A stretch of DNA of 64,000 nucleotides from a virus (Duplodnaviria; Heunggongvirae; Uroviricota; Caudoviricetes). Numbering within the stretch: the first letter of the stretch is position 1; every line of letters starts with the position of its first letter. Shown one piece after another: positions 1-64,000 of this stretch. The notes beneath the pieces are model-generated. The model searched no databases, had not been told where the DNA came from, and worked only from the letters and a program-made list of their open reading frames with translations. A program made the position numbers and the translations under genes. The stretch spans positions 21,023 through 85,022 of IMG/VR virus record IMGVR_UViG_2974636330_000001; one strand, given 5' to 3'.

Positions 1-1
1 C

Positions 2-1957
2 GACCTGACGGTGCTGAAGGCCACGGCGCAGCGGCTGTACGATGAAGGGTTTGGGCTGTGCCTGAAGTGGAACAAGTCCGACAGTCTGGAGAAATGGCTG
101 CAATTGATTGCAGACCATGTGTGCGGCGTGATCAGTACGGACCGTAACACCGGCTTGCTCCGGTTTGATCTGGTGCGTGACGATTACGACTTCGATACGC
201 TGCCGATCTACGATGAGTCGAACATTCTGGAGATGACCCAGCTCGAACCCCCGGGCTTGGAGAACTCCACGAATGAGATGACCATCCAGTACAAAGACCC
301 GGTGTCGAACAACAAGGGATCGATCACCCTCCAGAGCCTCGCCAGCGTGCAGGTGCAGGGGCGTGTGGTGTCCGAGACCCGAGAGTACCCGGGACTGCCG
401 ACCGGCGCTCTGGCGGCTCGTGTGGGCCTGCGAGACCTGCGTTCGGTGTCGGTGGGTCTGAAGCGTGTGTCGTTCAAGGTGAACCGCACGGCGTACAACC
501 TGCGTCCGGGTCAGGTGATCCGCTTCAAGTGGAAGGCGGACCAGCTGGATATCGCCCTGCGTGTGGCAGAAGTCCAGTACGGCACCCTGAAGGACGGCAC
601 CATCAGCGTGACGGGCGTTGAAGACGTGTTCGGCCTGCCCGACAACACCTATCTGGAAGTGGAGCCGCCCGGCTGGGTTGAGCAGCCGACCACCGCGCTC
701 GACATGCCCGCATCGGTTGTCCGGGAAGCCAGCTACCTTGACCTGATCCGTATCCTGTCTGACTCGGAGTTCGCGGCTGTAGCCCCGGGCACTGGTCGCC
801 TGCTCACCTACGGACAGGCTCCGACTGAGCTTTCGTTGAACTACGGCATCTATACCCGTCTGGCTGGCACGACTGGCTATGCGGAAGAAGGGCTGGGTGA
901 CTTCTGCGCGGTGGCGTACTTGGGCGAGGTGATGGCTCAGGAAGAGCTGACCACGAACATCACGTTGGCTCCGGTGTTCCGCTCCTACATGATGGAGATC
1001 GGAGCGCTGTGTTCCTGCGGCGATGAGCTGATGCAATTGACTGCATGGGATGAGACCACCGGCAAGGCGAGCTTCAAGCGTGGTGTGGGCGACACTGTAC
1101 CGGCCCCGCACAACGCTCAGTCCCCGGTGTTCTTCTACGATGACAATTTCGGCTACGACACCCGGGAGTACGCGACGGGCGTCGATCTGGAGGTGAAGCT
1201 CCTGACCCGAACCAGCGAAGAGCAGCTGGCGGAGGCCAGTGCCACGACCAAGTACGTGGAGTTCAACGAGCGCTTTGATCGTCCGTATCCTCCGGGCAAG
1301 TTGATGGTCAATGGCCAGTATTACCCGGACGTGGTGACCACTCAGGACGTGAACCTGACTTGGGCTGGCCGCAACCGGAAGTTGCAGAACGATCAGCTGA
1401 TCGACTTCACGTACGGCAGCGTGACTCCGGAAGAGGGCACGACCTACAACGTAGAAGTCTTGAATGCGACGGGACAGCGGGTCCGGTTGATGACTGGCAT
1501 CGTGGGAGAGTCGTGGGTGTACACGGCTGCCATGGCGGTGACCGACAACCTCCTGTCCACGGCGCGGTTCCGAGTGTCGGCAGTGCGGGGTGGGCTGGAG
1601 TCTTTCCAGAAGCACGACGTTGCCGTGGAGCGCAATCCGCCAGTCGATCCGACTGTTGTTGACAGCGGCCCGTTGACCATCACGACCACCAGCCTTCCGC
1701 AGGGTGAAATCGGAACCCCGTACTATGCCCAGCTGACGAAGAGTGGCGGCAGCCAGTTCCCGAACTGGAGCGTTGACTCTGGGTTGGTGCCGGGCCTGAC
1801 GGTAGACAACGCGGGCGTGATCACGGGAACCCCGACCACTGAAGGCACGTTCTCCCTGATTGTCCGGGTGAGCGGTCCGCCGAGCCGCACGGTGACGAAG
1901 CAGCTGACCATCAGTGTGATCACCGACGAGTACATTCTGGATGGAGGCGGAGCCTGA
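2..1957 (+). CDS. tail fibre/baseplate structural protein with C-terminal Ig-like domain; 5' end runs off the window
   Basis: Frame is open from the window edge. 648+ aa; C-terminus (PYYAQLTKSGG...GTPTTEGTFSLIVRVSG) resembles bacterial Ig-like domains common on phage fibres. Fibre genes follow directly. Confidence 0.55.
   Translation, partial: DLTVLKATAQRLYDEGFGLCLKWNKSDSLEKWLQLIADHVCGVISTDRNTGLLRFDLVRDDYDFDTLPIYDESNILEMTQLEPPGLENSTNEMTIQYKDPVSNNKGSITLQSLASVQVQGRVVSETREYPGLPTGALAARVGLRDLRSVSVGLKRVSFKVNRTAYNLRPGQVIRFKWKADQLDIALRVAEVQYGTLKDGTISVTGVEDVFGLPDNTYLEVEPPGWVEQPTTALDMPASVVREASYLDLIRILSDSEFAAVAPGTGRLLTYGQAPTELSLNYGIYTRLAGTTGYAEEGLGDFCAVAYLGEVMAQEELTTNITLAPVFRSYMMEIGALCSCGDELMQLTAWDETTGKASFKRGVGDTVPAPHNAQSPVFFYDDNFGYDTREYATGVDLEVKLLTRTSEEQLAEASATTKYVEFNERFDRPYPPGKLMVNGQYYPDVVTTQDVNLTWAGRNRKLQNDQLIDFTYGSVTPEEGTTYNVEVLNATGQRVRLMTGIVGESWVYTAAMAVTDNLLSTARFRVSAVRGGLESFQKHDVAVERNPPVDPTVVDSGPLTITTTSLPQGEIGTPYYAQLTKSGGSQFPNWSVDSGLVPGLTVDNAGVITGTPTTEGTFSLIVRVSGPPSRTVTKQLTISVITDEYILDGGGA
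99..112 (+). repeat. 14-bp palindrome TGCAATTGATTGCA (inside tail-fibre CDS, encodes LQLIA)
   Basis: exact match. Confidence 0.9.
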
Positions 1958-2955
1958 TGGCCGTCGTAGTTGCACAACGGATGTGGCAGCGCCGGGACAC
2001 GGCTGCCAATTGGGCTTCGGTCAACCCGGTGATGGCTGCGGGTGAGATCGGTGTGGAATTGGGGGCGACGGAAGCCGACCCCCAGAAGTTCAAGATCGGC
2101 AACGGCAAGACCCCGTGGAATGGCCTGAAGTATGGGTCAGGCGATGATCTGCTGAAGGCGTATCTGGAAGCCCCGCCGATTGAAACGGTGGTCGGAACCG
2201 AGAAGGTGATGATCCTGAAGGATGGCGACCTTGTTGTAGTGCCTGCCCAAGCCCTGAAGGGTGGCAGTGGTGGCACTGGACAGGTGGCTGTCGAGATGCG
2301 TGTGGCTGATGGCTACATCCAGTACCGAAACATCGGTGAGACGACTTGGTATAACCTTGTTCTGCTGTCGGAGTTGAATCAAGGCTCCGATGTGAGGATG
2401 CGGCAGAATGGCAGCTGGCTTCAGTACAGTAACGACGCCGGGCTGACGTGGAACAACTTGGTGACGGTCGAGTCTCTGCGAGGCCCGCAAGGCGTCATCG
2501 GTCCGCAAGGTCTGGATGCGTATCAGGTGGCGGTGGCCAACGGATTCGCAGGCACCCGAGCAGAGTGGTTGGCCAGCTTGAAGGGGCCGAAGGGAGACAC
2601 GGGTCCGCAAGGCCCGCCCGGCATTCCCTCCCAGCGCCGCATTCAAGAAGTGAGTGACACGAATACGGGTTCGGTGCTGTGCGACTGGAACGCCTATGAC
2701 GAGATTCGAATCACCCTGACGACCGACACTCTGCTGGAGTTCACCGGGGCGCTGGATGGTCAGGGTTGTGTGGTGAAGGTACGGCAAGACGCAGTGGGAA
2801 GCCACGAGGTGTCTTTCAGCCCGAACGTCAGGTTCAACAGCCTGATCCCGAGCTACAACGCCACCATGACCCCCATGAAGGCGGATCGACTGGGTTTCGT
2901 ATATGATGCTGGTGACGATGCGTACGACTTCCATGCGATTGTCAATGGTATCTGA
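1957..2955 (+). CDS. tail fibre protein with collagen-like G-X-Y repeats
   Basis: N-terminus (...KIGNGKTPWNGLKY) matches the conserved phage tail-fibre N-terminal domain. Collagen-like runs GPQGVIGPQGL and GPKGDTGPQGPPGIP. TGATG overlap with the upstream gene. Confidence 0.7.
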   Translation: MAVVVAQRMWQRRDTAANWASVNPVMAAGEIGVELGATEADPQKFKIGNGKTPWNGLKYGSGDDLLKAYLEAPPIETVVGTEKVMILKDGDLVVVPAQALKGGSGGTGQVAVEMRVADGYIQYRNIGETTWYNLVLLSELNQGSDVRMRQNGSWLQYSNDAGLTWNNLVTVESLRGPQGVIGPQGLDAYQVAVANGFAGTRAEWLASLKGPKGDTGPQGPPGIPSQRRIQEVSDTNTGSVLCDWNAYDEIRITLTTDTLLEFTGALDGQGCVVKVRQDAVGSHEVSFSPNVRFNSLIPSYNATMTPMKADRLGFVYDAGDDAYDFHAIVNGI

Positions 2956-2957
2956 CG

Positions 2958-3134
2958 ATGGCAGAAGACTACACCCCGCCGCTGTCTCCCAATATCCAAT
3001 GGGTGTTCAAGCGACCAAACGACCCATACAGCCCCCCGCTGTCCCCGGATATCGTCTTCACTTTCGGAGCCGATGATGACGAAGGCGGAGAAGATCGAAA
3101 GAAGTCCAGTTTCATGATTATTCTGACTCAGTGA
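2958..3134 (+). CDS. small Pro-rich protein (58 aa) with YTPPLSP/YSPPLSP repeat
   Basis: ATG immediately after the upstream stop; internal direct peptide repeat. Below the ORF-track size cutoff, so weak support. Confidence 0.25.
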   Translation: MAEDYTPPLSPNIQWVFKRPNDPYSPPLSPDIVFTFGADDDEGGEDRKKSSFMIILTQ

Positions 3135-3141
3135 GGCATTT

Positions 3142-4113
3142 ATGACCGTCCGTTTTTACCAGTCGTCTGACGTTGATGCCCCGGTTCTGCGCGGCAATAC
3201 CCCCGGCGATATGATCAACCTGCTGGAAAAGTGCCTCGTAACAGGGTACGGCAGTGGCCCCAACGCTAAAGTAGGTGCGGGCTGGACGAAGCCTTTTGCA
3301 GGTACGAACGTGGCGTGCTTCAAGCAGGGCGCTGGCTCGAACGGCATGTACCTGCGTGTAGACGATACCAGTACGGCAACGAGCTATCGTAAGGCGAAGG
3401 TGGTCGGCTACGAGAACATGGTGGACGTGAACACGGGTTCCCCGATTTCGTTCCCCACCCCAGCCCAGAACCCGAACCAAGGTAATTGGTTCACGTACTA
3501 TTCGAGTGGCTCGCTGGCGAATCCCCGCATCTGGCAGATCATCGCCGATGAGAAGTTCTTCTGGTTCTTCATCAAGACTTGGCCGGAGGATGGTTACGGT
3601 ACGTACTACAACGAGTGCTATGCGTTCGGAGATATAATCCCGTTCAAGCCGGGTGATACGACCCATACGATTCTGCTCCAGAATGACAATCCGGATAGTC
3701 CGAACTCGTCGGAAACTTATCCGTTTGAAGGGGTCTCCATAAGTAGTGTGTTGACCAAGTATCGTATTTCTGTGGCCCGATCTTTCACGAATCTGGGTGG
3801 TCCCATTACGTGTGGCTGGCACAGTGACATGACCAAGGGAAGTTCCAATTGGGGACGCGGAAACTTGGCGTATCCCCACGGCCCTGATGGTGGACTGTAT
3901 TTGTCCCCGGTCTGGTTGCACGAACCCCATGTAAGTCCGTACAACGTGCGTGGGATCATGCCGGGGTTGTGGATTCCCTGCCATGTAGCGGGCATCCTCA
4001 GTCAGAATCAGATTTTCGATGGACAGGGTGATCTGGCAGGAAGGAAGTTCTTCGCAAAGCGCCACTACGAAAACACGGCCTGCTTTGAAATCTCGGACAC
4101 TTGGGACCGCTAA
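3142..4113 (+). CDS. hypothetical virion/tail protein
   Basis: 323-aa ORF in the fibre module, coding-like composition, no recognisable motif. Confidence 0.5.
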   Translation: MTVRFYQSSDVDAPVLRGNTPGDMINLLEKCLVTGYGSGPNAKVGAGWTKPFAGTNVACFKQGAGSNGMYLRVDDTSTATSYRKAKVVGYENMVDVNTGSPISFPTPAQNPNQGNWFTYYSSGSLANPRIWQIIADEKFFWFFIKTWPEDGYGTYYNECYAFGDIIPFKPGDTTHTILLQNDNPDSPNSSETYPFEGVSISSVLTKYRISVARSFTNLGGPITCGWHSDMTKGSSNWGRGNLAYPHGPDGGLYLSPVWLHEPHVSPYNVRGIMPGLWIPCHVAGILSQNQIFDGQGDLAGRKFFAKRHYENTACFEISDTWDR

Positions 4114-4116
4114 GAC

Positions 4117-5133
4117 ATGCTGCTCGTAGACCTACCGTTGACCTCCCCGGAAGGGACTAGCACCTATGCGGATGCAACGGGTAGGTTTTGGACGGGGTAC
4201 AGCACTCCCCCGAAGATCATTGGTGGTGCCCTGACTCTGGATGGGTCGGGGCTGATTTACACCAATAGCGGCACGGACTTTGTTCTTGGTCTGAAAGACT
4301 ACGACATTAAGTTCGACGTAAACACCACTTCAACTACTTTGTCTACGGTAGTGGATTACCTGTACGGTGGTTACACCACTTGGCAGATTTATTTCAGCAC
4401 TGATGGTAGGTTGATTTGGACAGCAGAAGGACCAAATGAATCCCCTGTGATCGCAAGTGATCCGATAAATGATGGCAACTGGCACACTGTATTGTTCCAG
4501 CGCCGTAACGGTATTTTGTCGGTTATCGTAGATGACGTAGTGCAGGCGAGTGTGCCTCATGGTCGCAGCTACAAAGATCAACTGTCTACTTTTGCGTTTG
4601 GTGGCCGGTGGTATTTGGGGTATTCCAATCTGTTTACGGGAAAGCTGCGCAATTTCCGCGTGGAGACTTTCGACCCCCCCCTAGCCCCGATCAAGGCCCT
4701 CCATACTCCGCCGAAGATGTATATCGGTTGGGACAAGCCTGTAATAGTTGGCGGGCCTAAAATTGGCTTTGAATACCCACTTCTCCCGCTCACGACGAAG
4801 AAACCGAAGGCTGTACAGATCACCCGGGGCGTTCCGCCTTGGTGGGGGCCTTCTGACTCGACCAAGGTTCTTCCGACCTACCGTCTGCGCGGGAGGGTGA
4901 TGCAGCGAGACCCAGACACCGGAACGGACTACCCGGTGATGAATGCTCAGGTGGCTCTGTTCTATCGAAAGCTGCACACCTTGATCGACATTAAGTTGTC
5001 GAACGCACAAGGGTATGTGGAGTTCAAGAACTTGATGCCGGGGCAGGGGGCCTACTATGCCATTGCATTCGATCCGGACGGAGGTCCGATCCAAAATGCC
5101 GTGATTTGGGATCAGCTGTCGTCCGAGCCTTGA
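4117..5133 (+). CDS. ConA-like lectin/LamG-domain protein, probable receptor-binding fibre component
   Basis: Central region (GGALTLDGSG...NDGNWHTVLFQRRNG...LGYSNLFTGKLRNFRV) looks like a concanavalin-A-like/LamG beta-sandwich. Located in the fibre module. Confidence 0.5.
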   Translation: MLLVDLPLTSPEGTSTYADATGRFWTGYSTPPKIIGGALTLDGSGLIYTNSGTDFVLGLKDYDIKFDVNTTSTTLSTVVDYLYGGYTTWQIYFSTDGRLIWTAEGPNESPVIASDPINDGNWHTVLFQRRNGILSVIVDDVVQASVPHGRSYKDQLSTFAFGGRWYLGYSNLFTGKLRNFRVETFDPPLAPIKALHTPPKMYIGWDKPVIVGGPKIGFEYPLLPLTTKKPKAVQITRGVPPWWGPSDSTKVLPTYRLRGRVMQRDPDTGTDYPVMNAQVALFYRKLHTLIDIKLSNAQGYVEFKNLMPGQGAYYAIAFDPDGGPIQNAVIWDQLSSEP

Positions 5134-5138
5134 TGGCT

Positions 5139-5152
5139 TGCAATCAATTGCA
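5139..5152 (+). repeat. TGCAATCAATTGCA (intergenic, 3 nt after stop)
   Basis: exact match. Confidence 0.9.
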
Positions 5153-5209
5153 ACTTGTTCGGGTGTTCCCCTCGTGAGACCATAGGAGCCAGACAAGTGG
5201 AGCTGGCCG

Positions 5210-5638
5210 ATGAACTTCCCGAGGATTACGGATGACTTCGCCTCGGCCTTGAAGAAGGGTACGACCCTTCCGACGCGATTCTGGCTAAGCCTGTCGATGA
5301 TGCTTTATTCGGCAGGCTTTTTCTTGAATCAGGGCACGTGGCTGTTGTCCCCGACCTTCCAACAGATGACGCAGCTCGCCAAGGTGGAATACTGGGGCGC
5401 GTTGTACGGTGTTGCCGGAGTGTTGGGGATGTGGCGGGCAATCAGCCCAGTAAGTCGCCCGTTCTGGGCGTGGGTGGTGAATACACTGATCTTCTTGGTA
5501 TGGGTGCTGTCAGAGATCGTGAGGGTCTGGGGGCTGGGCTGGGAAAGCCTGTTCTCGACCCATACGGGTTTCCTGTTGATGGCAGGGTGGTGCTTGCTTC
5601 GTACCGAGGCAACGGAACGTGACACGGAGACTGCGTAA
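5210..5638 (+). CDS. integral membrane protein (3-4 TM)
   Basis: Hydrophobic stretches throughout. Sits between the fibre and lysis genes. Confidence 0.45.
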   Translation: MNFPRITDDFASALKKGTTLPTRFWLSLSMMLYSAGFFLNQGTWLLSPTFQQMTQLAKVEYWGALYGVAGVLGMWRAISPVSRPFWAWVVNTLIFLVWVLSEIVRVWGLGWESLFSTHTGFLLMAGWCLLRTEATERDTETA

Positions 5639-6127
5639 ATGCCGACGCCAGAGATTGAACAAGAGGGTGCAGTTGTAAACCACCCGCAGGGGGCTGGCGC
5701 AAACGCGATGACCACGATGGAGAAGTTGGTCACCGGCTTGCTCGGCTTGTTGTCCACGTCGTTCCTGATCATCTTGGCGGTTGCCATCCGCCGAAAGAAC
5801 AAGGAACAGGGCACGGAGGACTTCGTATGGGTCATGTCCAACAAGACCATCGAACGTCTGAACAAGGAAGTGGAGGCTCTCCAGAAGGAGAACACCCTGA
5901 TCCGTGGCCAGAAGAACCAGTTCGAGTCGGCAGCCGCACAGGCTCAGGCCCGGGCTGACATTGCCAGCCAAGCCGCAGATGTGGCGCGGGCGGCAGCTGT
6001 GGCGAACATGGAAGAGATGAACCGACTGCGCAGGAACTGGGAGAAGCTGCTGGCCTACACCCACGTGCTGCGCTCGGAGATGGCAAAGAACAACGTTTCG
6101 ATCCCACCGGAACCGGAGTACGAATGA
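5639..6127 (+). CDS. membrane-anchored coiled-coil protein, holin/antiholin or lysis-regulator candidate
   Basis: One TM segment (LLGLLSTSFLIILAVAI) followed by a long coiled coil. Stop overlaps the endolysin start. Confidence 0.4.
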   Translation: MPTPEIEQEGAVVNHPQGAGANAMTTMEKLVTGLLGLLSTSFLIILAVAIRRKNKEQGTEDFVWVMSNKTIERLNKEVEALQKENTLIRGQKNQFESAAAQAQARADIASQAADVARAAAVANMEEMNRLRRNWEKLLAYTHVLRSEMAKNNVSIPPEPEYE

Positions 6128-6684
6128 TGAAGCTGCAAGACGTGATCACTGGAATCCTCCAGCGCGAGGGTTCCAAGTACACCAACAACCCGAATGACAG
6201 CGGCGGCCCGACCAAGTACGGCATCACGCAGGCCACGCTGGCGCGCTACCGTCGCCGGGCTGTGACCGCGCAGGAAGTCCAGAACCTGACCGAGGCAGAA
6301 GCCCGGAAGATTTACGAACAGCTGTACTGGTACGACCCGGGTCTGGACAAGGTGAATGCCCTGAGTCCGAAGATCGCGGAAGAACTGCTGGACACTGGCG
6401 TGAACACCGGCTCGGGCCGTGCGGCGACCTTCTTCCAGCGGGCGCTGAATGGCCTGAACAATGGCGGCAAGAACTGGCCGGACATTGCGGAAGACGGGGC
6501 CATCGGCCCGCGTACCATCAGCTGCTATCAGGCGTTCGTGAAGCAGCGGGGCGCGGCCAACGCCGAGAAGGTGATGTTCCGTTACCTCAACGGCCTGCAA
6601 CTGGCCTTCTACGATGACCTCGTGCGTCGTCGCCCGAAGGACGAAGAGTTCATGTACGGATGGGTTCTGAACCGGGTGGAATGA
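6124..6684 (+). CDS. endolysin: GH108 N-acetylmuramidase with C-terminal peptidoglycan-binding domain
   Basis: REGSKYTNNPNDSGGPTKYGIT matches the GH108 signature EGGYxNDPxDxGGxTxxGIT. C-terminal half resembles PG_binding_3. Confidence 0.8.
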   Translation: MMKLQDVITGILQREGSKYTNNPNDSGGPTKYGITQATLARYRRRAVTAQEVQNLTEAEARKIYEQLYWYDPGLDKVNALSPKIAEELLDTGVNTGSGRAATFFQRALNGLNNGGKNWPDIAEDGAIGPRTISCYQAFVKQRGAANAEKVMFRYLNGLQLAFYDDLVRRRPKDEEFMYGWVLNRVE

Positions 6685-6685
6685 C

Positions 6686-7090
6686 ATGGCGATCTGGAAC
6701 CCCAAGCGGGAGAATGAAAATCTGGAGAACTTCGGCATCTTCGTCGGCGTAATGCTGACGTTGCTGACCGGTTTCATGACCATTGCGCCGTTCTTCCTGA
6801 CGGTTCCGGAGCAGAGCCAGCGCCTGATCGACCAGCAGCAGACCATGCTCCAGACGGTGTTCATCGCCTTGACCAGTTTCCTTTGGGGAACGAGCGTGGG
6901 AAAGCGGCAGGATGCCAACACGATCAGCAAGCTGGCAGACACGGCCCAGATCACGGCAACCACTGCCCAGACTGTGGCCAGCCCTGCCAGCGTTACGCTG
7001 GGGCCGGGGCAGTCAGCCGACTTGCAGGTCAATGAAGACGGCTCGACTGTAATTCAGAAAGATGATGGCAATCAGAAGGTCTCAGATTAG
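6686..7090 (+). CDS. small membrane protein, holin candidate
   Basis: 134 aa, two TM segments, immediately after the endolysin. Confidence 0.45.
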   Translation: MAIWNPKRENENLENFGIFVGVMLTLLTGFMTIAPFFLTVPEQSQRLIDQQQTMLQTVFIALTSFLWGTSVGKRQDANTISKLADTAQITATTAQTVASPASVTLGPGQSADLQVNEDGSTVIQKDDGNQKVSD

Positions 7091-7111
7091 GTGGGTGTAG
7101 ACTGACGGCTC

Positions 7112-7125
7112 TGCAATCAATTGCA
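7112..7125 (+). repeat. TGCAATCAATTGCA (intergenic, runs into RBS AGAAGGAGG)
   Basis: exact match. Confidence 0.9.
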
Positions 7126-7360
7126 AGAAGGAGGTGATCCATGGCTACCCGTCGCGCACCGGTCAAGACCCCGACCAACGTCAAGGCCCCGACCGAGACC
7201 GTGAACCAGAAGGTGAAGCCGGGCCTGCTGAAGGCATCGAGCAACACCAACCAGCGGAGTTCGACTCCGAGCATCCGGGCCAACACAACCCGGACGACCA
7301 CCACGAAGTGATGTATACTCGGCCCCAGAGATGGGGTCGAGTCTTATCTGGAGAACGGAA

Positions 7361-7747
7361 ATGCCTTTTGTGTGGACTCCCTTGGCAACACGGCTGGTAG
7401 TGATCGGCGTGCTGTTGGTGGCTGCCTTCATCGGCATCCGGTTCTGGATCGCCAACCACGACGCGGCCCGCGACACGAAACTGACAGAACAGTCGAACGT
7501 TCGCACCGAGAAGGCAGCGGACAAGATTGAGGACAAGGCCGAAGACCTGTCCGGCGACCAGAAGGCAGCAGAAGATGCTGTCCAGACCATCCACACCCAG
7601 ACGGTGACGCGCTATGTCGAGATTCGCAAAGACCCTGCGGTGGCTGCTGCCGCTGACACTCCTGTTCCTGTGCAGTTGCGCGAGCTTGCAAAGTCGGCCC
7701 GCGAACAGCGAGAGCGACTTGATCGTGATCGAGAAGGCCGTCAATAA
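7361..7747 (+). CDS. i-spanin (Rz-like inner-membrane spanin)
   Basis: N-terminal TM (LVVIGVLLVAAFIGI) then a charged coiled-coil periplasmic domain. RBS ggagaacgg upstream of the ATG at 7361. The o-spanin gene starts inside it. Confidence 0.5.
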   Translation: MPFVWTPLATRLVVIGVLLVAAFIGIRFWIANHDAARDTKLTEQSNVRTEKAADKIEDKAEDLSGDQKAAEDAVQTIHTQTVTRYVEIRKDPAVAAAADTPVPVQLRELAKSAREQRERLDRDREGRQ

Positions 7748-8006
7748 GATGGCGGAAGCCCGGGAAGTTCCGCCAGTGAGCGGATCGAACCGGATGGAAG
7801 ATCAGGTGGTGTTCGGTGACGCCTACGTGCTGGGCATCAACTTGGAGAATACCCTGTGGCTGGCCGAAGGCGACAAGCGGAGGATCAAGGAGTTCGTCTC
7901 GGAGGCCATGCAGGCAATCCGGGAGGCTCGGAATCCTTGCCGGTGGTGGGAGTTCGCCTGCAAGAAGCGCCTGAGAACACCGCTGGTCGAAAAAACTGGC
8001 GAATAA
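7614..8006 (+). CDS. o-spanin (Rz1-like outer-membrane lipoprotein), partly embedded in the i-spanin gene
   Basis: Signal peptide with lipobox-like LLFLCSC, then a Pro/charged-rich body. Starts out of frame within the i-spanin, the classic overlapped arrangement. Confidence 0.45.
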   Translation: MSRFAKTLRWLLPLTLLFLCSCASLQSRPANSESDLIVIEKAVNKMAEAREVPPVSGSNRMEDQVVFGDAYVLGINLENTLWLAEGDKRRIKEFVSEAMQAIREARNPCRWWEFACKKRLRTPLVEKTGE

Positions 8007-8100
8007 GGCGAAAATAAAGGCGAATAAAGGTAGAAGCGCTTGCGCTGTCGGTGTGCTTTGCTATTCTTTACTCATCGGCAGCACAAACCCAATGGAGTGA
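7996..8100 (+). promoter_or_regulatory. early-type promoter cassette: phased AAAGGCGAAAA repeats, TTGCGC(8040-45)-N16-TATTCT(8062-67), leader CAATGGAGTGA(8090-8100)
   Basis: AAGGCGAAAAT / AAAGGCGAATA / AAGGTAGAAGC direct repeats with 11-bp period, then sigma70-like hexamers, then the conserved leader 5 nt before the ATG. Confidence 0.5.
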
Positions 8101-8105
8101 AGCAC

Positions 8106-8240
8106 ATGAACCGCAAAGCCATGATCGAAGCCATCAACACCATGCGCGCCGCCGCTGGCCACGCTCCCATTGATGGCAAGGGCGAACGTCTGGTGATCAT
8201 CAAGATGTGGCACCACCAGCACACGCAGGGCATCTTCTGA
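8106..8240 (+). CDS. small hypothetical protein (44 aa)
   Basis: ATG placed 5 nt after the conserved CAATGGAGTGA leader and downstream of a TTGCGC-N16-TATTCT promoter. Confidence 0.4.
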   Translation: MNRKAMIEAINTMRAAAGHAPIDGKGERLVIIKMWHHQHTQGIF

Positions 8241-8404
8241 TGGCTACCAAGGCGCGCACCCCGAAGATCACGGCCCGCAAGTACGGCGGCAATGACGAAT
8301 ACAGCTGGGCGGTGTTCATTGATGGCCGCCCGTTCGTGACCGGCCTCAGCAAGCGTGAAGTCCCGCACTACAAGTCGGTGGCAGCAAAGAAGGCGGTGGC
8401 CTGA
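8240..8404 (+). CDS. small hypothetical protein (54 aa)
   Basis: TGATG overlap with the upstream gene; open frame to 8404. Confidence 0.35.
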   Translation: MATKARTPKITARKYGGNDEYSWAVFIDGRPFVTGLSKREVPHYKSVAAKKAVA

Positions 8405-8832
8405 TGAGCATCTTCGCCTACATTCAGCAGCAGGAGGTGGACTGGCACAAGGCCCTGAAGGCCAACGGCCACGTCCCGGTGATGGACGAAGACTCCCCGG
8501 ACAAGTTGGACACGTGGGTTCATCAGGGTGGCGAGTATTGCAACGGTCCGGGCTGTTCGGCCTGCGGCGAGACGTGGTGCTACCACTGCAAAGGCACTGA
8601 TGCCATCAAGCCTTGTACGAAGGCCGCGCTGGAAGGTGAGTTCGTGAACGTCGGCAAGCAGAAGGCGTTGACCTACGAAGACCCGGAGGCAGACAACTCC
8701 CCGCGTCGGATCACCAACCGCCTGCGCCGAAAGGTCAACCGATTCACGTATCGTCAGCAGGGTGGGTGCGGGAACGTGAAGCGGGCGACAGGATCATGGC
8801 GGGTGCATAGTGGTCGCCAGTTCGTGAAATAA
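8404..8832 (+). CDS. Cys-rich (zinc-binding?) hypothetical protein
   Basis: 142 aa with CNGPGCSACGETWCYHCKG and a second CG cluster. Confidence 0.5.
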   Translation: MSIFAYIQQQEVDWHKALKANGHVPVMDEDSPDKLDTWVHQGGEYCNGPGCSACGETWCYHCKGTDAIKPCTKAALEGEFVNVGKQKALTYEDPEADNSPRRITNRLRRKVNRFTYRQQGGCGNVKRATGSWRVHSGRQFVK

Positions 8833-8838
8833 TAGAAA

Positions 8839-8935
8839 ATAAAGGCGAAAACTGGCAGAAAACCCTTCCCTTTGGAGGGGTTTTTGCTATTATTAAGTCG
8901 TACCCAGCAACAACCACACAATGGAGTGAGCCACA
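8839..8935 (+). promoter_or_regulatory. terminator hairpin (CCCTTCCCTTTGGAGGGG+T5) fused to -10 TATTAT and CAATGGAGTGA leader
   Basis: GGCGAAAA upstream; stem-loop 8861-8885; TGCTATTAT; leader 8919-8930. Confidence 0.5.
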
Positions 8936-9145
8936 ATGAACACCAAGACCGCCTACGCCAACATCAACGAGTTCCTCTCGGAGTCCCCGGAAGGCTCGCT
9001 GTTCGAAACCACGGCTCTCGGTCACAGTGTGGCTCGCCTGTATCACGCGCCGGGCATGGTTGCCGCCTTCGCGGGTGGCAAGACCCCGGAAGAAGCCCTG
9101 AAGAACCTCAGCATTGAGCTGGCCCGCATCGAGTCGGAGGCTTAA
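8936..9145 (+). CDS. hypothetical protein
   Basis: Conserved leader CAATGGAGTGAGCCACAATG, preceded by a terminator hairpin. Confidence 0.5.
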   Translation: MNTKTAYANINEFLSESPEGSLFETTALGHSVARLYHAPGMVAAFAGGKTPEEALKNLSIELARIESEA

Positions 9146-9147
9146 TC

Positions 9148-9450
9148 ATGAGCCACGCAGTCGCCGAAGACACCCTGACCAAGCTCGGAGGCCGGATGTT
9201 CGTACTGGACTCGGACTGCTCCCAGCCGATGATGGACGGAGATACCCTGACGCTGGGCTTCGGCCCTCGCGTCATCAAGGTCAAGGCAGTCGGTGACCAG
9301 TACGAAATCACCGACGCCACTTTGAACACCCGCAGCCAGTGGATGAAGACCGGCAAGCTGTTGAACGTACGGCAGGTGGTGACCACCACGGAGGAGCAGC
9401 TTCGGGAAAAGGTCTGGGAAATCGTCGGCAAGAGGGGCGGAAAGAAGTAA
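9148..9450 (+). CDS. hypothetical protein
   Basis: 100-aa ORF, ATG 3 nt after the upstream stop. Confidence 0.5.
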   Translation: MSHAVAEDTLTKLGGRMFVLDSDCSQPMMDGDTLTLGFGPRVIKVKAVGDQYEITDATLNTRSQWMKTGKLLNVRQVVTTTEEQLREKVWEIVGKRGGKK

Positions 9451-9509
9451 TTTCCTTCCCAGTGCTGCTGTAATCTGGTAGCATATCTGTTCACAATTGG
9501 AGTGATTTT

Positions 9510-10667
9510 GTGCTCGAATATGCTTTGAAGGCCAACCTGCCACTGGTGGGTGTGTCCACGGATGATATCCTCAACTACAAGGCCGTCCTTGCGGCGTTCT
9601 CCGGGCGCAACGTAGTAGAGCCGCCCGCCAACATGAAGATGATGGGCAAGGGTGACGCGATCTACGTCACGGACAATTCGGAGTACATCGATCCCAAGTG
9701 GTATGAGTATCTGGCCCACGCTGGCCGGTGCATGGTCATCGTCAACCCGAAGGTAACGTCCCCTCTGCTGTTCGATGGCGGCCTGCTGCCTACCCCCACC
9801 CCGATGGTCGCCAAGCTCCTGAGCGATATGCTGGGCAAGGGAGTCGATGAAGAGCTGTTCCTGCCTCCGTTGAAGGGGCTGAGTCTGCGGGCGGTGGGTG
9901 AGATTGTGGCCCTGACGAAGGCCCGCGTCGGCACGGTGACCGCTCCCGAGATTCGACGGACGCGGGGTATGACCAGCCCGGCCATCCAAGGCTTCACCCC
10001 GATTGATACGTCGTACGACTTCTACGACCTCCCGAAGGGGCTGGCAGAGTGGCTGTCGCTCAATTCTAAATACTTCACCAGCCCCACCCATCCCAAATTG
10101 GTCCCACGCGGACTGCTGTTGGAGGGTCCGCCCGGCACTGGTAAGACGATGGCGGCCAAGGCCATCAGCAATGAGTTCGCTTGCCCGTTGTACCGGCTCG
10201 ACATTGCCACGGTGCTGGACAGGTACATCGGCCAGTCGGAGGCACGAGTCGCCAAGATTCTCGCCATGTGCGAACGGGAAAGCCCGTGCGTTCTGCTGAT
10301 CGATGAAGTGGAGAAGCTGTTCGGGGACGAAGACAGCAGCGGCGTAACGTCGCGCATCCTGAGCCAGTTGCTCTGGTGGTTGTCCGAACATCAGTCGATG
10401 GTGTTCACGGTGATGACCACGAACGACGCATCGAAGTTGCCTCCGGAACTGCACCGGTCTGGCCGTATCGACAAGACGCTGCACCTTCCCAAGATGAAGG
10501 CGCAGGAGGCCAAAGTGTTCTCGCTGAAGGTTCTCGGCTCTTTGATGAAGAACGTGGATTTGAAGATGCAGAACCACATGTTCAAGGCGTTGACGGCCAA
10601 GGAATACTCGGCAGCCGAAGTCACGGACCTTGTGTACCAAGAAGTGAAGCGTCAGAAGTGGCTTTAA
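9510..10667 (+). CDS. AAA+ ATPase (classic clade) with a ~190-aa unknown N-terminal domain; paralog of 62687..63898
   Basis: Walker A GPPGTGKT, Walker B LLIDEVEK, sensor TTND, arginine finger ELHRSGRID. GTG start after the AATTGGAGTGA leader. The N-terminal region aligns with the second AAA+ protein. Confidence 0.75.
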   Translation: MLEYALKANLPLVGVSTDDILNYKAVLAAFSGRNVVEPPANMKMMGKGDAIYVTDNSEYIDPKWYEYLAHAGRCMVIVNPKVTSPLLFDGGLLPTPTPMVAKLLSDMLGKGVDEELFLPPLKGLSLRAVGEIVALTKARVGTVTAPEIRRTRGMTSPAIQGFTPIDTSYDFYDLPKGLAEWLSLNSKYFTSPTHPKLVPRGLLLEGPPGTGKTMAAKAISNEFACPLYRLDIATVLDRYIGQSEARVAKILAMCERESPCVLLIDEVEKLFGDEDSSGVTSRILSQLLWWLSEHQSMVFTVMTTNDASKLPPELHRSGRIDKTLHLPKMKAQEAKVFSLKVLGSLMKNVDLKMQNHMFKALTAKEYSAAEVTDLVYQEVKRQKWL

Positions 10668-10682
10668 CAAAATAAAGGCCAA

Positions 10683-10771
10683 TTGGCGAAAATATTGGCG
10701 AAAACCTCTTGCGCCTTCGACGACAATCGGTACGATTACTACATCAACAACACAGCTGCAATGGAGTGAAA
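10683..10771 (+). promoter_or_regulatory. promoter cassette: TTGGCGAAAA x2, TTGCGC(10709-14)-N16-TACGAT, leader CAATGGAGTGA
   Basis: Same architecture as 7996-8100. Confidence 0.5.
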
Positions 10772-11392
10772 ATGGAAGGTTTGAATATCACCCCGATGGA
10801 AGTCGTTGAGGCCGAAGGGTCGAAGCGCAAGTACATCGCCATCGCAAAGACGGACGGCGGCAAATTGTTCGCCGCTCTGGACTTCGAACTGAACATCATC
10901 ATCGACAAGCAGTCGAAGAAGAACCTCCCGGCCATCGGCGTGGGTGTTCGCTTCGCTGCTCTCGGCGGTGGTTCGTGGAACATGGAACACCGGGATCAGG
11001 GCAGTAAGTTGCCGGACGGGATGGAGAACCTCGAAAAGTTCTTCTTCGCGGTGAGCCTGCCCGGTCCGGTGGTCTACACGAACACCTTGATGGCCGAGAA
11101 GAAGATCGTGGCCCGCCTGTTCAAGTGGCTGCAATTGATTGCAGAGGTCAACAAGGCCGAACTGCTGGTGACCGAGGCGAACCTCCAGATGTGGTTCGAA
11201 GAGAAGTCCACCGGCCTGATCGACTATGACCCTGCCGACTGCCAGTTCCCCAACGAAGCGTGGGAAACCAAGAAGTCGGTGGCCGCTCCGGTGACCCTGA
11301 TGCCGGTCGTTGATTCCTCGGAAGACGAAGAGGAAGAAGAGGACGACGGCGAAGAGCAGGAAGAAGACGACGAGGAAGACGACAATGAGTAA
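10772..11392 (+). CDS. hypothetical protein with extreme acidic C-terminal tail
   Basis: Leader CAATGGAGTGAAAATG. C-terminus SSEDEEEEEDDGEEQEEDDEEDDNE. An acidic tail is reminiscent of SSB/gp2.5-type proteins, but no OB-fold is recognisable. Confidence 0.5.
   Translation: MEGLNITPMEVVEAEGSKRKYIAIAKTDGGKLFAALDFELNIIIDKQSKKNLPAIGVGVRFAALGGGSWNMEHRDQGSKLPDGMENLEKFFFAVSLPGPVVYTNTLMAEKKIVARLFKWLQLIAEVNKAELLVTEANLQMWFEEKSTGLIDYDPADCQFPNEAWETKKSVAAPVTLMPVVDSSEDEEEEEDDGEEQEEDDEEDDNE
11130..11143 (+). repeat. TGCAATTGATTGCA (in CDS, LQLIA)
   Basis: exact match. Confidence 0.9.
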
Positions 11393-11837
11393 GTACCGTC
11401 CCTCCTTCCGTCAAGTCCGTGCCCATTGCTGGCACCCGACCAACGATCCCCGTCCGGAAGTGCGCCCGCTAACCGTGATGGAAAACTGGTTCAGCGCACC
11501 GAAGGTGGACGGCGTGCCCCGCGACATGCTCGGCATGTTGGTGGTCGGCAACACCAAGAAGGTGGTGAAGCCGGGTGACTTCCTGATCTTCGATGAAGAT
11601 CGGATCACCGTCATGGATCATGAAGCCTTCCGCTCGATGTTCGTCAAGGTGACGATGGACCTCGACCTCCAGAATGCGGTGGACGGCCTGCGCCAGATGG
11701 CGGGCGGCTGCACCCCCGAAGAGCGTCAGCTGCTCGAAGACGCGGTGGCCGGGTTGTACATGCAGGCCGAACTGATCCGCAAGTTGCACGCCGAGCGTGC
11801 GGATCGTGAACTCGATTTCCTTCCGAAGGTGAAGTGA
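11385..11837 (+). CDS. hypothetical protein
   Basis: ATG 8 nt before the upstream stop; 150 aa. Confidence 0.45.
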   Translation: MSKYRPSFRQVRAHCWHPTNDPRPEVRPLTVMENWFSAPKVDGVPRDMLGMLVVGNTKKVVKPGDFLIFDEDRITVMDHEAFRSMFVKVTMDLDLQNAVDGLRQMAGGCTPEERQLLEDAVAGLYMQAELIRKLHAERADRELDFLPKVK

Positions 11838-12079
11838 TGTGCAGGCAGGTGTGCGGGCCATGCCCCTTCCGAGACTCCCCAGCAGCTTATGCGTATGACG
11901 CGGACGCCATGGAAGCTCTGGAAGACGGCAATGTGCCAGCCTGCCACTCCATCGTAGGAGCGGACGCGATATTCCAAGACGCACCGTTTGACCCGAAACA
12001 CCCCTGTGTCGGCCATCAGAAATGGGTGGCAGGCGAAGAAGGCTTCAAGAAGCCCGACGTAACCAACAAGGTGAAATGA
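11834..12079 (+). CDS. Cys-rich hypothetical protein
   Basis: 81-aa ORF with an ATGA overlap. Confidence 0.4.
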   Translation: MMCRQVCGPCPFRDSPAAYAYDADAMEALEDGNVPACHSIVGADAIFQDAPFDPKHPCVGHQKWVAGEEGFKKPDVTNKVK

Positions 12080-12264
12080 TGGACCAGCCCATCCGCGACA
12101 AGATCAAGAAGTTGGACCCGGCCAAGCATTCCGGGAAGGACAAGCAGTTTGCGCAGGACATGATCGACAAGGAAGCGACCACGGCCAAGGCCGGGTATCC
12201 GCTGAACATCGACCTCGCGCAGCTGACCAAGATCGAACAGCTGGTGAAAGCCCAGCGCCGGTAA
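12076..12264 (+). CDS. small hypothetical protein
   Basis: 62-aa in-frame ATG with ATGA overlap; followed by a GGGAGAGCGCTCTCCC hairpin. Confidence 0.4.
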   Translation: MMDQPIRDKIKKLDPAKHSGKDKQFAQDMIDKEATTAKAGYPLNIDLAQLTKIEQLVKAQRR

Positions 12265-12324
12265 AGGGAGAGCGCTCTCCCGAACGCCGCCAGACGTTTC
12301 TGGCATCCAAGGAGTGATCCGACA

Positions 12325-13251
12325 ATGGCAAGTGCAGCAAAGAAGCCCCTCACCCGGGCGCAGAAGGAAGCGGAGAAGGTCTGGAATGGCCTGACCGCCC
12401 GTCAGCAGAAGGCGCTGGACCCGAAGAAGTTCGAGCGGGAACAGAAGGCCATCAAGGCGGCAGCCGAGAAGGCAAAGAAGCAGGCCAAGGCCGAAGCTGA
12501 TAAGAAGAAGGCCGCCGACAAGAAGGCAGCGGACAAGGCCAAGGCCGCAGCGAAGAAGGCAACCGCCAAGAAGGCCACGAAGAAGGTCGCCAAGAAGGTG
12601 GTCAAGAAGACGGCGGCACCGAAGGTCAGCCAGAACGATGGCAAGGCCGCCCCGTCCTACGAATGGCGCAGCCTGAAGACGGGCCGCAAGGTCACCGAGT
12701 CCTACGCCAAAGCGAACCCGACGCTGGTGGCCAAGAAGCGCCTGACCAATGCGATCAAGCCGCTCGCGCCGAAGGCCCCGGCCAAGCCGAAGAAGACCCT
12801 GCTCCAGAAGGGTGCCGATGCTGTCAAGAAGGTGGCCAGCCGCGCCAAGGCGGCGGTGACCGGTGAGCAGGTGGACGCACAGCCGCGCATCACCGAAGCC
12901 CGGATGGAAGTCGGCCTGAGCGGCAGCCAGCAGACCTACCTGATCGTCGCCGAGAAGCCGAAGGGCAATCGTGACGCGCAGATCGGCGTCCGCCGCATCG
13001 ACGGCAGGTATCGCATCCATGCGTTCCCGGACTTCAAGTCGCACGGCATCGACAACAGCCACTACACCAGCGGCGCGATCCGTTCGGCCACCAGCGAGCG
13101 AGGCCAGTACCAGACCCGTTGGGTGGATTCCAACGAGTTCACCGGCTTCATGAACAAGCTGCGCGAGTCGAACCAGCACGCCCACATCGTGGACGATCTG
13201 CTGCTGTCGCGCCTCGGCATCAAGTCCACCACGGAAGCGGTCGCGGCCTAA
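12325..13251 (+). CDS. Lys/Ala-rich histone-H1-like (AKKA-repeat) protein with a distinct C-terminal domain
   Basis: Residues ~40-160 are near-pure K/A repeats (AAEKAKKQAKAEADKKKAADKKAADKAKAAAKKATAKKATKKVAKKVVKK), typical of H1/AlgP-like DNA-binding tails. Leader AAGGAGTGA-N8-ATG. Terminator downstream. Confidence 0.55.
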   Translation: MASAAKKPLTRAQKEAEKVWNGLTARQQKALDPKKFEREQKAIKAAAEKAKKQAKAEADKKKAADKKAADKAKAAAKKATAKKATKKVAKKVVKKTAAPKVSQNDGKAAPSYEWRSLKTGRKVTESYAKANPTLVAKKRLTNAIKPLAPKAPAKPKKTLLQKGADAVKKVASRAKAAVTGEQVDAQPRITEARMEVGLSGSQQTYLIVAEKPKGNRDAQIGVRRIDGRYRIHAFPDFKSHGIDNSHYTSGAIRSATSERGQYQTRWVDSNEFTGFMNKLRESNQHAHIVDDLLLSRLGIKSTTEAVAA

Positions 13252-13270
13252 GCTGCACCTGCTGTAGGAC

Positions 13271-13364
13271 GAAGCCCCGGGATGTTTCCTAGCGAAAACC
13301 CGGGGCTTTTTCTTGACTTAGATGCGAAGAAAAGTTACACTAAAGCATCAATGGAGTGCAGCAG
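13271..13364 (+). promoter_or_regulatory. intrinsic terminator (AAGCCCCGGG...CCCGGGGCTTTTT) followed by TTGACT(13313-18)-N17-TACACT(13336-41) promoter and leader
   Basis: Near-consensus sigma70 hexamers with 17-nt spacer. Confidence 0.55.
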
Positions 13365-14756
13365 ATGGCTGAGTTTTTCTGTGACAACCCGAAGTGTCAG
13401 TTCCACTTCACGATCCCGGCGACGATGACGCCAGCGGACGAACTGGAGTCCCTGAAGGGCTTTTCGCCGCTTGGGGAGAATCCGTACTTCCCGAAAGCAA
13501 AACAGATCACCAAGTATCCCAGCAGCGGTAACTATGACCTTGAGGCGAAGTACCAAGCCACCATCGAAGGCGCAACCATCGGCATAGGCATCCACGCGCT
13601 GCTCAACGGCGTTTCCGCCGTGGAAAGCCACCATAGCGCCATCGAAGTGGACGGCATGACCATCACGGGTAGGTTCTGTTCGTGCTGTATGCAGATGTTC
13701 GACTTCATGGGCGCAGCCCAAGTTGACCCGAATCCCATGGTTACGGTGAACACCATGGAAATGCCGGGAGGTCTGGAACCCCATCAGGCGTTTATGGCGG
13801 GCCTGATCGACGGGATGACACAGCCGAACGGACTTCCTCTGACTCTGGCAGACGTGTCGTCCAGCATGACGTATAAGGGTGTGAAGCTGACGCCGGAGAA
13901 CACGAAGAAGGCGATGGACCTGCTGTGTGCCGAGCTTCACAAAGGCCAGTATGTCGAGCCGAACATCGTGGAGTACAAGTCGTTGGATGACATTCCCGTG
14001 GAAGGCTTCGACGGCGAGCAGCTGTCTGATCCGTTCAAGTCGATGGCCAAACCCATCATCAAGACTGTGGATGAAATCTTCGTAGAGAAGATCAAGAAGC
14101 AGTGGCCTGATGCCGTGATGGTGAACGGCAAATGGTGGGACTATCCGGAGGCAAAGGGCGGCTCAAAAATCAAGAGCGGCATCCTGAAGGCCCTGATGAC
14201 GGATGCGACCCATGAGTTCGCCATGCAGGACTTCGACGGGAAGCACGGCAACAGCTACGAAGATTGGGCCAAGCAGAATGGGCCGGAAAGTCTTGAGTCC
14301 CTACAGGGGATGGCCAAGAAGGTAGGGATGAAGGATATTGATTTCCTGATCCACACCGGAATAACGGGCATAGTTAGTATGGAAGAAGACCTTGGAGCCT
14401 TGAAAGAGCAGGCGAATCAGAGCCTGATTTCCAAGATCGCATCCAAGTTGAAGCCCAAGACCGGCCCTGTCGGATTCGATCCGAAGGACTCCATCAGCAC
14501 CCACCCGGAGTTCAGTGCAGGGGGCGTAGAGGCGCTCCATGAGTACGACTTTATCTCGATGAACCATCACTTCACCCTGCCCAGCGGGACGGTGCTGAAG
14601 GTGCCTCACGAAGGACTAGACGCGGTGATGGGCAAGCTGACGAGCCACTTCCCGAACGTGACGTTCAATGGGAAGAAGCTGTCGGTGGAGGACAAAGCGT
14701 GGCTGAAAGAGGCCATCTTCACCCACAAGGCCAACACGAAACCGGGGCAGCACTGA
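13365..14756 (+). CDS. hypothetical protein (464 aa) with Cys/His N-terminal motif EFFCDNPKCQFH
   Basis: ATG 5 nt after CAATGGAGTGCAGCAG, behind a TTGACT-N17-TACACT promoter. The N-terminal motif is repeated in the next gene. Confidence 0.55.
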   Translation: MAEFFCDNPKCQFHFTIPATMTPADELESLKGFSPLGENPYFPKAKQITKYPSSGNYDLEAKYQATIEGATIGIGIHALLNGVSAVESHHSAIEVDGMTITGRFCSCCMQMFDFMGAAQVDPNPMVTVNTMEMPGGLEPHQAFMAGLIDGMTQPNGLPLTLADVSSSMTYKGVKLTPENTKKAMDLLCAELHKGQYVEPNIVEYKSLDDIPVEGFDGEQLSDPFKSMAKPIIKTVDEIFVEKIKKQWPDAVMVNGKWWDYPEAKGGSKIKSGILKALMTDATHEFAMQDFDGKHGNSYEDWAKQNGPESLESLQGMAKKVGMKDIDFLIHTGITGIVSMEEDLGALKEQANQSLISKIASKLKPKTGPVGFDPKDSISTHPEFSAGGVEALHEYDFISMNHHFTLPSGTVLKVPHEGLDAVMGKLTSHFPNVTFNGKKLSVEDKAWLKEAIFTHKANTKPGQH

Positions 14757-15040
14757 TGGCAGCGGGGCAGCACGAGTTTTTCTGCGAGAATCCGAAATGC
14801 CCGCATCACCGATTGTGCCATCCGAGCCAGATGATCTACCAGTATGGCGGCGTGCAGAAGATGTGGTGGGTGGTGCCATCGAAGGTGAGCGGCAAAGAGA
14901 ACATAAACGCGGATGCGATGGCTCCGATGACCATGAAGACCACGGAGGTAGCAAGGGTAAACGTAGTAGGTGCACACGGTATACAGGGGTGGTTCTGCGA
15001 AGTTTGCGCAGAGGCGATCAGGGCAGTCGAGGGGTTTTAA
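14756..15040 (+). CDS. small Cys/His-rich protein, N-terminus paralogous to the upstream gene
   Basis: TGATG overlap; EFFCENPKCPHHRLCH at the N-terminus and a second CEVC pair. Confidence 0.4.
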   Translation: MAAGQHEFFCENPKCPHHRLCHPSQMIYQYGGVQKMWWVVPSKVSGKENINADAMAPMTMKTTEVARVNVVGAHGIQGWFCEVCAEAIRAVEGF

Positions 15041-15961
15041 ATGGGCGTATTCGAAGAGGGCGAGGCATCGGGCGGCGTAATGCTCCGTCCGTTGTATGTG
15101 CGTATCGGCGGTGATCTGGCGACGGGCTTGCTGCTCTCCCAGCTGGTGTACTGGTTCAAGCCGGGTAAGACCGGGAAGACCAAGCTGACCATCGTTCGTG
15201 ATGGCCGCAGGTGGCTCGCCAAGAGCCGCGAAGACATGTGCGCGGAGACGGGCCTCACCCTGAAACAGTACAAGCGTGCGATCACTGTGCTGATCGATCT
15301 GGAGCTTGTGCAGGTTGAGCGGCACCTGTTTGCCGGGAAGGTGACGCCGCATATCTGGTTGGACACGGAGCGGCTGGCACTGGCCGGTCAGTCCATTGGA
15401 CCCAAAGGGACCAATCCAAATGACGCAAAGGGACCAATCGGTTGGGACCATAAGGACCAATCATGTGTGGTCCCATTGGGGCCAACCATTACAGAGAGTA
15501 AGAGTACAAAGAACAAAGACTACGACATGCCCGCGAGCGGGCTGACTGAGCAAGGGCAGGAGAGTGACATGAAGGCAAGTGAAGTATTGGCGCAGAAGAA
15601 GGGCGGGCAGTTCCCGGATACGAGCGGCGGTAACGCCATGCGTTGGAAGGCTCGCATGAGTACGGAGTACGGGTTCCAGAAAGACCTGACCCTGAAAGAC
15701 CGGGCCATGATCAAGCAGTTGATGAAGAGTGCCGGGGAGAAGACCCCGGAGCTGATCGACTACGTGCTGCAACACTGGATGAAGTTCGCCAGTTACGTGA
15801 AGCAACAGGCCGGGTTCAGTACGGTTCCGCTGAGTCCGTCGCTGGGGTTCGTGGTGAAGCACGTAGACCACGGGTTGCAATTGATTGCACAAGGGGCAGA
15901 GGACGAAGAGAGCGACCTCGCGCCCGCGAAGAAAAAGACCAAGTTCGTCTACGAGGACTGA
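15041..15961 (+). CDS. putative DNA-binding/replication-initiation protein
   Basis: N-terminal ~120 aa (LYVRIGGDLATGLLLSQLVYWFKP...LTLKQYKRAITVLIDLELV) resembles winged-helix replisome-organiser/DnaD-type N-domains. Lies upstream of the helicase-primase block. Confidence 0.3.
   Translation: MGVFEEGEASGGVMLRPLYVRIGGDLATGLLLSQLVYWFKPGKTGKTKLTIVRDGRRWLAKSREDMCAETGLTLKQYKRAITVLIDLELVQVERHLFAGKVTPHIWLDTERLALAGQSIGPKGTNPNDAKGPIGWDHKDQSCVVPLGPTITESKSTKNKDYDMPASGLTEQGQESDMKASEVLAQKKGGQFPDTSGGNAMRWKARMSTEYGFQKDLTLKDRAMIKQLMKSAGEKTPELIDYVLQHWMKFASYVKQQAGFSTVPLSPSLGFVVKHVDHGLQLIAQGAEDEESDLAPAKKKTKFVYED
15876..15889 (+). repeat. TGCAATTGATTGCA (in CDS, LQLIA)
   Basis: exact match. Confidence 0.9.
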
Positions 15962-15964
15962 GCC

Positions 15965-16099
15965 ATGGCCGAGTGTGAGAACGATGTGCCCTGCGGCGAG
16001 CAGTTCAACTGTTGCGACTGCGGTGGAAATGGGTGCGGTTGCGGGTACTGTTTCTCCTGCAATGCGTGTGACAAGTGCATGGAAGAGGGAGAAGACTGA
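15965..16099 (+). CDS. very small Cys-rich protein (44 aa, 13 Cys)
   Basis: ATG after the upstream stop; CCDCGGNGCGCGYCFSCNACDKC. Below the ORF-track cutoff. Confidence 0.25.
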   Translation: MAECENDVPCGEQFNCCDCGGNGCGCGYCFSCNACDKCMEEGED

Positions 16100-16311
16100 T
16101 GAAATGGGCAGCGATGGCAGTGTTGATGGTCCTTGCAGTTGGTTGCAAGCGTGCGGAACCGGTGGGCGGACACACTTCGACTGGTGATCTGCCGCCGAAA
16201 TCCACGGTGCTGCGCGATCACAACGGGCGGGCGTGGATTGTCACGCAAGATTGTTGGCAGCGGCGTTGCGAAATGGTCCGCGTGCCGGAGGTGGATACGC
16301 ATGGAGAGTAA
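16099..16311 (+). CDS. small lipoprotein
   Basis: MKWAAMAVLMVLAVGC is a signal peptide with a lipobox; TGATG overlap upstream. Confidence 0.35.
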   Translation: MKWAAMAVLMVLAVGCKRAEPVGGHTSTGDLPPKSTVLRDHNGRAWIVTQDCWQRRCEMVRVPEVDTHGE

Positions 16312-16474
16312 GCCCGCCGAAGGGTTTGCACTGTTGGACCCGGAAGGTGCTATCGTAATCAGCACGGTATCGGCCCATGAGAACGTCACCAAGAACACGT
16401 TAGGTGCATGGCCGAAGCTGGAGAATGAGGGCTATCTGCTGATTCGGGTCAGCGTTACCGAAGTGGGAAACTGA
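16301..16474 (+). CDS. small hypothetical protein
   Basis: 57-aa in-frame ATG ending at 16474. Confidence 0.3.
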   Translation: MESKPAEGFALLDPEGAIVISTVSAHENVTKNTLGAWPKLENEGYLLIRVSVTEVGN

Positions 16475-17034
16475 TGAACGACACGGTGAAATTGAAGAAA
16501 GTGATTGATCCTGTCCGGCACGCTCGACTGCTGGCTGGGATAGATCAGTTCGCCGCAACGGCTGGCATCCCGCCCCACTTCATCCACAAGTCCACCCGGG
16601 AACACCTGTCGGACAAGGAGATTCAGTGGCTGCGGGACTATCCGGAGCATAAACAGGAGGCCGAAGGGCTGCTCCTGACGGGCATTCACGACCCCGATCC
16701 GGCCACGAAGATGCAGAGCATGACGGCGGCGTTCCTGCGCAACTTCATTGATGCGCGGCTGATGGCTGTCAACCAGATTCTGGACCTGATCGAGCAGCAC
16801 TCGATGCCGGAGCCGGAAGTCCTGTTGATCCCGAACCTGTTCCAGAGCGCCTACGGAAAGGCATTCCCGGCGTACAAAGTCCAGCAGCTGTACGATCTGC
16901 TGTTGGGCCGCGTGGCGAAGGGCAAGCTGACGGTGGTTTACGTGCAGAACATGGACGAGCTGGAAGCTGAGTTCGGCGTCCTGTTCCGTGGTCACCTGAA
17001 CACCTACGAAGTATCCAAGGGCAAAAAGGCGTGA
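16474..17034 (+). CDS. hypothetical protein (possible helicase-associated)
   Basis: 186-aa ORF directly upstream of, and overlapping, the DnaB gene. No Walker motifs. Confidence 0.45.
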   Translation: MNDTVKLKKVIDPVRHARLLAGIDQFAATAGIPPHFIHKSTREHLSDKEIQWLRDYPEHKQEAEGLLLTGIHDPDPATKMQSMTAAFLRNFIDARLMAVNQILDLIEQHSMPEPEVLLIPNLFQSAYGKAFPAYKVQQLYDLLLGRVAKGKLTVVYVQNMDELEAEFGVLFRGHLNTYEVSKGKKA

Positions 17035-18320
17035 GCAACTACAATCTTGGCTTGACGACCCTGCACAGCCTTGTGCGGGAAGGTAACGGGTATCAGTATT
17101 TCCGCTCGAAACTGTCAGACCAGCTGTTCCGTGGCGAAATTGAGAAGGAAGTCTTCAAGTTCGTCAACGACCACTTCCAGAAGTACCAGTCGCTGCCGTC
17201 CGCCGAGACGGTGGCCGCTGCGTATCCTGATTTCGCTGAAGTGGAGTCGCCTGAAGTAGCGAAGTTCTACGTCGATAAGCTGGAGTTCCGCTTTTCGATG
17301 GACACGCTGCGGAAGGCGAACAACGCGGTTCACGAACTGCTGGACAACGACAAGAAAGACCCGGCCAGCGCCATCGCGGAAATGGAGAAGGCGCTGGGCG
17401 TAGTGAAAGAGCAGCAGTACCGCAGCCGCATCCTCGACTTCAGTCAGGAAGGCGCGCAGCTGGTGCTGGGCACGTACTACGGAACGTTGGGAAGTAACGC
17501 CAGCGTGGGTGGTTTCGGCTGGCATTACATGGATTCGATGTGCAACGGCATCCTGCCCGGTGACATTGTGTCCATTGTGGGCCGACCGGCGATGGGTAAG
17601 ACGTGGTTCCTGCTGTTCATCGCGCTTCACAACTGGCGGAAGCTGAAGTTGAACGTGCTGTTCGTGTCCATGGAAATGAACACCTTGGCCGTGGCCCAGC
17701 GTGTGGCGGCCATGTACGCGGGTACGAACATCGGGCAGCTGAAGGGCGGCGTGGCGCAAGGCTACGCAACGGCCAACCAGAAGAAGTTCGAAGCGGCAAT
17801 GCAGCAGCTGTCCTTCGAAGAAGCGAAGTTCTACGTAGTGGACGGCAACCTCGCGGCGTCCCCGGAGGACATTTATATCCTCGCCCAGCAGCTGGGATGC
17901 GACATGATCTGCGTGGACGGTGCGTACCTGATGCGCAGCAAGAACCCGAAGCTCGGACGGTTCGAGCGGGTGGCCGACAACATCGAGTTGATGAAGCGGT
18001 ACACGTCGGAGCATGAGAAGTCCACGATTTGCTCGTGGCAGTTCAACCGTGATGCGACAAAGAAGCTGGAAAAGAAGGCCACGAAGGTGGGTCTGGAAGA
18101 CATTGGCTACTCGGATGCCATCGGCCAGATCAGCAGTATCGCCCTCGGCCTGATGCAGGAAGAAGGTGTGGCCACGCTGGAAACCAGAACGGTCGATGTG
18201 ATGAAAGGCCGTAACGGTGAGATTGGAAGTTTCGATGTGAACTGGCTGTTCGGTGCAATGAACTTTGAGCAGGTTGGCAGCGATAATTCTGGCTCAAAAC
18301 AGCTGTTGCACCTTGAATAA
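17031..18320 (+). CDS. dnaB: replicative DNA helicase, DnaB family
   Basis: Walker A GRPAMGKT. RecA-like C-domain with the VLFVSMEM and ICVDGAYLM motifs. GTG start overlapping the upstream TGA. Confidence 0.8.
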   Translation: MSNYNLGLTTLHSLVREGNGYQYFRSKLSDQLFRGEIEKEVFKFVNDHFQKYQSLPSAETVAAAYPDFAEVESPEVAKFYVDKLEFRFSMDTLRKANNAVHELLDNDKKDPASAIAEMEKALGVVKEQQYRSRILDFSQEGAQLVLGTYYGTLGSNASVGGFGWHYMDSMCNGILPGDIVSIVGRPAMGKTWFLLFIALHNWRKLKLNVLFVSMEMNTLAVAQRVAAMYAGTNIGQLKGGVAQGYATANQKKFEAAMQQLSFEEAKFYVVDGNLAASPEDIYILAQQLGCDMICVDGAYLMRSKNPKLGRFERVADNIELMKRYTSEHEKSTICSWQFNRDATKKLEKKATKVGLEDIGYSDAIGQISSIALGLMQEEGVATLETRTVDVMKGRNGEIGSFDVNWLFGAMNFEQVGSDNSGSKQLLHLE

Positions 18321-18380
18321 ACGTTCTAAAAATGGCACAATAACCCGCTTGCAAACGTGCAAGCATCATAGGAGTGAATC

Positions 18381-18890
18381 ATGGGCGTGAAAATGGGCGA
18401 TCAGAAGCAGGAGTTCCTGACCGAGGCAGAGCAGGAACAGTCACAGGATCAGAGCCAGAAGCTGGACCCGAAGGGTTTTGCCAAGCCGATCCAGACGAAC
18501 CTGACCCCGGTGCAGCTGGCGGTCAACGAGTTCACCAAGTGCAGTGCGGTGGTGGACGAAATGAAGCCGATGATCAAGTCGGTGGAAGAGCATCGCAAGA
18601 CCTTGCAATCAATTGCAGACGAGAAGGGTGCGCCGAACGAAGAGGTGACCCTGCACGGCACCGATGGGCGGAGCGTCACCTTCAAGGCCAAGACCGAAAC
18701 CCGCAAGATCGACAACATGAACGGCGTGATCGGCCTGTTGAAGGACAAGCTGTCCTACGACGACCTGATGGGCCTGCTGAAGATCAGCCTGACGGACCTC
18801 GACAAGATTCTGTCCCCGGCAGAGCAGGCGCAGTTCGTGAAGAAGGTCTACGGCAGCCGTACCCTGAAGGGCTACACGACCGGTGAATGA
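18381..18890 (+). CDS. hypothetical protein
   Basis: Leader CATAGGAGTGAATCATG after a CTTGCAAACGTGCAAG hairpin; 169 aa. Confidence 0.5.
   Translation: MGVKMGDQKQEFLTEAEQEQSQDQSQKLDPKGFAKPIQTNLTPVQLAVNEFTKCSAVVDEMKPMIKSVEEHRKTLQSIADEKGAPNEEVTLHGTDGRSVTFKAKTETRKIDNMNGVIGLLKDKLSYDDLMGLLKISLTDLDKILSPAEQAQFVKKVYGSRTLKGYTTGE
18604..18617 (+). repeat. TGCAATCAATTGCA (in CDS, LQSIA)
   Basis: exact match. Confidence 0.9.
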
Positions 18891-19848
18891 GCAATCGATC
18901 CGTCTGCTACTGAAGGCCCTTGGGTCGAAGCAGATTGATCGGAAGGGCGAGTGGGTTACGGGCACGTGTCCCCTCGCTCCTTTCACCCACAAGGCAGGGA
19001 CGGACAACAACCCGTCCTTTGGGGTGAAGATCGGCGGGCACAGCCCGTTTAACTGTTTCGCCTGTGATAGTGGGTCGCTGTCCAAGTTGGTACACACGTT
19101 GTCGTACCACGTGCAGCAAGTTCCGAGCATGGCACCGTTCTACGACCTGAAGTCAGCGATGCAGCTGGTGGAAGGTGCGGAGATGGACTTCCTCCCGCAT
19201 CCCCCGTACGAAGAAGACAATTCCGACAAGATGGTGTTTCAGGCGTGGCCTGCATCTGCACTGGAAATCTTCGCGCCACTGGAAGCCGCACCGCACGCGG
19301 TGGAGTACCTCGCCAATCGTGACGGTGGCCTGACGTTGGAGCAGGCGAATGCGGCAGGGATGAAGTTCGACTTCAAGAAGCAGATGATCGTCTGCCCGTA
19401 CTGGAATGCGTACGGCAAGCTGGCAGGAGCCAGAGGAAGGAGCATCGACCCCGAATGCCCGAAGGCGTACCGGCACTTTGACTACACATGGAACGACGTA
19501 AATAACGCGCCGTTGGTGTGGTACAACGAGCTGGCTTTCAATCTGGAGGGGCCGGTGATTGTGGTGGAGGGCCAGTTCGACTGCCGCCACGTCGAAAAGG
19601 TATGGCCGAAAGTGGTGGCCAACCTCACGGCGAAGCCCAGCAAGGAGAAGTTGAGAAAGTTGTCAGGGTGCGAAAGCGTGATCCTGATGCTCGACAATGA
19701 CGAGACGGGCGAGAACGCCAAGAAGAAGTATCTGGAGTATCTGACGGGGCGTGTGCAGGTGGCTGTTTTCGAGTTCGACCAGCAGTATCACGACCCGGCA
19801 CAATGCCCCTTGAAGTACCTGCAACAAGAGCTTTACGGCGAAGGGTAG
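18883..19848 (+). CDS. DNA primase (CHC2 zinc finger + TOPRIM)
   Basis: CPLAPFTHKAGTDNNPSF...HSPFNCFACDSG zinc ribbon. TOPRIM motifs VVVEGQFD and LMLDNDETGENAKKK. Confidence 0.75.
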   Translation: MNEQSIRLLLKALGSKQIDRKGEWVTGTCPLAPFTHKAGTDNNPSFGVKIGGHSPFNCFACDSGSLSKLVHTLSYHVQQVPSMAPFYDLKSAMQLVEGAEMDFLPHPPYEEDNSDKMVFQAWPASALEIFAPLEAAPHAVEYLANRDGGLTLEQANAAGMKFDFKKQMIVCPYWNAYGKLAGARGRSIDPECPKAYRHFDYTWNDVNNAPLVWYNELAFNLEGPVIVVEGQFDCRHVEKVWPKVVANLTAKPSKEKLRKLSGCESVILMLDNDETGENAKKKYLEYLTGRVQVAVFEFDQQYHDPAQCPLKYLQQELYGEG

Positions 19849-19925
19849 GGTATAATCGACCTTGCGTCACCAAGTCCGACGAGAAATCGTCCCAGTAGAA
19901 TATAAGGTTCCAAGGAGAATAGAAG

Positions 19926-20699
19926 ATGGGTGTCAGCTGGCTCAAAACGGGTGCCGACTCTGCCAAGGCAGCAGAACAGGCGAAGGCCGAGGCGGAAGCC
20001 AAGAAGGCCGAAATGGGTAACATGTTCCGCTTCTTCATCAAGAAGGGCGAGGACGCACGAATCACCTTCGTGGATGGTGAGCTGTCGTCGCAGGGCTTCC
20101 TCCTGCCGCCGCGCTTCTACGAGCATACGGTGATGTTCAACGGCAACTGGACCAACTTCGTCTGTCCCGAGAAGACCAGCCCGGAGCTGGGCCACAAGTG
20201 CCCGCTGTGCGAAACCGGCGACTACGCCAGTCTGGTGGCCCTGTTCACTGTGGTGGACCACCGCACCTACAAGTCTCCGACCACCGGCAAGACGTACAAG
20301 GACACGACCAAGCTGTTCGTGGCGAAGTCCGGCACGTACGAAATGCTCAACAAGATCGCCATCAAGCGCGACGGCCTGATCGGCTGCACCTTCGACGTGT
20401 CCCGCATGGGCGACAAGGCCCCGGCAGTCGGCTCCATGTTCGACTTCGTGGAGAAGAACGATCCGGAGAAGCTGAAGGGCGTGTGGACCCGCAGCTACAA
20501 GGACAAGGACGGCAAGGAAGTCACCGAGGATTCGTTCAAGGTGGCCGACTACGACAAGGAAATCGTGTTCCGTACCGGCGACGAACTCCGCGCTCTCGGG
20601 TTCGGCAAGGGAGCGCATACCGGCAGTGGTTTTGCTGGAGCCAACCCGGGCGGCTCGCAGCAGTCGGCTGAGTCGAAGGACTATTCGAACGAGCTGTAA
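19926..20699 (+). CDS. putative zinc-binding ssDNA-binding protein (gp32-like?)
   Basis: Strong RBS AAGGAG and a -10-like TATAAT upstream. Zn-ribbon CPEKTSPELGHKCPLC inside a beta-rich core. High-expression context. Followed by an intrinsic terminator. Confidence 0.3.
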   Translation: MGVSWLKTGADSAKAAEQAKAEAEAKKAEMGNMFRFFIKKGEDARITFVDGELSSQGFLLPPRFYEHTVMFNGNWTNFVCPEKTSPELGHKCPLCETGDYASLVALFTVVDHRTYKSPTTGKTYKDTTKLFVAKSGTYEMLNKIAIKRDGLIGCTFDVSRMGDKAPAVGSMFDFVEKNDPEKLKGVWTRSYKDKDGKEVTEDSFKVADYDKEIVFRTGDELRALGFGKGAHTGSGFAGANPGGSQQSAESKDYSNEL

Positions 20700-20705
20700 G
20701 TCAAG

Positions 20706-20738
20706 CGGGGGCTGTAAAAGGCCCCCGTTTCTCTATGG
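20706..20738 (+). terminator. rho-independent terminator after the SSB-like gene
   Basis: GCGGGGGCTGTAAAAGGCCCCCGTTTCTC: a GC stem plus a U-run. Confidence 0.55.
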
Positions 20739-20745
20739 AGAGAAC

Positions 20746-20962
20746 CATGAGCGAGTTTGAAAAGAAGCTGGTCCGCATCCACGGCAAGATCGTACGGGCA
20801 ACGGTGGGCGACAACGGCGCAATGCTGATCCAGCCGAACACCCCGCACGCCAAGGAAGTCTGGATTCCGAAGAGCCAGATCGAAGAGACGCATACCCGGG
20901 GCGGTGTGGTGTACGCCATCGACGTTACCGAGTGGATTGCCAAGCAGAAGGGGTTGCTTTGA
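20746..20962 (+). CDS. small hypothetical protein
   Basis: 72-aa ORF with ATG after the terminator. Confidence 0.4.
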
Positions 20963-22323
20963 GCCTGATCGCCCCCTTCAAGATCGACCAGAAGCCCCTG
21001 TGGGTGGGCGCTGTCTCGGCTTACAAGTACGATGAAGTCCTCGAAAAGAGGATGACCTTCAAGAGCAAGTTCGGCGATGACGTGAACATGTCGTTCGTAA
21101 AGGACGGGATGTTGATGGTTCCGCGCCGACTGACTCCGGCTGGCGTGGGCGAGTACCGGACCACCCGTGACCTCGGTGCAATCAAGTGCAAAGTCGGGCC
21201 GCGCTCAGACGAACAGGCCAGCTGCATTGCACAGTCGGTGAAGCTGCTGAAAGCGGGCGTTGACCATATCCTGCAAGCACCGACCGGCTGGGGCAAGACC
21301 TACGGCGGCTCGGCCATCGCTGCGGAGCTGGGGCAGGCCACCTTGATCATCGTCCCGAAGTCGGACCTGATGTATGAGTGGAAGAACACCCTGATCAACC
21401 TGATCGGCATCCCGGCCAGTGAAATCGGCCTGATCCAAGGCGACAAGGCGGACTACGTAGGCAAGCGGTTCACGCTGGCGATGGTGCATTCGCTGGTGAT
21501 CGACGGCAAGTACGACCACGACCCGGCAATGCTGAAGTATTTCGGGCTGGTGATGTTCGATGAAACCCACAAGATGGCTGCCGACACGTTCCAGATCGCG
21601 GCCAGAATGTTCACCGCCAAGTATCGACTGGGCTTGTCGGCCACGCCGAAGCGCTCGGATGGCAAAGACCCGGTGATCGCAGCCCACATCGGTGAAGTGC
21701 TGGTGATAGGCAAGCAAGTCCCGATGAAGCCGAAGATCATCGTGGAGCGGAGCCAGTGGGCTATCCCGAAGTTCAAGCGATGGAACCCGGAGAAACAGCT
21801 GTACGAAATGCAGACCATGCCGTACTCGCCGGGGCGCATGGCCGGGGTGTTCAAGCGCATGGCGGCAGACTCTGCCCGTAATGCCATCATCGCCAACATG
21901 GCGAAACAGGCGTACGATGCGGGCAGGCACCACATCATCATGTCCGACACGCTGGAGCATTTGAAGTTGCTGCACCTGATCATCGCCAACAAGGGCGTGC
22001 CGGGTGAGCATTTCGGGTTCTATGTTGGCGGGACCAAGAAGAAAACGAAGGAAGAACTGGACTTTGCGGCCAGTAAACCGATAGTATTGGCTACGTACGC
22101 CATGACCAAGGAAGGCACGAACTATCCCAGCTGGGATATGTTGACCTTGGCGACCCCGAAGGCGGACGTGGAGCAGGCCATCGGGCGCGTGATGCGGATG
22201 AAGGAAGGCAAGAAGAAGCCCATCGTCTTCGATATCGTGGACATGGATTCCATCTTCAAGGGCTTCTACAGTGCCCGAGAAGTCCAGTATTACCGAGTAG
22301 GTGCGGAGATTGTGAAAGCATGA
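20932..22323 (+). CDS. superfamily-2 DNA helicase (DExH, ResIII-like)
   Basis: Motif I LQAPTGWGKT, motif II VMFDETHK, C-terminal helicase motifs (MSDTLEHL..., QAIGRVMR). Alternative TTG start at 20959. Confidence 0.7.
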   Translation: MDCQAEGVALSLIAPFKIDQKPLWVGAVSAYKYDEVLEKRMTFKSKFGDDVNMSFVKDGMLMVPRRLTPAGVGEYRTTRDLGAIKCKVGPRSDEQASCIAQSVKLLKAGVDHILQAPTGWGKTYGGSAIAAELGQATLIIVPKSDLMYEWKNTLINLIGIPASEIGLIQGDKADYVGKRFTLAMVHSLVIDGKYDHDPAMLKYFGLVMFDETHKMAADTFQIAARMFTAKYRLGLSATPKRSDGKDPVIAAHIGEVLVIGKQVPMKPKIIVERSQWAIPKFKRWNPEKQLYEMQTMPYSPGRMAGVFKRMAADSARNAIIANMAKQAYDAGRHHIIMSDTLEHLKLLHLIIANKGVPGEHFGFYVGGTKKKTKEELDFAASKPIVLATYAMTKEGTNYPSWDMLTLATPKADVEQAIGRVMRMKEGKKKPIVFDIVDMDSIFKGFYSAREVQYYRVGAEIVKA

Positions 22324-22721
22324 AGCCGTTTGACCGTTGGTATGCCAAGAACCGTGAGTCCCTGTTGAAGCAGCGTCGGGAGAAGTACCGCACCGATCCG
22401 CAATTCCGACAGGCCGCACTGAGCAGATCGGCACGCCAGCGGGCGAACAGGCAGAAACCCTCAGACGACAAGCCTTTCGGGTTCGGAGAAGTAGCCGAAC
22501 TGCTGGGAGTCAGCACCGTCACGCTGAGGACATGGAAGCGGAAGGATTACTACCCTGAGCCGTCACGGCATGGAAAGGCGGTTGTTTTCAGCGCGGAACA
22601 GGTGAACCTGCTGAAGACTCTCCGGTCTGTATTCGTCAAGCATGGTTGGAACATGCGGGATGACGCAGCGAAAGAAGAGCTTGAATCCACCATCCGTTTG
22701 ATTTATGCCAACTGGAGTTAG
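22320..22721 (+). CDS. MerR-type HTH DNA-binding protein
   Basis: FGFGEVAELLGVSTVTLRTWKRKDYYPEP resembles a MerR/excisionase-type helix-turn-helix. Confidence 0.45.
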   Translation: MKPFDRWYAKNRESLLKQRREKYRTDPQFRQAALSRSARQRANRQKPSDDKPFGFGEVAELLGVSTVTLRTWKRKDYYPEPSRHGKAVVFSAEQVNLLKTLRSVFVKHGWNMRDDAAKEELESTIRLIYANWS

Positions 22722-22723
22722 AA

Positions 22724-23095
22724 ATGGGCGTGAAGATGGGTAAGTCGGGCGACAGCGCGGCTCCAAAGGAAAAGAACTACGAGCAGCACCTGTTCTCGGG
22801 TGAAGCCTCGGGGCAGGTGACGGTCACCAAGAAGAAGGGCAGCGACCCTGAGAAGACCGTGGTGGCTGGCGTGTCCACCAGCGAAAGCCCGGGGCAGGTA
22901 ATCCCGGCACATGAGCTTGTGCAGCTGGAAATCCAAGGCGGCAAGACGATCAACCTCGGCAACTACGAGTCGGCCAAGATCAACGTCAGTCTGCGCGTCC
23001 CCTGCACCATGCAGACCCTGCCGGACATGTACAACTTCGCCACGGCATGGGTGAACGAGAAGATCGAAGAAATGATCAAGGGGGAGACTCCGTAA
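22724..23095 (+). CDS. hypothetical protein
   Basis: 123-aa ORF; shares the MGVKMG N-terminus with the 18381 gene. Confidence 0.45.
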   Translation: MGVKMGKSGDSAAPKEKNYEQHLFSGEASGQVTVTKKKGSDPEKTVVAGVSTSESPGQVIPAHELVQLEIQGGKTINLGNYESAKINVSLRVPCTMQTLPDMYNFATAWVNEKIEEMIKGETP

Positions 23096-24297
23096 TGGGC
23101 GTGAAACTCCCGGGCGCAAAGACCCCCACGGAAGAGCAGGCAGGCGACTCCGAAGTTCAGCAGGACGCAGCGGAAGAAACGACTTCTGCAACCCCTCCAC
23201 CCCCATCCAAGCCCAAAAAGGGCGGCAGCGAGTCATCGGCCATCATGAAGGCCCTGATCAAGTCGAAGGGCGAGGGCGTCTTCATTCAAGGTAACAAGAT
23301 TCCGGTGGTGGAGCGCATCCCGACCGGACTGTTCGAGTTCGACTACTACACGGGGGGAGGCTTCCCCAAAGGCCGCCTGTCCATCGTGTACGGCCCGGAG
23401 TCCTCGGGCAAGACCAACATCAGTCTGCTCGCTGCGGCGACGGCCCAGAAGTTCCCAGATGACTGCAACAAGGTGGTGTTCGTTGACCTTGAAGGAACCT
23501 TCGATCCGACTTGGGCAGAGCAGTTCGGGGTGGACACTGAGAATCTGATTGTCGTGAAACCGGGCTACGGCGAAGAGGCTGTGGACGTGATCGACGGGTT
23601 GGTGCGGGCCGATGACGTGGCTCTGCTGATCGTGGATTCCATCGCGGTGGTGACCAGTGCGAAGGAGGCAGAACAGTCGGCAGAAAAGTTCGACGTGGGT
23701 ACGGCTGCTGTGCTGGTGAAGCGCCTGTCCAACAAGTTGGCCATCGCGTTCTCGTTGGAGGCCCGTCGTGGCCACTTCCCGGCGGTGATTTTCCTGAACC
23801 AGACCCGCTTCAAGATCGGCGTCATGTTCGGTGACCCGGAGACCATGCCGGGCGGACAGACGATGAAGTTCTTGTCCTCCCTGACCGTACGCTTGTTCGG
23901 CAAGAACAAGATGGCCAAGGAAATCCACCCGGATAAGCCTGCCTTCAAGGACACCAACGCGGTGATCAAGAAGGCGAAGGTGGCGATCAACGGCTCAACC
24001 TTCCAGTACGACATGGCAATGATGCCGACCGGAACACTGAAAGTCGGCGAGTCGGACAGTTGGTCCACGGTAGCTGGTCATCTGCGCGAGATGGACCTGA
24101 TCCGCAAGGCGGCGAAGGGGGGTGGTTGGGAAGTGGAACTGACGGACGGGAGTGTACTGAGCTACAACACCTTGACCCAGATTCAGGACCACTATTACAC
24201 CGAGAAGTCATTCCAGAAAGAATTGCAGTCTATCGTCGTGAAGCGCAAGTCTGACAATGGCTTCCTGCTGGAAGCCGAAGGGTATGCGGCCAAGTGA
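23095..24297 (+). CDS. RecA-family recombinase
   Basis: Walker A YGPESSGKT, Walker B LLIVDSIAVV, RecA-fold core with the L1/L2 region. TAATG overlap. Confidence 0.65.
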   Translation: MGVKLPGAKTPTEEQAGDSEVQQDAAEETTSATPPPPSKPKKGGSESSAIMKALIKSKGEGVFIQGNKIPVVERIPTGLFEFDYYTGGGFPKGRLSIVYGPESSGKTNISLLAAATAQKFPDDCNKVVFVDLEGTFDPTWAEQFGVDTENLIVVKPGYGEEAVDVIDGLVRADDVALLIVDSIAVVTSAKEAEQSAEKFDVGTAAVLVKRLSNKLAIAFSLEARRGHFPAVIFLNQTRFKIGVMFGDPETMPGGQTMKFLSSLTVRLFGKNKMAKEIHPDKPAFKDTNAVIKKAKVAINGSTFQYDMAMMPTGTLKVGESDSWSTVAGHLREMDLIRKAAKGGGWEVELTDGSVLSYNTLTQIQDHYYTEKSFQKELQSIVVKRKSDNGFLLEAEGYAAK

Positions 24298-24671
24298 TGG
24301 GACTGGAAAACAACCCCCTGATGAAGCGGCTCGCCAAACACTCTGGCAATGCCCATGGAGACACTTCAGAGCGTCGTGTAGCCAAGTCCCTTGGTGCCCG
24401 CCTACAACCCAACAGCGGGGCCATGCGCGGGGCTAAGGGCGATGCCACGCTCAGTAGGAAGCGCAAGTTCCGAATCGAATGCAAGTCCACGGTGAAGAAC
24501 ACCCTGCCTGTCGAGTTGGGGTGGCTGGTCAAGATTCACCATGAAGCCCTGACGGGCGGAGAAGTACCGATCCTGACTGTCAGTTTCGTGACCCCGGATG
24601 GCAAGTCACGTCCTCCGGGCGATTGGGTGATGATGCCGAAGACCTATTTCGATGAGCTGACGGAGGAATGA
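24294..24671 (+). CDS. small putative PD-(D/E)xK nuclease (Hjc/VRR-NUC-like)
   Basis: KGD...RKFRIECKST gives a D..E-x-K arrangement. Located in the recombination block. Confidence 0.3.
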   Translation: MMGLENNPLMKRLAKHSGNAHGDTSERRVAKSLGARLQPNSGAMRGAKGDATLSRKRKFRIECKSTVKNTLPVELGWLVKIHHEALTGGEVPILTVSFVTPDGKSRPPGDWVMMPKTYFDELTEE

Positions 24672-25552
24672 TGAAGTTCCTCCAACAGGCACAGAAGGAG
24701 GCGTTTGATCCGAAGCAGACCATCATCAAGCGCCTGATGAAGAACTTGGAGGGCTACAGGCCCGCCAGATCGCACGAGATTGTCCATGCCTCGGACATTA
24801 CGAAGGAATCTTTCTGCCCCCGCCAGACGGCGCTGCTGGACCTCACGGGGCTGAAGAAGAAGGACGAGTACATCGACACCCCGTTGCAGGTGACGTTCGA
24901 CGTGGGCAACGCCCTGAGCGACCTGTTCCGCGAGGACTGGGGCAAGGGCTGGGTGTACGGCAACTGGATATGCGTCAGGTGCGGGCAGCAGCGTACGTTC
25001 TGTCTCCACCCGGGGCAGATGGAGTGCAAGTCCGGAGGCAAGTTCAAGACCTGCAAGTGGCGGTACGAGGAAATGAACTTCGTGTGTCAGAAGTACGACG
25101 TATCCGGCTCGCTGGACGCGGTGTGCGACCTCGGCGCTCCGAAGTTGTTCGTGACGGAACTGAAGATCATCACCCCGGTGGACTTCGAGAAGCTGGTGGC
25201 CCCGCTGCCTGAGCATCGAATCCGCACGAACCTGTACATGAATCTGATCGAGAACAGCGACAGCATGTACAAGCACAAGTTGAACCTGCAACAGGCGAAA
25301 GTGCTGTATATCAGTCGGGCGTGGGGAAAGATGCACAAGGACTACAACACGATCCTCCCGTTCAAGGAGTTCGATGTTGCCCGGGATGATTCTGTCCTCG
25401 CCCCGTATCTCGGCAAGGCCGCAGCCATCAAGAAGTGGCGGACGGTGAAGAAGATGCCCCACGGCGTCTGCCAGACCACGGCAGAGCCTACCGCCAAGAA
25501 GTGTTCCGTCTGTAAGGAGTGCTTCTCTGGCAAGTACCCGGTGAGCCTATGA
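24668..25552 (+). CDS. Cas4/RecB-like PD-(D/E)xK exonuclease with C-terminal Cys cluster
   Basis: LDAVCDLG...FVTELKIITP (D...ExK core). N-terminal Cys (FCPRQTA) plus C-terminal CQTT...CSVCKEC is consistent with a Cas4-type Fe-S ligand set. Confidence 0.5.
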   Translation: MMKFLQQAQKEAFDPKQTIIKRLMKNLEGYRPARSHEIVHASDITKESFCPRQTALLDLTGLKKKDEYIDTPLQVTFDVGNALSDLFREDWGKGWVYGNWICVRCGQQRTFCLHPGQMECKSGGKFKTCKWRYEEMNFVCQKYDVSGSLDAVCDLGAPKLFVTELKIITPVDFEKLVAPLPEHRIRTNLYMNLIENSDSMYKHKLNLQQAKVLYISRAWGKMHKDYNTILPFKEFDVARDDSVLAPYLGKAAAIKKWRTVKKMPHGVCQTTAEPTAKKCSVCKECFSGKYPVSL

Positions 25553-26046
25553 GAGTCTGCGGCATCGATCCCAGCATGAAGACCGGATTCGTCGTCCTTG
25601 ATCCTGACGGCGGCGTTCTGGTGGCGGTAAAGGTGGAGTTCACCGACGCAAAGGGTTACCACCGGCTGCAATTGATTGCAAAGTCGCTGGGAAGTCTCGT
25701 AAATGAGTGGAAACCGGACATTGTAGTGGTAGAAGGGCAGGGTTTCGCCAATAAGTTCACGAAAGTTGAACAGACCCATGCCCACATGATTGTGCGTCAG
25801 AGCTTGTATACCGCAGGAATTGGTTGGTATGATGCACCGCCGACCACAGTAAAGAAGTTGACCACCGGAAAGGGTGACGCCAAGAAGGCTGACATGGCGA
25901 AGTCCGTAAAGGAACGGTGGGGGTTCATATCGAAGAGCGACGACGTAGTTGACGCTTATGCGATGGCCCAGATTGCAAGACAAATCGCGCTGACCGGCGC
26001 TATCCCAACCGGAGTCAAGAAACATGAAGAACCCTCTCTACCGTAA
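25549..26046 (+). CDS. ruvC: RuvC-family Holliday-junction resolvase
   Basis: N-terminal MRVCGIDPSMKTGFVVLD, then VVVEGQ, then DAYAMAQIA: the catalytic D/E/D/D pattern of RuvC. Confidence 0.7.
   Translation: MRVCGIDPSMKTGFVVLDPDGGVLVAVKVEFTDAKGYHRLQLIAKSLGSLVNEWKPDIVVVEGQGFANKFTKVEQTHAHMIVRQSLYTAGIGWYDAPPTTVKKLTTGKGDAKKADMAKSVKERWGFISKSDDVVDAYAMAQIARQIALTGAIPTGVKKHEEPSLP
25667..25680 (+). repeat. TGCAATTGATTGCA (in ruvC, LQLIA)
   Basis: exact match. Confidence 0.9.
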
Positions 26047-26656
26047 GAACGTCACTGCCACCCTGTCGGTCAAGCCCGCGAAGGCTGGCCTGCGCCAGAT
26101 GCTGCGTAAGCAGAAGACCCTGAACCTCGGCCACGCGCTGGTCGGCCTCGGCGGCGAAATCGGCGAAGTCGTGCTGGCCCTGACCCCGTTCGTGACCGGC
26201 GCGTCCCAGCTGACCACTGACTTGAAGGCGAAGGCTCGTTCCGAGTTCGGCGACGTGCTGTACTTCACCTTCGTCGCTGGCAAGATGCTGAAAGCGAAGC
26301 TGCCCGCCAGCACCAAGAAGGTCAAGCTGAAGGGCATGACCATCAGCGAAGCGATCCTGAAGCTCAACGAGTACGGAACCCTGTTCGTCGGCCAGTACAA
26401 GAAGGTGTACTACGGGCTGGAGCTGGACGAAGCCAAGATCGCTGAACTGTACGGCGAGTTCGTGGAACTGCTGTGGGCCGTGGTCTACACGGTGTACGGC
26501 GAAGCCCCGGCCCCGATCATGGAAGAGAACGTCGCCAAGCTGGCCGCGAAGTACCCGGGTCAGGTGTTCTCGACCGAAGCGGCTCAGGCCGGTGAGGAAG
26601 CGAAGAAGGCCGAAGAGCAGGCCGTGACCGTCGATGGCGGCGGTGCTGCCGAATAA
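26024..26656 (+). CDS. MazG-like nucleotide pyrophosphohydrolase (putative)
   Basis: LGGEIGEVVLAL and EFGDVLYFTFV resemble the paired E-rich helices of MazG/HisE-type NTP-PPases. Confidence 0.4.
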   Translation: MKNPLYRKNVTATLSVKPAKAGLRQMLRKQKTLNLGHALVGLGGEIGEVVLALTPFVTGASQLTTDLKAKARSEFGDVLYFTFVAGKMLKAKLPASTKKVKLKGMTISEAILKLNEYGTLFVGQYKKVYYGLELDEAKIAELYGEFVELLWAVVYTVYGEAPAPIMEENVAKLAAKYPGQVFSTEAAQAGEEAKKAEEQAVTVDGGGAAE

Positions 26657-26660
26657 TTTC

Positions 26661-26674
26661 TGCAATTAATTGCA
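26661..26674 (+). repeat. TGCAATTAATTGCA (perfect-palindrome variant, intergenic)
   Basis: centre TA instead of CA/TG. Confidence 0.8.
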
Positions 26675-26738
26675 GTAACCCCTTTACAAACGTGCTGGGT
26701 GCGTTACTCTACGCATCCACCACAACGGAGTGATTCAA

Positions 26739-27542
26739 ATGAGCGAGAACGAAGAGCAGGGCGGTTCGCAGGTGCAGGAAGCTGCCCCGCAGGAGCAGGT
26801 TGTCACCGCTGGCAAGACCAAGGTGAAGGACGATCTGTTCGTCTCCATCGCGCAGGAAATCGAGGGCCTGAGCAAGACCAAGGCGCTGAACCTCGCGGAC
26901 AAGCTGAACGAGAACATCGAAGTCGATTACTTCCGTCTCGGCGGCGTGCTGAAGGTCATCTACGAGAACACGTGGTTCGAAGGTCACGAATCCTTCGGCG
27001 CGTTCGTGGCTGACAAGTTCGGCTTTGCCGAGCGCAAGGCCAAGTACCTGATGGAAATCTACGACCATCTGGTCACGAAGCAGATTCCCTTCGAGAAGGT
27101 CAGCGGCCTCGGCTGGACCAAGCTGAAGGATCTGGCCCGTCACCTGACGCTGGAAAACGTGGACGAGTGGGTGGCCAAGGCCCTGCCGCTGACCGTGAGC
27201 GAGTTGCAGGCCCTGCTGAAGGGCAGCAACGGCGACGCCGAAGGCACCACCAAGGTGACCTCCGACGAACAGACCCTGAAGTTCAAGTTCAAGAACGATC
27301 AGGTCGAAACCGTCACGTCCGCGCTGAACAAGGCCAAGGCCGAAGTCAACACGACCTACGACACCGTGGCGTTGGAAGCGATCTGCACCGGCTACCTCGG
27401 CGGCTCGGTCGGCATCGCGGCCACCGGTGCCTCGCTGGAAGAGCAGATGAAGTCTGCCGGTGCCAAGGGCGTGCTGGAGCTGTTCGACCAGCTGTTCCCG
27501 TCCGTGGAAATCACCATTGATTCCATGGGCGAAGAAGGTTAA
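26739..27542 (+). CDS. hypothetical protein
   Basis: Leader CAACGGAGTGATTCAAATG; 267 aa; intrinsic terminator downstream. Confidence 0.5.
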   Translation: MSENEEQGGSQVQEAAPQEQVVTAGKTKVKDDLFVSIAQEIEGLSKTKALNLADKLNENIEVDYFRLGGVLKVIYENTWFEGHESFGAFVADKFGFAERKAKYLMEIYDHLVTKQIPFEKVSGLGWTKLKDLARHLTLENVDEWVAKALPLTVSELQALLKGSNGDAEGTTKVTSDEQTLKFKFKNDQVETVTSALNKAKAEVNTTYDTVALEAICTGYLGGSVGIAATGASLEEQMKSAGAKGVLELFDQLFPSVEITIDSMGEEG

Positions 27543-27564
27543 GCTGTAAGTACACGCCGCCTGC

Positions 27565-27727
27565 CCTCGACGTGTGCGCCCGGGAGGGGTCTGAGAAATC
27601 AGGCCCCTCTTTTTATTGGGCGACAGTCGGAAAATAAAGGTAAAAACTGGCGAAAACCTCTTGCGCAGCCGGTGGGCATTCGTATACTAGGTCCATCAAA
27701 TCAATCAGCAACCAATGGAGTGACAGA
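27565..27727 (+). promoter_or_regulatory. terminator (GAGGGGTCTGAGAAATCAGGCCCCTCTTTTTAT), GGCGAAAA repeats, TTGCGC(27661-66)-N16-TATACT(27683-88), leader CCAATGGAGTGA
   Basis: Same cassette as 7996-8100. Confidence 0.5.
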
Positions 27728-27885
27728 TGAAGAAGCCCGCCATCAAGTTCAAAGCCGCAGCGACCACCACTGTCGGCAGCACGATCCGCTACTTCCACAA
27801 GGGCTACAAGTTCTGGGAAGTCAGCAAAATCGAAGATGGCGTGGCCACCGCTGTTGCGGTTTCTTCTCCCTCCGGCTGCTGCTAA
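27727..27885 (+). CDS. small hypothetical protein (52 aa)
   Basis: ATG 5 nt after CCAATGGAGTGACAG, behind TTGCGC-N16-TATACT. Below the ORF-track cutoff. Confidence 0.35.
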   Translation: MKKPAIKFKAAATTTVGSTIRYFHKGYKFWEVSKIEDGVATAVAVSSPSGCC

Positions 27886-27895
27886 GGAGATGGCA

Positions 27896-28003
27896 ATGAA
27901 GATGGGTTCCTTCCAAGACAAGTCCACCGAGAACGTCATCATCGTGATGGGCGTGATCGCCACTCTGGTCATCGGCACTGTGAAGGTTCTGTTCGGATTC
28001 TGA
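27896..28003 (+). CDS. small membrane peptide (35 aa)
   Basis: TAAGGAG RBS; single TM segment IIVMGVIATLVIGTV. Confidence 0.3.
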   Translation: MKMGSFQDKSTENVIIVMGVIATLVIGTVKVLFGF

Positions 28004-28085
28004 GCCGCAAACCACCTAATTTTCTTGACTGACTACCTGCCAAGTAGTACAGTCTTTGAGACCCACAACCCCGGAGAGTTACCCC

Positions 28086-28562
28086 ATGGCACGCGATACC
28101 ATCTTCAAGGTGACCGACAACAAGCTCGGCACCACCGTCCTCGTCCAAGCCGCCAGCAAGCGCAAGGCCGAGAAGTTCCTCGAAACCGGCCGCTTCGTTG
28201 CCGAGAAGGCTTCCCCGGAAGAAATCACCCGCGCGGTGAATGAAGGTGGCAAGATTCTGGTCGAAGGCCCGCACGTTCCGTCCAGCGGCGACGTGGACCC
28301 GGCGCAGACCGCCACCGTCATCCACAACGGCCAGATGCTGGCCAACCCGGCAGAAGCAAAGGCTCCGCTGGCCGAGAAGGCTCCCGAGAAGAACCTCGAA
28401 AGCTGGCCGGCTGGTCATGAAGCTGGCGTCCAGCCGAGCGTCGAAGGTGGTCTGGCCGAAGCCGAGCAGGCTGATCAGGTCGTCAAGGAGCAGGCTGCTG
28501 GCGTGATCGCCTCCGACCTGCACGCCGCCGAAGGTGCCGAGAAGGCCACCGACGCCGAGTAA
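28086..28562 (+). CDS. hypothetical protein
   Basis: RBS GGAGAG; 158 aa, Ala/Glu-rich C-terminal half. Confidence 0.5.
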   Translation: MARDTIFKVTDNKLGTTVLVQAASKRKAEKFLETGRFVAEKASPEEITRAVNEGGKILVEGPHVPSSGDVDPAQTATVIHNGQMLANPAEAKAPLAEKAPEKNLESWPAGHEAGVQPSVEGGLAEAEQADQVVKEQAAGVIASDLHAAEGAEKATDAE

Positions 28563-28860
28563 TTGAAGTACCCCTGATTGCGGTCTCCCCACCGCAATGG
28601 GCGTAGCGCCTCCCCAGCGAACCGCCCCGCGTGCATCCGGCGATACGGGCCAGATAGTCCGGTTCCCCCCTGTTCCGGGGCTATCTGAGAGGCACCTGAC
28701 AGCTATCGGCTCACCGTTGACTGGAGTCACCGCCAGAAGAATACGGACAAGTCGGCCCGACTGAAACTCAGGTGCCTCCCAGATAGGTCCGAACAACCCA
28801 GAGAAGGAGAAGACCATGAAGTAGGTCTACAAGCCGCCCTAACGTCGTCCATGTTGTCTC
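28563..28860 (+). ncRNA. candidate structured non-coding RNA upstream of the tRNA cluster
   Basis: No plausible + strand ORF. An 8-bp hairpin ATTGCGGT/ACCGCAAT (28577-28598). Hairpin GATAGTCCGG...CCGGGGCTATC (28641-28674). A 19-bp long-range stem CTATCTGAGAGGCACCTGA (28680-28698) pairing with TCAGGTGCCTCCCAGATAG (28768-28786), enclosing further hairpins. Confidence 0.3.
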
Positions 28861-28904
28861 CCGTAGTACCCACAGAAAGACCTCAAATCAAATTGGAGAA
28901 CACC

Positions 28905-29240
28905 ATGTACGACAAGACCCAGACCAAGATCATCGACCGCCGCGAAATGCTGAAGGTCAAGCTGAAGTCCCTCGCTGCCGAGGCTCGCATCATCCGCAAG
29001 GAAGAGAGCAAGACCCACGGCGCACTGCGTGATGAACTGCACCGCCACCGCGTCGGCATTGTCCGCGAAGTGGCCCGCAGCACCCACATCGCATACGGGA
29101 TCATCCGGGGTAAGACCCTCGACCAGATCGAGCCGAATCGTCAGACGGAGCCGAACTGGGAAGCGATCAACAAGATGATCATGAAGTACGGCCCGCTGAA
29201 CACCGAAGAACGTGCGAAGCTGGTGGTGAAGGCGGCTTAA
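28905..29240 (+). CDS. hypothetical protein
   Basis: Leader AATTGGAGAACACCATG; 111 aa; ends 7 nt before the first tRNA. Confidence 0.5.
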   Translation: MYDKTQTKIIDRREMLKVKLKSLAAEARIIRKEESKTHGALRDELHRHRVGIVREVARSTHIAYGIIRGKTLDQIEPNRQTEPNWEAINKMIMKYGPLNTEERAKLVVKAA

Positions 29241-29247
29241 AAGTTAC

Positions 29248-29320
29248 GGCGAGTTAGCTCAGTTGGTAGAGCAGCAGACTCTAAATCAGAAGGTCACGGG
29301 TTCGATTCCCGTACTCGCCG
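29248..29320 (+). tRNA. tRNA-like gene with apparent anticodon CTA (amber-reading), weak anticodon stem
   Basis: Perfect acceptor stem GGCGAGT/ACTCGCC, D-arm GCTC-AGTTGGTA-GAGC, T-arm ACGGG-TTCGATT-CCCGT. The anticodon arm GCAGA-CTCTAAA-TCAGA has two non-Watson-Crick pairs. Loop CT-CTA-AA puts CTA at positions 34-36. Confidence 0.45.
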
Positions 29321-29353
29321 CAGTATGGTAGAGTAGTCCCCTTCCACGAACAC

Positions 29354-29429
29354 ACACCCATCATCTAGTTGGTCAGGATACCGGCCTTTCACGTCGTTAA
29401 CACGGGTTCGAATCCCGTTGGGTGTACCA
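29354..29429 (+). tRNA. tRNA-Glu (anticodon TTC), CCA encoded
   Basis: Acceptor ACACCCA/TGGGTGT. Anticodon arm CCGGC-CTTTCAC-GTCGT, the same loop as E. coli tRNA-Glu. T-arm ACGGG-TTCGAAT-CCCGT. Confidence 0.6.
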
Positions 29430-29436
29430 GCAAGAC

Positions 29437-29513
29437 GCGATGTTAACTCAGTCTGGTAGAGTCGCAGCCTTCCAAGCTGTCGGTCAAGGGTTCGAATCCC
29501 TTACATCGCTCCA
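29437..29513 (+). tRNA. tRNA-Gly (anticodon TCC), CCA encoded
   Basis: Acceptor GCGATGT/ACATCGC, D-arm ACTC/GAGT, anticodon arm GCAGC-CTTCCAA-GCTGT, T-arm AAGGG-TTCGAAT-CCCTT. Confidence 0.7.
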
Positions 29514-29522
29514 AGTTGTATC

Positions 29523-29608
29523 GGGTGGAGTTATCAGATGGGCGCTGAACCAGACTGTAAATCTGGTGTCTCCGGACTCGCTAGGTTCGACTCCTAGTCT
29601 ACCCACCA
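29523..29608 (+). tRNA. tRNA-Tyr (anticodon GTA), long variable arm, CCA encoded
   Basis: Acceptor GGGTGGA/TCTACCC, anticodon arm CCAGA-CTGTAAA-TCTGG, long variable arm, T-arm CTAGG-TTCGACT-CCTAG. Confidence 0.6.
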
Positions 29609-29625
29609 GTTGAAAGGGTGTTGTC

Positions 29626-29639
29626 TGCAATCAATTGCA
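29626..29639 (+). repeat. TGCAATCAATTGCA (non-coding, after tRNA-Tyr)
   Basis: exact match. Confidence 0.9.
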
Positions 29640-29644
29640 GGCAG

Positions 29645-30104
29645 CATCTGAAACCCTCTCAGGTCCAGCAGTAGCTGCGGACTGAAGTGGTCACCGATTA
29701 CGGGGTTCTCTATCTCCATAACCGGCTACGCGGGAGGGTTTCAGATGTTGCCTCGGATAGATGGGTGAGTGGCTTAAACCGGCGACCTGCTACGTCGCTT
29801 CCTCGAAAGGGGACGAAGGTTCGAATCCTTCTCTATCCGCCAGCATCGTCTACAGACCCCGCGTTGACCGGCGATACGGTCGAGAGGTAGGAGGGTGGCT
29901 TGACCTAGCGCGGTGGCCCGGCAGGGAGATACCGGTTAAAGCGAGGATCAACCTCGGCTGTCAGGCCACCCTCCTACGGACTGCATAGATGGGCGGCTTT
30001 GCCGTCAGGAAATTACACCGGCAGTCAGTCCTCCTGCGGAGGCCACCGGTCCCTATGTCTCCTGAAACAAAGCGGATTCGACCGAGATAGGCCGCCCTTC
30101 TATG
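29645..30104 (+). ncRNA. three tandem long-stem structured elements between/after the tRNAs
   Basis: Perfect 14-bp inverted repeat CATCTGAAACCCTC (29645-58) with GAGGGTTTCAGATG (29734-47). A 13-bp stem GTAGGAGGGTGGC (29887-99) with GCCACCCTCCTAC (29965-77). A 14-bp stem CATAGATGGGCGGC (29984-97) with GCCGCCCTTCTATG (30091-104). No credible ORF in the region. Confidence 0.3.
29755..29842 (+). tRNA. tRNA-Ser (anticodon GCT), long variable arm, CCA encoded
   Basis: Acceptor GGATAGA/TCTATCC, anticodon arm GCGAC-CTGCTAC-GTCGC, long variable arm, T-arm GAAGG-TTCGAAT-CCTTC. Confidence 0.65.
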
Positions 30105-30246
30105 TTGTCCAATGGTGGACGCTGGCATTCCCTTCGAGCGGGACAGGGCCAGCAAGGCAACCTCAGTAGCGGGCCAGTCGTGAGACTCGCGGGAAACCAC
30201 TACATGCCTTGTCGCACGACACCGGGACGACGCCAAATAATGGAGT

Positions 30247-30316
30247 AATAAGGCGAAAAGCCTTGCGCAATCGGAGACATTTGCTATGCTCTCCGCTCAC
30301 CACAACGGGGCAATTC
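30247..30316 (+). promoter_or_regulatory. promoter: AAGGCGAAAAG, TTGCGC(30264-69)-N15-TATGCT(30285-90)
   Basis: Conserved cassette downstream of the tRNA/ncRNA block. Confidence 0.45.
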
Positions 30317-31087
30317 ATGGATAAGAAAGTACAGGCGGCGCTGTCGGCAAAGATCGACGTGCGCGGTGAAGACTACACGGTCGAGCAGGCCCTCCTGAGC
30401 GCACACGGACACTTCGCCCCCGAAGACCTGATCAAGGCGATTCTGGACAGCCAGAAGCCGGAGGGCTTCATTGTTACGGGCCTGAGCGATTCCGAGCTGG
30501 TTTCGAAGTTGCAGGAAGTCGGCCACGCCGAAAGCGTCCGTGACATTCTCGTCAGCCGGATCGGCGTCCCCGCCCACACGGTGTTGATCGATGAAATGAC
30601 CTACGCCAACTGGAAGACGCGGTACAACGTTGAAACGTTGGCTGTGAACGGTGAAGCGTACTGGTACTGGCAAGGGGACAAGGAAGACTACCCGGAGAGT
30701 CTGACCTGCCCCGTCATCATGTCGGCAGAGCAGCTGCGCGAAATGCTGGGCAACGCCAACCGTTACAAGACATGGCGCGACTCGATGATCGCCCATCTGT
30801 TGGAAGATCAGCTGGTGATCCAGCAGGCTCTGCCGGAAGAAGTTGGCGAAAGTCGCCCACCAACCGCACAGGAGTGGGACAAGGCCATCGACGCCCTCCG
30901 AGCAGTGAAAGAGTCCGGCAAGAAGTGCGATCACTGCGACAACGGCAAGGTGATCAACGAGAACTCCCGAATGGCAGAAAGCTGCCGCCATTGTCAGCCG
31001 AAGTGCATCTGGCCCGACTGCGGCCACGACACGAACCGGGTGGGCTATGGCGCTGAAGGTTGCAACGGCGTGGGCTGCGTCAAGTGA
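30317..31087 (+). CDS. hypothetical protein with C-terminal Cys cluster
   Basis: ATG after the leader CACAACGGGGCAATTCATG, behind TTGCGC-N15-TATGCT. 256 aa; C-terminus CDHCDNGK...CRHCQPKCIWPDCGH...CNGVGC. Confidence 0.5.
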   Translation: MDKKVQAALSAKIDVRGEDYTVEQALLSAHGHFAPEDLIKAILDSQKPEGFIVTGLSDSELVSKLQEVGHAESVRDILVSRIGVPAHTVLIDEMTYANWKTRYNVETLAVNGEAYWYWQGDKEDYPESLTCPVIMSAEQLREMLGNANRYKTWRDSMIAHLLEDQLVIQQALPEEVGESRPPTAQEWDKAIDALRAVKESGKKCDHCDNGKVINENSRMAESCRHCQPKCIWPDCGHDTNRVGYGAEGCNGVGCVK

Positions 31088-31650
31088 TTTCCCAAGTCCT
31101 GTTCAACGCCCTGAAAGACCCGAGCTATTGCCCCTACTGCATGAAGTGCTACGGGGCAGTCCGTATGACCAAAGTCGCCCCGTACCTGTGGGAACACAAG
31201 AAGTGCGGCGCGATCCACGACGAACGCGAGAACGCCAAGAGGCACAAGATGGAAAAGACCATGCACCCGGACGATGTTGCGGTGGACCTGTTCGCGGGCT
31301 TCATGAAGAACAAGATGGCCGATTCCCGCCTGAAAGGGCGCAGCGGCTGGAATGATCCGGTGGACTGCCCGACCCAGCATCTGGTGAACCTGCTCCACGG
31401 GCATATCCAGAAGGGTGACCCGGTGGACGTGGCCAACTTCTGCATGATGCTGCACGCACGCGGAGCCAAGGTCACGGCACCGACCGCCAGCCTGTTCGAA
31501 ATCCAGTACCCGCCGCAAGTCCCGGCGCTGGACCTGATCAAGTACCCGGAGTTCGTGCGCAGCGAAGACCGGGCCAAGCGTATCTGTCAGGCCGTACGTG
31601 ATGCCCACGGCGTCGCGGCGACCTATCGTGGTTTCATCCCGGTCAACTGA
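31084..31650 (+). CDS. hypothetical Cys-containing protein
   Basis: GTG start overlapping the upstream TGA (alternatively ATG at 31141); 188 aa. Confidence 0.4.
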   Translation: MISQVLFNALKDPSYCPYCMKCYGAVRMTKVAPYLWEHKKCGAIHDERENAKRHKMEKTMHPDDVAVDLFAGFMKNKMADSRLKGRSGWNDPVDCPTQHLVNLLHGHIQKGDPVDVANFCMMLHARGAKVTAPTASLFEIQYPPQVPALDLIKYPEFVRSEDRAKRICQAVRDAHGVAATYRGFIPVN

Positions 31651-31669
31651 CCACAACTGGAGAAGTAGA

Positions 31670-32467
31670 GTGAACAAGCTGTTGCTGATGGTACTGATGG
31701 TGGTGCTGGCCTTGACCGGCTGTACGATGGTCTCCCCGGACCCGGGTCAGGAGGCTGTCCTGATCGACAAGCCGATCCTGTTCGGCGACGGTGGTGTCCG
31801 TCTGGATGACGTGCGTCCGGCTGGCCTGACCTACACGTGGTGGACCACCGAGAAGGAATACATCGACGTGACCCCGCAGACGGTGCAGGTCCAGTTCGAT
31901 GACTTCTCGTCGTCCGACAATATCCTGCTGGACTTCCAGACGCAGATTCAGTACCGGATCACCGGCTCCGGCGTGCTGTTGGCCAAGTTCGGCAAGGACT
32001 GGTTCAAGAACAACGTCGCCAGCCAGTACGCCGCCATCGTCCGTGATCAGGTCAAGCGTTACGACATGACCAAGATGATGAGCGATCCGAATACGGCCAG
32101 CCAGATCGACACCGAAGTGACCAAGCAAGTGCGTGAACTGCTGGCCGAGCAGAAGATTCCGGTGGAAATCATGAACGTCACGCTGGGCAAGGCCAAGCCG
32201 AACCCGAACGTGCTGGAGCAGATGAACCAGACGGCAGCCCAGCAGCAGCGCGTCAAGACATTGGTCGAAGCGACGAACGCCGAGAACCAGCGAGAGCAGG
32301 AGCAGCTGGCCAAGGCCAAGGCTGACAACGCCTACCGTCAGGCAATGAGCCTGTCCCCGGAAATGTATCTGGCCCGCGAAATCGCCGAGCTGAATGCCGA
32401 AGCCTGCAAGGCCGCGAAGGGTGGCTGCTACATGGTGCCGTCCGGCACGTCGGTTCTCGCAAAATAA
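31670..32467 (+). CDS. lipoprotein with SPFH/band-7-like domain
   Basis: GTG after RBS GGAGAAGTAGA. Signal peptide VNKLLLMVLMVVLALTGC (lipobox LTGC). The body resembles HflK/C-stomatin SPFH domains, with a coiled-coil region QQQRVKTLVEATNAENQREQEQLAKAKA. Confidence 0.45.
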   Translation: MNKLLLMVLMVVLALTGCTMVSPDPGQEAVLIDKPILFGDGGVRLDDVRPAGLTYTWWTTEKEYIDVTPQTVQVQFDDFSSSDNILLDFQTQIQYRITGSGVLLAKFGKDWFKNNVASQYAAIVRDQVKRYDMTKMMSDPNTASQIDTEVTKQVRELLAEQKIPVEIMNVTLGKAKPNPNVLEQMNQTAAQQQRVKTLVEATNAENQREQEQLAKAKADNAYRQAMSLSPEMYLAREIAELNAEACKAAKGGCYMVPSGTSVLAK

Positions 32468-32562
32468 TGCGAAAACAGGCGAAATAAAAGACGAAAGCCC
32501 TTCCAATTGGAGGGGCTTTTGCTATTATAAATCCATCAAGTCGCAAACCAATGGAGTGAATC
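32468..32562 (+). promoter_or_regulatory. GCGAAAA repeats, terminator hairpin (GCCCTTCCAATTGGAGGGGCTTTT) fused to -10 TATTAT, leader CCAATGGAGTGA
   Basis: Same layout as 8839-8935. Confidence 0.5.
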
Positions 32563-32790
32563 ATGAAGACCATCGCCCTGCCCAGCCCGAAAGACTTCCC
32601 GAACGCCAAGGAGTTCTCCATGGAACTGGCCCGGGCACGCTGGATCAACAGTGAGACTGGTGAAGCTCGCGCCGTGGCTTATGCGGAATATATGGAAGCC
32701 CGCAAGGTGTTCGAAGGAACCCAGAACATCGCTGGCAAGTTCGAAGGCATGAACGGTGAGTTCGCCGTCTTCTCGGGTGTCAGCCTGTGA
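32563..32790 (+). CDS. small hypothetical protein
   Basis: Leader CCAATGGAGTGAATCATG after a terminator plus TATTAT -10. Confidence 0.5.
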   Translation: MKTIALPSPKDFPNAKEFSMELARARWINSETGEARAVAYAEYMEARKVFEGTQNIAGKFEGMNGEFAVFSGVSL

Positions 32791-33227
32791 GCTACAAGCA
32801 CCGCAAGGCAGAAATGAAGCGGCAGCGTGAGGTAGACCGCGCCGTAAGGGCTGAAGAACGGCAGTCAAGGATTGCCAAGAAGTTCAAGAAGCCTGCCTTT
32901 ACCCCGCTCAAACCGCGTGAATCCAAGTACGTAGAGACGGATTCCATGCGGAGGGTGCGGGAATTGCCGTCCTTCCAAGCACTGTCAGACCCGAAGCCCA
33001 GTATGGAGCTGGCCATGTCCGACATGGACATGACCCAGTTGGAGGCGCGAGTGATGGCATTCGCAGGTACGGAAGAAGGTGCCAAGTATCTGAAGGAGTT
33101 CGAAGCCCGGGTGAAGTCCAAGGACTACGCCGCGCAGCTGGCTCCGCTGTATCCCAAGGGTCCGTATCAGCTGATTACCGACCCGAACGCCCCGAAAATG
33201 TTCAATAAGAAGGATGGTGGACTGTGA
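32787..33227 (+). CDS. basic hypothetical protein
   Basis: 146 aa with a Lys/Arg-rich N-terminus; GTGA/ATGA-type overlap. Confidence 0.45.
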   Translation: MSYKHRKAEMKRQREVDRAVRAEERQSRIAKKFKKPAFTPLKPRESKYVETDSMRRVRELPSFQALSDPKPSMELAMSDMDMTQLEARVMAFAGTEEGAKYLKEFEARVKSKDYAAQLAPLYPKGPYQLITDPNAPKMFNKKDGGL

Positions 33228-33574
33228 AGTACAAGCCGCAGAAGGTGTCCGATGTGCAGATGGCTTTCCCGGGTGAGCTGGGTGATTTGCTGCCCCCGCT
33301 GAAAGACATTCCGGCAGAATACAAAGACCCGAACTGTAAGCTGCCGTTCTTCCAGTTCATGGGCGATTGGTTCTACTCGGGTGTGCAGGTGACGGGCGCA
33401 GTGGCCGCTGAAGGCATCGACGGCAATGATGCTGTCCGCCACGTCAAGTGCATCATGGGCAGCTTCGAACCGAAGCACGAACACAAGATGGCCGCCATCG
33501 GCTGGCTTATGAGCCTGTGGTTCAAGAAGATCATCTACGTCAAGAAGGACGGCACGGAGGTGATCTGTGAGTAA
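33224..33574 (+). CDS. hypothetical protein
   Basis: 116-aa ORF with overlap coupling. Confidence 0.45.
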   Translation: MKYKPQKVSDVQMAFPGELGDLLPPLKDIPAEYKDPNCKLPFFQFMGDWFYSGVQVTGAVAAEGIDGNDAVRHVKCIMGSFEPKHEHKMAAIGWLMSLWFKKIIYVKKDGTEVICE

Positions 33575-34721
33575 GGGCAAGTACGGCTTCGGATACGGGG
33601 TCAAGAGCCTGCAAGACGCCATCAAGTCCTCGAACGGCAAGGCTCTGCAACTGGAGCAGGCCAAACAGATGGTGGCTGATGCCAAGAAGAACATGTTTCT
33701 CGACTTCGAAGTGATCGAAACCAAGCACATGCCTCCCAGCATGGCAGCGGTGGTCCCGAAGGGTATTCTCCATAGCCACGGCAAGACCGCGACGGGTTCG
33801 TTCCAGACCAAGAACTACCCGATCCAATCGGCGATGGTCGATGCTTCCCTGAGCTTGCAAGCAATGGCTGAGAAGTTCAAAGCCGCAGGGGCAGGCATCA
33901 CCCAGATGGGTGACATGATGATCATTGATTCGATCCCCACTGAAATACAGCAGATGCTGGGCCAGCAGAAGCTGACGATGGCAGACCTGCTGGGTGGCTC
34001 GGCCAACAGCGTGCAATCAATTGCACCACCCAGCATCAAGGAGTACATGGCCGGTGGGGCTAACTACGTCGAGTCCCCGTGCCCGGACTTTGCCTACGTG
34101 GCGAAGCCGACAGGGGCCGACGTTCTGCGCCGTCTGAAAGAGTTGGGTTTCGAAGGCAGCGACCTGTTCCAACCGAAAGACGCTGAGGCCCTTCCTCCCA
34201 ACAGCAAGAAGATCGGGGACAGTCAGGTCCACACCCCGATTGATGTGCTGGAAAGCATGATGGAAGAAGCGGGTCCGATGTACGCTGACCTTCAGTTCGC
34301 TGTCGGCGCGCTGACCGCCGTGACCGGCATGTTCCGGCAGATGCGGAACGAGATTACCCACCTTCGGAATATGGTGCTGAAGCCTGTAGCCGATGGCTGC
34401 GAGTTTGACAAAACCGCGTTCGAAGAGCAAGCTGACATTGTTTTGAACCGGTACGAAACACGTATCAAGCAGATGGAAGACCTCGACACCTTCGTCAAGG
34501 TTTACGACAGGAACGCAGCACCGGGACGCATCAAGGGCGCGTGGAGGAAGAAGGCATGGCAGAAGGTGACCAAGAAGGACGGGCAGATCATCAAGACGAC
34601 TCTCTGCCAGACGGAACCGAAGCAGAAGTGGGTAAAAGGCGAGTATCAGTACGATGTGCCAGAAGGCACGGAAGTTCGTCAGGTCTGGATTGTCCGCACG
34701 CCCCAGCTGCTTGGGTTGTAA
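33567..34721 (+). CDS. hypothetical protein (384 aa)
   Basis: Long ORF with coding-like composition. Confidence 0.5.
   Translation: MSKGKYGFGYGVKSLQDAIKSSNGKALQLEQAKQMVADAKKNMFLDFEVIETKHMPPSMAAVVPKGILHSHGKTATGSFQTKNYPIQSAMVDASLSLQAMAEKFKAAGAGITQMGDMMIIDSIPTEIQQMLGQQKLTMADLLGGSANSVQSIAPPSIKEYMAGGANYVESPCPDFAYVAKPTGADVLRRLKELGFEGSDLFQPKDAEALPPNSKKIGDSQVHTPIDVLESMMEEAGPMYADLQFAVGALTAVTGMFRQMRNEITHLRNMVLKPVADGCEFDKTAFEEQADIVLNRYETRIKQMEDLDTFVKVYDRNAAPGRIKGAWRKKAWQKVTKKDGQIIKTTLCQTEPKQKWVKGEYQYDVPEGTEVRQVWIVRTPQLLGL
34012..34025 (+). repeat. TGCAATCAATTGCA (in CDS, VQSIA)
   Basis: exact match. Confidence 0.9.
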
Positions 34722-34723
34722 TG

Positions 34724-35062
34724 TCAGATGAAGGTGACATGTGGGTAGCGTATGCCCACACGTACGAAGAAGCTGTTGCGAAGTCCCTCCCCAACTTCCC
34801 GGATGGTGGCAGGGTGGAAAGCGTTGACCGGGACGCTCGACTCGACAAGTATTCGCCCGGGCCAGCACCCATGTGGGAACTGCTGGCTTTGGCGTATGAG
34901 TGGGTTTGTTTGAACTGCGGGGCGCTGGTGAATGAAGACCTGTTCGATGCTGAAGAAGAGCGGGAGCTGAAGCCGGTGTTCGATGATGATATGCAACTGG
35001 TGTTTTGCTGCCCAGAGTGCGCAATCGAATACGAACGGGAGCAACGCGCCACCTTCCACTAA
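34724..35062 (+). CDS. small zinc-ribbon protein
   Basis: ATG 3 nt after the upstream stop; CLNCG...CCPEC motif pair. Confidence 0.4.
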   Translation, partial: SDEGDMWVAYAHTYEEAVAKSLPNFPDGGRVESVDRDARLDKYSPGPAPMWELLALAYEWVCLNCGALVNEDLFDAEEERELKPVFDDDMQLVFCCPECAIEYEREQRATFH

Positions 35063-35074
35063 CGGGGGCAGGGC

Positions 35075-35416
35075 ATGGCGGATGAAGCGGACTTGGCGGA
35101 CGGCTACGGGGAGACACTCGTAGCCATTGCGCTGATGGCGATGCAGACACATAGGTCAGTCGAAAACGATGAACCTTGTGAGTTCTGTGAAGAGAATCCC
35201 CGCGAAAAGCTTAGGAACGGGGTCTGTAGTAAACTGTGCGAACGGTGCAGGCTGGAGAAGGAAGCAGAGGACGCCTTGAAAGTCCTCCCCGTCACAGTAG
35301 TGGCGGAGCAGCCGCAGCAAGGTGACAACGAAGACGACACGTGGACTCCCACGATGATCGACAAGCGCACATATCGAAAGAACTGGATGATAAAGGGCGA
35401 TCCATGCGTATTTTAG
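35075..35416 (+). CDS. Cys-rich hypothetical protein
   Basis: 113 aa; CEFCEEN...CSKLCERC. Confidence 0.45.
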   Translation: MADEADLADGYGETLVAIALMAMQTHRSVENDEPCEFCEENPREKLRNGVCSKLCERCRLEKEAEDALKVLPVTVVAEQPQQGDNEDDTWTPTMIDKRTYRKNWMIKGDPCVF

Positions 35417-36447
35417 TGACGGGCGGCTGTGGCTACATCGGCAAGAACGTGGTGATGAAGCTCCACGAGTTGGGGCACAGCATCATCATCGTGGATGACC
35501 TGACCAACGCCCCCATGGGGCCGCAGTGGCGGGAGTTCCTCCGTCAGAACAAGACCCACACCCAAGACCAGCCCGGAACGGTTGACCTGATCCCCATGGG
35601 GTTCGAGCAGCTGCCCGGGCTTGATGGTCTGGGTGTCCAGTGCGTCGTCCATCTGGCTGCCTGCAAGTCAGTCGTCCAGTCCAAACTGGACCCCGACACG
35701 TATTGGCAGAATAACGTCATAAACACCATCAAACTGGCGCGGGCCGCGAGGGCCGCAGGTGTAGAACTGTTTGTATATAGCTCAACAGCCAGTGTGTATG
35801 GAGAGAAGAACACCCCAGTAGTAGAGGGTGATCCCACGAACCCCATGAGTACCTACGGCCATACGAAACTCGCCAGCGAAGAGTATTTGGCCAGTATTTC
35901 GGCCATTTCGGGTATGAAATCGAGGGCGCTAAGGTATTTCAATGTGGTAGGAGCAGGACACTCCCCATGGGGTAGTAATACTCTGGGAGATAAGGGTAGA
36001 GACGCAGGCTCGACATTGTTCGGGAGGATCATCCGTCAGCATCCACCTGCCCTATCTGATCTGGTAATCCGTGGAAATAATCACGATACACCGGATGGAT
36101 TTGCCGTAAGGGATTACGTCCATGTGGAAGACCTCGCACAGGCACACGTAGACATAATCAGTAAGGAGTTCAGTTCACACCCATGGCCTACCCAGTACGA
36201 TGTGTTGAACGTCGGCACGGGCGTCGGCCATTCTGTGTGTGAGGTGTTGGAAGAGTTCAAGAAGCAAGGGTTCGATGTGCCGTATACCGTAGGCGCGGCG
36301 GACTCGACCGAGATTCCGTACAGTGTCTGTGACCCGAAGAAGTTGCAGGGGCTGTACGGGTGGAAGGCCCACCACGATCTCATGACCATGGTGGGGAGTA
36401 TGTTGGAGTTCGCTCCGACGTTGGCGGACCTGCAATCAATTGCATGA
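35404..36447 (+). CDS. NAD-dependent sugar epimerase/dehydratase, GalE-like (UDP-hexose 4-epimerase family)
   Basis: Rossmann motif VTGGCGYIG; SDR catalytic triad with Ser (YSSTAS) and YGHTK. 347 aa. Confidence 0.7.
   Translation: MRILVTGGCGYIGKNVVMKLHELGHSIIIVDDLTNAPMGPQWREFLRQNKTHTQDQPGTVDLIPMGFEQLPGLDGLGVQCVVHLAACKSVVQSKLDPDTYWQNNVINTIKLARAARAAGVELFVYSSTASVYGEKNTPVVEGDPTNPMSTYGHTKLASEEYLASISAISGMKSRALRYFNVVGAGHSPWGSNTLGDKGRDAGSTLFGRIIRQHPPALSDLVIRGNNHDTPDGFAVRDYVHVEDLAQAHVDIISKEFSSHPWPTQYDVLNVGTGVGHSVCEVLEEFKKQGFDVPYTVGAADSTEIPYSVCDPKKLQGLYGWKAHHDLMTMVGSMLEFAPTLADLQSIA
36431..36444 (+). repeat. TGCAATCAATTGCA (last codons of GalE-like gene, LQSIA-stop)
   Basis: exact match. Confidence 0.9.
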
Positions 36448-36481
36448 GGTGTTGTATGTCTGAAGTGATCGATGGCTTGTA

Positions 36482-36802
36482 ATGGACTTCGTTCAAAGCG
36501 AAGACCGTAGAAAGGAGTTCGCGGCAGTGAGTAATGCGGGGAGAGTGTCTGTCCGTAATGGCAGCACTGGTGAGTGGTTGGGTTACGAGTTCGACGTATG
36601 GATGGAGGGCTACCAAGCCTCCGGTGATTCCGGCACCGCGATGTACATGGGCCGGGCACGGGGCAAAGACTTCCAAACAGCCTGCGCCAAAGCGTTGTAC
36701 AACAAGGGGTGTGTCATGTCCCTGTACAATCCGCGACTCGGTACGTATTGGGGTTGTCGCCTCTACGACAATGAACAGGACGCACGTAAATCTTTCGGAT
36801 AA
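36482..36802 (+). CDS. hypothetical protein
   Basis: 106-aa ORF; a terminator hairpin follows at 36809-36835. Confidence 0.45.
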   Translation: MDFVQSEDRRKEFAAVSNAGRVSVRNGSTGEWLGYEFDVWMEGYQASGDSGTAMYMGRARGKDFQTACAKALYNKGCVMSLYNPRLGTYWGCRLYDNEQDARKSFG

Positions 36803-36808
36803 AGGCAG

Positions 36809-36867
36809 AAACCCGCGCACTAAGGCGGGTTTTCTGCTATATTATCGGTACGTAATGGAGTAAAGAC
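36809..36867 (+). promoter_or_regulatory. terminator (AAACCCGCGCACTAAGGCGGGTTTTCT) fused to -10 TATATT and leader GTAATGGAGTAAAGAC
   Basis: Hairpin plus T-run directly followed by the -10 and leader. Confidence 0.45.
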
Positions 36868-37926
36868 ATGTATGAGCTGACGTTGCAGACGCTGGGTTCC
36901 TCCCTGCACGCCCTGCCCCAGACCATTTGGGTGAAAGACAGTCCGGGCGACTGGGGTGACCTGATCACCAGCATGATGAGCCGCAAGACGTGGGAGAAGC
37001 TCCCGCAGATGAAGCATTTGAACCCCGCACGTAAGTGGGAAGTCGTCAGTGCATATCAGAAGGCAGTCCGGCGAGGTGATCTGGCAGTGGCCCTGAAGAT
37101 GGTCGCTGCAATTGATTGCACGGGGGATCAGGAGATGCTGAAGTACCTGTGGCGTCGAGTGCTTACGACCGTCGCAGAAGACTGTGGCCCTGCCAGCCCG
37201 GGCCTGATGGCATTCGTGATGGCCGCCCATGAGTGGACCAAGAAGGAAGTCTGGGGTTCGCAAGTTGCGATCATCGCTGTCCTGACGGAAATGATGTGCC
37301 TCTACCCCCGCAGCCGCACGTATTGTGCGATGAGCATCATTGAAGGGAAGTTGAAGGAGAAGCTGAAGGCCGGGGGCGGCTATGTGGACCTGTCGATGAC
37401 CCCGCTGGATGATTGGGAGCTGGAGTTCCTCGACTACCTGACCAACCGTCCGGATGAGCTGGACCAGACCGTGGCGCAGTGGTGCCGTAAGAAGGGCTGG
37501 CTGACCGAACACCTGTCCGACTACTACAGCTTCACCCCCGAGCTGGTGGATCGACCGGAAGAGCAGTTCCCGGCATCGGAGACGATTGCGGGCCTGCCGT
37601 CGTATGCGTACGACATGCACACGAAGATCGGCAAGACCCTGTTGTACAAGATCGGCGGGGAGCCTGAGCTGGGCATCCTGAAAGATACGGCGTGCAACGA
37701 CAAGCCGAAGGCGTTGGGCTGGGCGATGTTCTTCTGTGAGGGTGGGCGCATCCGGGATGAACTGTTGGATGTGCGTATTGCCCAGCTGGAGAAGAAAGTG
37801 GCCTATGGTCAGTTCGGTATGTCGGCAGAAGAAGGCGACGCACTGGAGAAGGCCATGTGGCTGGTAATCGACTCGGGTCGGGTGAATGCCCGGCGTGCGT
37901 ATGCAGCGAAGGCCATGTATGGATAA
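36868..37926 (+). CDS. hypothetical protein (352 aa)
   Basis: Leader GTAATGGAGTAAAGACATG after a terminator plus TATATT. Confidence 0.5.
   Translation: MYELTLQTLGSSLHALPQTIWVKDSPGDWGDLITSMMSRKTWEKLPQMKHLNPARKWEVVSAYQKAVRRGDLAVALKMVAAIDCTGDQEMLKYLWRRVLTTVAEDCGPASPGLMAFVMAAHEWTKKEVWGSQVAIIAVLTEMMCLYPRSRTYCAMSIIEGKLKEKLKAGGGYVDLSMTPLDDWELEFLDYLTNRPDELDQTVAQWCRKKGWLTEHLSDYYSFTPELVDRPEEQFPASETIAGLPSYAYDMHTKIGKTLLYKIGGEPELGILKDTACNDKPKALGWAMFFCEGGRIRDELLDVRIAQLEKKVAYGQFGMSAEEGDALEKAMWLVIDSGRVNARRAYAAKAMYG
37107..37120 (+). repeat. TGCAATTGATTGCA (in CDS, other frame: AIDC)
   Basis: exact match. Confidence 0.9.
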
Positions 37927-38140
37927 GACGCGCTGGAAGTGGAAGTGGTGGTTCAAGTACCGGAAGGCCATCATGCCGAACGACCGGCACTGGTGGGTGA
38001 CCACGAAGAACGGGCACCGCGTCCATCAGTGGTTCTCGATCCACACGTTGGAGAATCAGAAGAAAGACATGCTGATCCTGCAAGTCGTGGTCGGGCCGTG
38101 GATGATCAATCTGGCTGGAGCGTACAAGGTGAAGGCATGA
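37919..38140 (+). CDS. small Trp/Lys-rich hypothetical protein
   Basis: MDKTRWKWKWWFKYRK...; overlaps the upstream gene by 8 nt. Confidence 0.35.
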   Translation: MDKTRWKWKWWFKYRKAIMPNDRHWWVTTKNGHRVHQWFSIHTLENQKKDMLILQVVVGPWMINLAGAYKVKA

Positions 38141-38508
38141 ACCTGATCGAACAGTTGCGCGATGGGCCGGTGTGCCATGCGAAGCGCTGGAGCGGCGACA
38201 CCCATGATGATCTGGGTGGGACCGTCAACGAGAGTGCGACCATCGAGCTGATGAACCGTGCGGCAGACGCGCTGGAAAGTAGGAAGGTGTTCGCGTTCGT
38301 CCACAGTAGCTGTAAGTACGAAGAATCCCCGTACGTCGTCTCCCTGCACACCACGAAGGCAGGAGCATGGCGAGCGATGTACGAACATCGTTACGCGCAT
38401 GAAGTGCTGAACCGCGACTACTACCTGTTGCATGGTGGGAACTACAGTCCGATGCACGCAGGGCTGATGATGATCTGGGCCGTACGCCAGTATGAGGTGA
38501 AGCCATGA
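38138..38508 (+). CDS. hypothetical protein
   Basis: ATGA overlap; 123 aa. Confidence 0.4.
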
Positions 38509-38759
38509 AGCCGCATGAAGTATCGGCACTGTTGGCCCGTATAGATGCAGGGCTGATGCGTGCGATGGACCAGTCTGGTCGGAATGTCATGGTCAAGACC
38601 GAAGACCTGCAAGAGTTGCGTAGGTTGGCTGAGGCCGGGCGGAGTCTGGAGTTCTACCAGACCCGTTGCAATCAGTTGCAGATGGCCATGAACAGCTTCC
38701 GTGATCCGGAGCGGCAGGTCGTGTGCGATATTCTGGCCAATGGAAGTACGAAGCGATGA
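38505..38759 (+). CDS. hypothetical protein
   Basis: 84 aa with overlap coupling. Confidence 0.4.
   Translation: MKPHEVSALLARIDAGLMRAMDQSGRNVMVKTEDLQELRRLAEAGRSLEFYQTRCNQLQMAMNSFRDPERQVVCDILANGSTKR
38667..38680 (+). repeat. TGCAATCAGTTGCA (1-mismatch copy, in CDS)
   Basis: one substitution in right half-site. Confidence 0.6.
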
Positions 38760-38932
38760 ACGAACTGCTGTTGTGCCTGACCGGAGTGACCTTGATCCTG
38801 ACTGCATGGTGGGCAGACACCCGGATGGGCACGAAGTTGTACCGGGTACTGTCGTGGGTGATCGGCACGTTGCTTGTGCTACTTGCCGTTGGCCTGATTG
38901 AACGTATGATCTACTTGTTCACAGCGTTTTAG
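38756..38932 (+). CDS. small membrane protein
   Basis: Two TM helices (LLLCLTGVTLILTAWW, VIGTLLVLLAVGLI). Confidence 0.35.
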   Translation: MNELLLCLTGVTLILTAWWADTRMGTKLYRVLSWVIGTLLVLLAVGLIERMIYLFTAF

Positions 38933-38940
38933 GGGCAGTT

Positions 38941-39123
38941 ATGTTGAATCGTCAAGAACGTCTGAAGTTGGAGCAGCTGATCGAAGCGCACTCGGAGGCG
39001 CAGGTGGCTGAATCGTGGGCCGGGGCAGGTGATCCAGCTGAAGCAGAAGCGGTACGTGCAAGGGCCGAAGCGGCAGAAGCCCAGCTGAAGTTGTACATCG
39101 TAGAGATAACGATCAAGGAGTGA
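38941..39123 (+). CDS. small coiled-coil protein
   Basis: 60-aa ORF. Confidence 0.35.
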   Translation: MLNRQERLKLEQLIEAHSEAQVAESWAGAGDPAEAEAVRARAEAAEAQLKLYIVEITIKE

Positions 39124-39125
39124 GC

Positions 39126-39491
39126 ATGAGCGGTATCAGTGAGATTCACGGGAAGACCCTGTTCCTGCATGTCGGCGCGACCGAAGGTGGTTGCCTCGAT
39201 GTAGGTGCAATCCAGTTGCAAGGCTTCACCCTACTCCCCGACAAAGAAGTGCAGGCCCTGAAAGATGCGGCCAAGCCGGAGAATACGGCGTGGGCAGTCG
39301 TCACGTTGGTGATCGATTATTACCGTCTGGCAGAAGGGCTGCGCAAGGCTGCCGATCCTCATGGTAAGTGGGGCATGAGCCAGAAAGTCCACTGGGATAA
39401 AGTCGCCCAGTTCCGGGAGGCGATGGACAACACCCTGAAGTCCATCAAGGCGCTGGACTACGGTACGTACGAAAGGCTGGTGCGGGAATGA
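39126..39491 (+). CDS. hypothetical protein
   Basis: ATG after AAGGAGTGAGC. Confidence 0.4.
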   Translation: MSGISEIHGKTLFLHVGATEGGCLDVGAIQLQGFTLLPDKEVQALKDAAKPENTAWAVVTLVIDYYRLAEGLRKAADPHGKWGMSQKVHWDKVAQFREAMDNTLKSIKALDYGTYERLVRE

Positions 39492-39955
39492 CCGTGATGA
39501 AGTCGAAGCGGCTGGGCCTGTCCCACTTGCAGGCTGACCTGCTGGCCATGAAGTTGCAGGAAGAAGAACTGCTCGGTGCGGTGCGTCAGGCACTGGGCGT
39601 CAGGAAGTTGCGGCTGCGGCTGGACTACACGAGCCATGTGCCCCAGCTGATGGTCGTCCTGCCTGATGGATATCCGATCCCGTGGCAGGCCATGAACACG
39701 CAGAAGCGTAGGCTGTTCAAGTACGCGACCGATCATGTCGATGCGTCGGCGTTCATCACTGACCTGACTGATCGGCTGGCCAAGCTCGGGGCGCGTATGG
39801 CGCTGGTGTACCACAAAGACCCGAAGACCCAGCGTAGGCTGGTCAAGATGGTAGTGATTTCGGATGACAGCCGTCTGATCAACCTGAGTCTGGTCGGGGT
39901 CTACAAGGGCGGCGCGTGCCTGTACGATGGGTTCAATGCGAAGGAGATGACATGA
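39488..39955 (+). CDS. hypothetical protein
   Basis: 155-aa ORF with ATGA overlap. Confidence 0.45.
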   Translation: MTVMKSKRLGLSHLQADLLAMKLQEEELLGAVRQALGVRKLRLRLDYTSHVPQLMVVLPDGYPIPWQAMNTQKRRLFKYATDHVDASAFITDLTDRLAKLGARMALVYHKDPKTQRRLVKMVVISDDSRLINLSLVGVYKGGACLYDGFNAKEMT

Positions 39956-40227
39956 TCACGATCTTTGGAATGTCGTTCGAGCCGGGCACGTTCGTAATCC
40001 TGTGCCTGATCCTCGGGTGTCTGGCAGGGTATCTGTCGGCCAAGTGCATGAGGCCGGTAGTCGTCATGGTGAAGCACTGTATCCACACGATCCCGAAGGA
40101 AGACGTGGATGCGTACATGGCCAGCCCGGATGGCAAGAAGCTGGTCGCAGCGATTCTGTCAGGTGAAGTGCAGCCTGAGAGCGATCAGGACGTGAATCGG
40201 CAGGGTCCGGGCGGCGTTGAAATGTAA
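39952..40227 (+). CDS. small membrane protein
   Basis: TM segment GTFVILCLILGCLAGYL. Confidence 0.35.
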   Translation: MITIFGMSFEPGTFVILCLILGCLAGYLSAKCMRPVVVMVKHCIHTIPKEDVDAYMASPDGKKLVAAILSGEVQPESDQDVNRQGPGGVEM

Positions 40228-40231
40228 GCCG

Positions 40232-40245
40232 TGCAATTGATTGCA
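40232..40245 (+). repeat. TGCAATTGATTGCA (intergenic, fused to RBS AAGGAG)
   Basis: exact match. Confidence 0.9.
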
Positions 40246-40255
40246 AGGAGATAGC

Positions 40256-40900
40256 ATGGGTGTGTTACTCGCGGTGATCGGGTCCGTAGCGTTCATGCTG
40301 AACCTGATCGTGGTGTTCTGGTGGGGCGTGCCGTTTCTGAGGACGAAGATCGGGAACTGGCGCAAGTCGAGGTACGACAAGAAGATGGCCAAAGTAATCG
40401 GGAATATCAGTGTGGAAGTGGAAGACCCGGCAGTCCTGATGGGGCTGAAGCCGTTGGTGACTCTGGTAGCAGATGAAGCCCTGCCCATCGCTGAGAAGTG
40501 CGTGGGCGTAGAACTGTCCGGCATCTTCGTCATGAAGAACGAGCGTGTCGTGCTGGTGTTCTCGAACGACGAATCGTTCACGATCACGTCGAACATCACG
40601 TGGCCGTCGAACCATCCGTTGTTCAAGGTAGGGTCGCACCTGAAGAACCCGGCCATGGGCGTGCGGGCGTTCGATCATCAAGGCAAGAAGATCAAGCTGG
40701 AGAAGTTCGAAGGGGCGAAGCTGATATCGTTCCAGCGTAAGGGCCACACTGGCGACAAGGTGGAGAGCGGCAAGATGTACAAGCACGAAGCCGAGTGGAT
40801 GATCCTGAAGTTCGACGTGGGCCTGCTCGGGATCGAGTTCTCGGTGAAGCGTACCCCGGGCGAGAACGTCGTGCGGACCTACCTGATCAAGACGGAGTGA
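40256..40900 (+). CDS. membrane-anchored hypothetical protein
   Basis: ATG after AAGGAGATAGC, immediately downstream of a palindrome copy. N-terminal TM (LLAVIGSVAFMLNLIVVFWW). Confidence 0.5.
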   Translation: MGVLLAVIGSVAFMLNLIVVFWWGVPFLRTKIGNWRKSRYDKKMAKVIGNISVEVEDPAVLMGLKPLVTLVADEALPIAEKCVGVELSGIFVMKNERVVLVFSNDESFTITSNITWPSNHPLFKVGSHLKNPAMGVRAFDHQGKKIKLEKFEGAKLISFQRKGHTGDKVESGKMYKHEAEWMILKFDVGLLGIEFSVKRTPGENVVRTYLIKTE

Positions 40901-40906
40901 CGTGCC

Positions 40907-41185
40907 ATGAACCATCTTTGGAACAAGCGTCGTGAGAAGTTGGAACTGGAGCTGGCCCGGGCCGCTGTCGAGCTGATCGGCCATGTCGGTACGTCCGATA
41001 TCCGGCTGCACCTGTCCGAAGGGCACATGATCTGTATCGGGAGTCGTGAGGGCATCGCCCACCTGTTGGATGCGACCCTCGGGGAAGAGCGGATCACCAT
41101 TGGCGTGGAGAAGGAAGAACCGGCTACGATCCAGCCGAGCAAGAAGGCCCAGCTGTCTCTGGTGATCCCGGAGCCGAAGCCGTGA
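40907..41185 (+). CDS. hypothetical protein
   Basis: 92-aa ORF. Confidence 0.4.
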   Translation: MNHLWNKRREKLELELARAAVELIGHVGTSDIRLHLSEGHMICIGSREGIAHLLDATLGEERITIGVEKEEPATIQPSKKAQLSLVIPEPKP

Positions 41186-41421
41186 ATGTAGAGGGCAAGA
41201 TCGCGGAGTCCGTCGCAGCGTACAACGTCGAGTTGAAAGAGCTGACCAAGAAGTTGATCCTCGACGTGAATCAGGCATTGAAAGAGCAGAACCAGAAAGA
41301 AGAATGCCTGAAACTGTTGGAGTTCGACCTCACGATAGACATGATCGCTGTCGAATCGTTCGGCGAGCCGCAGTACATGACCCTGAAGGAGATCGGGTTG
41401 GCCATACGCACCAGAAGGTGA
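41182..41421 (+). CDS. hypothetical protein
   Basis: 79-aa ORF; terminator GGGAGGCTTCGGCCTCCTTTT downstream. Confidence 0.4.
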   Translation: MNVEGKIAESVAAYNVELKELTKKLILDVNQALKEQNQKEECLKLLEFDLTIDMIAVESFGEPQYMTLKEIGLAIRTRR

Positions 41422-41453
41422 ACGGCCCGTTCATACGTTAGGTAGTTCCACGG

Positions 41454-41476
41454 TAGGGAGGCTTCGGCCTCCTTTT
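41454..41476 (+). terminator. rho-independent terminator
   Basis: GGGAGGCTTCGGCCTCCTTTTCG. Confidence 0.55.
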
Positions 41477-41669
41477 CGTATGTAGAAGTGCCTGTTTATG
41501 TGCTGAAAGTGCGTATCGACAAAGTGGTGTGAAGAGAAAAGAATGGCCTTTTAACGTGCCGAAGAGGATAATAGTTCGCATAAGACTTTAGGCTAGGGCC
41601 ACAGATGATCCGGGGACGTGACCATGGGTGGAGTCATGGAAGGACGATCAGAGCGAACCTGCACAGGTT

Positions 41670-41683
41670 TGCAATCAAATGCA
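41670..41683 (+). repeat. TGCAATCAAATGCA (1-mismatch copy, upstream of rhomboid gene RBS)
   Basis: one substitution. Confidence 0.6.
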
Positions 41684-41697
41684 CAGGAGGTAGTGCT

Positions 41698-42225
41698 GTG
41701 AAAGCGATCTGCGTCGGGTTGTTGATGCTCGCCGTGCTGGAGATTCTGGCACCACGTACGCTGAACTGGATGATCCTGTGGCCAGACCGTAGGTTCGAGC
41801 CGTGGCAACCACTGACGTACTGGATGGTGCATGTTGGCCTGCTCCATGTGCTGACGAACGTCGGCATCGTGTGGGTGATGGCGCGCGATCTGGAGTGGCG
41901 GTACAGCCTGTTGGAAATCGGAGGCTGTTTCATTGTGGCGTGTGTCGTAGGCGGCTGCCTCCATGCGCTGGTGTCGAGTACCCCGATTGCGGGTGCGTCG
42001 GCAGGAGTATTCGCCCTGATGGTGATGTACATCATGAGCTTCCCGTACAAGAAGCTGGGATGGTTCACGTTGGGCAAGTTGCTGATCCCACTGTTTGTCC
42101 TGCAAAGCGTGATGGGGGTGGTCTGGACCGGCCAGATTCCCCACCTTGTAGGCATGGTAGTGGGCTTGTGCTGGATGATGTTTTGTGGCAAGGCCGTTCG
42201 TTCGGAGCGACCGACCCTGATATAG
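41698..42225 (+). CDS. rhomboid-family intramembrane serine protease
   Basis: GTG after AGGAGG. About 6 TM helices in 175 aa. TM2 has H-x3-N (HVLTN), TM4 has GASAGVFALM (G-x-S-x-G, catalytic Ser region), TM6 has IPHLVGMVVGL (catalytic His, HxxGxxxG). Confidence 0.55.
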   Translation: MKAICVGLLMLAVLEILAPRTLNWMILWPDRRFEPWQPLTYWMVHVGLLHVLTNVGIVWVMARDLEWRYSLLEIGGCFIVACVVGGCLHALVSSTPIAGASAGVFALMVMYIMSFPYKKLGWFTLGKLLIPLFVLQSVMGVVWTGQIPHLVGMVVGLCWMMFCGKAVRSERPTLI

Positions 42226-42283
42226 TCAAGGTTCTGAGGGCATTCCGGCCTGAATTGTCAACGAAAGATGAAGGAGAACGACG

Positions 42284-42877
42284 ATGCAACTGTCCCTGTT
42301 CCAGAATGCGTTCCTGATCCGTAACAAGGAAGGCTACGGCTACCACAAAGACCTCCCGAAGCCGCTGACCTACGAAGGCGACACCAAGTCCATCGAGTTC
42401 CAGCTGGCCGAGCTGGGCTATGAAGTGGCCTACGTCACCAAGGGTGCGCCGAAGGCCGACAAGAAGGACAAGGCCGACGCCGAGAAGAACGGCGAATACC
42501 ACAGCCCGGACGTGTCGGACTGGAATCCGGAAGCGCCGAGCCTGAGCGGCAAGTCCGGCAAGGGCTTCGAGACCGAGGGCGAGAACAAGAAGCTGACCCC
42601 GGAAGCGAACGCAGCCCAGATCAAGGCCCAGAAGGGCGGCGATGATGCCAAGGGCTTCCCGCGTGATTCGGATTCGAAGGACTTGCTGTCGAACGACCCG
42701 TGGCATCTGGTCGCGGTGTATGACACCGACGACAAGGGTCCGACCGCCATGTTCGCCCGCAAGAAGGTCCAGAAGGCTGACACCCCGGAAGAGAATGAAG
42801 TGGTCGCCGAAAAGCGCAAGGAGCGCATGGAAGTGACTGCCGACGACCGGATCAGCGGACGCGAAGGCATCCAGTGA
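42284..42877 (+). CDS. hypothetical low-complexity (Lys/Asp/Glu-rich) protein
   Basis: 197 aa; RBS GAAGGAGAACG. Confidence 0.5.
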   Translation: MQLSLFQNAFLIRNKEGYGYHKDLPKPLTYEGDTKSIEFQLAELGYEVAYVTKGAPKADKKDKADAEKNGEYHSPDVSDWNPEAPSLSGKSGKGFETEGENKKLTPEANAAQIKAQKGGDDAKGFPRDSDSKDLLSNDPWHLVAVYDTDDKGPTAMFARKKVQKADTPEENEVVAEKRKERMEVTADDRISGREGIQ

Positions 42878-43134
42878 TGAAAGCCCTGTTCAAGAATCCG
42901 GTGTTCGTGGTGGCTTTGATCGCCTCGGTGGTGTATCTGGTGTTCGGCCTGTCGATCTTCTTCGGGCCGCACAGTGGGTTGCTCAGTTGGATTCTGGGCG
43001 GGGTGATCGCGCTGGTGATCGCTGCGTTGTGGGTTGCCGTGTACAAGGGAGCGACGACCTACTCGACTGCGAAAGACGCCGTGGATCAGTCATGGGATGA
43101 CCTGCGGGATCGCATCGATAAGGGCGAAAAATAG
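42874..43134 (+). CDS. small membrane protein
   Basis: Two TM segments. Confidence 0.4.
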   Translation: MMKALFKNPVFVVALIASVVYLVFGLSIFFGPHSGLLSWILGGVIALVIAALWVAVYKGATTYSTAKDAVDQSWDDLRDRIDKGEK

Positions 43135-43209
43135 CGGGCCTTGGGATAAGAACCCTGCTAAAATAAGGGTCGGGAGATTCGTCTCTCGGCCCTTTCTAAT
43201 GGAGTAAGT

Positions 43210-43848
43210 ATGAAGAGTCTCGTGATCGTGCCGCACATGGACGATGAAGTCCTGAGTTGCGGGGGCCTGATCCAGAACCGGACTGAAGTGCGCGTGCTGG
43301 TGGTGTACGGCAGGCACTACCCCGAGCTGTCCGGACAAGAACTGTGGGATAAGCAGGCGGAGCAGATACAGCACTTCAATGCGGCGTGCGGAATGCTGAA
43401 AGTCGAATCGGTAGTGTTCCTGAACATGCCGGAGGGGGAGCCGCATCAGGTGGGCTACTACCGGGTGTTGGAGCAGCTGGAGTCCCGACTGAAGTCCTTC
43501 CAGCCTGAAGAAGTCGTGTTCCCCGGGGAGTTCGACCAGAACCAAGACCACGTGATGCTGAACCACGTTGGCCGCATCCTGATGCGTCCCGGAAACCTCG
43601 GAAACGTGAAGCGCGTGTTGAAGTCGATTGCCCACGATAGTATCCTGACGCAGCCGACCTATTTCGTGCCGATGAACAGCAATCAGATGAAGAACAAGCT
43701 GAATGCCATGCGTTGCTACGAAGACGAAGTGCGCGAAAACCCCCATCCCCGCAGTCTCGACAACATCGAGGCGCTGGCCCGTGTCCACGGTAGCAAGTGC
43801 GGCCACGAGTTCGCCGAAGGCTACATCACCCACATGATCAAGGAATAA
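43210..43848 (+). CDS. LmbE/PIG-L family N-acetyl-sugar deacetylase
   Basis: Leader CTAATGGAGTAAGTATG. N-terminal VIVPHMDDEVLSCGG (the PIG-L HxDDE motif) and a second FDQNQDHVMLNH motif. Confidence 0.6.
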   Translation: MKSLVIVPHMDDEVLSCGGLIQNRTEVRVLVVYGRHYPELSGQELWDKQAEQIQHFNAACGMLKVESVVFLNMPEGEPHQVGYYRVLEQLESRLKSFQPEEVVFPGEFDQNQDHVMLNHVGRILMRPGNLGNVKRVLKSIAHDSILTQPTYFVPMNSNQMKNKLNAMRCYEDEVRENPHPRSLDNIEALARVHGSKCGHEFAEGYITHMIKE

Positions 43849-43852
43849 CAAG

Positions 43853-44794
43853 ATGCGCGTTGCAATCACTGGCGGCACCGGATTCATCGGTACGAACCTG
43901 ACTAAGTACCTGCAAGAGAACGAGCCGAACACCGAAATCGTACTGGTTGATCTGGTCGCTCCGTGCATCGAACTCGGGCCGAAGACGAAGTTCGTCTATG
44001 CCGATATCCGGAACCTGAAGTCGCTGTTGAACGCCTTCGACGGCTGCGATGAAGTCTACAATCTGGCAGGCATCCTCGGCACGTCCGAACTGCTGTCGAT
44101 CAGTTCGCTGGCCTGCGAAACGAATATCGTCGGCGCGTGCAACGTCTTCGACGCCTGCATCGAGAAGGGCGTGAAGCGGGTGTACAACGTGGCGAAGCCG
44201 CACTTCGAAGGGTACGCGGAGAACGCCTACACCCTGACGAAGCACTCGGGCGAACTGCTCGGCCTGATGTACCGCAAGACGTACGGCCTCGACGTGGCAA
44301 CCGTCCGCTGGCTCAACGCAGTCGGCCCGTACCAGCACCTGTATCCGGTGCGTAAGTTCCTGCCGATGATGATCCTGCAAGCCTTCTATGGCTACGACCT
44401 CGAAGTCTACGGCAGCGGCAAGCAGACCATCGACCCCATCGACACCCGCGATCTGGCCCGCTTCACCCTGCACGCCTGCCGCGAGCTGGGCCAGCACCCG
44501 GACGTGGTTGACCTCGGCTCGGGCCGTGCAATCAGTTGCAACGACGCGGCGGAGCTGATCCTGAAGCTGGTGAAGGAAGCTGGCATCAAGACCGACAGCA
44601 AGGTGATCCACGTACCGATGCGTCCGGGCGAGGCTGACGATATCAACCTGTGCGCCGACACGACCTACTGGGATTCGGTGGGCATGAAGACCGAGTTCTC
44701 GTTCGAAGATTCGATCCGCGACACGATCCAGTACATGCGGAACCTCCCGGCGTACCACATGCAGAACGCCCTCCATTTCTACGGGCTGACCTGA
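43853..44794 (+). CDS. NAD-dependent nucleotide-sugar epimerase/dehydratase (extended SDR)
   Basis: MRVAITGGTGFIGTNL Rossmann motif; catalytic YTLTK. Confidence 0.7.
   Translation: MRVAITGGTGFIGTNLTKYLQENEPNTEIVLVDLVAPCIELGPKTKFVYADIRNLKSLLNAFDGCDEVYNLAGILGTSELLSISSLACETNIVGACNVFDACIEKGVKRVYNVAKPHFEGYAENAYTLTKHSGELLGLMYRKTYGLDVATVRWLNAVGPYQHLYPVRKFLPMMILQAFYGYDLEVYGSGKQTIDPIDTRDLARFTLHACRELGQHPDVVDLGSGRAISCNDAAELILKLVKEAGIKTDSKVIHVPMRPGEADDINLCADTTYWDSVGMKTEFSFEDSIRDTIQYMRNLPAYHMQNALHFYGLT
44527..44540 (+). repeat. TGCAATCAGTTGCA (1-mismatch copy, in epimerase CDS)
   Basis: one substitution. Confidence 0.6.
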
Positions 44795-45840
44795 TGGATA
44801 TCGTGACCTCCCTGAAGAACCCCCAGCGGCAGGGGCGCATCCATGACCTGATCACTCAGGTGATGAACAGTGGGAAGTACGCCGAAGGCCCGAAGCTGAA
44901 GGAGTTCGAGCGCATCCTGTCCGAACAGCACCGCATGTACTTCGCCACGGCGACGAACAGTTGCGGCTCGGCCCTGTTCGCGGTGTTCTCGTACCTGAAG
45001 TCTAAGGGCGCGGAGACGGTGGCGATCCAGAACAACACGTTCTACGCCACGGCGGCGATGGCGCTGGCAGCTGGCTTGAAGGTAGCTCTGGTGGACAACC
45101 GCAAGGACTGCCCGAGCATGTCGGTTGACAGCCTGCGGACCCTGCACAGCCAGATCAAGATCGACGCGGTGGTGCTGACCCATGTCGGTGGGTATCTGGC
45201 CAAGGACTACAGTTCGATTGCGGAGTTCTGCGAGTTCGAAGCGATCCCGCTGATCGAAGACGGGGCGCATTCGTACGGTGTCCGTGAGCGCGACCTGTTC
45301 GCCGGAGCGTTGGGCGTTGCCACGACCCTGAGCTTCTACCCGACCAAGAGCATCCCGATTGGTGAGGGCGGCGCGGTGATCACCCGCGATCCGGAACTGG
45401 ACCAGTACGTGCGTCGGTTCATCAGTTACGGCAAGCACGTCGAAGACGGCGTGATGAAGTACGACGGGATCGGCTTCAACTTCCGTATGTCTGAAGTGCA
45501 GGCAGCGGTCGGCATTGTCCAGCTGGAGAACGTGGACCAGATCGTCGGAGGCCGTGACCGTGATGCCCGTGTGCTGGCTCAGTTCATGGCTCCCCTCCTG
45601 AGCGGACCGACGAACTGGTACAAGTACATCGTGCCGAAGGCAGTCGGCTTCAAGACTGTCGGAGCGGTGTATACCGAAACCGACCAGATCACCGGGACTG
45701 GGTTGGAAGTAGCGACCCCGGTGTCGTTGGACAACAGCAAGAACTGGGCCGCCAGTCACATGTGTCTGCCGATTGGCGAAGGCATGTATGACGGGCTTTC
45801 GATGGAAGAAGTCTCCAACTACCTGAAGGGTGAAGCGTGA
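44794..45840 (+). CDS. DegT/DnrJ/EryC1/StrS-family PLP-dependent sugar aminotransferase
   Basis: TLSFYPTKSIPIGEGGAVIT (the PLP-lysine motif SFxxxKxxxxGEGG). Fold-type I layout. TGATG overlap. Confidence 0.75.
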   Translation: MDIVTSLKNPQRQGRIHDLITQVMNSGKYAEGPKLKEFERILSEQHRMYFATATNSCGSALFAVFSYLKSKGAETVAIQNNTFYATAAMALAAGLKVALVDNRKDCPSMSVDSLRTLHSQIKIDAVVLTHVGGYLAKDYSSIAEFCEFEAIPLIEDGAHSYGVRERDLFAGALGVATTLSFYPTKSIPIGEGGAVITRDPELDQYVRRFISYGKHVEDGVMKYDGIGFNFRMSEVQAAVGIVQLENVDQIVGGRDRDARVLAQFMAPLLSGPTNWYKYIVPKAVGFKTVGAVYTETDQITGTGLEVATPVSLDNSKNWAASHMCLPIGEGMYDGLSMEEVSNYLKGEA

Positions 45841-46517
45841 AAGTTCGTCAGACCGATGTGAGCGAAGCCGATATCAAGTCGGCCAAGATTTTCTTCGATG
45901 CGGTGCTGGGGTTCTTCGACCTGAGCAACGCGACCGTGCTGGATGCGTTCGCGCGTAACGGCCAGCTGACCGTCTCGAACTACCACGACCATGTGGGCGC
46001 GGTGGAGTGCTGGGAACTGGGGCCGGAGCATGAAGAAGCCCTGCGCAAGTACACCGACGAAGTGAAGATCGGCGACAGTTACAGTCTGCTGGATGGCATG
46101 GGTGCCAGCCTGTACGACATGATCGTGATCGACACCCCGCAGGGCCTGCACAAGGACAACCACGGAGCGGTGATGTGCGAGCATTTCGACTTCCTACCGC
46201 ACGCCATTTCGTTGCTGACCGAGGGAGGCATCGTCGTCCTGTACTGCAACAAGGCCCCGTACGACAAGGACAAGGAAGGCAGTCAGGGGTACGACGAGTA
46301 CGAAGAGTACGACTTCAAGAACTGGATGGCAGCCCGGCAGAACTTCTACAACGTCAGCAATGGCCGCGAAGTCGCAGAAGAAGACATGCTGATCGCGTAC
46401 CGTGATCTGATCGCAGACGAAGGCCGCGAGCTGGGCCGTGTCGTCATGATCCCGTGCTTCTCGGACGTACCGAACAAGGAACCGTACGCCTTCCGTCTGG
46501 CTCTCGAAATCCTGTAA
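45837..46517 (+). CDS. putative class-I SAM-dependent methyltransferase-like protein
   Basis: VLDAFARNG (motif-I-like) and DMIVIDTPQG (DPPY-like). Weak match; function uncertain. Confidence 0.3.
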   Translation: MKVRQTDVSEADIKSAKIFFDAVLGFFDLSNATVLDAFARNGQLTVSNYHDHVGAVECWELGPEHEEALRKYTDEVKIGDSYSLLDGMGASLYDMIVIDTPQGLHKDNHGAVMCEHFDFLPHAISLLTEGGIVVLYCNKAPYDKDKEGSQGYDEYEEYDFKNWMAARQNFYNVSNGREVAEEDMLIAYRDLIADEGRELGRVVMIPCFSDVPNKEPYAFRLALEIL

Positions 46518-46540
46518 CGGGCCGACAAGAAGTTCCACCC

Positions 46541-46572
46541 AAGGGCTGGTAGTGAAGTGCCAGCCCTTTTTC
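46541..46572 (+). terminator. rho-independent terminator after the sugar-cluster methyltransferase-like gene
   Basis: AGGGCTGGTAGTGAAGTGCCAGCCCTTTTTCA. Confidence 0.55.
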
Positions 46573-46577
46573 ATGAG

Positions 46578-46773
46578 GAAGATAAAGATGAGCAAGCTGG
46601 CCGAACGTTACAAAGAAGCCCTGAAGGAAGACCCCCGTTTCATCGACCCGGCAGCCGAAGCGGCAGAGCTGGAGCTGACCGTGGAAATGATCCGACAGCA
46701 TGTCAAGTCGCGCCTGTACAACGGCGACAACTACGACGTGATCCAGAAGATTCTCGGGGAGGATTTGCTATGA
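46578..46773 (+). CDS. small hypothetical protein
   Basis: ATG after AGGAAGATAAAG, downstream of the terminator AGGGCTGG...CCAGCCCTTTTT. Confidence 0.35.
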
Positions 46774-47192
46774 ACTGGAGTTGGGCCAAGGTGATGTGGC
46801 TGGGCCTCGTCATTGTGCTGTGCAGCCTCCTTCCGGAGAGCCTGCTCCCACGCCCACTGGGAGTGCTGATCGTCCTTGCAGTGCTTCTGGTGGTCCTGAT
46901 GATCGACCCCACGGCCATGCGCTCGGACTACTCAGGGCATCGGTGGATGTTGCGGGACCACTTCGAAGTCATGTTGGCCAGACGTGTGGTGGAGTACGAC
47001 GTACTGATCCAGCGCGGACTGCCGACACCAGAGCTTTCGGGGCTGAAATGTGAGATCGAGACGGCTACGAAGTACCTGTTCCGTCTGTTCCCACGGCGCT
47101 ACGTAGGGTGGACAGAGCTGGACCGCGACTGGGCAGATCGCGTACTATTGTCGGCAGACAAGACCCTTCTGGCGTACGTGGACCAACAATGA
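46770..47192 (+). CDS. membrane protein
   Basis: Two TM helices at the N-terminus. Confidence 0.4.
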   Translation: MNWSWAKVMWLGLVIVLCSLLPESLLPRPLGVLIVLAVLLVVLMIDPTAMRSDYSGHRWMLRDHFEVMLARRVVEYDVLIQRGLPTPELSGLKCEIETATKYLFRLFPRRYVGWTELDRDWADRVLLSADKTLLAYVDQQ

Positions 47193-48643
47193 AAATCCTG
47201 TTCGACGTGGTGTACACGAACCGACCGAGCGTCTGCTCGACCTCCTATTTGGTGTGGGAGCTGATCGAACGGTTGATGGAGTGGCGTGACGACATTTTCT
47301 TCTATGTCACGTACCCGCCGAACAAGATCAACGATGATGATCAGGAGTTTCTGGCACGGCACAGTGATCGGGTCCGTCTGCTGCCGGTGACCTCTGAACC
47401 GACCGACCGCGTGAGCGAACTGTTCTCGATCCCGCGCGAGCTGAAGAAGTATTTCGTACCGTGGAACAGCGAATGCTGGGACTATGACGTGGTGGTGAGC
47501 AGCCGCGTCCCGATGCTCGGAGCGTTCTGGCCCCACTTCGCACGGTACAGCGGCAGGAAGATGCCCGGCACCCGGGCCGTGTTCGGGCTGGAAGAAATGC
47601 CAGTGCTGCCGTTCCGAAAGACCGTGCCGTGGCACGAGCATCTGCATCTGCAATCAATTGCAAGTTACCTGCATTCGACCGGCATCCTGATCAACAACCA
47701 GTGGACGCTCACCGAGCTGAAGAAGGTGGGGCGTGATCTGCTGTCCCCGGCGCAGCTGAAGAAGCTGATGACCAAGGTCCACGAAGTGGTGCCGGTGCGC
47801 CTGACTCGCCTGAACCTGAAGAAAGACCTGACCGTAGGGGCGGAGTTCAACGTCACGTTCGTGGGCCGAGTGACCAGTACCCGAAACGTGGCGCAGGTGC
47901 TGGACCTGTTCCGTAAGCAGTTCGCGTACCCGATTGGGAAGACCGACATGCGGTTCCTGATCAGCACGAACAGCCTGTCGATGGGCGGCACCGACTACGG
48001 TGAGATGGACTTCATCGACATGCAGATGAACAACCGGAAGGAGTTCTACGAGTTCCTCGGCAAGGCACATGTCGCAGTCAACCTGACCCACGTAGAGGAT
48101 TTCAGCCTGTCCACGTGGGAGACCCTGCTCAACGGCGTGCCGGTGATCGTGTTGGATGAAGCATGGAACAGTTTCCTCGGGCCGGACTACCCGTTCCGGG
48201 TGAAGTCGCAGGTCGAGGCGTACGCCATGTTGAACGCCATGGTGAAAGACTATCCGGCCATGTACCAGAAGTTCGTGGACTGGGAAGCGTCGTACTGGGC
48301 CGCGTATGTGGACAGCGACAAGAACGTCACGACCTCGGAGAAGCTGATCGAGCTGATCGACAACTACGAGACGTGGCGCGATGGCCACCTGTCCGGAGAC
48401 GAACAGGGCAAGAGCTACAAGCTGGAGCTGGACGAGTTCCTGAAGGACGATCCGCAGGTGATCGACCTGACGGCCTACCTGAAGGACAAGAACAACGGAA
48501 CGGCCTTCCACGACGGCAAGTCGGAGTTCTTCTCCCTGCCGCTGGCGAAGGTGCCGAACAACCACCTGATCAAAGTGCTGGCTGGCCTGCGCGGCTACCG
48601 CGATACGAACCAAGTCGGCGTGATGGTGAAGGAGCAGCCGTGA
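47189..48643 (+). CDS. glycosyltransferase, GT-B fold (GT4-like)
   Basis: C-terminal EDFSLSTWETLLNGVPVIV matches the GT4 E-x7-E donor-binding motif. 484 aa. Confidence 0.65.
   Translation: MKILFDVVYTNRPSVCSTSYLVWELIERLMEWRDDIFFYVTYPPNKINDDDQEFLARHSDRVRLLPVTSEPTDRVSELFSIPRELKKYFVPWNSECWDYDVVVSSRVPMLGAFWPHFARYSGRKMPGTRAVFGLEEMPVLPFRKTVPWHEHLHLQSIASYLHSTGILINNQWTLTELKKVGRDLLSPAQLKKLMTKVHEVVPVRLTRLNLKKDLTVGAEFNVTFVGRVTSTRNVAQVLDLFRKQFAYPIGKTDMRFLISTNSLSMGGTDYGEMDFIDMQMNNRKEFYEFLGKAHVAVNLTHVEDFSLSTWETLLNGVPVIVLDEAWNSFLGPDYPFRVKSQVEAYAMLNAMVKDYPAMYQKFVDWEASYWAAYVDSDKNVTTSEKLIELIDNYETWRDGHLSGDEQGKSYKLELDEFLKDDPQVIDLTAYLKDKNNGTAFHDGKSEFFSLPLAKVPNNHLIKVLAGLRGYRDTNQVGVMVKEQP
47649..47662 (+). repeat. 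TGCAATCAATTGCA (in glycosyltransferase, LQSIA)
   Basis: exact match. Confidence 0.9.
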
Positions 48644-48951
48644 GCGACTACCTGATCAAGTCCATGATTCTGGCCGCAATCGCAGTAGTGATGGCGTTCC
48701 TGTTGTGGGGCCTGATCCGGGGCGTTCGGGAGAGTTTGCGTGCCTTGTGGTGGGTGCGTTATCAGCGTAGGATGATGGAACTGGGGGCGTGGCTCGACCG
48801 ATTCGAGACCCTGCAACCCGTGATTGTTTCGGAGGGGCGCAGGCTGGTAGCGGTGGAAGTAGCCGATGCAGATGCGGACCTGAGTTTGGAAAACTTCCTG
48901 AAGAAATATGGAGTGAACGAACGTGAGTTCTGCACCACTTACGGCCATTGA
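48640..48951 (+). CDS. membrane protein
   Basis: GTG overlapping the upstream stop; TM segment MILAAIAVVMAFLLWGLI. Confidence 0.35.
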   Translation: MSDYLIKSMILAAIAVVMAFLLWGLIRGVRESLRALWWVRYQRRMMELGAWLDRFETLQPVIVSEGRRLVAVEVADADADLSLENFLKKYGVNEREFCTTYGH

Positions 48952-49777
48952 AAAGACAGCGGCGCTTGGCCGAGTGATGCTGCCGGTCAGCAGTCTGTTC
49001 TCGAACGAGAAGAACCCGAACAAGATGAGCGATAAGGAGTTCAATCTCCTGTGCGACAACATCGAACGGGTGGGGATTACTGATCCGATCTTCGTGCGCG
49101 AACTGGAGGATGGGAAGTACCGTATCATCGGCGGCCACCACCGGTTCGAAGTGGCGAAGCTACTCGACTTCGTGGAAGTGCCCTGTACGGTGATCACCGA
49201 CCCGAACTTCTCGGAAGACGAAGAGTCGTTCCAAGTCATGCGCCACAATATGATCCGGGGTAAGCTCGACCCGGAGAAGTTCCAGCAGCTGTTTGCAGGG
49301 CTGAAGGAGCAGTACGCCGAAGACGTGATCGCGGAATCGTTCGGCTTCGCTGACGAGAAAGAGTTTGCCAAGGTCATGGCGCAGATGAAGAAGAAGCTGC
49401 CCAAGGACATGCAGGCAGCGTTCGAAGAAGCATCGAAAGAAATCAAGACCATCGACGGCCTGTCGAAGCTGTTGAATCGCCTGTTCTCGGAGCATGGCGA
49501 CACCCTGCCCTACGGCTACATGCTGATTGACTTCGGACAGAAGGACAGCATCTGGCTGCGTATGTCGAACGACACGCGCAAGGCGCTGCTGGAAGTGGGC
49601 AACCTGTGCAAGGCCCACGGACGGACCATGGATGATCTGCTGGGCGGCGTCGTGCAATCAATTGCAGCAGGCAACCACCCCGAACTGATGGCCCAGCTGG
49701 TGGCCAAGAGCAAGGAAGTGGTGATCCCCGAAGGGTTCAAGGAGTTGCCGACCGAGAATAATCTGGCGGTGGTCTGA
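48923..49777 (+). CDS. ParB-like nuclease domain protein
   Basis: KYRIIGGHHRFEVAKLL matches the ParB/Srx motif. Adjacent to the terminase genes, as often seen in phages. Confidence 0.55.
   Translation: MSSAPLTAIEKTAALGRVMLPVSSLFSNEKNPNKMSDKEFNLLCDNIERVGITDPIFVRELEDGKYRIIGGHHRFEVAKLLDFVEVPCTVITDPNFSEDEESFQVMRHNMIRGKLDPEKFQQLFAGLKEQYAEDVIAESFGFADEKEFAKVMAQMKKKLPKDMQAAFEEASKEIKTIDGLSKLLNRLFSEHGDTLPYGYMLIDFGQKDSIWLRMSNDTRKALLEVGNLCKAHGRTMDDLLGGVVQSIAAGNHPELMAQLVAKSKEVVIPEGFKELPTENNLAVV
49653..49666 (+). repeat. TGCAATCAATTGCA (in ParB-like gene, VQSIA)
   Basis: exact match. Confidence 0.9.
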
Positions 49778-50424
49778 TGGCCGCCGTCAAGTACGCCCGA
49801 ATCTTCGCCCTCGGGGAAGAGAAAGTAACCGTCATCAACAACATGTTGGCGGAGGGCAACAGCGCACAGGTAGTGGCTCGCCATATTCAAGGAGTGTGGG
49901 GTGAGTTCAAGGACGTAGCAGAGAAGACCCTGATGCAGCAGTTGTTGCGCTACCGGTCCGAACACTGCGAAAGTCCACAGGTACAACAGGAGCTGGCAGT
50001 AGACCCCAAAACCGAGCGGTTCAAGAAGGTCGAAGGCAAGCTGGATGTGCTGACCGAGATGATCGAACTGGCAGGGATGCAGAAGAAGCGTCTGAGAACG
50101 TTCCTCGACCGAGAGGAAACCCTGAAGATGCCGATCAAGGGGGTGTCGGAAGACATTTCCCTGTTGAACAACATGTACAAGGACATTCAGAAGGTGCAGT
50201 TCGACCTCGGTTTGGACCAGTACAATGGCCCCCTGATTCAGGGTGGCAAGCAAACCCAGTCCCGTACAGTCCACCCGGACGGCACGGTAGTCGAAGAAAG
50301 TACGACGGAAGTGATTTCAAGCACGCTGGAAGTGCTGGAGCAGTTCCGAATGAAGAAGCAGCAGCCAGCCATTGAGGGAGAGGCAAGTGTCGTCAGCGTT
50401 GATCCAGCAGGTGAACCAACTTAG
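49777..50424 (+). CDS. putative terminase small subunit
   Basis: Position directly upstream of TerL. N-terminal HTH-like KVTVINNMLAEGNSAQVVARHIQ. ATGA overlap. Confidence 0.35.
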   Translation: MAAVKYARIFALGEEKVTVINNMLAEGNSAQVVARHIQGVWGEFKDVAEKTLMQQLLRYRSEHCESPQVQQELAVDPKTERFKKVEGKLDVLTEMIELAGMQKKRLRTFLDREETLKMPIKGVSEDISLLNNMYKDIQKVQFDLGLDQYNGPLIQGGKQTQSRTVHPDGTVVEESTTEVISSTLEVLEQFRMKKQQPAIEGEASVVSVDPAGEPT

Positions 50425-52300
50425 TACAGAAATGTACGCCTACCTGCTGGAGAACCTCGGCCCACAGGACGGCAAGAAAGTATGGTTCCAAGGTCAGAAG
50501 ATTCACGACCTGCACGAACGTGCGAAGTTCTATGCGATGGTGGCGCAGGATATCGAGCTGATCCTGCGGGGAGAGCGTGCGCTCAATCTGGAGAACGAAG
50601 AGAAGTACAAGTGGCAACCGGTGGGAGTGCAGGAGTTCGTTGAGTCGCCCAACTACATGGATCGGCGCGGTGAGGTGTACCCGGCTGTCATGCAGGAGTT
50701 GGTCAACATCAACAGCGGCCAGTACCAAGAACTGGTGGCCACGGGCGGCATCGGCTCGGCCAAGACCACGATTGCCTTGTACACGATTGCGTATCAGGTG
50801 TACCTGATGAGCTGCCTGCGTAACCCGCACAGGTTGTTCGGACTGGACACGGCGTCGGAGTTGCTGATCATCTTCCAGTCGTTGAACGCGGCGATTGCGA
50901 AGGACAGTTTCAGCCGCTTCACGTCGATGGTGGAGAACAGCCCGTATTTCCAGAACCACTTCATGTTCAACAAGGAACTGAAGTCGCGTCTGGTGTTCCC
51001 GAACCGTATCGAAGTACGACCGATCTCTGGTCAGGAGTCCGGCGCGATTGGTCAGAACGTCATCGGCGGTTTGATCGATGAGCTGAATTACATGTCCATC
51101 GTAGAGAAGTCCAAGCAGTCGGTGGACAAGGGCACGTACGATCAGGCAGTGGCGCTGTACAACTCCATCGCCCGACGCCGAAAGTCTCGATTCATGAAGA
51201 ACGGCAAGATGCCGGGCATGTTGTGTCTGGTGTCCTCGAAACGTTACCCGGGACAGTTCACGGATATCAAGGAAGAAGAGGCCCGGAACGACCCGACGAT
51301 CTACATCTATGACAAGCGCGTGTGGGACGTGAAGCCGGAGGGTACGTTCTCGGGTGAGACGTTCTTCGTATTCGTGGGTGACGAAACGCGCAAGCCGAAG
51401 GTGCTGGAAGAGGAAGAGCAGGTCGAGGACGAAGATCGTCATCTGGTGATGGCCATCCCGGTGGAGTTCCGCGACGACTTCGACGGCCCCGGCGCGGATA
51501 TCATCAATGCCCTGCGCGAAATCGCAGGCGTCAGTACGCTGGCCCGGCATCCGTACTTCTCGAACACGAACGCCGTCGCCGCTGGTATGGGGACGCACGA
51601 AAGCATCTTCAGTCGGGAAGAAATCGACTTCGTGCAGACGAAGGCTGCGGTGTATCCGAAGCTGTTCTACAAGCCAGAACTGCCCCGATTCGCTCACATC
51701 GACTTGGCAATCTCGGGAGACAGTGCGGGTCTGGCCATCGGAACGGTGACTGGATTCGCGTCCATGAAGGAACTGGGCTACGGCGACAACGCGAACGAGA
51801 TGATGCCGATCATCCACTATGACGGGATGCTCGAAATCATGCCGCCGAAGGGTGGCGAAATCCTGTTCTGGAAGATCAGAGAGATTTTGGTCAAGCTGCG
51901 CGAGATGGGACTGAACATTCGGTGGGTGACCTTCGATAGCTTCCAGTCCACCGACAGCATCCAGTTGCTGCGAGCGCAGGGGTTTGTCACCGGCCAGATT
52001 TCCATGGATACGTCGGCCAGGCCATACGACACGTTGAAGAGCGCGTTCTACTCGGGCCGGGTCAAGGCACCGAAGCATAAGCGGGCACAAAAGGAGCTTG
52101 TCTCGCTGGAAAAAGACAGTAAAACTGGTAAAATCGATCACCCAGCCTCCGGATCGAAGGACGTAAGCGATGCGATGGCGGGTGTGGCATACGGCCTGAC
52201 CAACCGTCGAGAGATTTGGTCGATGTACGGCATCCCCATGGTGACTGTCCCGCAATCAATTGCAGTTGCGATGGACAAGTCTGAGCAGAAAATCGTCTAA
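50372..52300 (+). CDS. terL: terminase large subunit
   Basis: ATPase Walker A VATGGIGSAKTT and Walker B GLIDELNYM. C-terminal RNaseH-like nuclease (HIDLAISGDSAGLAIG...). Start ambiguous; in-frame candidates at 50372, 50411 (GTG) and 50432 (ATG). Confidence 0.8.
   Translation: MRERQVSSALIQQVNQLSTEMYAYLLENLGPQDGKKVWFQGQKIHDLHERAKFYAMVAQDIELILRGERALNLENEEKYKWQPVGVQEFVESPNYMDRRGEVYPAVMQELVNINSGQYQELVATGGIGSAKTTIALYTIAYQVYLMSCLRNPHRLFGLDTASELLIIFQSLNAAIAKDSFSRFTSMVENSPYFQNHFMFNKELKSRLVFPNRIEVRPISGQESGAIGQNVIGGLIDELNYMSIVEKSKQSVDKGTYDQAVALYNSIARRRKSRFMKNGKMPGMLCLVSSKRYPGQFTDIKEEEARNDPTIYIYDKRVWDVKPEGTFSGETFFVFVGDETRKPKVLEEEEQVEDEDRHLVMAIPVEFRDDFDGPGADIINALREIAGVSTLARHPYFSNTNAVAAGMGTHESIFSREEIDFVQTKAAVYPKLFYKPELPRFAHIDLAISGDSAGLAIGTVTGFASMKELGYGDNANEMMPIIHYDGMLEIMPPKGGEILFWKIREILVKLREMGLNIRWVTFDSFQSTDSIQLLRAQGFVTGQISMDTSARPYDTLKSAFYSGRVKAPKHKRAQKELVSLEKDSKTGKIDHPASGSKDVSDAMAGVAYGLTNRREIWSMYGIPMVTVPQSIAVAMDKSEQKIV
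52251..52264 (+). repeat. CGCAATCAATTGCA (in terL 3' end, PQSIA)
   Basis: first base C instead of T. Confidence 0.8.
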
Positions 52301-52311
52301 CGGAGCAAAGA

Positions 52312-53205
52312 GTGACTATCCAAGCCAAGGCCGTGATACTGGCCGACAGTATCTGCAACGGGATCAGGTTGTTGACCTTCCAGTTGCAGTACCAGCGGTT
52401 CATCCATGCGGAGTTCATGACCCACCGGGTGTTCTCCCGGAACGCAGGGTCGAGCCGAGCGAAACCTGTCCAGAAAGTGCTGGAGCAGGTGCGTACGAAC
52501 CCGGCGATGCCGTGCCACTGGGGCCTGAATCAGGCGGGTATGCAGGCCGACCACGAGAACGACGCCATCGTGTGGTATCCGGAGTACATGCGGAAGCCGT
52601 TGCAGGTGTTCCTCGGCATTCCGGATGAAGAGCTGGATGACGTGGAGCTGGGCCTGCTGCCGGAGTCGGCATGGAAGTTCAGTGCATGGCTGGCCACCGT
52701 GAGTGCAGAGGCATTCGACGCGGCGAAGTACCACAAGCAGGTGGTGAACCGTCTGCTGGAGCCGTACCAGTTCATCGACGTGGTAATGTCCACGACCGAT
52801 CTGCGCAACTGGAATGGCCTGCGCGATCACAAGCTGGCACAGCCTGAAATCCAAGTGCTGGCCAAGGTGATGAAGGAAGCGGTGAAGAACAGCACGCCGC
52901 GTCAGCTGAAGAAGGGCGAATGGCATCTGCCGTACATCAGCGACGAAGAACGCAAGATCATCAGCGCTCCGATGGTGCTGGCTGAAATCAGTGCGGCACG
53001 TACGGCGCGGGTGAGCATCACCCCGTTCGGCGAGAATGTGGTGTCCATCAAGAAGGACTTGGCACTGGCAGAACAGCTGGCTTCGGCCAACCCGATGCAC
53101 GCCAGCCCGTTCGAACACCCGGCACAGGCCATGGGCGACAGCAAGAAGTACGGCAACTTCGTCGGCTTCAAGCAGCTGCGCCAGTACAAGGAGGAGGCGG
53201 CATGA
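52312..53205 (+). CDS. thyX: flavin-dependent thymidylate synthase ThyX
   Basis: ThyX signature (R/T)HR-x7-S as FMTHRVFSRNAGSSRA. GTG start after GGAGCAAAGA. Confidence 0.65.
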   Translation: MTIQAKAVILADSICNGIRLLTFQLQYQRFIHAEFMTHRVFSRNAGSSRAKPVQKVLEQVRTNPAMPCHWGLNQAGMQADHENDAIVWYPEYMRKPLQVFLGIPDEELDDVELGLLPESAWKFSAWLATVSAEAFDAAKYHKQVVNRLLEPYQFIDVVMSTTDLRNWNGLRDHKLAQPEIQVLAKVMKEAVKNSTPRQLKKGEWHLPYISDEERKIISAPMVLAEISAARTARVSITPFGENVVSIKKDLALAEQLASANPMHASPFEHPAQAMGDSKKYGNFVGFKQLRQYKEEAA

Positions 53206-53612
53206 GCGGCACCGTCAGCACGACCGGCAAGGAACTGGACCCGAACGGCGTCCATCATCCGAAGCATTACAACGTCCATCCGTCCGGGGTGGAGACCATC
53301 GAAGTCATCCGCCACCTTCCCTACGACCTCGGCGCAGCGTTCAAGTACGTCGTCCGCTGGCGGGAGAAGGACGGTAAGAAGGACTTGGAAAAAGCCCTGT
53401 GGTATCTGGCCGATCTGAAGAGCCACCCGTTCATCACGTACTCCAGTTCGTACGCAGGCAGCGTGATCCTCAACGTACGGAAGTACCGCGACACGGCTAC
53501 GGACGAAGCGGAGGCCCTGTTCTACGACGCAGTGCTGGGCTACATGTCCGGAAGTGGTGCGGCGGTGGAACGCATGATCGCACAGGTGAAAAACCTGCTC
53601 GAAAAAGCGTAA
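53202..53612 (+). CDS. DUF3310-like phage protein
   Basis: PKHYNVHPSGVETIEVI...AFKYVVRW is reminiscent of the DUF3310 conserved blocks, a family often found next to nucleotide-metabolism genes in phages. Confidence 0.4.
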   Translation: MSGTVSTTGKELDPNGVHHPKHYNVHPSGVETIEVIRHLPYDLGAAFKYVVRWREKDGKKDLEKALWYLADLKSHPFITYSSSYAGSVILNVRKYRDTATDEAEALFYDAVLGYMSGSGAAVERMIAQVKNLLEKA

Positions 53613-53616
53613 AAAT

Positions 53617-53682
53617 AGGCGAAATAAAGGTGAAAGCCCTTCCATATGGTGGGGCTTTTGCTATTCTAAGTGCATGGAAACC
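53617..53682 (+). promoter_or_regulatory. GGCGAAATAAAGGTGAAA repeats, terminator hairpin (GCCCTTCCATATGGTGGGGCTTTT) fused to -10 TATTCT
   Basis: Same cassette type. Confidence 0.45.
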
Positions 53683-53916
53683 ATGACTATCGCCAACATG
53701 AAGAACTGGACCGTCCTGTACTACGGGAACAAGGTCGGTGAAATCAAGGCATACGACGCCATGTACGCTCAGGCTAAGGCAGAAGTGATGTTCGCCAAGC
53801 TGGGTGACGGCCCGATCACCGTGGAGCAGATCGTGGAGGAAGAGCCGGTTGCAATCAATTGCAGTGGCCTGATCCTCGGCAACGATCAGTTCGACATGTC
53901 TTTGTACGGAGTCTGA
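53683..53916 (+). CDS. small hypothetical protein
   Basis: ATG after a terminator plus TATTCT -10. Confidence 0.45.
   Translation: MTIANMKNWTVLYYGNKVGEIKAYDAMYAQAKAEVMFAKLGDGPITVEQIVEEEPVAINCSGLILGNDQFDMSLYGV
53850..53863 (+). repeat. TGCAATCAATTGCA (in CDS, other frame: AINC)
   Basis: exact match. Confidence 0.9.
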
Positions 53917-53917
53917 C

Positions 53918-54310
53918 ATGCCCCAGCACTGGCATTTGGTGGACGTGGAGTACCACGATATCTTCCGCAACCCGGCCCTGTCCGAGACGTACAAGATCAA
54001 GGCTGGCTCGCTTGTACAGTGCCTGTTGATGGCCCAACTCAACGAAACCGAGAAGGGTTTCTACCAGTTGGTGTGGTTCCGGGCGGTTGAAGACTTCACC
54101 CAGTATGGCATTTGGAAGGGTGAGCTGTTGACCAAGCCGGTTCGACCGCTGGTGATGTTGGAAGAGGGCATCAGGGTGAAGCTCCGGTACGATTACGTCA
54201 CCGACTTCAAGGTGCCGGGTGAAGAGCAGACCTACTGGCAGAAGAAGGGAATGAAGGATGCCTTCAAGTTTGCCCTGCCTCCGTGCCCGGAACATCAAAA
54301 ATTGACGTAA
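53918..54310 (+). CDS. hypothetical protein
   Basis: 130-aa ORF. Confidence 0.45.
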   Translation: MPQHWHLVDVEYHDIFRNPALSETYKIKAGSLVQCLLMAQLNETEKGFYQLVWFRAVEDFTQYGIWKGELLTKPVRPLVMLEEGIRVKLRYDYVTDFKVPGEEQTYWQKKGMKDAFKFALPPCPEHQKLT

Positions 54311-54315
54311 AAACC

Positions 54316-54369
54316 TTGCATTTGGTGCGGGAACCCGTATGATAACCGTATCAAATCTGCATCCAATGG
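54316..54369 (+). promoter_or_regulatory. promoter TTGCAT(54316-21)-N16-TATGAT(54338-43) plus leader CCAATGGAGTGA
   Basis: Spacer TTGGTGCGGGAACCCG is nearly identical to the spacer at 62639-54. Confidence 0.5.
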
Positions 54370-54477
54370 AGTGAAGTCATGGGTTTCTGGTATATCGTCA
54401 TCGGTTTCGTACTCGGACTGGTCACGGGCGGCGTCATGACGCTGATGGCCAAGGCCCATGTAGGCGACAGCGTATGA
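54370..54477 (+). CDS. small membrane peptide (35 aa)
   Basis: ATG 5 nt after CCAATGGAGTGAAGTC, behind TTGCAT-N16-TATGAT. Single TM segment WYIVIGFVLGLVTGGVMTLM. Confidence 0.35.
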   Translation, partial: SEVMGFWYIVIGFVLGLVTGGVMTLMAKAHVGDSV

Positions 54478-54791
54478 GCCGCTGGCCCTCCCAGAAGACC
54501 GCGAAGGAAGAGATTCAGGCGCTGCTCGACAGCAATGATCGGGCCGTGTATCGGGCGATCATCCTGATCAACGACCGACAGACTGCCTCCGAGAAGGCGC
54601 ACAACGCCGCCGAGGAAGAGAACGGTGAGGGTTGGAGCAAGTTCGATGCGGAGTTCATGTCGAACATGGCCCACGCGATCCGCCAGTACGGCAAGTTGAC
54701 CGAGCGCCAGATGGAGTTCGCCCGGCCCAAGATCAAGCGGTACTGGAAGCAACTGATGATCATCTCCAACGAGAAAGGAGAGGCGGCATGA
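54474..54791 (+). CDS. hypothetical protein
   Basis: 105-aa ORF with ATGA overlap. Confidence 0.45.
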   Translation: MSRWPSQKTAKEEIQALLDSNDRAVYRAIILINDRQTASEKAHNAAEEENGEGWSKFDAEFMSNMAHAIRQYGKLTERQMEFARPKIKRYWKQLMIISNEKGEAA

Positions 54792-55042
54792 ACCGCTGGA
54801 CCAAGTTCCGCATCTGGCGCTTGCGCCGTAAGGAAAAGAAGCTGGAGAAGCGGTCTTCGTACCACTACGAACAGCGCAGGGAGTACGCACAGAAGGCGTA
54901 CGACATTGACCAGTTCCACCAGCCGCGCCGTTGGGGAGAGTTGCAGAACTGTGCGAACTGGCATGGCTTCTGGCTCAACCAGTACCGTGATGAGCTGCGC
55001 GAAGTGCGCGCCAAGCTGAAGGAGCTGGGCCATGTGGAGTGA
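54788..55042 (+). CDS. basic hypothetical protein
   Basis: 84 aa, Arg/Lys-rich. Confidence 0.4.
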   Translation: MNRWTKFRIWRLRRKEKKLEKRSSYHYEQRREYAQKAYDIDQFHQPRRWGELQNCANWHGFWLNQYRDELREVRAKLKELGHVE

Positions 55043-55406
55043 ATCGAAGGAGTCCGAGAAGGACGCAGCTGCTCGCCCCACGAAGAGCGAGCCGACGAAC
55101 AAGACGGGCTGGATCGCCTACTACTCCACCGACGCGAGCGGGGGCGGTTGGCACCAGCCGAAGTACCTCCACCTTCCGTGGGCCAGCGAAGACCAGTCCG
55201 ATGAAGTCCATCACTGGATCATCGACACCCGGGAGACGTGGATGCAGCACGCAAGTCGGGCGCATCTGTGCGTCCACTACGGGGTGGTTCCCCCGGTGGA
55301 AGTGGTGAAGGAACTGCGGGACGATTACGTCAAGTCGGCGAACCGTCATCTGGCACTGGCAGAAGAACTGAACAAGCAACTACAGGAGCGAGGGTTATGG
55401 GACTGA
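55032..55406 (+). CDS. hypothetical protein
   Basis: 124-aa ORF. Confidence 0.45.
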   Translation: MWSESKESEKDAAARPTKSEPTNKTGWIAYYSTDASGGGWHQPKYLHLPWASEDQSDEVHHWIIDTRETWMQHASRAHLCVHYGVVPPVEVVKELRDDYVKSANRHLALAEELNKQLQERGLWD

Positions 55407-55549
55407 AGGAAATTGCCGAGTTCGAAGCTCAGAAGCGGGAGTTGGAAGAACTCCTTCCCATGTCGATTGGCACGCAGGCGGAAGCCTCCCTGCGCCGCAA
55501 GATCAAATGGGTAGACGAGCAGATCGAAGCGGAAAAACAGGCTGCATAA
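55397..55549 (+). CDS. small coiled-coil protein (50 aa)
   Basis: In-frame ATG with RBS GGAGCGAGGG. Confidence 0.3.
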   Translation: MGLKEIAEFEAQKRELEELLPMSIGTQAEASLRRKIKWVDEQIEAEKQAA

Positions 55550-55631
55550 GGCGAATATCAGGAAATCCCTACACGCAGAAGGGAGAACCTGCCGTATACT
55601 TCACCCCAACACACCCCAAACGGAGCAAGTC

Positions 55632-55883
55632 GTGGCCAAAAGGAATCGTCAGCAGATTTTCAAAGTCCAGATTCCCATCGGTGGGGACATGGGCGCTGCG
55701 CTGATCTACAACCGGGACCGGAGTATCTGTTTCCAGCTGCCGCTGACTGATGAAGCGCGGAAGGAATTGAACCGGTACTTCAAGGAAGACGAGTACAAGA
55801 TTTATGTCGAGGGCCGACTGCAAGGCCCTGCAATGAATGCCGGGTTCGAGATTCTGAAAAGGATGCCCGAACAGGCTTGGTAA
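55632..55883 (+). CDS. hypothetical protein
   Basis: GTG after AAACGGAGCAAG; 83 aa. Confidence 0.4.
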   Translation: MAKRNRQQIFKVQIPIGGDMGAALIYNRDRSICFQLPLTDEARKELNRYFKEDEYKIYVEGRLQGPAMNAGFEILKRMPEQAW

Positions 55884-55938
55884 TGGGCGACATGCCCGGA
55901 GGTTGGCTGACCTTTTCAGCCGTAGAGGGAGACCTTAC

Positions 55939-57111
55939 ATGTACGTGAAGTATGGACTGGGCCTGATCTTGGCCCTGATCGCAAGTCCGGCGTTCGCCAC
56001 CTGCAAGAACGGTGCGACGAACTACCCGAAGTGCGACAACAACGTGCCGCCCCCGACCACGGTGGAACCGCCGAAGTCGAGCTGGTGGAATGAAGTGAAG
56101 AACGACCTGCATCAGGACCAGCATCAGGGTCAGGAGCAGGGCCAAGGGCAGGACCAGAACCAGCACCAGACCGCCAACGGTGGCAACGGGACCGGCGTCG
56201 GCGTGGGTGTCGGCTACGGCCAAGGCGGTGCCGGTGGTGATGGTGGCAAGGGCGGCAACGGCTACGGCGGTTCCTCCAACAGCAACGCCACGGGCGGCAC
56301 CGGTTACGGCGGCGCGGGCGGCAGTGTGGCCGGTTCGGGCAACTCCGCCAACACCAACCTCAACAATGCAACGGGTGGCACGGCCACCGGGGGCAGCGTG
56401 GGAAACGTGTCGAGTGGTTCGAGTTCTGGCGTGACGGTCGGCGATACGTCGCTGGCGAACAACAGCAACTCGCAGTCGGGCGCGTACTCGGGCGGCAACA
56501 GCCTGTCGAATGGTTCCGCAAGCCAGTCCGGGGCGACCAGTTCCTCGGGTGGAAACCGTACCGATTCGTCGGCGAACAACTCGGGTGGCAACAGTACGAC
56601 TACCGTCGATGCTGCGGACCGCTCGGTGACGAACTACGAATCGCAGGCCCTGTTCATCCCCAGCGTGCAGGCGGCACCGCCGAGTATCGTCGCTGGCTCA
56701 ACGGCAATCGTGGACCGGGGAGTGTGCGGCCCGCGTCAGGGGCTGGTGACCGAGGACGTGTACGGTACGTACATCGGGATGGTCCGGAAGTCGAAGGTCT
56801 ACCTCGGGAAGTCGGATCGTCTGGTGTCTATCGAAGGCCAGCCGTTCTTGCTCGATGTGGGTCCGGATGGTGTCAAGCGACTGATCGGCCATCGACCGGT
56901 GTCCTACATCGCGGTGATCGGGGTCGCGGGCAGCCGATCCATTGGACTCGGGGGCGGTAAGACCGGTGGCGACTGGGGCAATGCTGGTGCCAGTGGCGGC
57001 AGTTCCATGCAGCGGATGGTGGTGCAGACCAACCTCGAAGACTGCGAGTTCGCCCACACCGCGCCCGAGCCGGTTCGCATCGAAGTCCCGGCCAAGCGCA
57101 TCCGCCAGTAA
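55939..57111 (+). CDS. secreted Gly/Ser/Asn-rich low-complexity protein
   Basis: Signal peptide MYVKYGLGLILALIASPAFA. About 200 aa of G/N/S repeats (GGNGTGVGVGVGYGQGGAGGDGGKGGNGYGG...). Globular C-terminal ~130 aa. Confidence 0.55.
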   Translation: MYVKYGLGLILALIASPAFATCKNGATNYPKCDNNVPPPTTVEPPKSSWWNEVKNDLHQDQHQGQEQGQGQDQNQHQTANGGNGTGVGVGVGYGQGGAGGDGGKGGNGYGGSSNSNATGGTGYGGAGGSVAGSGNSANTNLNNATGGTATGGSVGNVSSGSSSGVTVGDTSLANNSNSQSGAYSGGNSLSNGSASQSGATSSSGGNRTDSSANNSGGNSTTTVDAADRSVTNYESQALFIPSVQAAPPSIVAGSTAIVDRGVCGPRQGLVTEDVYGTYIGMVRKSKVYLGKSDRLVSIEGQPFLLDVGPDGVKRLIGHRPVSYIAVIGVAGSRSIGLGGGKTGGDWGNAGASGGSSMQRMVVQTNLEDCEFAHTAPEPVRIEVPAKRIRQ

Positions 57112-57461
57112 TGTCTGACGTTACGGTCATTCTGGCCAAGGCACTGATCTGTTTCGCAGGTCAGTGTCACCCGGCTCTGGTGGGGGATTCGACTCCCACC
57201 GGGGCTTTTGTTTTGCAGGAGCGGCAGGTTTTGGCTTCTGGCTACGGCGGTGATGTTCTCCAGTTCGATGAAGACGACACGTTTGTGTGGGCCATCCACC
57301 GTGTCTGGACTGGAAACCCCAAGGAAGCCAGAATCCAAAGGCTGCAAGGCGCAGACCCGAAGCGGCGCTGGATCACGAACGGCTGTATCAACGTGATGCC
57401 AGAAGTGTATGAGCAGCTGAAAGACTGCTGCTCGACCGGCAAGCTGATAATCGAACCGTAG
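57111..57461 (+). CDS. small protein with L,D-transpeptidase-like Cys motif
   Basis: WITNGCINVMPEVYEQL resembles the YkuD catalytic (S/T)xGC(I/V)(R/N) motif. Weak. Confidence 0.3.
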   Translation: MSDVTVILAKALICFAGQCHPALVGDSTPTGAFVLQERQVLASGYGGDVLQFDEDDTFVWAIHRVWTGNPKEARIQRLQGADPKRRWITNGCINVMPEVYEQLKDCCSTGKLIIEP

Positions 57462-57475
57462 TGCAATCAATTGCA
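57462..57475 (+). repeat. TGCAATCAATTGCA (intergenic, fused to RBS AAGGAG)
   Basis: exact match. Confidence 0.9.
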
Positions 57476-57486
57476 AGGAGTGAGAA

Positions 57487-57948
57487 ATGGAACTGACCGC
57501 AGCAAATGTGAAGAAGATTTTCCTCGACTGCCTGTTCAAGGTAGGGGAACCGACTGACAACCACGTCAAGGGCGAGGGCTGCATGATGCGTGTCGGGTTC
57601 CATCCCGAACGCCTCGAAACCTATCGGGAAGATGTGCGTTCGATGTTGGATCAGCTGCCGCTGGAGTTCATGCGCAATGGTGGGGGCGGCTGGTCGTTCC
57701 TCCAGTTCCCGATGCGTCGTGACGGCAAACAATGGGGCGAGCATCAGAACTGCGATGAGCTGATCTGCCTCGGAAACGCACTGGGCTTGTGCTTGTTCAC
57801 GCTGGACCGTGAGTTGTGGGGAAGCTTGCCCGGTGGAGTCCCCTATGTCACCATTGACCTGACCAGTGGTGAGAACGAACATGCAACCGAAGCCCCCTCT
57901 GACGGATGCGTACATGAAGTCGGCCCTTCCGAAGGAAGCGCTGATTGA
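57487..57948 (+). CDS. hypothetical protein
   Basis: ATG after a palindrome copy fused to the RBS (TTGCAAGGAGTGAGAAATG). Overlaps the next ORF by ~70 nt. Confidence 0.45.
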   Translation: MELTAANVKKIFLDCLFKVGEPTDNHVKGEGCMMRVGFHPERLETYREDVRSMLDQLPLEFMRNGGGGWSFLQFPMRRDGKQWGEHQNCDELICLGNALGLCLFTLDRELWGSLPGGVPYVTIDLTSGENEHATEAPSDGCVHEVGPSEGSAD

Positions 57949-58144
57949 TCGACGGTACGGAGCGCCTGTCCCGGTGAACCGTGCGGTTGCGATCATCGAA
58001 GACCTGTTGGGCAATCTGAATCAGACCGACAACCTGCTGGCCAGTTGGCATACGATCAAGATGGCACTGGCCGCCAGCCCCGTAATCGAAGTCGCCTACC
58101 CGAACGTGGAAGCGATGAAGAAGGCCAAACTGGAGCAAGAATGA
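57881..58144 (+). CDS. hypothetical protein
   Basis: 87-aa ORF in an alternate frame. Confidence 0.35.
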   Translation: MQPKPPLTDAYMKSALPKEALIDRRYGAPVPVNRAVAIIEDLLGNLNQTDNLLASWHTIKMALAASPVIEVAYPNVEAMKKAKLEQE

Positions 58145-58320
58145 TGGCCCGCCGCACTCACTATGATCTTGTGGAAGAAATCCAAGAGCAGCTGTACCGG
58201 ATGCACGACCGGGAAGTCGAGCGGTTTGCGGCAGTAGGTGAGCTGGTGGAGCGTGGAATCGATCTGTCAGACGATGACGAAGAGTTTTTGGAAAATTTGG
58301 CGGATAGGCTCGGTATTTAG
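58141..58320 (+). CDS. small acidic protein
   Basis: 59 aa with ATGA overlap. Confidence 0.35.
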   Translation: MMARRTHYDLVEEIQEQLYRMHDREVERFAAVGELVERGIDLSDDDEEFLENLADRLGI

Positions 58321-58392
58321 GCGAAAAGCGCTTGCACTATGGCAGGGCTTTGCTATCGTATAAATATTCGGTATCCAATGGAGTGACTCAAA
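58319..58392 (+). promoter_or_regulatory. promoter GGCGAAAAGCG, TTGCAC(58332-37)-N16-TATCGT(58354-59), leader CCAATGGAGTGA
   Basis: Conserved cassette. Confidence 0.5.
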
Positions 58393-58512
58393 ATGAGCGG
58401 AACTGTTCTTCTGGTTGGTCTTCTGGTTGAAGTCCTGCTGGTAGTCCTCCATGGCTACCGCAGCAGTCAGCGCACCCTGCGCCGTGACCTCACCAAGAAG
58501 GCATACCGCTAA
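58393..58512 (+). CDS. small membrane peptide (39 aa)
   Basis: ATG after CCAATGGAGTGACTCAAA, behind TTGCAC-N16-TATCGT. Confidence 0.35.
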   Translation: MSGTVLLVGLLVEVLLVVLHGYRSSQRTLRRDLTKKAYR

Positions 58513-58820
58513 TGTCCAAGATCGCAATTAAGATGGCCAAGGCTCTGTTGAAGGGCACCGGCTTCGTCATCGTGTCCCGGGAAGAACTGGCCACCGCCCA
58601 TGCCTACATGAAGGCAGTGGATGATGAGCTGGTGGTACGGCACATTCTGGATGACAAGAACGGGGCCGATCCGAAGCAGGCGTTGCACGATATCTGTTCG
58701 TGGGATGTGCAGGTTGCGCTCGACCCGGCAGTCAGTGCTGACGCCCGTCGCCTGATCGAGCAGGGCAAGATCGAAGCCGCCGACGAACTCGAAGAAATCT
58801 ACAAGGCCCACAGCCTGTAA
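58512..58820 (+). CDS. hypothetical protein
   Basis: 102-aa ORF. Confidence 0.45.
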   Translation: MSKIAIKMAKALLKGTGFVIVSREELATAHAYMKAVDDELVVRHILDDKNGADPKQALHDICSWDVQVALDPAVSADARRLIEQGKIEAADELEEIYKAHSL

Positions 58821-58845
58821 CCCAGACCACAATGGAGTGAGCAAC

Positions 58846-59580
58846 ATGAAGAACTACGAAGAACCCACTGTTACCTTCAAGGAAGGCCCGACCGGTGGTG
58901 AAGAAATCCGCCACCCGGCATTCGGAAAGATTTGGGCCAGCCGTACGAATGGCAGGGAGAATCTGTACGGTTCGAATGTTGGCCACGACGGCTACATCAC
59001 CCTGCGGATCGATGAATCCTACATGGTGCGGGACGGCTACAGCGAACACATGTTCGGCGGTCACCACATCATCGAAGTGATGTTGAGCGAGGCGCAGTGG
59101 GTAGGGTTGATCAGCCGTATGAACCACGGCGATGGAATCCCCTGCACCCTGTCGTATCGCCCGCAAGGGCAGATGATGAAGGTGCCCCGCCTGCCGGAGC
59201 CGAAGAAGGCTGTCGAAAAGATGGAAGGCATGATCGACAGCATGACCGAAGAGCATGAGAAGCAGGCCAAGGCGTCTGCGGCCCAGCTGTGGGAACTGAT
59301 CGAGAAGCGTTTCCCGAAGAGCCTGCACCACGACGCCCGTATCATGCTGGATCGTGTGGTCGGGCAGGGCAAGTCCACCCGAGAGTTCCAGAAGGACCGC
59401 CTGACCAAGGTGAAGGAACGTTTGGTCAACGAATCGAAGGTGGAAATCGACGCCATGTTGACCAATGCGATCAGCAACTTGGGCGTGGCGAGCATCGAGC
59501 AGCTGGGCCAGATTCTGAGCGCCAACCCGGAAGCGGCCATGCAACTGATTGCACACGACAAGAAGGACTCGCAGGAATGA
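58846..59580 (+). CDS. hypothetical protein
   Basis: Leader ACAATGGAGTGAGCAACATG; 244 aa. Confidence 0.5.
   Translation: MKNYEEPTVTFKEGPTGGEEIRHPAFGKIWASRTNGRENLYGSNVGHDGYITLRIDESYMVRDGYSEHMFGGHHIIEVMLSEAQWVGLISRMNHGDGIPCTLSYRPQGQMMKVPRLPEPKKAVEKMEGMIDSMTEEHEKQAKASAAQLWELIEKRFPKSLHHDARIMLDRVVGQGKSTREFQKDRLTKVKERLVNESKVEIDAMLTNAISNLGVASIEQLGQILSANPEAAMQLIAHDKKDSQE
59540..59553 (+). repeat. TGCAACTGATTGCA (1-mismatch copy, in CDS, MQLIA)
   Basis: one substitution. Confidence 0.6.
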
Positions 59581-59966
59581 TCAAGGTTGGGATCGCCGGG
59601 AACCTGCCCGGCACCAATGGTGGCTTCACCCAGTGCGCGTTCCATGCCACGGAAGTCCCTGAAGGTACGGACCTGTTCATCAAGACCGAAGAAGACCCGA
59701 CCCTGCTGGAGAGGTATGGTGAAGCCTTCCAGTTGGGCTTGACTCACGCGATCATCGCAGACTTGTTGAAGCATATCGACAAGGAAACCTGCACCCACGA
59801 AGAGACTCACCGGGGCGGCGCGATCTGGACGATCTGTGATAGCTGCGGCAGGAAGTGGGCAGATGACGAAGGTGGCTTCCAGCCTCACAAAGATGATCCG
59901 GCAGTGGCACAGGCCCGCAAGTACATGCAAGAAAACGGCTATATGAGGAAGAAGCACAATGGCTGA
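59577..59966 (+). CDS. Cys/His-containing hypothetical protein
   Basis: ATGA overlap; CTHEETH...CDSCG. Confidence 0.4.
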   Translation: MIKVGIAGNLPGTNGGFTQCAFHATEVPEGTDLFIKTEEDPTLLERYGEAFQLGLTHAIIADLLKHIDKETCTHEETHRGGAIWTICDSCGRKWADDEGGFQPHKDDPAVAQARKYMQENGYMRKKHNG

Positions 59967-60141
59967 CAAGATCGTGGTGTTCGAAAAGGAGTACGACGGC
60001 GAGAGCCTGTACGACCTTGACCGGGATATTTCCGAGGCGATGTTGGAAGAGTACAACGACAAGGTTGGCCAGATTCCGACCAACGCTGACGGCTTCCAGA
60101 CCGGCAAGTTCAAGGTCACCGTCGTCTGGGAGGACCGGTAA
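59959..60141 (+). CDS. small hypothetical protein
   Basis: 60-aa ORF. Confidence 0.35.
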   Translation: MADKIVVFEKEYDGESLYDLDRDISEAMLEEYNDKVGQIPTNADGFQTGKFKVTVVWEDR

Positions 60142-60614
60142 TGTCGGCAGTCATCAGTCCGTGTGAGAAGTACCGTTACCTGTTGCGCCGGGGCGGAAAC
60201 GACCCGTTGCCGTTCGTGATGTTGAATCCGTCCACGGCAGATGCGAACACGGATGACCCGACGATCCGGCGCTGTATGGGTTTCGCCAAGCGGGAAGGCC
60301 GCAATGGAATTGTCGTGGTCAATTTGTACGCATTCCGCACCGCCTACCCTGCACAAATGAAGTCAGCGGCGGCAGAGGGCTTCGATATTGTCGGCCCGTT
60401 GAACGACTACAACCTGTCGCTGGTATCGCATTCGTACCCGGCAGTGGTGTGCGCGTGGGGCGCGAGCCATGTCGATCCGGAACGGGTCAAGTTCGTGGTG
60501 GACCTGATGCGGAAGAACTGCAATGTGCTGTGTTTCGGCACGACCCGCGAAGGCCATCCGCGCCATCCCCTGTACCTGAAGGGTGACGCTCCGCTGGTGG
60601 AGTTCAACCCGTGA
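60141..60614 (+). CDS. DUF1643-family protein
   Basis: KYRYLLRR...FVMLNPSTAD...DPTIRRC...VVVNLYAF matches the conserved blocks of DUF1643. Confidence 0.55.
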   Translation: MSAVISPCEKYRYLLRRGGNDPLPFVMLNPSTADANTDDPTIRRCMGFAKREGRNGIVVVNLYAFRTAYPAQMKSAAAEGFDIVGPLNDYNLSLVSHSYPAVVCAWGASHVDPERVKFVVDLMRKNCNVLCFGTTREGHPRHPLYLKGDAPLVEFNP

Positions 60615-60952
60615 ACGAAGAGCCGATCCCCGCCAGCGCTCGCCGCCGATACGCCGCAGGCCGACGCATCAAAGTACCCAAGAAGGTCAAGACGACCCGG
60701 GACGTGATGCGTCGGCACATGCGCGAAGAAGGCAAGGACTACTCGGAGCTGGCCAAGGCATGGAACATGAAGTCCGCCGAGTACGTGAAGCATCGGATGT
60801 GGAGGAAGACTCCGTTGTCTCCGCAGTACATCGACGCCTTCATCGAACTGTTGAAGCTGGACGGTCAAGACGCGCTGGAGTTGCGATTCCTCGCAGCCCT
60901 TGAAGCGGGCTGGCAGCTGGAAGGTGTAGCCTCAGCGGTTTTCTGCGAATAA
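60611..60952 (+). CDS. basic hypothetical protein
   Basis: 113-aa ORF. Confidence 0.45.
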   Translation: MNEEPIPASARRRYAAGRRIKVPKKVKTTRDVMRRHMREEGKDYSELAKAWNMKSAEYVKHRMWRKTPLSPQYIDAFIELLKLDGQDALELRFLAALEAGWQLEGVASAVFCE

Positions 60953-61021
60953 TAGGCGAAAAATGCTTGCCTTTTGGTGGGTATTAGGTACGATAATCGT
61001 ATCGGAAATCCACTGGAGTAC
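60952..61021 (+). promoter_or_regulatory. promoter GGCGAAAAATG, TTGCCT(60967-72)-N16-TACGAT(60989-94), leader CCACTGGAGTA
   Basis: Conserved cassette upstream of the ligase gene. Confidence 0.5.
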
Positions 61022-61921
61022 ATGATGGCCCTGCGTAAACCCCACAAGGCGTGTGATGCTGAGGTCCAGCACCTGCGGTTCCCCCTGATCGGTATGCCCA
61101 AGATCGACGGCGTGCGCGGTCTGGTGCAGGACAGCAAGTTGTACTCCCGGACGTTGAAGCTGCACCCGAACCTGTACAGTCAGGAGCGCTTCGGCAAGGA
61201 AGAGTACAACGGCCTCGACGGTGAACTGGCCCTCGGCGACCCCACCGGGGAGCGTCAGTGCAACCGGTCCAGCAGTGCCATCGGGCGCATCAAAGAAGAG
61301 CCGGACTTCACCCTGTGGGCCTTCGACCTGCTGACTCCGGAGACGGAAGGCATGGGCTACAAGGCCCGCCTCGTACTGCTGGCGGAGCTGGTGGAAGAGC
61401 TGGCAGTAGACCATATCCAGATCGTGCCCCACGTCCTGATCACCAGTCAGGAAGAGCTGGAGGCATGGGAGGAAGCGTGGTTGTCCGAAGGCTTCGAGGG
61501 CATCATCCTCCGCGACCCGGAGGGCAAGCACAAGCAGGGACGATCCACGGCGCGTGAGAACGGGTTCCTGCGCATCAAGCGGTTCACCGACAGCGAAGGT
61601 GTCGTCCTTGAATTGAAGGAAGGCCAGTCGAACGGGAACGAAGCTCAGATCAATGAGCTTGGGCACACCAAGCGCAGCACCCACAAGGAGAACATGAAGC
61701 CGAACGGCCTCGTGGGAACCATCGTGATGAAGGACGTGTACACCGGGCAGGTGCTGAACGTCAGCCCGGGCAACATGACCGAAGACGAACGCAAGTTCTA
61801 TTTCGAAAACCAAGACCAGATCGTCGGCAAGATCGGCAAGTACAAGGCTTTCCAGTACGGGAAGAAAGACAAGCCGCGCTTCGCAGGATGGCTGGGATTC
61901 CGCAACCCGGAGGAAATGTGA
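61022..61921 (+). CDS. ATP-dependent DNA ligase
   Basis: Leader CCACTGGAGTACATG behind TTGCCT-N16-TACGAT. Adenylation motif I MPKIDGVRG (KxDG), motif III FTLWAFD, motif IV FEGIILR, motif V FLRIKRF. Confidence 0.8.
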   Translation: MMALRKPHKACDAEVQHLRFPLIGMPKIDGVRGLVQDSKLYSRTLKLHPNLYSQERFGKEEYNGLDGELALGDPTGERQCNRSSSAIGRIKEEPDFTLWAFDLLTPETEGMGYKARLVLLAELVEELAVDHIQIVPHVLITSQEELEAWEEAWLSEGFEGIILRDPEGKHKQGRSTARENGFLRIKRFTDSEGVVLELKEGQSNGNEAQINELGHTKRSTHKENMKPNGLVGTIVMKDVYTGQVLNVSPGNMTEDERKFYFENQDQIVGKIGKYKAFQYGKKDKPRFAGWLGFRNPEEM

Positions 61922-62334
61922 AGACAACCCTGTTGAAGGCAGCCGAAGCTGCCACGTTGGTGATCATCGAGAACGTCGATCAGACGGGCTGCGAAGTATT
62001 CCAGAGTGGAATGCTGCGCTTCGATGGAGCCGATGAAAATTGTTGGCTGCTGGACGGCAGTCAGGAACTGGAAATCGACGCCGAGGGCAAGGCTGTGGCG
62101 CAGGATGACGAAGGCTCCTTGAACATGGAGTTCCGTGTTACCCACCCGTTGACCGAAGACGACCTGAAGAGCGGCAACCGTGATCCGGCAGGCAAGCGTC
62201 TGACCGAAGGCTACCGCGCCCTGCGCGGGGTGTTGGATAAGGGGCAGTTCGGCCAGCACAACTTTACGTTGGACAAGGTGCAGATCGAGGGTATCCTCGG
62301 CCTGCTGTCCGGCGAGTTCGAAGGGGTCTACTGA
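61918..62334 (+). CDS. hypothetical protein
   Basis: GTG overlapping the ligase stop; 138 aa. Confidence 0.4.
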   Translation: MKTTLLKAAEAATLVIIENVDQTGCEVFQSGMLRFDGADENCWLLDGSQELEIDAEGKAVAQDDEGSLNMEFRVTHPLTEDDLKSGNRDPAGKRLTEGYRALRGVLDKGQFGQHNFTLDKVQIEGILGLLSGEFEGVY

Positions 62335-62627
62335 TGCCAGTATCGTTCAAACAGCGCGAGCCGGTGCAGCAGGACAGCGTGCAATCAATTGCACCGGAAC
62401 AGATGAGCCGCCAGCAGCTGATCGCCGCCATGATGGAAGATCGTCTGGACCCGGCCTGCTCCATCCGACCGGTGATGCAGAACCTGTTGCTCAATGGGCA
62501 CAAGGGGTTCAACAACATGTCGGATGCTGAACTGCTGGACGAAGTGCTGAATATGGGCACGTTCCCGGAAGAAGAGCGAATCCTTCCGAAGTCGCAAGCC
62601 TCGATCCTGCCGGTAAATAAGGCGTAA
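62334..62627 (+). CDS. hypothetical protein
   Basis: 97-aa ORF with ATGA-type coupling. Confidence 0.45.
   Translation: MPVSFKQREPVQQDSVQSIAPEQMSRQQLIAAMMEDRLDPACSIRPVMQNLLLNGHKGFNNMSDAELLDEVLNMGTFPEEERILPKSQASILPVNKA
62380..62393 (+). repeat. TGCAATCAATTGCA (in CDS, VQSIA)
   Basis: exact match. Confidence 0.9.
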
Positions 62628-62632
62628 ACCTC

Positions 62633-62686
62633 TTGATTTTGGTGCGGAAACCCGTACCATAAGCGTTCAAACCAATGGAGTGTTAG
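62633..62686 (+). promoter_or_regulatory. promoter TTGATT(62633-38)-N16-TACCAT(62655-60), leader CCAATGGAGTG
   Basis: Spacer TTGGTGCGGAAACCCG matches the spacer at 54322-37. Upstream of the second AAA+ gene. Confidence 0.5.
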
Positions 62687-63898
62687 ATGGACATGCTGAA
62701 ACTGGCGGCGCAGGCCCGCATCCCCTTCATCGCGGTGAAGACCGATGACCTGATCTACAGCACCGATGTGCTGGAGTTCGTGACCGGCGAGAAGATCGCC
62801 CCGTTCTTCCCGGACAACCTCGGGCCTGACCTGAGCCAGCTGTCCTTGCCGGACTCCAATATCCTGTGGACTTCGTTGCAGATCGAGTCGAAGGAATTGT
62901 ACCTGAAACTCGAAATCGAGAAGAAGACGCTGGTGTTCATCAATCCGCCGAAGGCCAGTGCGTTGCACTTCAACGCAGGCCAGCTGTTGCCGCCGCGCGA
63001 CATGATCCACAAGTTCCTGAAGGACACCTTCAAGATCACCGCGAAGGCCGACGAACTGATCGGCGCGTTCGGTGGCCTGACCATGAAGGACACCCGCGAA
63101 CTGATCCAAATGTCGGTGGAAGAATGGGGCGACGTGACCCCCAAGATGATCAACGATCTGCGCCAGTCCTACGTGACCAAGCTGAAGGGCATGGTGCAGG
63201 TGGACACGACGCAGGACTACTACGCGATCCCGAAGTACCTGTCGAAGTGGCTGGGCGAGAACCTGATGTTCTTCACCGACGACGTGGCCGAAGCCCTGCG
63301 CCCGCGTGGCCTGCTGTTCGATGGCATCCCCGGCACCGGCAAGACCGCAGCGTCCAAGGCGATTGCGAACCAGCTGGGTATGCCGCTCTTCCGACTGGAC
63401 GTGGGCGGCATGAAGGGCAAGTACGTGGGCGACAGCGAAGGCAACCTCAACGCCGCGTTGCAGGCCATCGATCAGCTGGCCCCGTGCGTCGTGATCTTCG
63501 ATGAAATCGAGAAGATGTTCGGCGAACACCACGACGGCGGCACCACCGCGTCGATGCTCGGCACCCTGCTGTGGTGGTTGCAGGAACACAAGAGCAAGGT
63601 GCTGTCGATCATGACCACGAACAACAAGTCGGCCCTGCCGCCCGAACTGTACCGCGAAGGTCGTATCGACCAGACGATGTTGTTCAAGGGGCTGGAAACC
63701 TCGGACGAAGTGACGGCCTTCATCAACGGCCAGCTGGAAGCCACCTTGAAGAAGGTGGAAATCAAGGACGTGGACAGCCTGCGCAACACCCTGCATCAGA
63801 AGGTGAAGCTGAAGCCGCAGCCGGTGACGCAGGTGGCTATGACGAACCTGATCAACGAAGAAGTGAAGGCCCAGTTCCTGAAGGAGAAGGTGAAATGA
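62687..63898 (+). CDS. AAA+ ATPase, paralog of 9510..10667
   Basis: Leader CCAATGGAGTGTTAGATG behind TTGATT-N16-TACCAT. Walker A GIPGTGKT, Walker B VIFDEIEK, sensor-1 TTNN, arginine finger ELYREGRID. The N-terminal ~190 aa aligns with the first AAA+ protein. Confidence 0.75.
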   Translation: MDMLKLAAQARIPFIAVKTDDLIYSTDVLEFVTGEKIAPFFPDNLGPDLSQLSLPDSNILWTSLQIESKELYLKLEIEKKTLVFINPPKASALHFNAGQLLPPRDMIHKFLKDTFKITAKADELIGAFGGLTMKDTRELIQMSVEEWGDVTPKMINDLRQSYVTKLKGMVQVDTTQDYYAIPKYLSKWLGENLMFFTDDVAEALRPRGLLFDGIPGTGKTAASKAIANQLGMPLFRLDVGGMKGKYVGDSEGNLNAALQAIDQLAPCVVIFDEIEKMFGEHHDGGTTASMLGTLLWWLQEHKSKVLSIMTTNNKSALPPELYREGRIDQTMLFKGLETSDEVTAFINGQLEATLKKVEIKDVDSLRNTLHQKVKLKPQPVTQVAMTNLINEEVKAQFLKEKVK

Positions 63899-64000
63899 GT
63901 TTCGGCGACTACATCGAGAGCCAGTTCCCCGGCATCAAGTGGAACGGGCGCAGCCATATCCACCGCAGTATCTGTGGCAACTTCGGCATGGACCAGCAGT
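63898..64000 (+). CDS. hypothetical protein, 3' end beyond window
   Basis: ATGA overlap with the AAA+ gene; open to the window end. Confidence 0.35.

Follow-up and report, generated by a model that had tools for sequence, protein, structure and literature searches.

Organization of the sugar cassette in phage DLP5

The window analysed here, a stretch of 64,000 nucleotides of viral DNA, is 100% identical to MG189906.1 (Stenotrophomonas phage DLP5), and all five genes considered below are annotated in that GenBank record. They encode a PIG-L-type de-N-acetylase, an SDR oxidoreductase, a DegT aminotransferase, a methyltransferase-like (MT-like) protein and a glycosyltransferase (GT), and by their predicted functions form a sugar-building and sugar-transfer cassette that occurs almost only in phages (Table 1). 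Genes for ParB, g108 and TerL, in that order, together with a ThyX-like gene and DUF3310, lie directly downstream. The five-gene sugar cluster that a first-pass annotation had placed upstream of a ParB/terminase/ThyX block is borne out in its ORFs (all on the plus strand, with coordinates unchanged), enzyme classes and position. That annotation had also described a virulent-type phage, which conflicts with the published account of DLP5 as a temperate phage maintained as a phagemid (PMC5834331). The cassette has the same GC content as the remaining DLP5 genome, and its five enzymes contain no TM segments and are all acidic (pI 4.5–6.0, with the MT-like protein at 4.5). What is new here is the conservation across phage lineages, the phage exclusivity of the GT family, the modular makeup of the cassette and the correction of several labels.

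Table 1. Genes of the cassette and its surroundings, with positions in the window.
Feature	Gene	Position	Strand	Basis or remark
GalE-type UDP-hexose 4-epimerase	DLP05_082	35341..36447	+	PF01370, E 2.5e-38
MgsA_C-like helical protein without ATPase domain	DLP05_084	36868..37926	+	homology to L012:5603-6661
PIG-L/LmbE-family zinc de-N-acetylase	DLP05_099	43210..43848	+	PF02585, 55.4 bits (cut-off 28.2)
Extended SDR, nucleotide-sugar oxidoreductase type	DLP05_100	43853..44794	+	PF01370, 111 bits; atypical active site
DegT/DnrJ/EryC1 PLP-dependent sugar aminotransferase	DLP05_101	44794..45840 (44794 is the true start)	+	PF01041, 188 bits
Class I methyltransferase-fold protein, new family	DLP05_102	45837..46517	+	AlphaFold2 model
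Two small ORFs between MT-like gene and GT	DLP05_103, DLP05_104	46573..47192 (46573-46773; 46770-47192)	+	GenBank annotation; DLP05_104 has 2 TM segments
GT-B/GT4 retaining-type glycosyltransferase	DLP05_105	47189..48643	+	extra C-terminal domain, ~130 residues
Small 1-TM ORF, Delepquintavirus-specific	DLP05_106	48640..48951	+	
ParB_N-domain protein, conserved GT neighbour	DLP05_107	48923..49777	+	PF02195, 38.6 bits

The sugar-building enzymes

The PIG-L protein matches phrog_11796 (E 8e-82), and its motifs H9-x-D11-D12-E13 and Q112-D113-H114 are invariant among 12 orthologues; the nearest solved relatives, diacetylchitobiose deacetylases, are reached at only E 3e-4. The SDR keeps GGxGxxG and Y126xxxK130. 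The S-T-D-E stretch of DesIV aligns to an invariant A114-K115-P116-H117 in this protein, and this replacement of the catalytic S/T-D-E rules out a canonical 4,6-dehydratase. The earlier assignment as a nucleotide-sugar 4,6-dehydratase/epimerase holds for the SDR family and not for canonical dehydratase activity. In DegT, the PLP lysine K185 and D156 are invariant; the enzyme carries the transaminase lysine rather than the histidine of ColD-type dehydratases.

The SDR and DegT pair resembles the bacillosamine, AAT and nonulosonic-acid precursor pathways (PglF/PglE, PseB/PseC and LegB/LegC), from which NDP-4-amino-4,6-dideoxy-HexNAc would be the expected product. In NCBIfam the SDR matches RmlB (score 96.5, cut-off 365) and LegB (65.8, cut-off 475) best, and the aminotransferase PseC (151, cut-off 423) and LegC (111, cut-off 420). 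Unlike the enzymes of those pathways, the cassette proteins score 3–7 fold under equivalog cut-offs, A-K-P-H replaces the S/T-D-E or T-D-K stretch in the SDR, and the cassette contains no N-acetyltransferase, synthase or CMP-activating enzyme.

The MT-like protein has no sequence match in Pfam (RrnaAD included), NCBIfam or PDB, and its AlphaFold2 model (pLDDT 93.7) adopts a class I methyltransferase fold. It belongs to a phage-only family, separate from NodS and GenN, with altered SAM and substrate motifs, and is predicted to N-alkylate the amine freed by PIG-L.

The GalE-like protein, which matches solved GalE 7kn1 (E 1.2e-47) and has the canonical SSTAS...YGHTK residues, is likely an accessory supplier of a galacto- or gluco-configured donor. 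Among the loci examined the gene was seen only in Delepquintavirus and was not found flanking the cassette in other clade members. It had been listed as a separate gene; the gene is real, and is probably not separate, since the neighbouring MgsA_C-like gene has homologues that head the cassette in other phages. The MgsA_C-like protein is 33% identical (E 3e-50) to the product of L012:5603-6661, directly upstream of PIG-L in that locus, with weaker matches to the equivalents in RcZahn and locus L009; PF12002 (MgsA_C) is recorded for the homologue in locus L040. Beyond DLP5 itself, DLP05_103 and DLP05_104, which the first-pass annotation did not mention, have homologues in Summit and DLP3 alone, and this restriction to Delepquintavirus indicates that the two ORFs are probably not core to the cassette.

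The glycosyltransferase is the constant core of a modular cassette

The cassette was found in at least 18 lineages of 80–110 kb siphophages of Stenotrophomonas, Vibrio, Rhodobacter and Rhizobium, in every one beside ParB-x-TerL. Judged by gene content, its constant core is the GT, which is 36–70% identical across cassettes in phages of gamma- and alpha-proteobacteria and adjoins ParB at nearly all loci, as well as in Vibrio phage VH2_2019. The GT and ParB pair recurs in Arthrobacter phage DanielleIgnace (37% identity, E 1e-51), alongside PIG-L-like and MgsA_C-like genes. Around the GT, SDR with DegT and PIG-L with the MT-like gene are gained or lost as pairs; the latter two are both present at 15 loci and both absent at three, with PIG-L alone at one. 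In VH2_2019 the same slot holds a different tailoring set, two WbqC-like genes and another methyltransferase. Such diversification fits a molecule in an arms race.

The GT family has a single match in 185,579 bacterial species genomes. Pfam places it best in GT4-conflict, a family of predicted conflict-system effectors with substrates unassigned (PMC8195603). Its closest structural neighbours, including BshA, LmbT, SenB and a tetrahydrobiopterin glucosyltransferase, act on lipid-linked or small-molecule acceptors. The name BshA is unsupported for this protein, which has no NCBIfam match. Since the cassette is conserved across hosts and exclusive to phages, its target must be phage-intrinsic; the lack of TM segments and the genome-like GC content point the same way.

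Restriction resistance and site avoidance

Only 4 of 36 enzymes cut DLP5 DNA (PMC5834331), and DLP3 DNA is uncut by SmaI, ClaI and EcoRI (PMC7326821). The DLP5 genome strongly avoids restriction sites: 26 of the 64 palindromic hexamers are purged, so the published resistance is largely explained by site avoidance. SmaI, ClaI and EcoRI, with at least 50, 14 and 6 sites, respectively, are the only informative enzymes among the published digests. Sites that are abundant comprise SmaI/XmaI (57), PvuII CAGCTG (90), MscI TGGCCA (75), BclI TGATCA (66) and BstBI TTCGAA (52).

A model for decoration of phage DNA

The first-pass annotation was right to leave the target open between phage DNA, virion and host envelope. 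Of these, DNA is the best supported, and judging from gene content and context the likeliest role of the cassette is to furnish the DNA of the phage itself with a positively charged amino sugar. This reading, in which an N-acetyl amino sugar would be joined to the DNA and would then undergo de-N-acetylation and N-alkylation, is tentative, its probability falling somewhat short of even. Every step of this chemistry is drawn from family membership and gene co-occurrence. SDR and DegT would turn an NDP-N-acetylhexosamine into an NDP-4-amino-4,6-dideoxy-HexNAc-type donor, by the logic of PglF/PglE, PseB/PseC and LegB/LegC. This step is uncertain because the SDR has no canonical dehydratase residues; alternatively, the two enzymes might oxidise and transaminate the sugar after transfer. 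A role for the GalE-like enzyme in fixing the donor's configuration at C4 is possible in DLP5. The GT4 enzyme would then move the sugar to the acceptor, PIG-L would remove the 2-N-acetyl group of the attached sugar, and the MT-fold enzyme would alkylate the freed amine. GlcNAc glycosides are, to our knowledge, the substrates of all characterised PIG-L enzymes, and deacetylation followed by N-methylation has parallels in NodB/NodS (Nod factor) and in GenD and then GenN (gentamicin biosynthesis). This chemistry would yield a (methyl)amino or diamino-trideoxyhexose. A base of replicated phage DNA would be the likeliest acceptor; the neighbouring ParB-like and MgsA_C-like proteins may bring the enzymes to the DNA before it is packaged, and the benefit would be protection against host nucleases. 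The cassette would be phage-intrinsic and expressed in lytic growth, for which the abundance of the SDR orthologue gp97 in DLP3 virion preparations argues (PMC7326821).

Intact, invariant catalytic motifs support the enzyme identities, and the constant position beside ParB-x-TerL supports DNA as the target. The uncut state of DLP3 DNA with SmaI, ClaI and EcoRI and the few enzymes that cut DLP5 DNA count in the same direction, as does the failure to find in DLP5 a DNA methyltransferase or any further gene of established DNA modification. Glycosylation of phage DNA is established in T4, where alpha/beta-GT enzymes act on 5hmC. RB69, Acinetobacter DLP3 and HY126 have arabinosyl-5hoC DNA, and DNA glycosyltransferase activity is proven for phage GT-B enzymes of the GT4/BshA-like type (PMC13326640). 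Metagenomic MT-TET-GT(-epimerase) clusters install Hex, HexNAc or HexA on 5hmC; DNA GTs have been reported adjoining ParB-like and terminase genes, in some cases with a sugar epimerase as partner and in some with HexNAc as the sugar installed (bioRxiv 10.1101/2023.12.21.572611). The DLP5 cassette shares with these systems a GT-B/GT4-like transferase next to replication and packaging genes, phage-encoded accessory nucleotide-sugar enzymes, a glycan diversified between relatives and reported restriction resistance of the DNA. It differs from them in its de-N-acetylase, transaminase and N-alkyltransferase-like tailoring, which has not been described for DNA glycans.

Several observations count against DNA, which is here a putative acceptor. 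No ThyA-like hydroxymethylase, 5hoC synthase, TET/JBP or DpdA that would create the acceptor was found in DLP5. The acidic proteins do not suggest DNA binding, and the acceptors of the GT's structural neighbours are of other kinds. With blanket protection of the DNA, the hexamer purge would not be expected, and inside a single clade the ParB-TerL synteny may reflect common descent instead of function. DLP5 DNA was successfully sequenced by Illumina Nextera and PCR/Sanger methods (PMC5834331). The earlier argument from ThyX, DUF3310 and MazG as signs of nucleotide modification also fails: the ThyX-like family is ordinary and widespread, occurring in >1000 phage records, those of N4-like, PB1-like and ICP1 phages among them, and no MazG-like NTPase was matched in Pfam among ~60 proteins scanned.

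Alternative targets and products

Phage-encoded GTs glycosylate virion proteins in mycobacteriophages and chloroviruses, where, as in DLP5, the virus encodes both GTs and sugar-nucleotide enzymes, there acting on its own components. A cassette that builds an amino sugar for attachment by the GT to capsid, tail or internal proteins would satisfy the need for a phage-intrinsic target, and agrees with giant-virus and actinophage GT-B enzymes among the structural matches and with co-purification of the SDR orthologue with DLP3 virions. In the known systems, however, the genes sit with structural genes or the capsid is a proven substrate, whereas the DLP5 cassette lies with ParB and TerL in the replication and packaging region, away from head and tail genes, and its glycoprotein is putative. 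The DLP3 major capsid protein had no modification reported at 92% peptide coverage (PMC7326821). Virion glycosylation also leaves the resistance to SmaI, ClaI and EcoRI unexplained, and we consider it unlikely.

Less probable again is a soluble amino-glycoside, formed by adding GlcNAc to a small host metabolite, deacetylating it and tailoring the product with SDR, DegT and the MT-like enzyme for counter-defence or inter-phage competition. Attachment of GlcNAc followed by deacetylation is the hallmark of GT4 and PIG-L pairs in bacillithiol (BshA/BshB), mycothiol (MshA/MshB), paromamine (BtrM/BtrD) and lincomycin pathways, and gentamicin biosynthesis uses the same five enzyme classes. The structural neighbours of the GT, its GT4-conflict assignment (PMC8195603) and the acidic, soluble nature of all cassette proteins are consistent with such a product. 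Against it, no 2-deoxy-scyllo-inosose synthase, inositol-phosphate synthase or cysteine ligase (BshC/MshC) was found in DLP5, an exporter is absent, and both the tight GT-ParB-TerL linkage across phyla and the DNA phenotype go unaccounted for. The specific resemblance to mycothiol or bacillithiol synthesis raised by the first-pass annotation did not survive: no cassette enzyme is an equivalog of BshA, BshB or BshC, or of the Msh and Btr enzymes, the BshB1 score of 25.9 bits falling well below the cut-off of 182.5.

Modification of the host surface or lysogenic conversion, a suggestion already published, would make the genes morons that alter LPS, O-antigen or the type IV pilus receptor and exclude superinfecting phages. 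Both DLP5 and DLP3 are temperate phages that use type IV pili and change the phenotype of their hosts (PMC5834331, PMC7326821), and in Delepquintavirus the cassette is bordered by small TM proteins and a rhomboid protease. GT4 enzymes such as WaaG and PglA use lipid-linked acceptors. Yet the same GT is found where host envelopes are different, in phages infecting Vibrio, Rhodobacter and Rhizobium and, in a distant form, Arthrobacter, and its family is absent from bacterial chromosomes but for that one match. Gtr, Wzx and Und-P components are absent, the TM neighbours are not conserved beyond the genus, the composition is not moron-like and the SDR is abundant in lytic lysates. This is the least probable of the three alternatives, though close to the soluble product.

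The published "Erm" label of the MT-like gene is unsupported. An erythromycin-resistance rRNA methylase independent of the sugar genes, as proposed for DLP3 gp99 from an HHblits match to Erm(45) and better growth of the lysogen at 144–188 ug/ml erythromycin, is highly improbable. The growth effect was observed in the lysogen, which is less resistant at low doses and generally faster growing (PMC7326821). The protein matches no RrnaAD family, and its gene sits inside the sugar cassette across >75 phage homologues from varied hosts and co-occurs with PIG-L.

A phage-exclusive, modular cassette linked to a ParB-like gene

The five-gene sugar cluster recognised in the first-pass annotation is correct at the gene level, its genes having been annotated before this analysis. 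It lies in Stenotrophomonas phage DLP5, and the window shares 92% identity with phage Summit and 84% with Stenotrophomonas phage DLP3, both of the same genus, Delepquintavirus. DLP5 is temperate and kept as a phagemid (PMC5834331), contrary to the virulent-type lifestyle first proposed. A literature search found no experimental characterisation of the cassette; the NAR 2026 paper on "DLP3" concerns an unrelated Acinetobacter phage.

Relatives of the cassette were searched for by tblastn and protein searches. The same gene set was found in Rhodobacter phage RcZahn, Vibrio phage KarBoss, Rhizobium phages RHph_TM16 and Y1_11, and dozens of metagenomic contigs, the longest of 92–112 kb. The usual order is MgsA_C-like, PIG-L, SDR, DegT, methyltransferase (MT)-like, glycosyltransferase (GT), ParB, x, TerL, and one sub-lineage has the cassette placed after TerL. 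In DLP5 the MgsA_C-like gene is displaced 5 kb upstream and now adjoins the GalE-like gene. The latter gene is real, and its initial description as separate is probably wrong given this neighbour; both genes probably belong to the same system as the cassette. The GC content of the cassette is in line with that of the rest of the genome. Between 35 and 54 kb, promoter-like sites occur at chance (7 vs 7.6), and nearly all terminator-like matches fall on the non-coding strand.

The full gene set is present in about 14 lineages. Three lineages have only SDR, DegT and GT, one has only PIG-L, MT-like and GT, and one has the full set without the MT-like gene and with homing endonuclease ORFs inserted. 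This module composition shows that the PIG-L and MT-like genes travel together (Fisher p 0.004 on loci, with few evolutionary events behind it). More distant phages retain the slot and vary its content. Vibrio phage VH2_2019 has a PIG-L gene, two WbqC-like genes, an unrelated methyltransferase and a distant GT4 before ParB. Arthrobacter phage DanielleIgnace encodes a full-length homologue of the DLP5 GT (hhalign 98.4%) followed by an orthologous ParB-like protein (37% identity, E 1e-51), and also carries an MgsA_C-like gene, a second GT and a PIG-L-like hydrolase.

One genome per species from 185,579 bacterial and archaeal species yielded a single match to the GT family, on a 4.4 kb MAG contig. 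GT-pattern scans of metagenome and genome collections returned few, short loci and are useful only as evidence of the family's restriction to phages. That the cassette is phage-exclusive, modular and ParB-linked across phyla is new here.

Features of DLP5 and related phages discussed in the text. Window coordinates equal DLP5 record (MG189906.1) coordinates minus 21022; L-numbers denote sequences outside the window; L004 and L008 complete the DLP5 genome, L008 continuing it beyond the window end.
Feature	Location	Remark
Classical-AAA-domain protein genes	window 9510-10667 and 62687-63898	53 kb apart
GalE-like gene (DLP05_082)	window 35341-36447	
MgsA_C-like gene (DLP05_084)	window 36868-37926	
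Rhomboid-family protease and small TM-protein genes	window 41605-42225, 42874-43134, 46770-47192, 48640-48951	
PIG-L	window 43210-43848	+ strand
SDR	window 43853-44794	+ strand
DegT	window 44794-45840	+ strand
MT-like	window 45837-46517	+ strand
GT (DLP05_105)	window 47189-48643	+ strand
ParB-like (DLP05_107)	window 48923-49777	
ThyX-like (DLP05_110)	window 52312-53205	adjoins TerL; GenBank "hypothetical"
Block downstream of TerL	L008:5584-10996 (DLP5 record 85583-90995)	just past window end
DSP/PTP-type phosphatase (DLP05_143)	L008:10208-10996	outside window
DLP3 gp99	L003:8744-9424	orthologue of MT-like gene
HNH-like homing endonuclease ORFs	L014:6702-7313 and L014:9396-10013	one metagenomic phage
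GNAT/HTH/RapZ-like genes before cassette	L005:1579-4497, L007:4415-5616, L009:5349-6491, L016:2620-4537	
DanielleIgnace MgsA_C-like, GT, PIG-L-like, ParB-like and methyltransferase genes	L043, 54000-60819	

Folds and active-site motifs of the cassette enzymes

The GT has the two-Rossmann GT-B fold of CAZy GT4-type retaining enzymes, in a confident AlphaFold2 model built with 59 homologues (pLDDT 91.2). Its EX7E motif in the C-terminal Rossmann domain is E303-D-F-S-L-S-T-W-E311, both glutamates being invariant in the 59 homologues. The DLP5 protein itself scores below threshold against the Pfam Glycos_transf_1 and GT4-conflict families (16.3 and 17.1 bits vs cut-offs of 26.4 and 26); among its relatives, 53/59 match PF20706 and 41/59 match PF00534 at E < 0.01. 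An NCBIfam search with the GT gave no match whatever. Neither the name BshA given to the GT nor the bacillithiol/mycothiol pathway suggested in the first-pass annotation is borne out: the GT matches no BshA equivalog, PIG-L scores 25.9 against the BshB1 cut-off of 182.5, and no BshC was found.

PIG-L matches PF02585 at 55.4 bits (gathering score 28.2), and its metal/base motifs H9, D11, D12 and D113-H114 are invariant among orthologues. DegT matches PF01041 at 188 bits (gathering score 19.8) and contains the PLP lysine K185, rather than a dehydratase-type His, within S180-F-Y-P-T-K185, which is invariant among orthologues. Assignment of DegT to the PseC, LegC, WecE or ArnB equivalogs fails, the best being PseC at 151 bits vs a cut-off of 423.5.

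The SDR is an extended SDR (PF01370, 111 bits) with the NAD motif G8-T-G10-F-I-G13 and an invariant catalytic Y126-T-L-T-K130; the GGxGxxG pattern is likewise kept throughout the orthologues. In an alignment with DesIV, V-S-T-D-E-V-Y-G of the latter corresponds to N-V-A-K-P-H-F-E-G; the A-K-P is invariant across 14 orthologues and the H nearly so. Because A-K-P-H stands where DesIV and RmlB have the catalytic S-T-D-E, the protein cannot be called a canonical NDP-hexose 4,6-dehydratase, and its score against the RmlB family TIGR01181 is 96.5 vs a cut-off of 365. The earlier dehydratase/epimerase label holds for the extended-SDR family and not for the canonical dehydratase residues. The DLP3 orthologue is abundant in virion preparations and is therefore expressed in the lytic phase. 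For the sugar family, nearest NCBIfam relatives could be named (RmlB/LegB for the SDR, PseC/LegC for DegT), all of them far below the equivalog cut-offs.

The MT-like protein has no sequence match in Pfam, NCBIfam or PDB. Its confident AlphaFold2 model (76 homologues, pLDDT 93.7) shows a Rossmann-like class I methyltransferase fold, with D36-A-F-A-R40-N-G42 at motif I, for which the canonical form is GxGxG, and D99-T-P-Q-G, comparable to DPPY, as motif IV. The top fold match is TYW2, an aminocarboxypropyl transferase, and the group transferred may be methyl or another derived from SAM. GenBank names the DLP3 orthologue, gp99, an Erm rRNA adenine N6-methyltransferase; the protein belongs to the Erm/KsgA (RrnaAD) family neither by sequence nor by fold, and its genomic context lends the annotation no support either. 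The gene for the published "Erm(45)-like erythromycin resistance protein" is a fixed member of the cassette. The basis offered for the Erm label was an MIC shift in a lysogen rather than a single-gene test (PMC7326821). Both DLP5 and DLP3 are candidates for phage therapy of S. maltophilia, and the literature now treats cassette genes as "morons" that confer virulence or resistance (Erm, LPS modification); the conserved, phage-intrinsic status of the cassette alters the safety assessment for phage therapy.

Palindrome avoidance weakens the restriction evidence for modified DNA

DLP5 DNA was reported to be cut by only 4/36 enzymes (PMC5834331) and DLP3 DNA by 0/15 (PMC7326821). In the 96.5 kb DLP5 genome, 26/64 palindromic hexamers occur at zero copies, vs 113/4032 non-palindromic hexamers. 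The avoidance is extreme and bimodal, the remaining palindromes lying at or above expectation (TGATCA 66, CAGCTG 90, TGGCCA 75 and CCCGGG 57 copies). CTAG is found 12 times vs 349 expected, and relatives of DLP5 show the same trend. Among other four-base sites, GATC is present 644 times and CCGG 701 times. No consistent sequence rule dividing retained from purged palindromes was found.

Of the 15 enzymes tried on DLP3, eleven lack any site in the DLP5 window, and only five of that panel have sites in 68 kb of DLP3 (SmaI 50, ClaI 14, EcoRI 6, NdeI 2, XbaI 1). Most of the published "resistance" is absence of sites, because the panel enzymes mostly have none. The resistance of DLP3 DNA to SmaI, ClaI and EcoRI implies some modification, which may be no more than a modest one. 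For blanket-protected DNA, strong purging of sites is unexpected. Palindrome avoidance undermines the restriction-panel evidence for "heavily modified DNA", which is weaker than published; a restriction panel cannot diagnose modified DNA where the genome has purged its sites.

Pfam and PHROGs searches of about 60 DLP5 proteins, a set with many ORFans in which sensitivity is limited, revealed no enzyme making an acceptor hydroxyl (ThyA-like 5hm-dC/dU or 5hoC synthase, TET/JBP or DpdA). Neither a dNTPase, a DNA methyltransferase nor the MazG-like NTPase reported initially was found in the same scan. DLP05_110, the true ThyX-like gene, whose product has no PDB sequence match, was considered as a neofunctionalised base hydroxymethylase and rejected: 1034 phage records contain the family, and some of these phages have ordinary DNA. 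DLP05_143, "thymidylate synthase thyX" in GenBank, is not a second ThyX and matches Pfam DSP/PTP-type phosphatase families rather than Thy1. Likewise, DLP05_003 ("ParB-like nuclease") is not a hidden DNA methyltransferase; it encodes a head protein of the Mu-F-like type whose C-terminus is ParB-like. Every protein of the cassette is acidic, overall charge being an ambiguous proxy for DNA binding.

The acceptor and a possible chemistry

The first-pass annotation had named the virion, the phage DNA and the host envelope as likely targets. The GT has kept 36–70% identity across hosts with unrelated envelopes and is absent from bacterial chromosomes, and should therefore act on a component that phages share. 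The persistent linkage of the cassette to a ParB-like DNA-binding protein and terminase points to DNA, as do two precedents. GT-B enzymes of the GT4/BshA-like type transfer arabinose to 5-hydroxycytosine in DNA (PMC13326640). Metagenomic DNA glycosyltransferases have been found encoded beside genes for ParB-like proteins and terminase; a sugar epimerase accompanies some of them, and some add HexNAc to 5hmC (bioRxiv 10.1101/2023.12.21.572611). We tentatively take DNA as the acceptor. Virion proteins are an unlikely acceptor, and a soluble metabolite is less likely still. Least probable is a host-surface target, the published proposal being that "moron" genes modify LPS or the host membrane (PMC5834331, PMC7326821): besides the distribution of the GT, no GtrA/GtrB/Gtr(type), Wzx/Wzy or Und-P-linked families were found, none of the five enzymes has a TM segment, and the neighbouring TM proteins are genus-specific.

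A chemistry may be proposed from the enzyme families and from gene co-occurrence. The SDR and DegT resemble the dehydratase/C4-transaminase pairs of the bacillosamine, pseudaminic and legionaminic pathways and may produce an NDP-4-amino-4,6-dideoxy-HexNAc-type donor; alternatively, they could oxidise and transaminate the sugar after transfer. The GT4 would move the sugar onto the acceptor. Characterised PIG-L enzymes act on GlcNAc glycosides, and PIG-L here would strip the 2-N-acetyl group from the attached sugar. The MT-fold protein might then alkylate the freed amine; its FARNG and DTPQG motifs resemble the amino-methyltransferase DPPY type, and PIG-L co-occurs with it. Such deacetylate-then-alkylate steps share the logic of NodB/NodS and of gentamicin tailoring, and would yield a cationic sugar of the (methyl)amino or diamino type.

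It is possible, if rather doubtful, that Delepquintavirus-like phages and their distant Vibrio and Arthrobacter relatives assemble a cationic sugar, resembling those of aminoglycosides, on the DNA itself. In this scheme a 2-(methyl)amino or 2,4-diamino-2,4,6-trideoxyhexose would arise by GT4 transfer followed by de-N-acetylation and N-alkylation on the polymer, with an as yet unrecognised enzyme supplying the acceptor base. The ParB-like and MgsA_C-like proteins might couple modification to replication and packaging, and the swappable tailoring modules could be tools in an arms race with restriction and modification-dependent nucleases.

If the target is DNA, the cassette would represent a new chemical variant of phage DNA glycosylation, would add deacetylase, transaminase and N-alkyltransferase tailoring to the known hypermodification repertoire, and would use an acceptor base made by an unrecognised route. 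An amino sugar on DNA would be without precedent among DNA hypermodifications, as would a PIG-L enzyme acting on nucleic acid.

Genes flanking the cassette

Several additional features were observed around the cassette. Delepquintavirus alone has a gene for a rhomboid-family protease and three for small TM proteins beside or within it. One metagenomic phage has two related HNH-like homing endonuclease ORFs in its cassette, one of which occupies the usual MT-like position. In DanielleIgnace the GT homologue, the ParB-like gene and a methyltransferase lie at the genome end, next to the terminase; for the related cluster AT phages, the original publication described genome ends as not readily determinable.

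Ahead of the cassette, the alpha-proteobacterial phage versions encode a GNAT acetyltransferase, an HTH protein and a protein resembling the RapZ C-terminal domain (PF22740). Domains of the RapZ type are associated with the control of hexosamine metabolism, which hints that UDP-GlcNAc supply is manipulated.

A block downstream of TerL is conserved across the clade, being found in L007, L009, L011, L016, L018 and L041 as well as in DLP5. It encodes a dikinase (PPDK_N plus PEP-utilizers) from which the PEP/pyruvate TIM barrel is missing, two phosphatases of the DSP/PTP type and a 338-aa basic protein (phrog_20946); dikinase and phosphatase together recall glucan-water dikinase with glucan phosphatase. 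Elsewhere in the window, two proteins of 385 and 403 aa annotated as hypothetical contain a C-terminal classical AAA domain (PF00004, E about 1e-28 to 1e-31).
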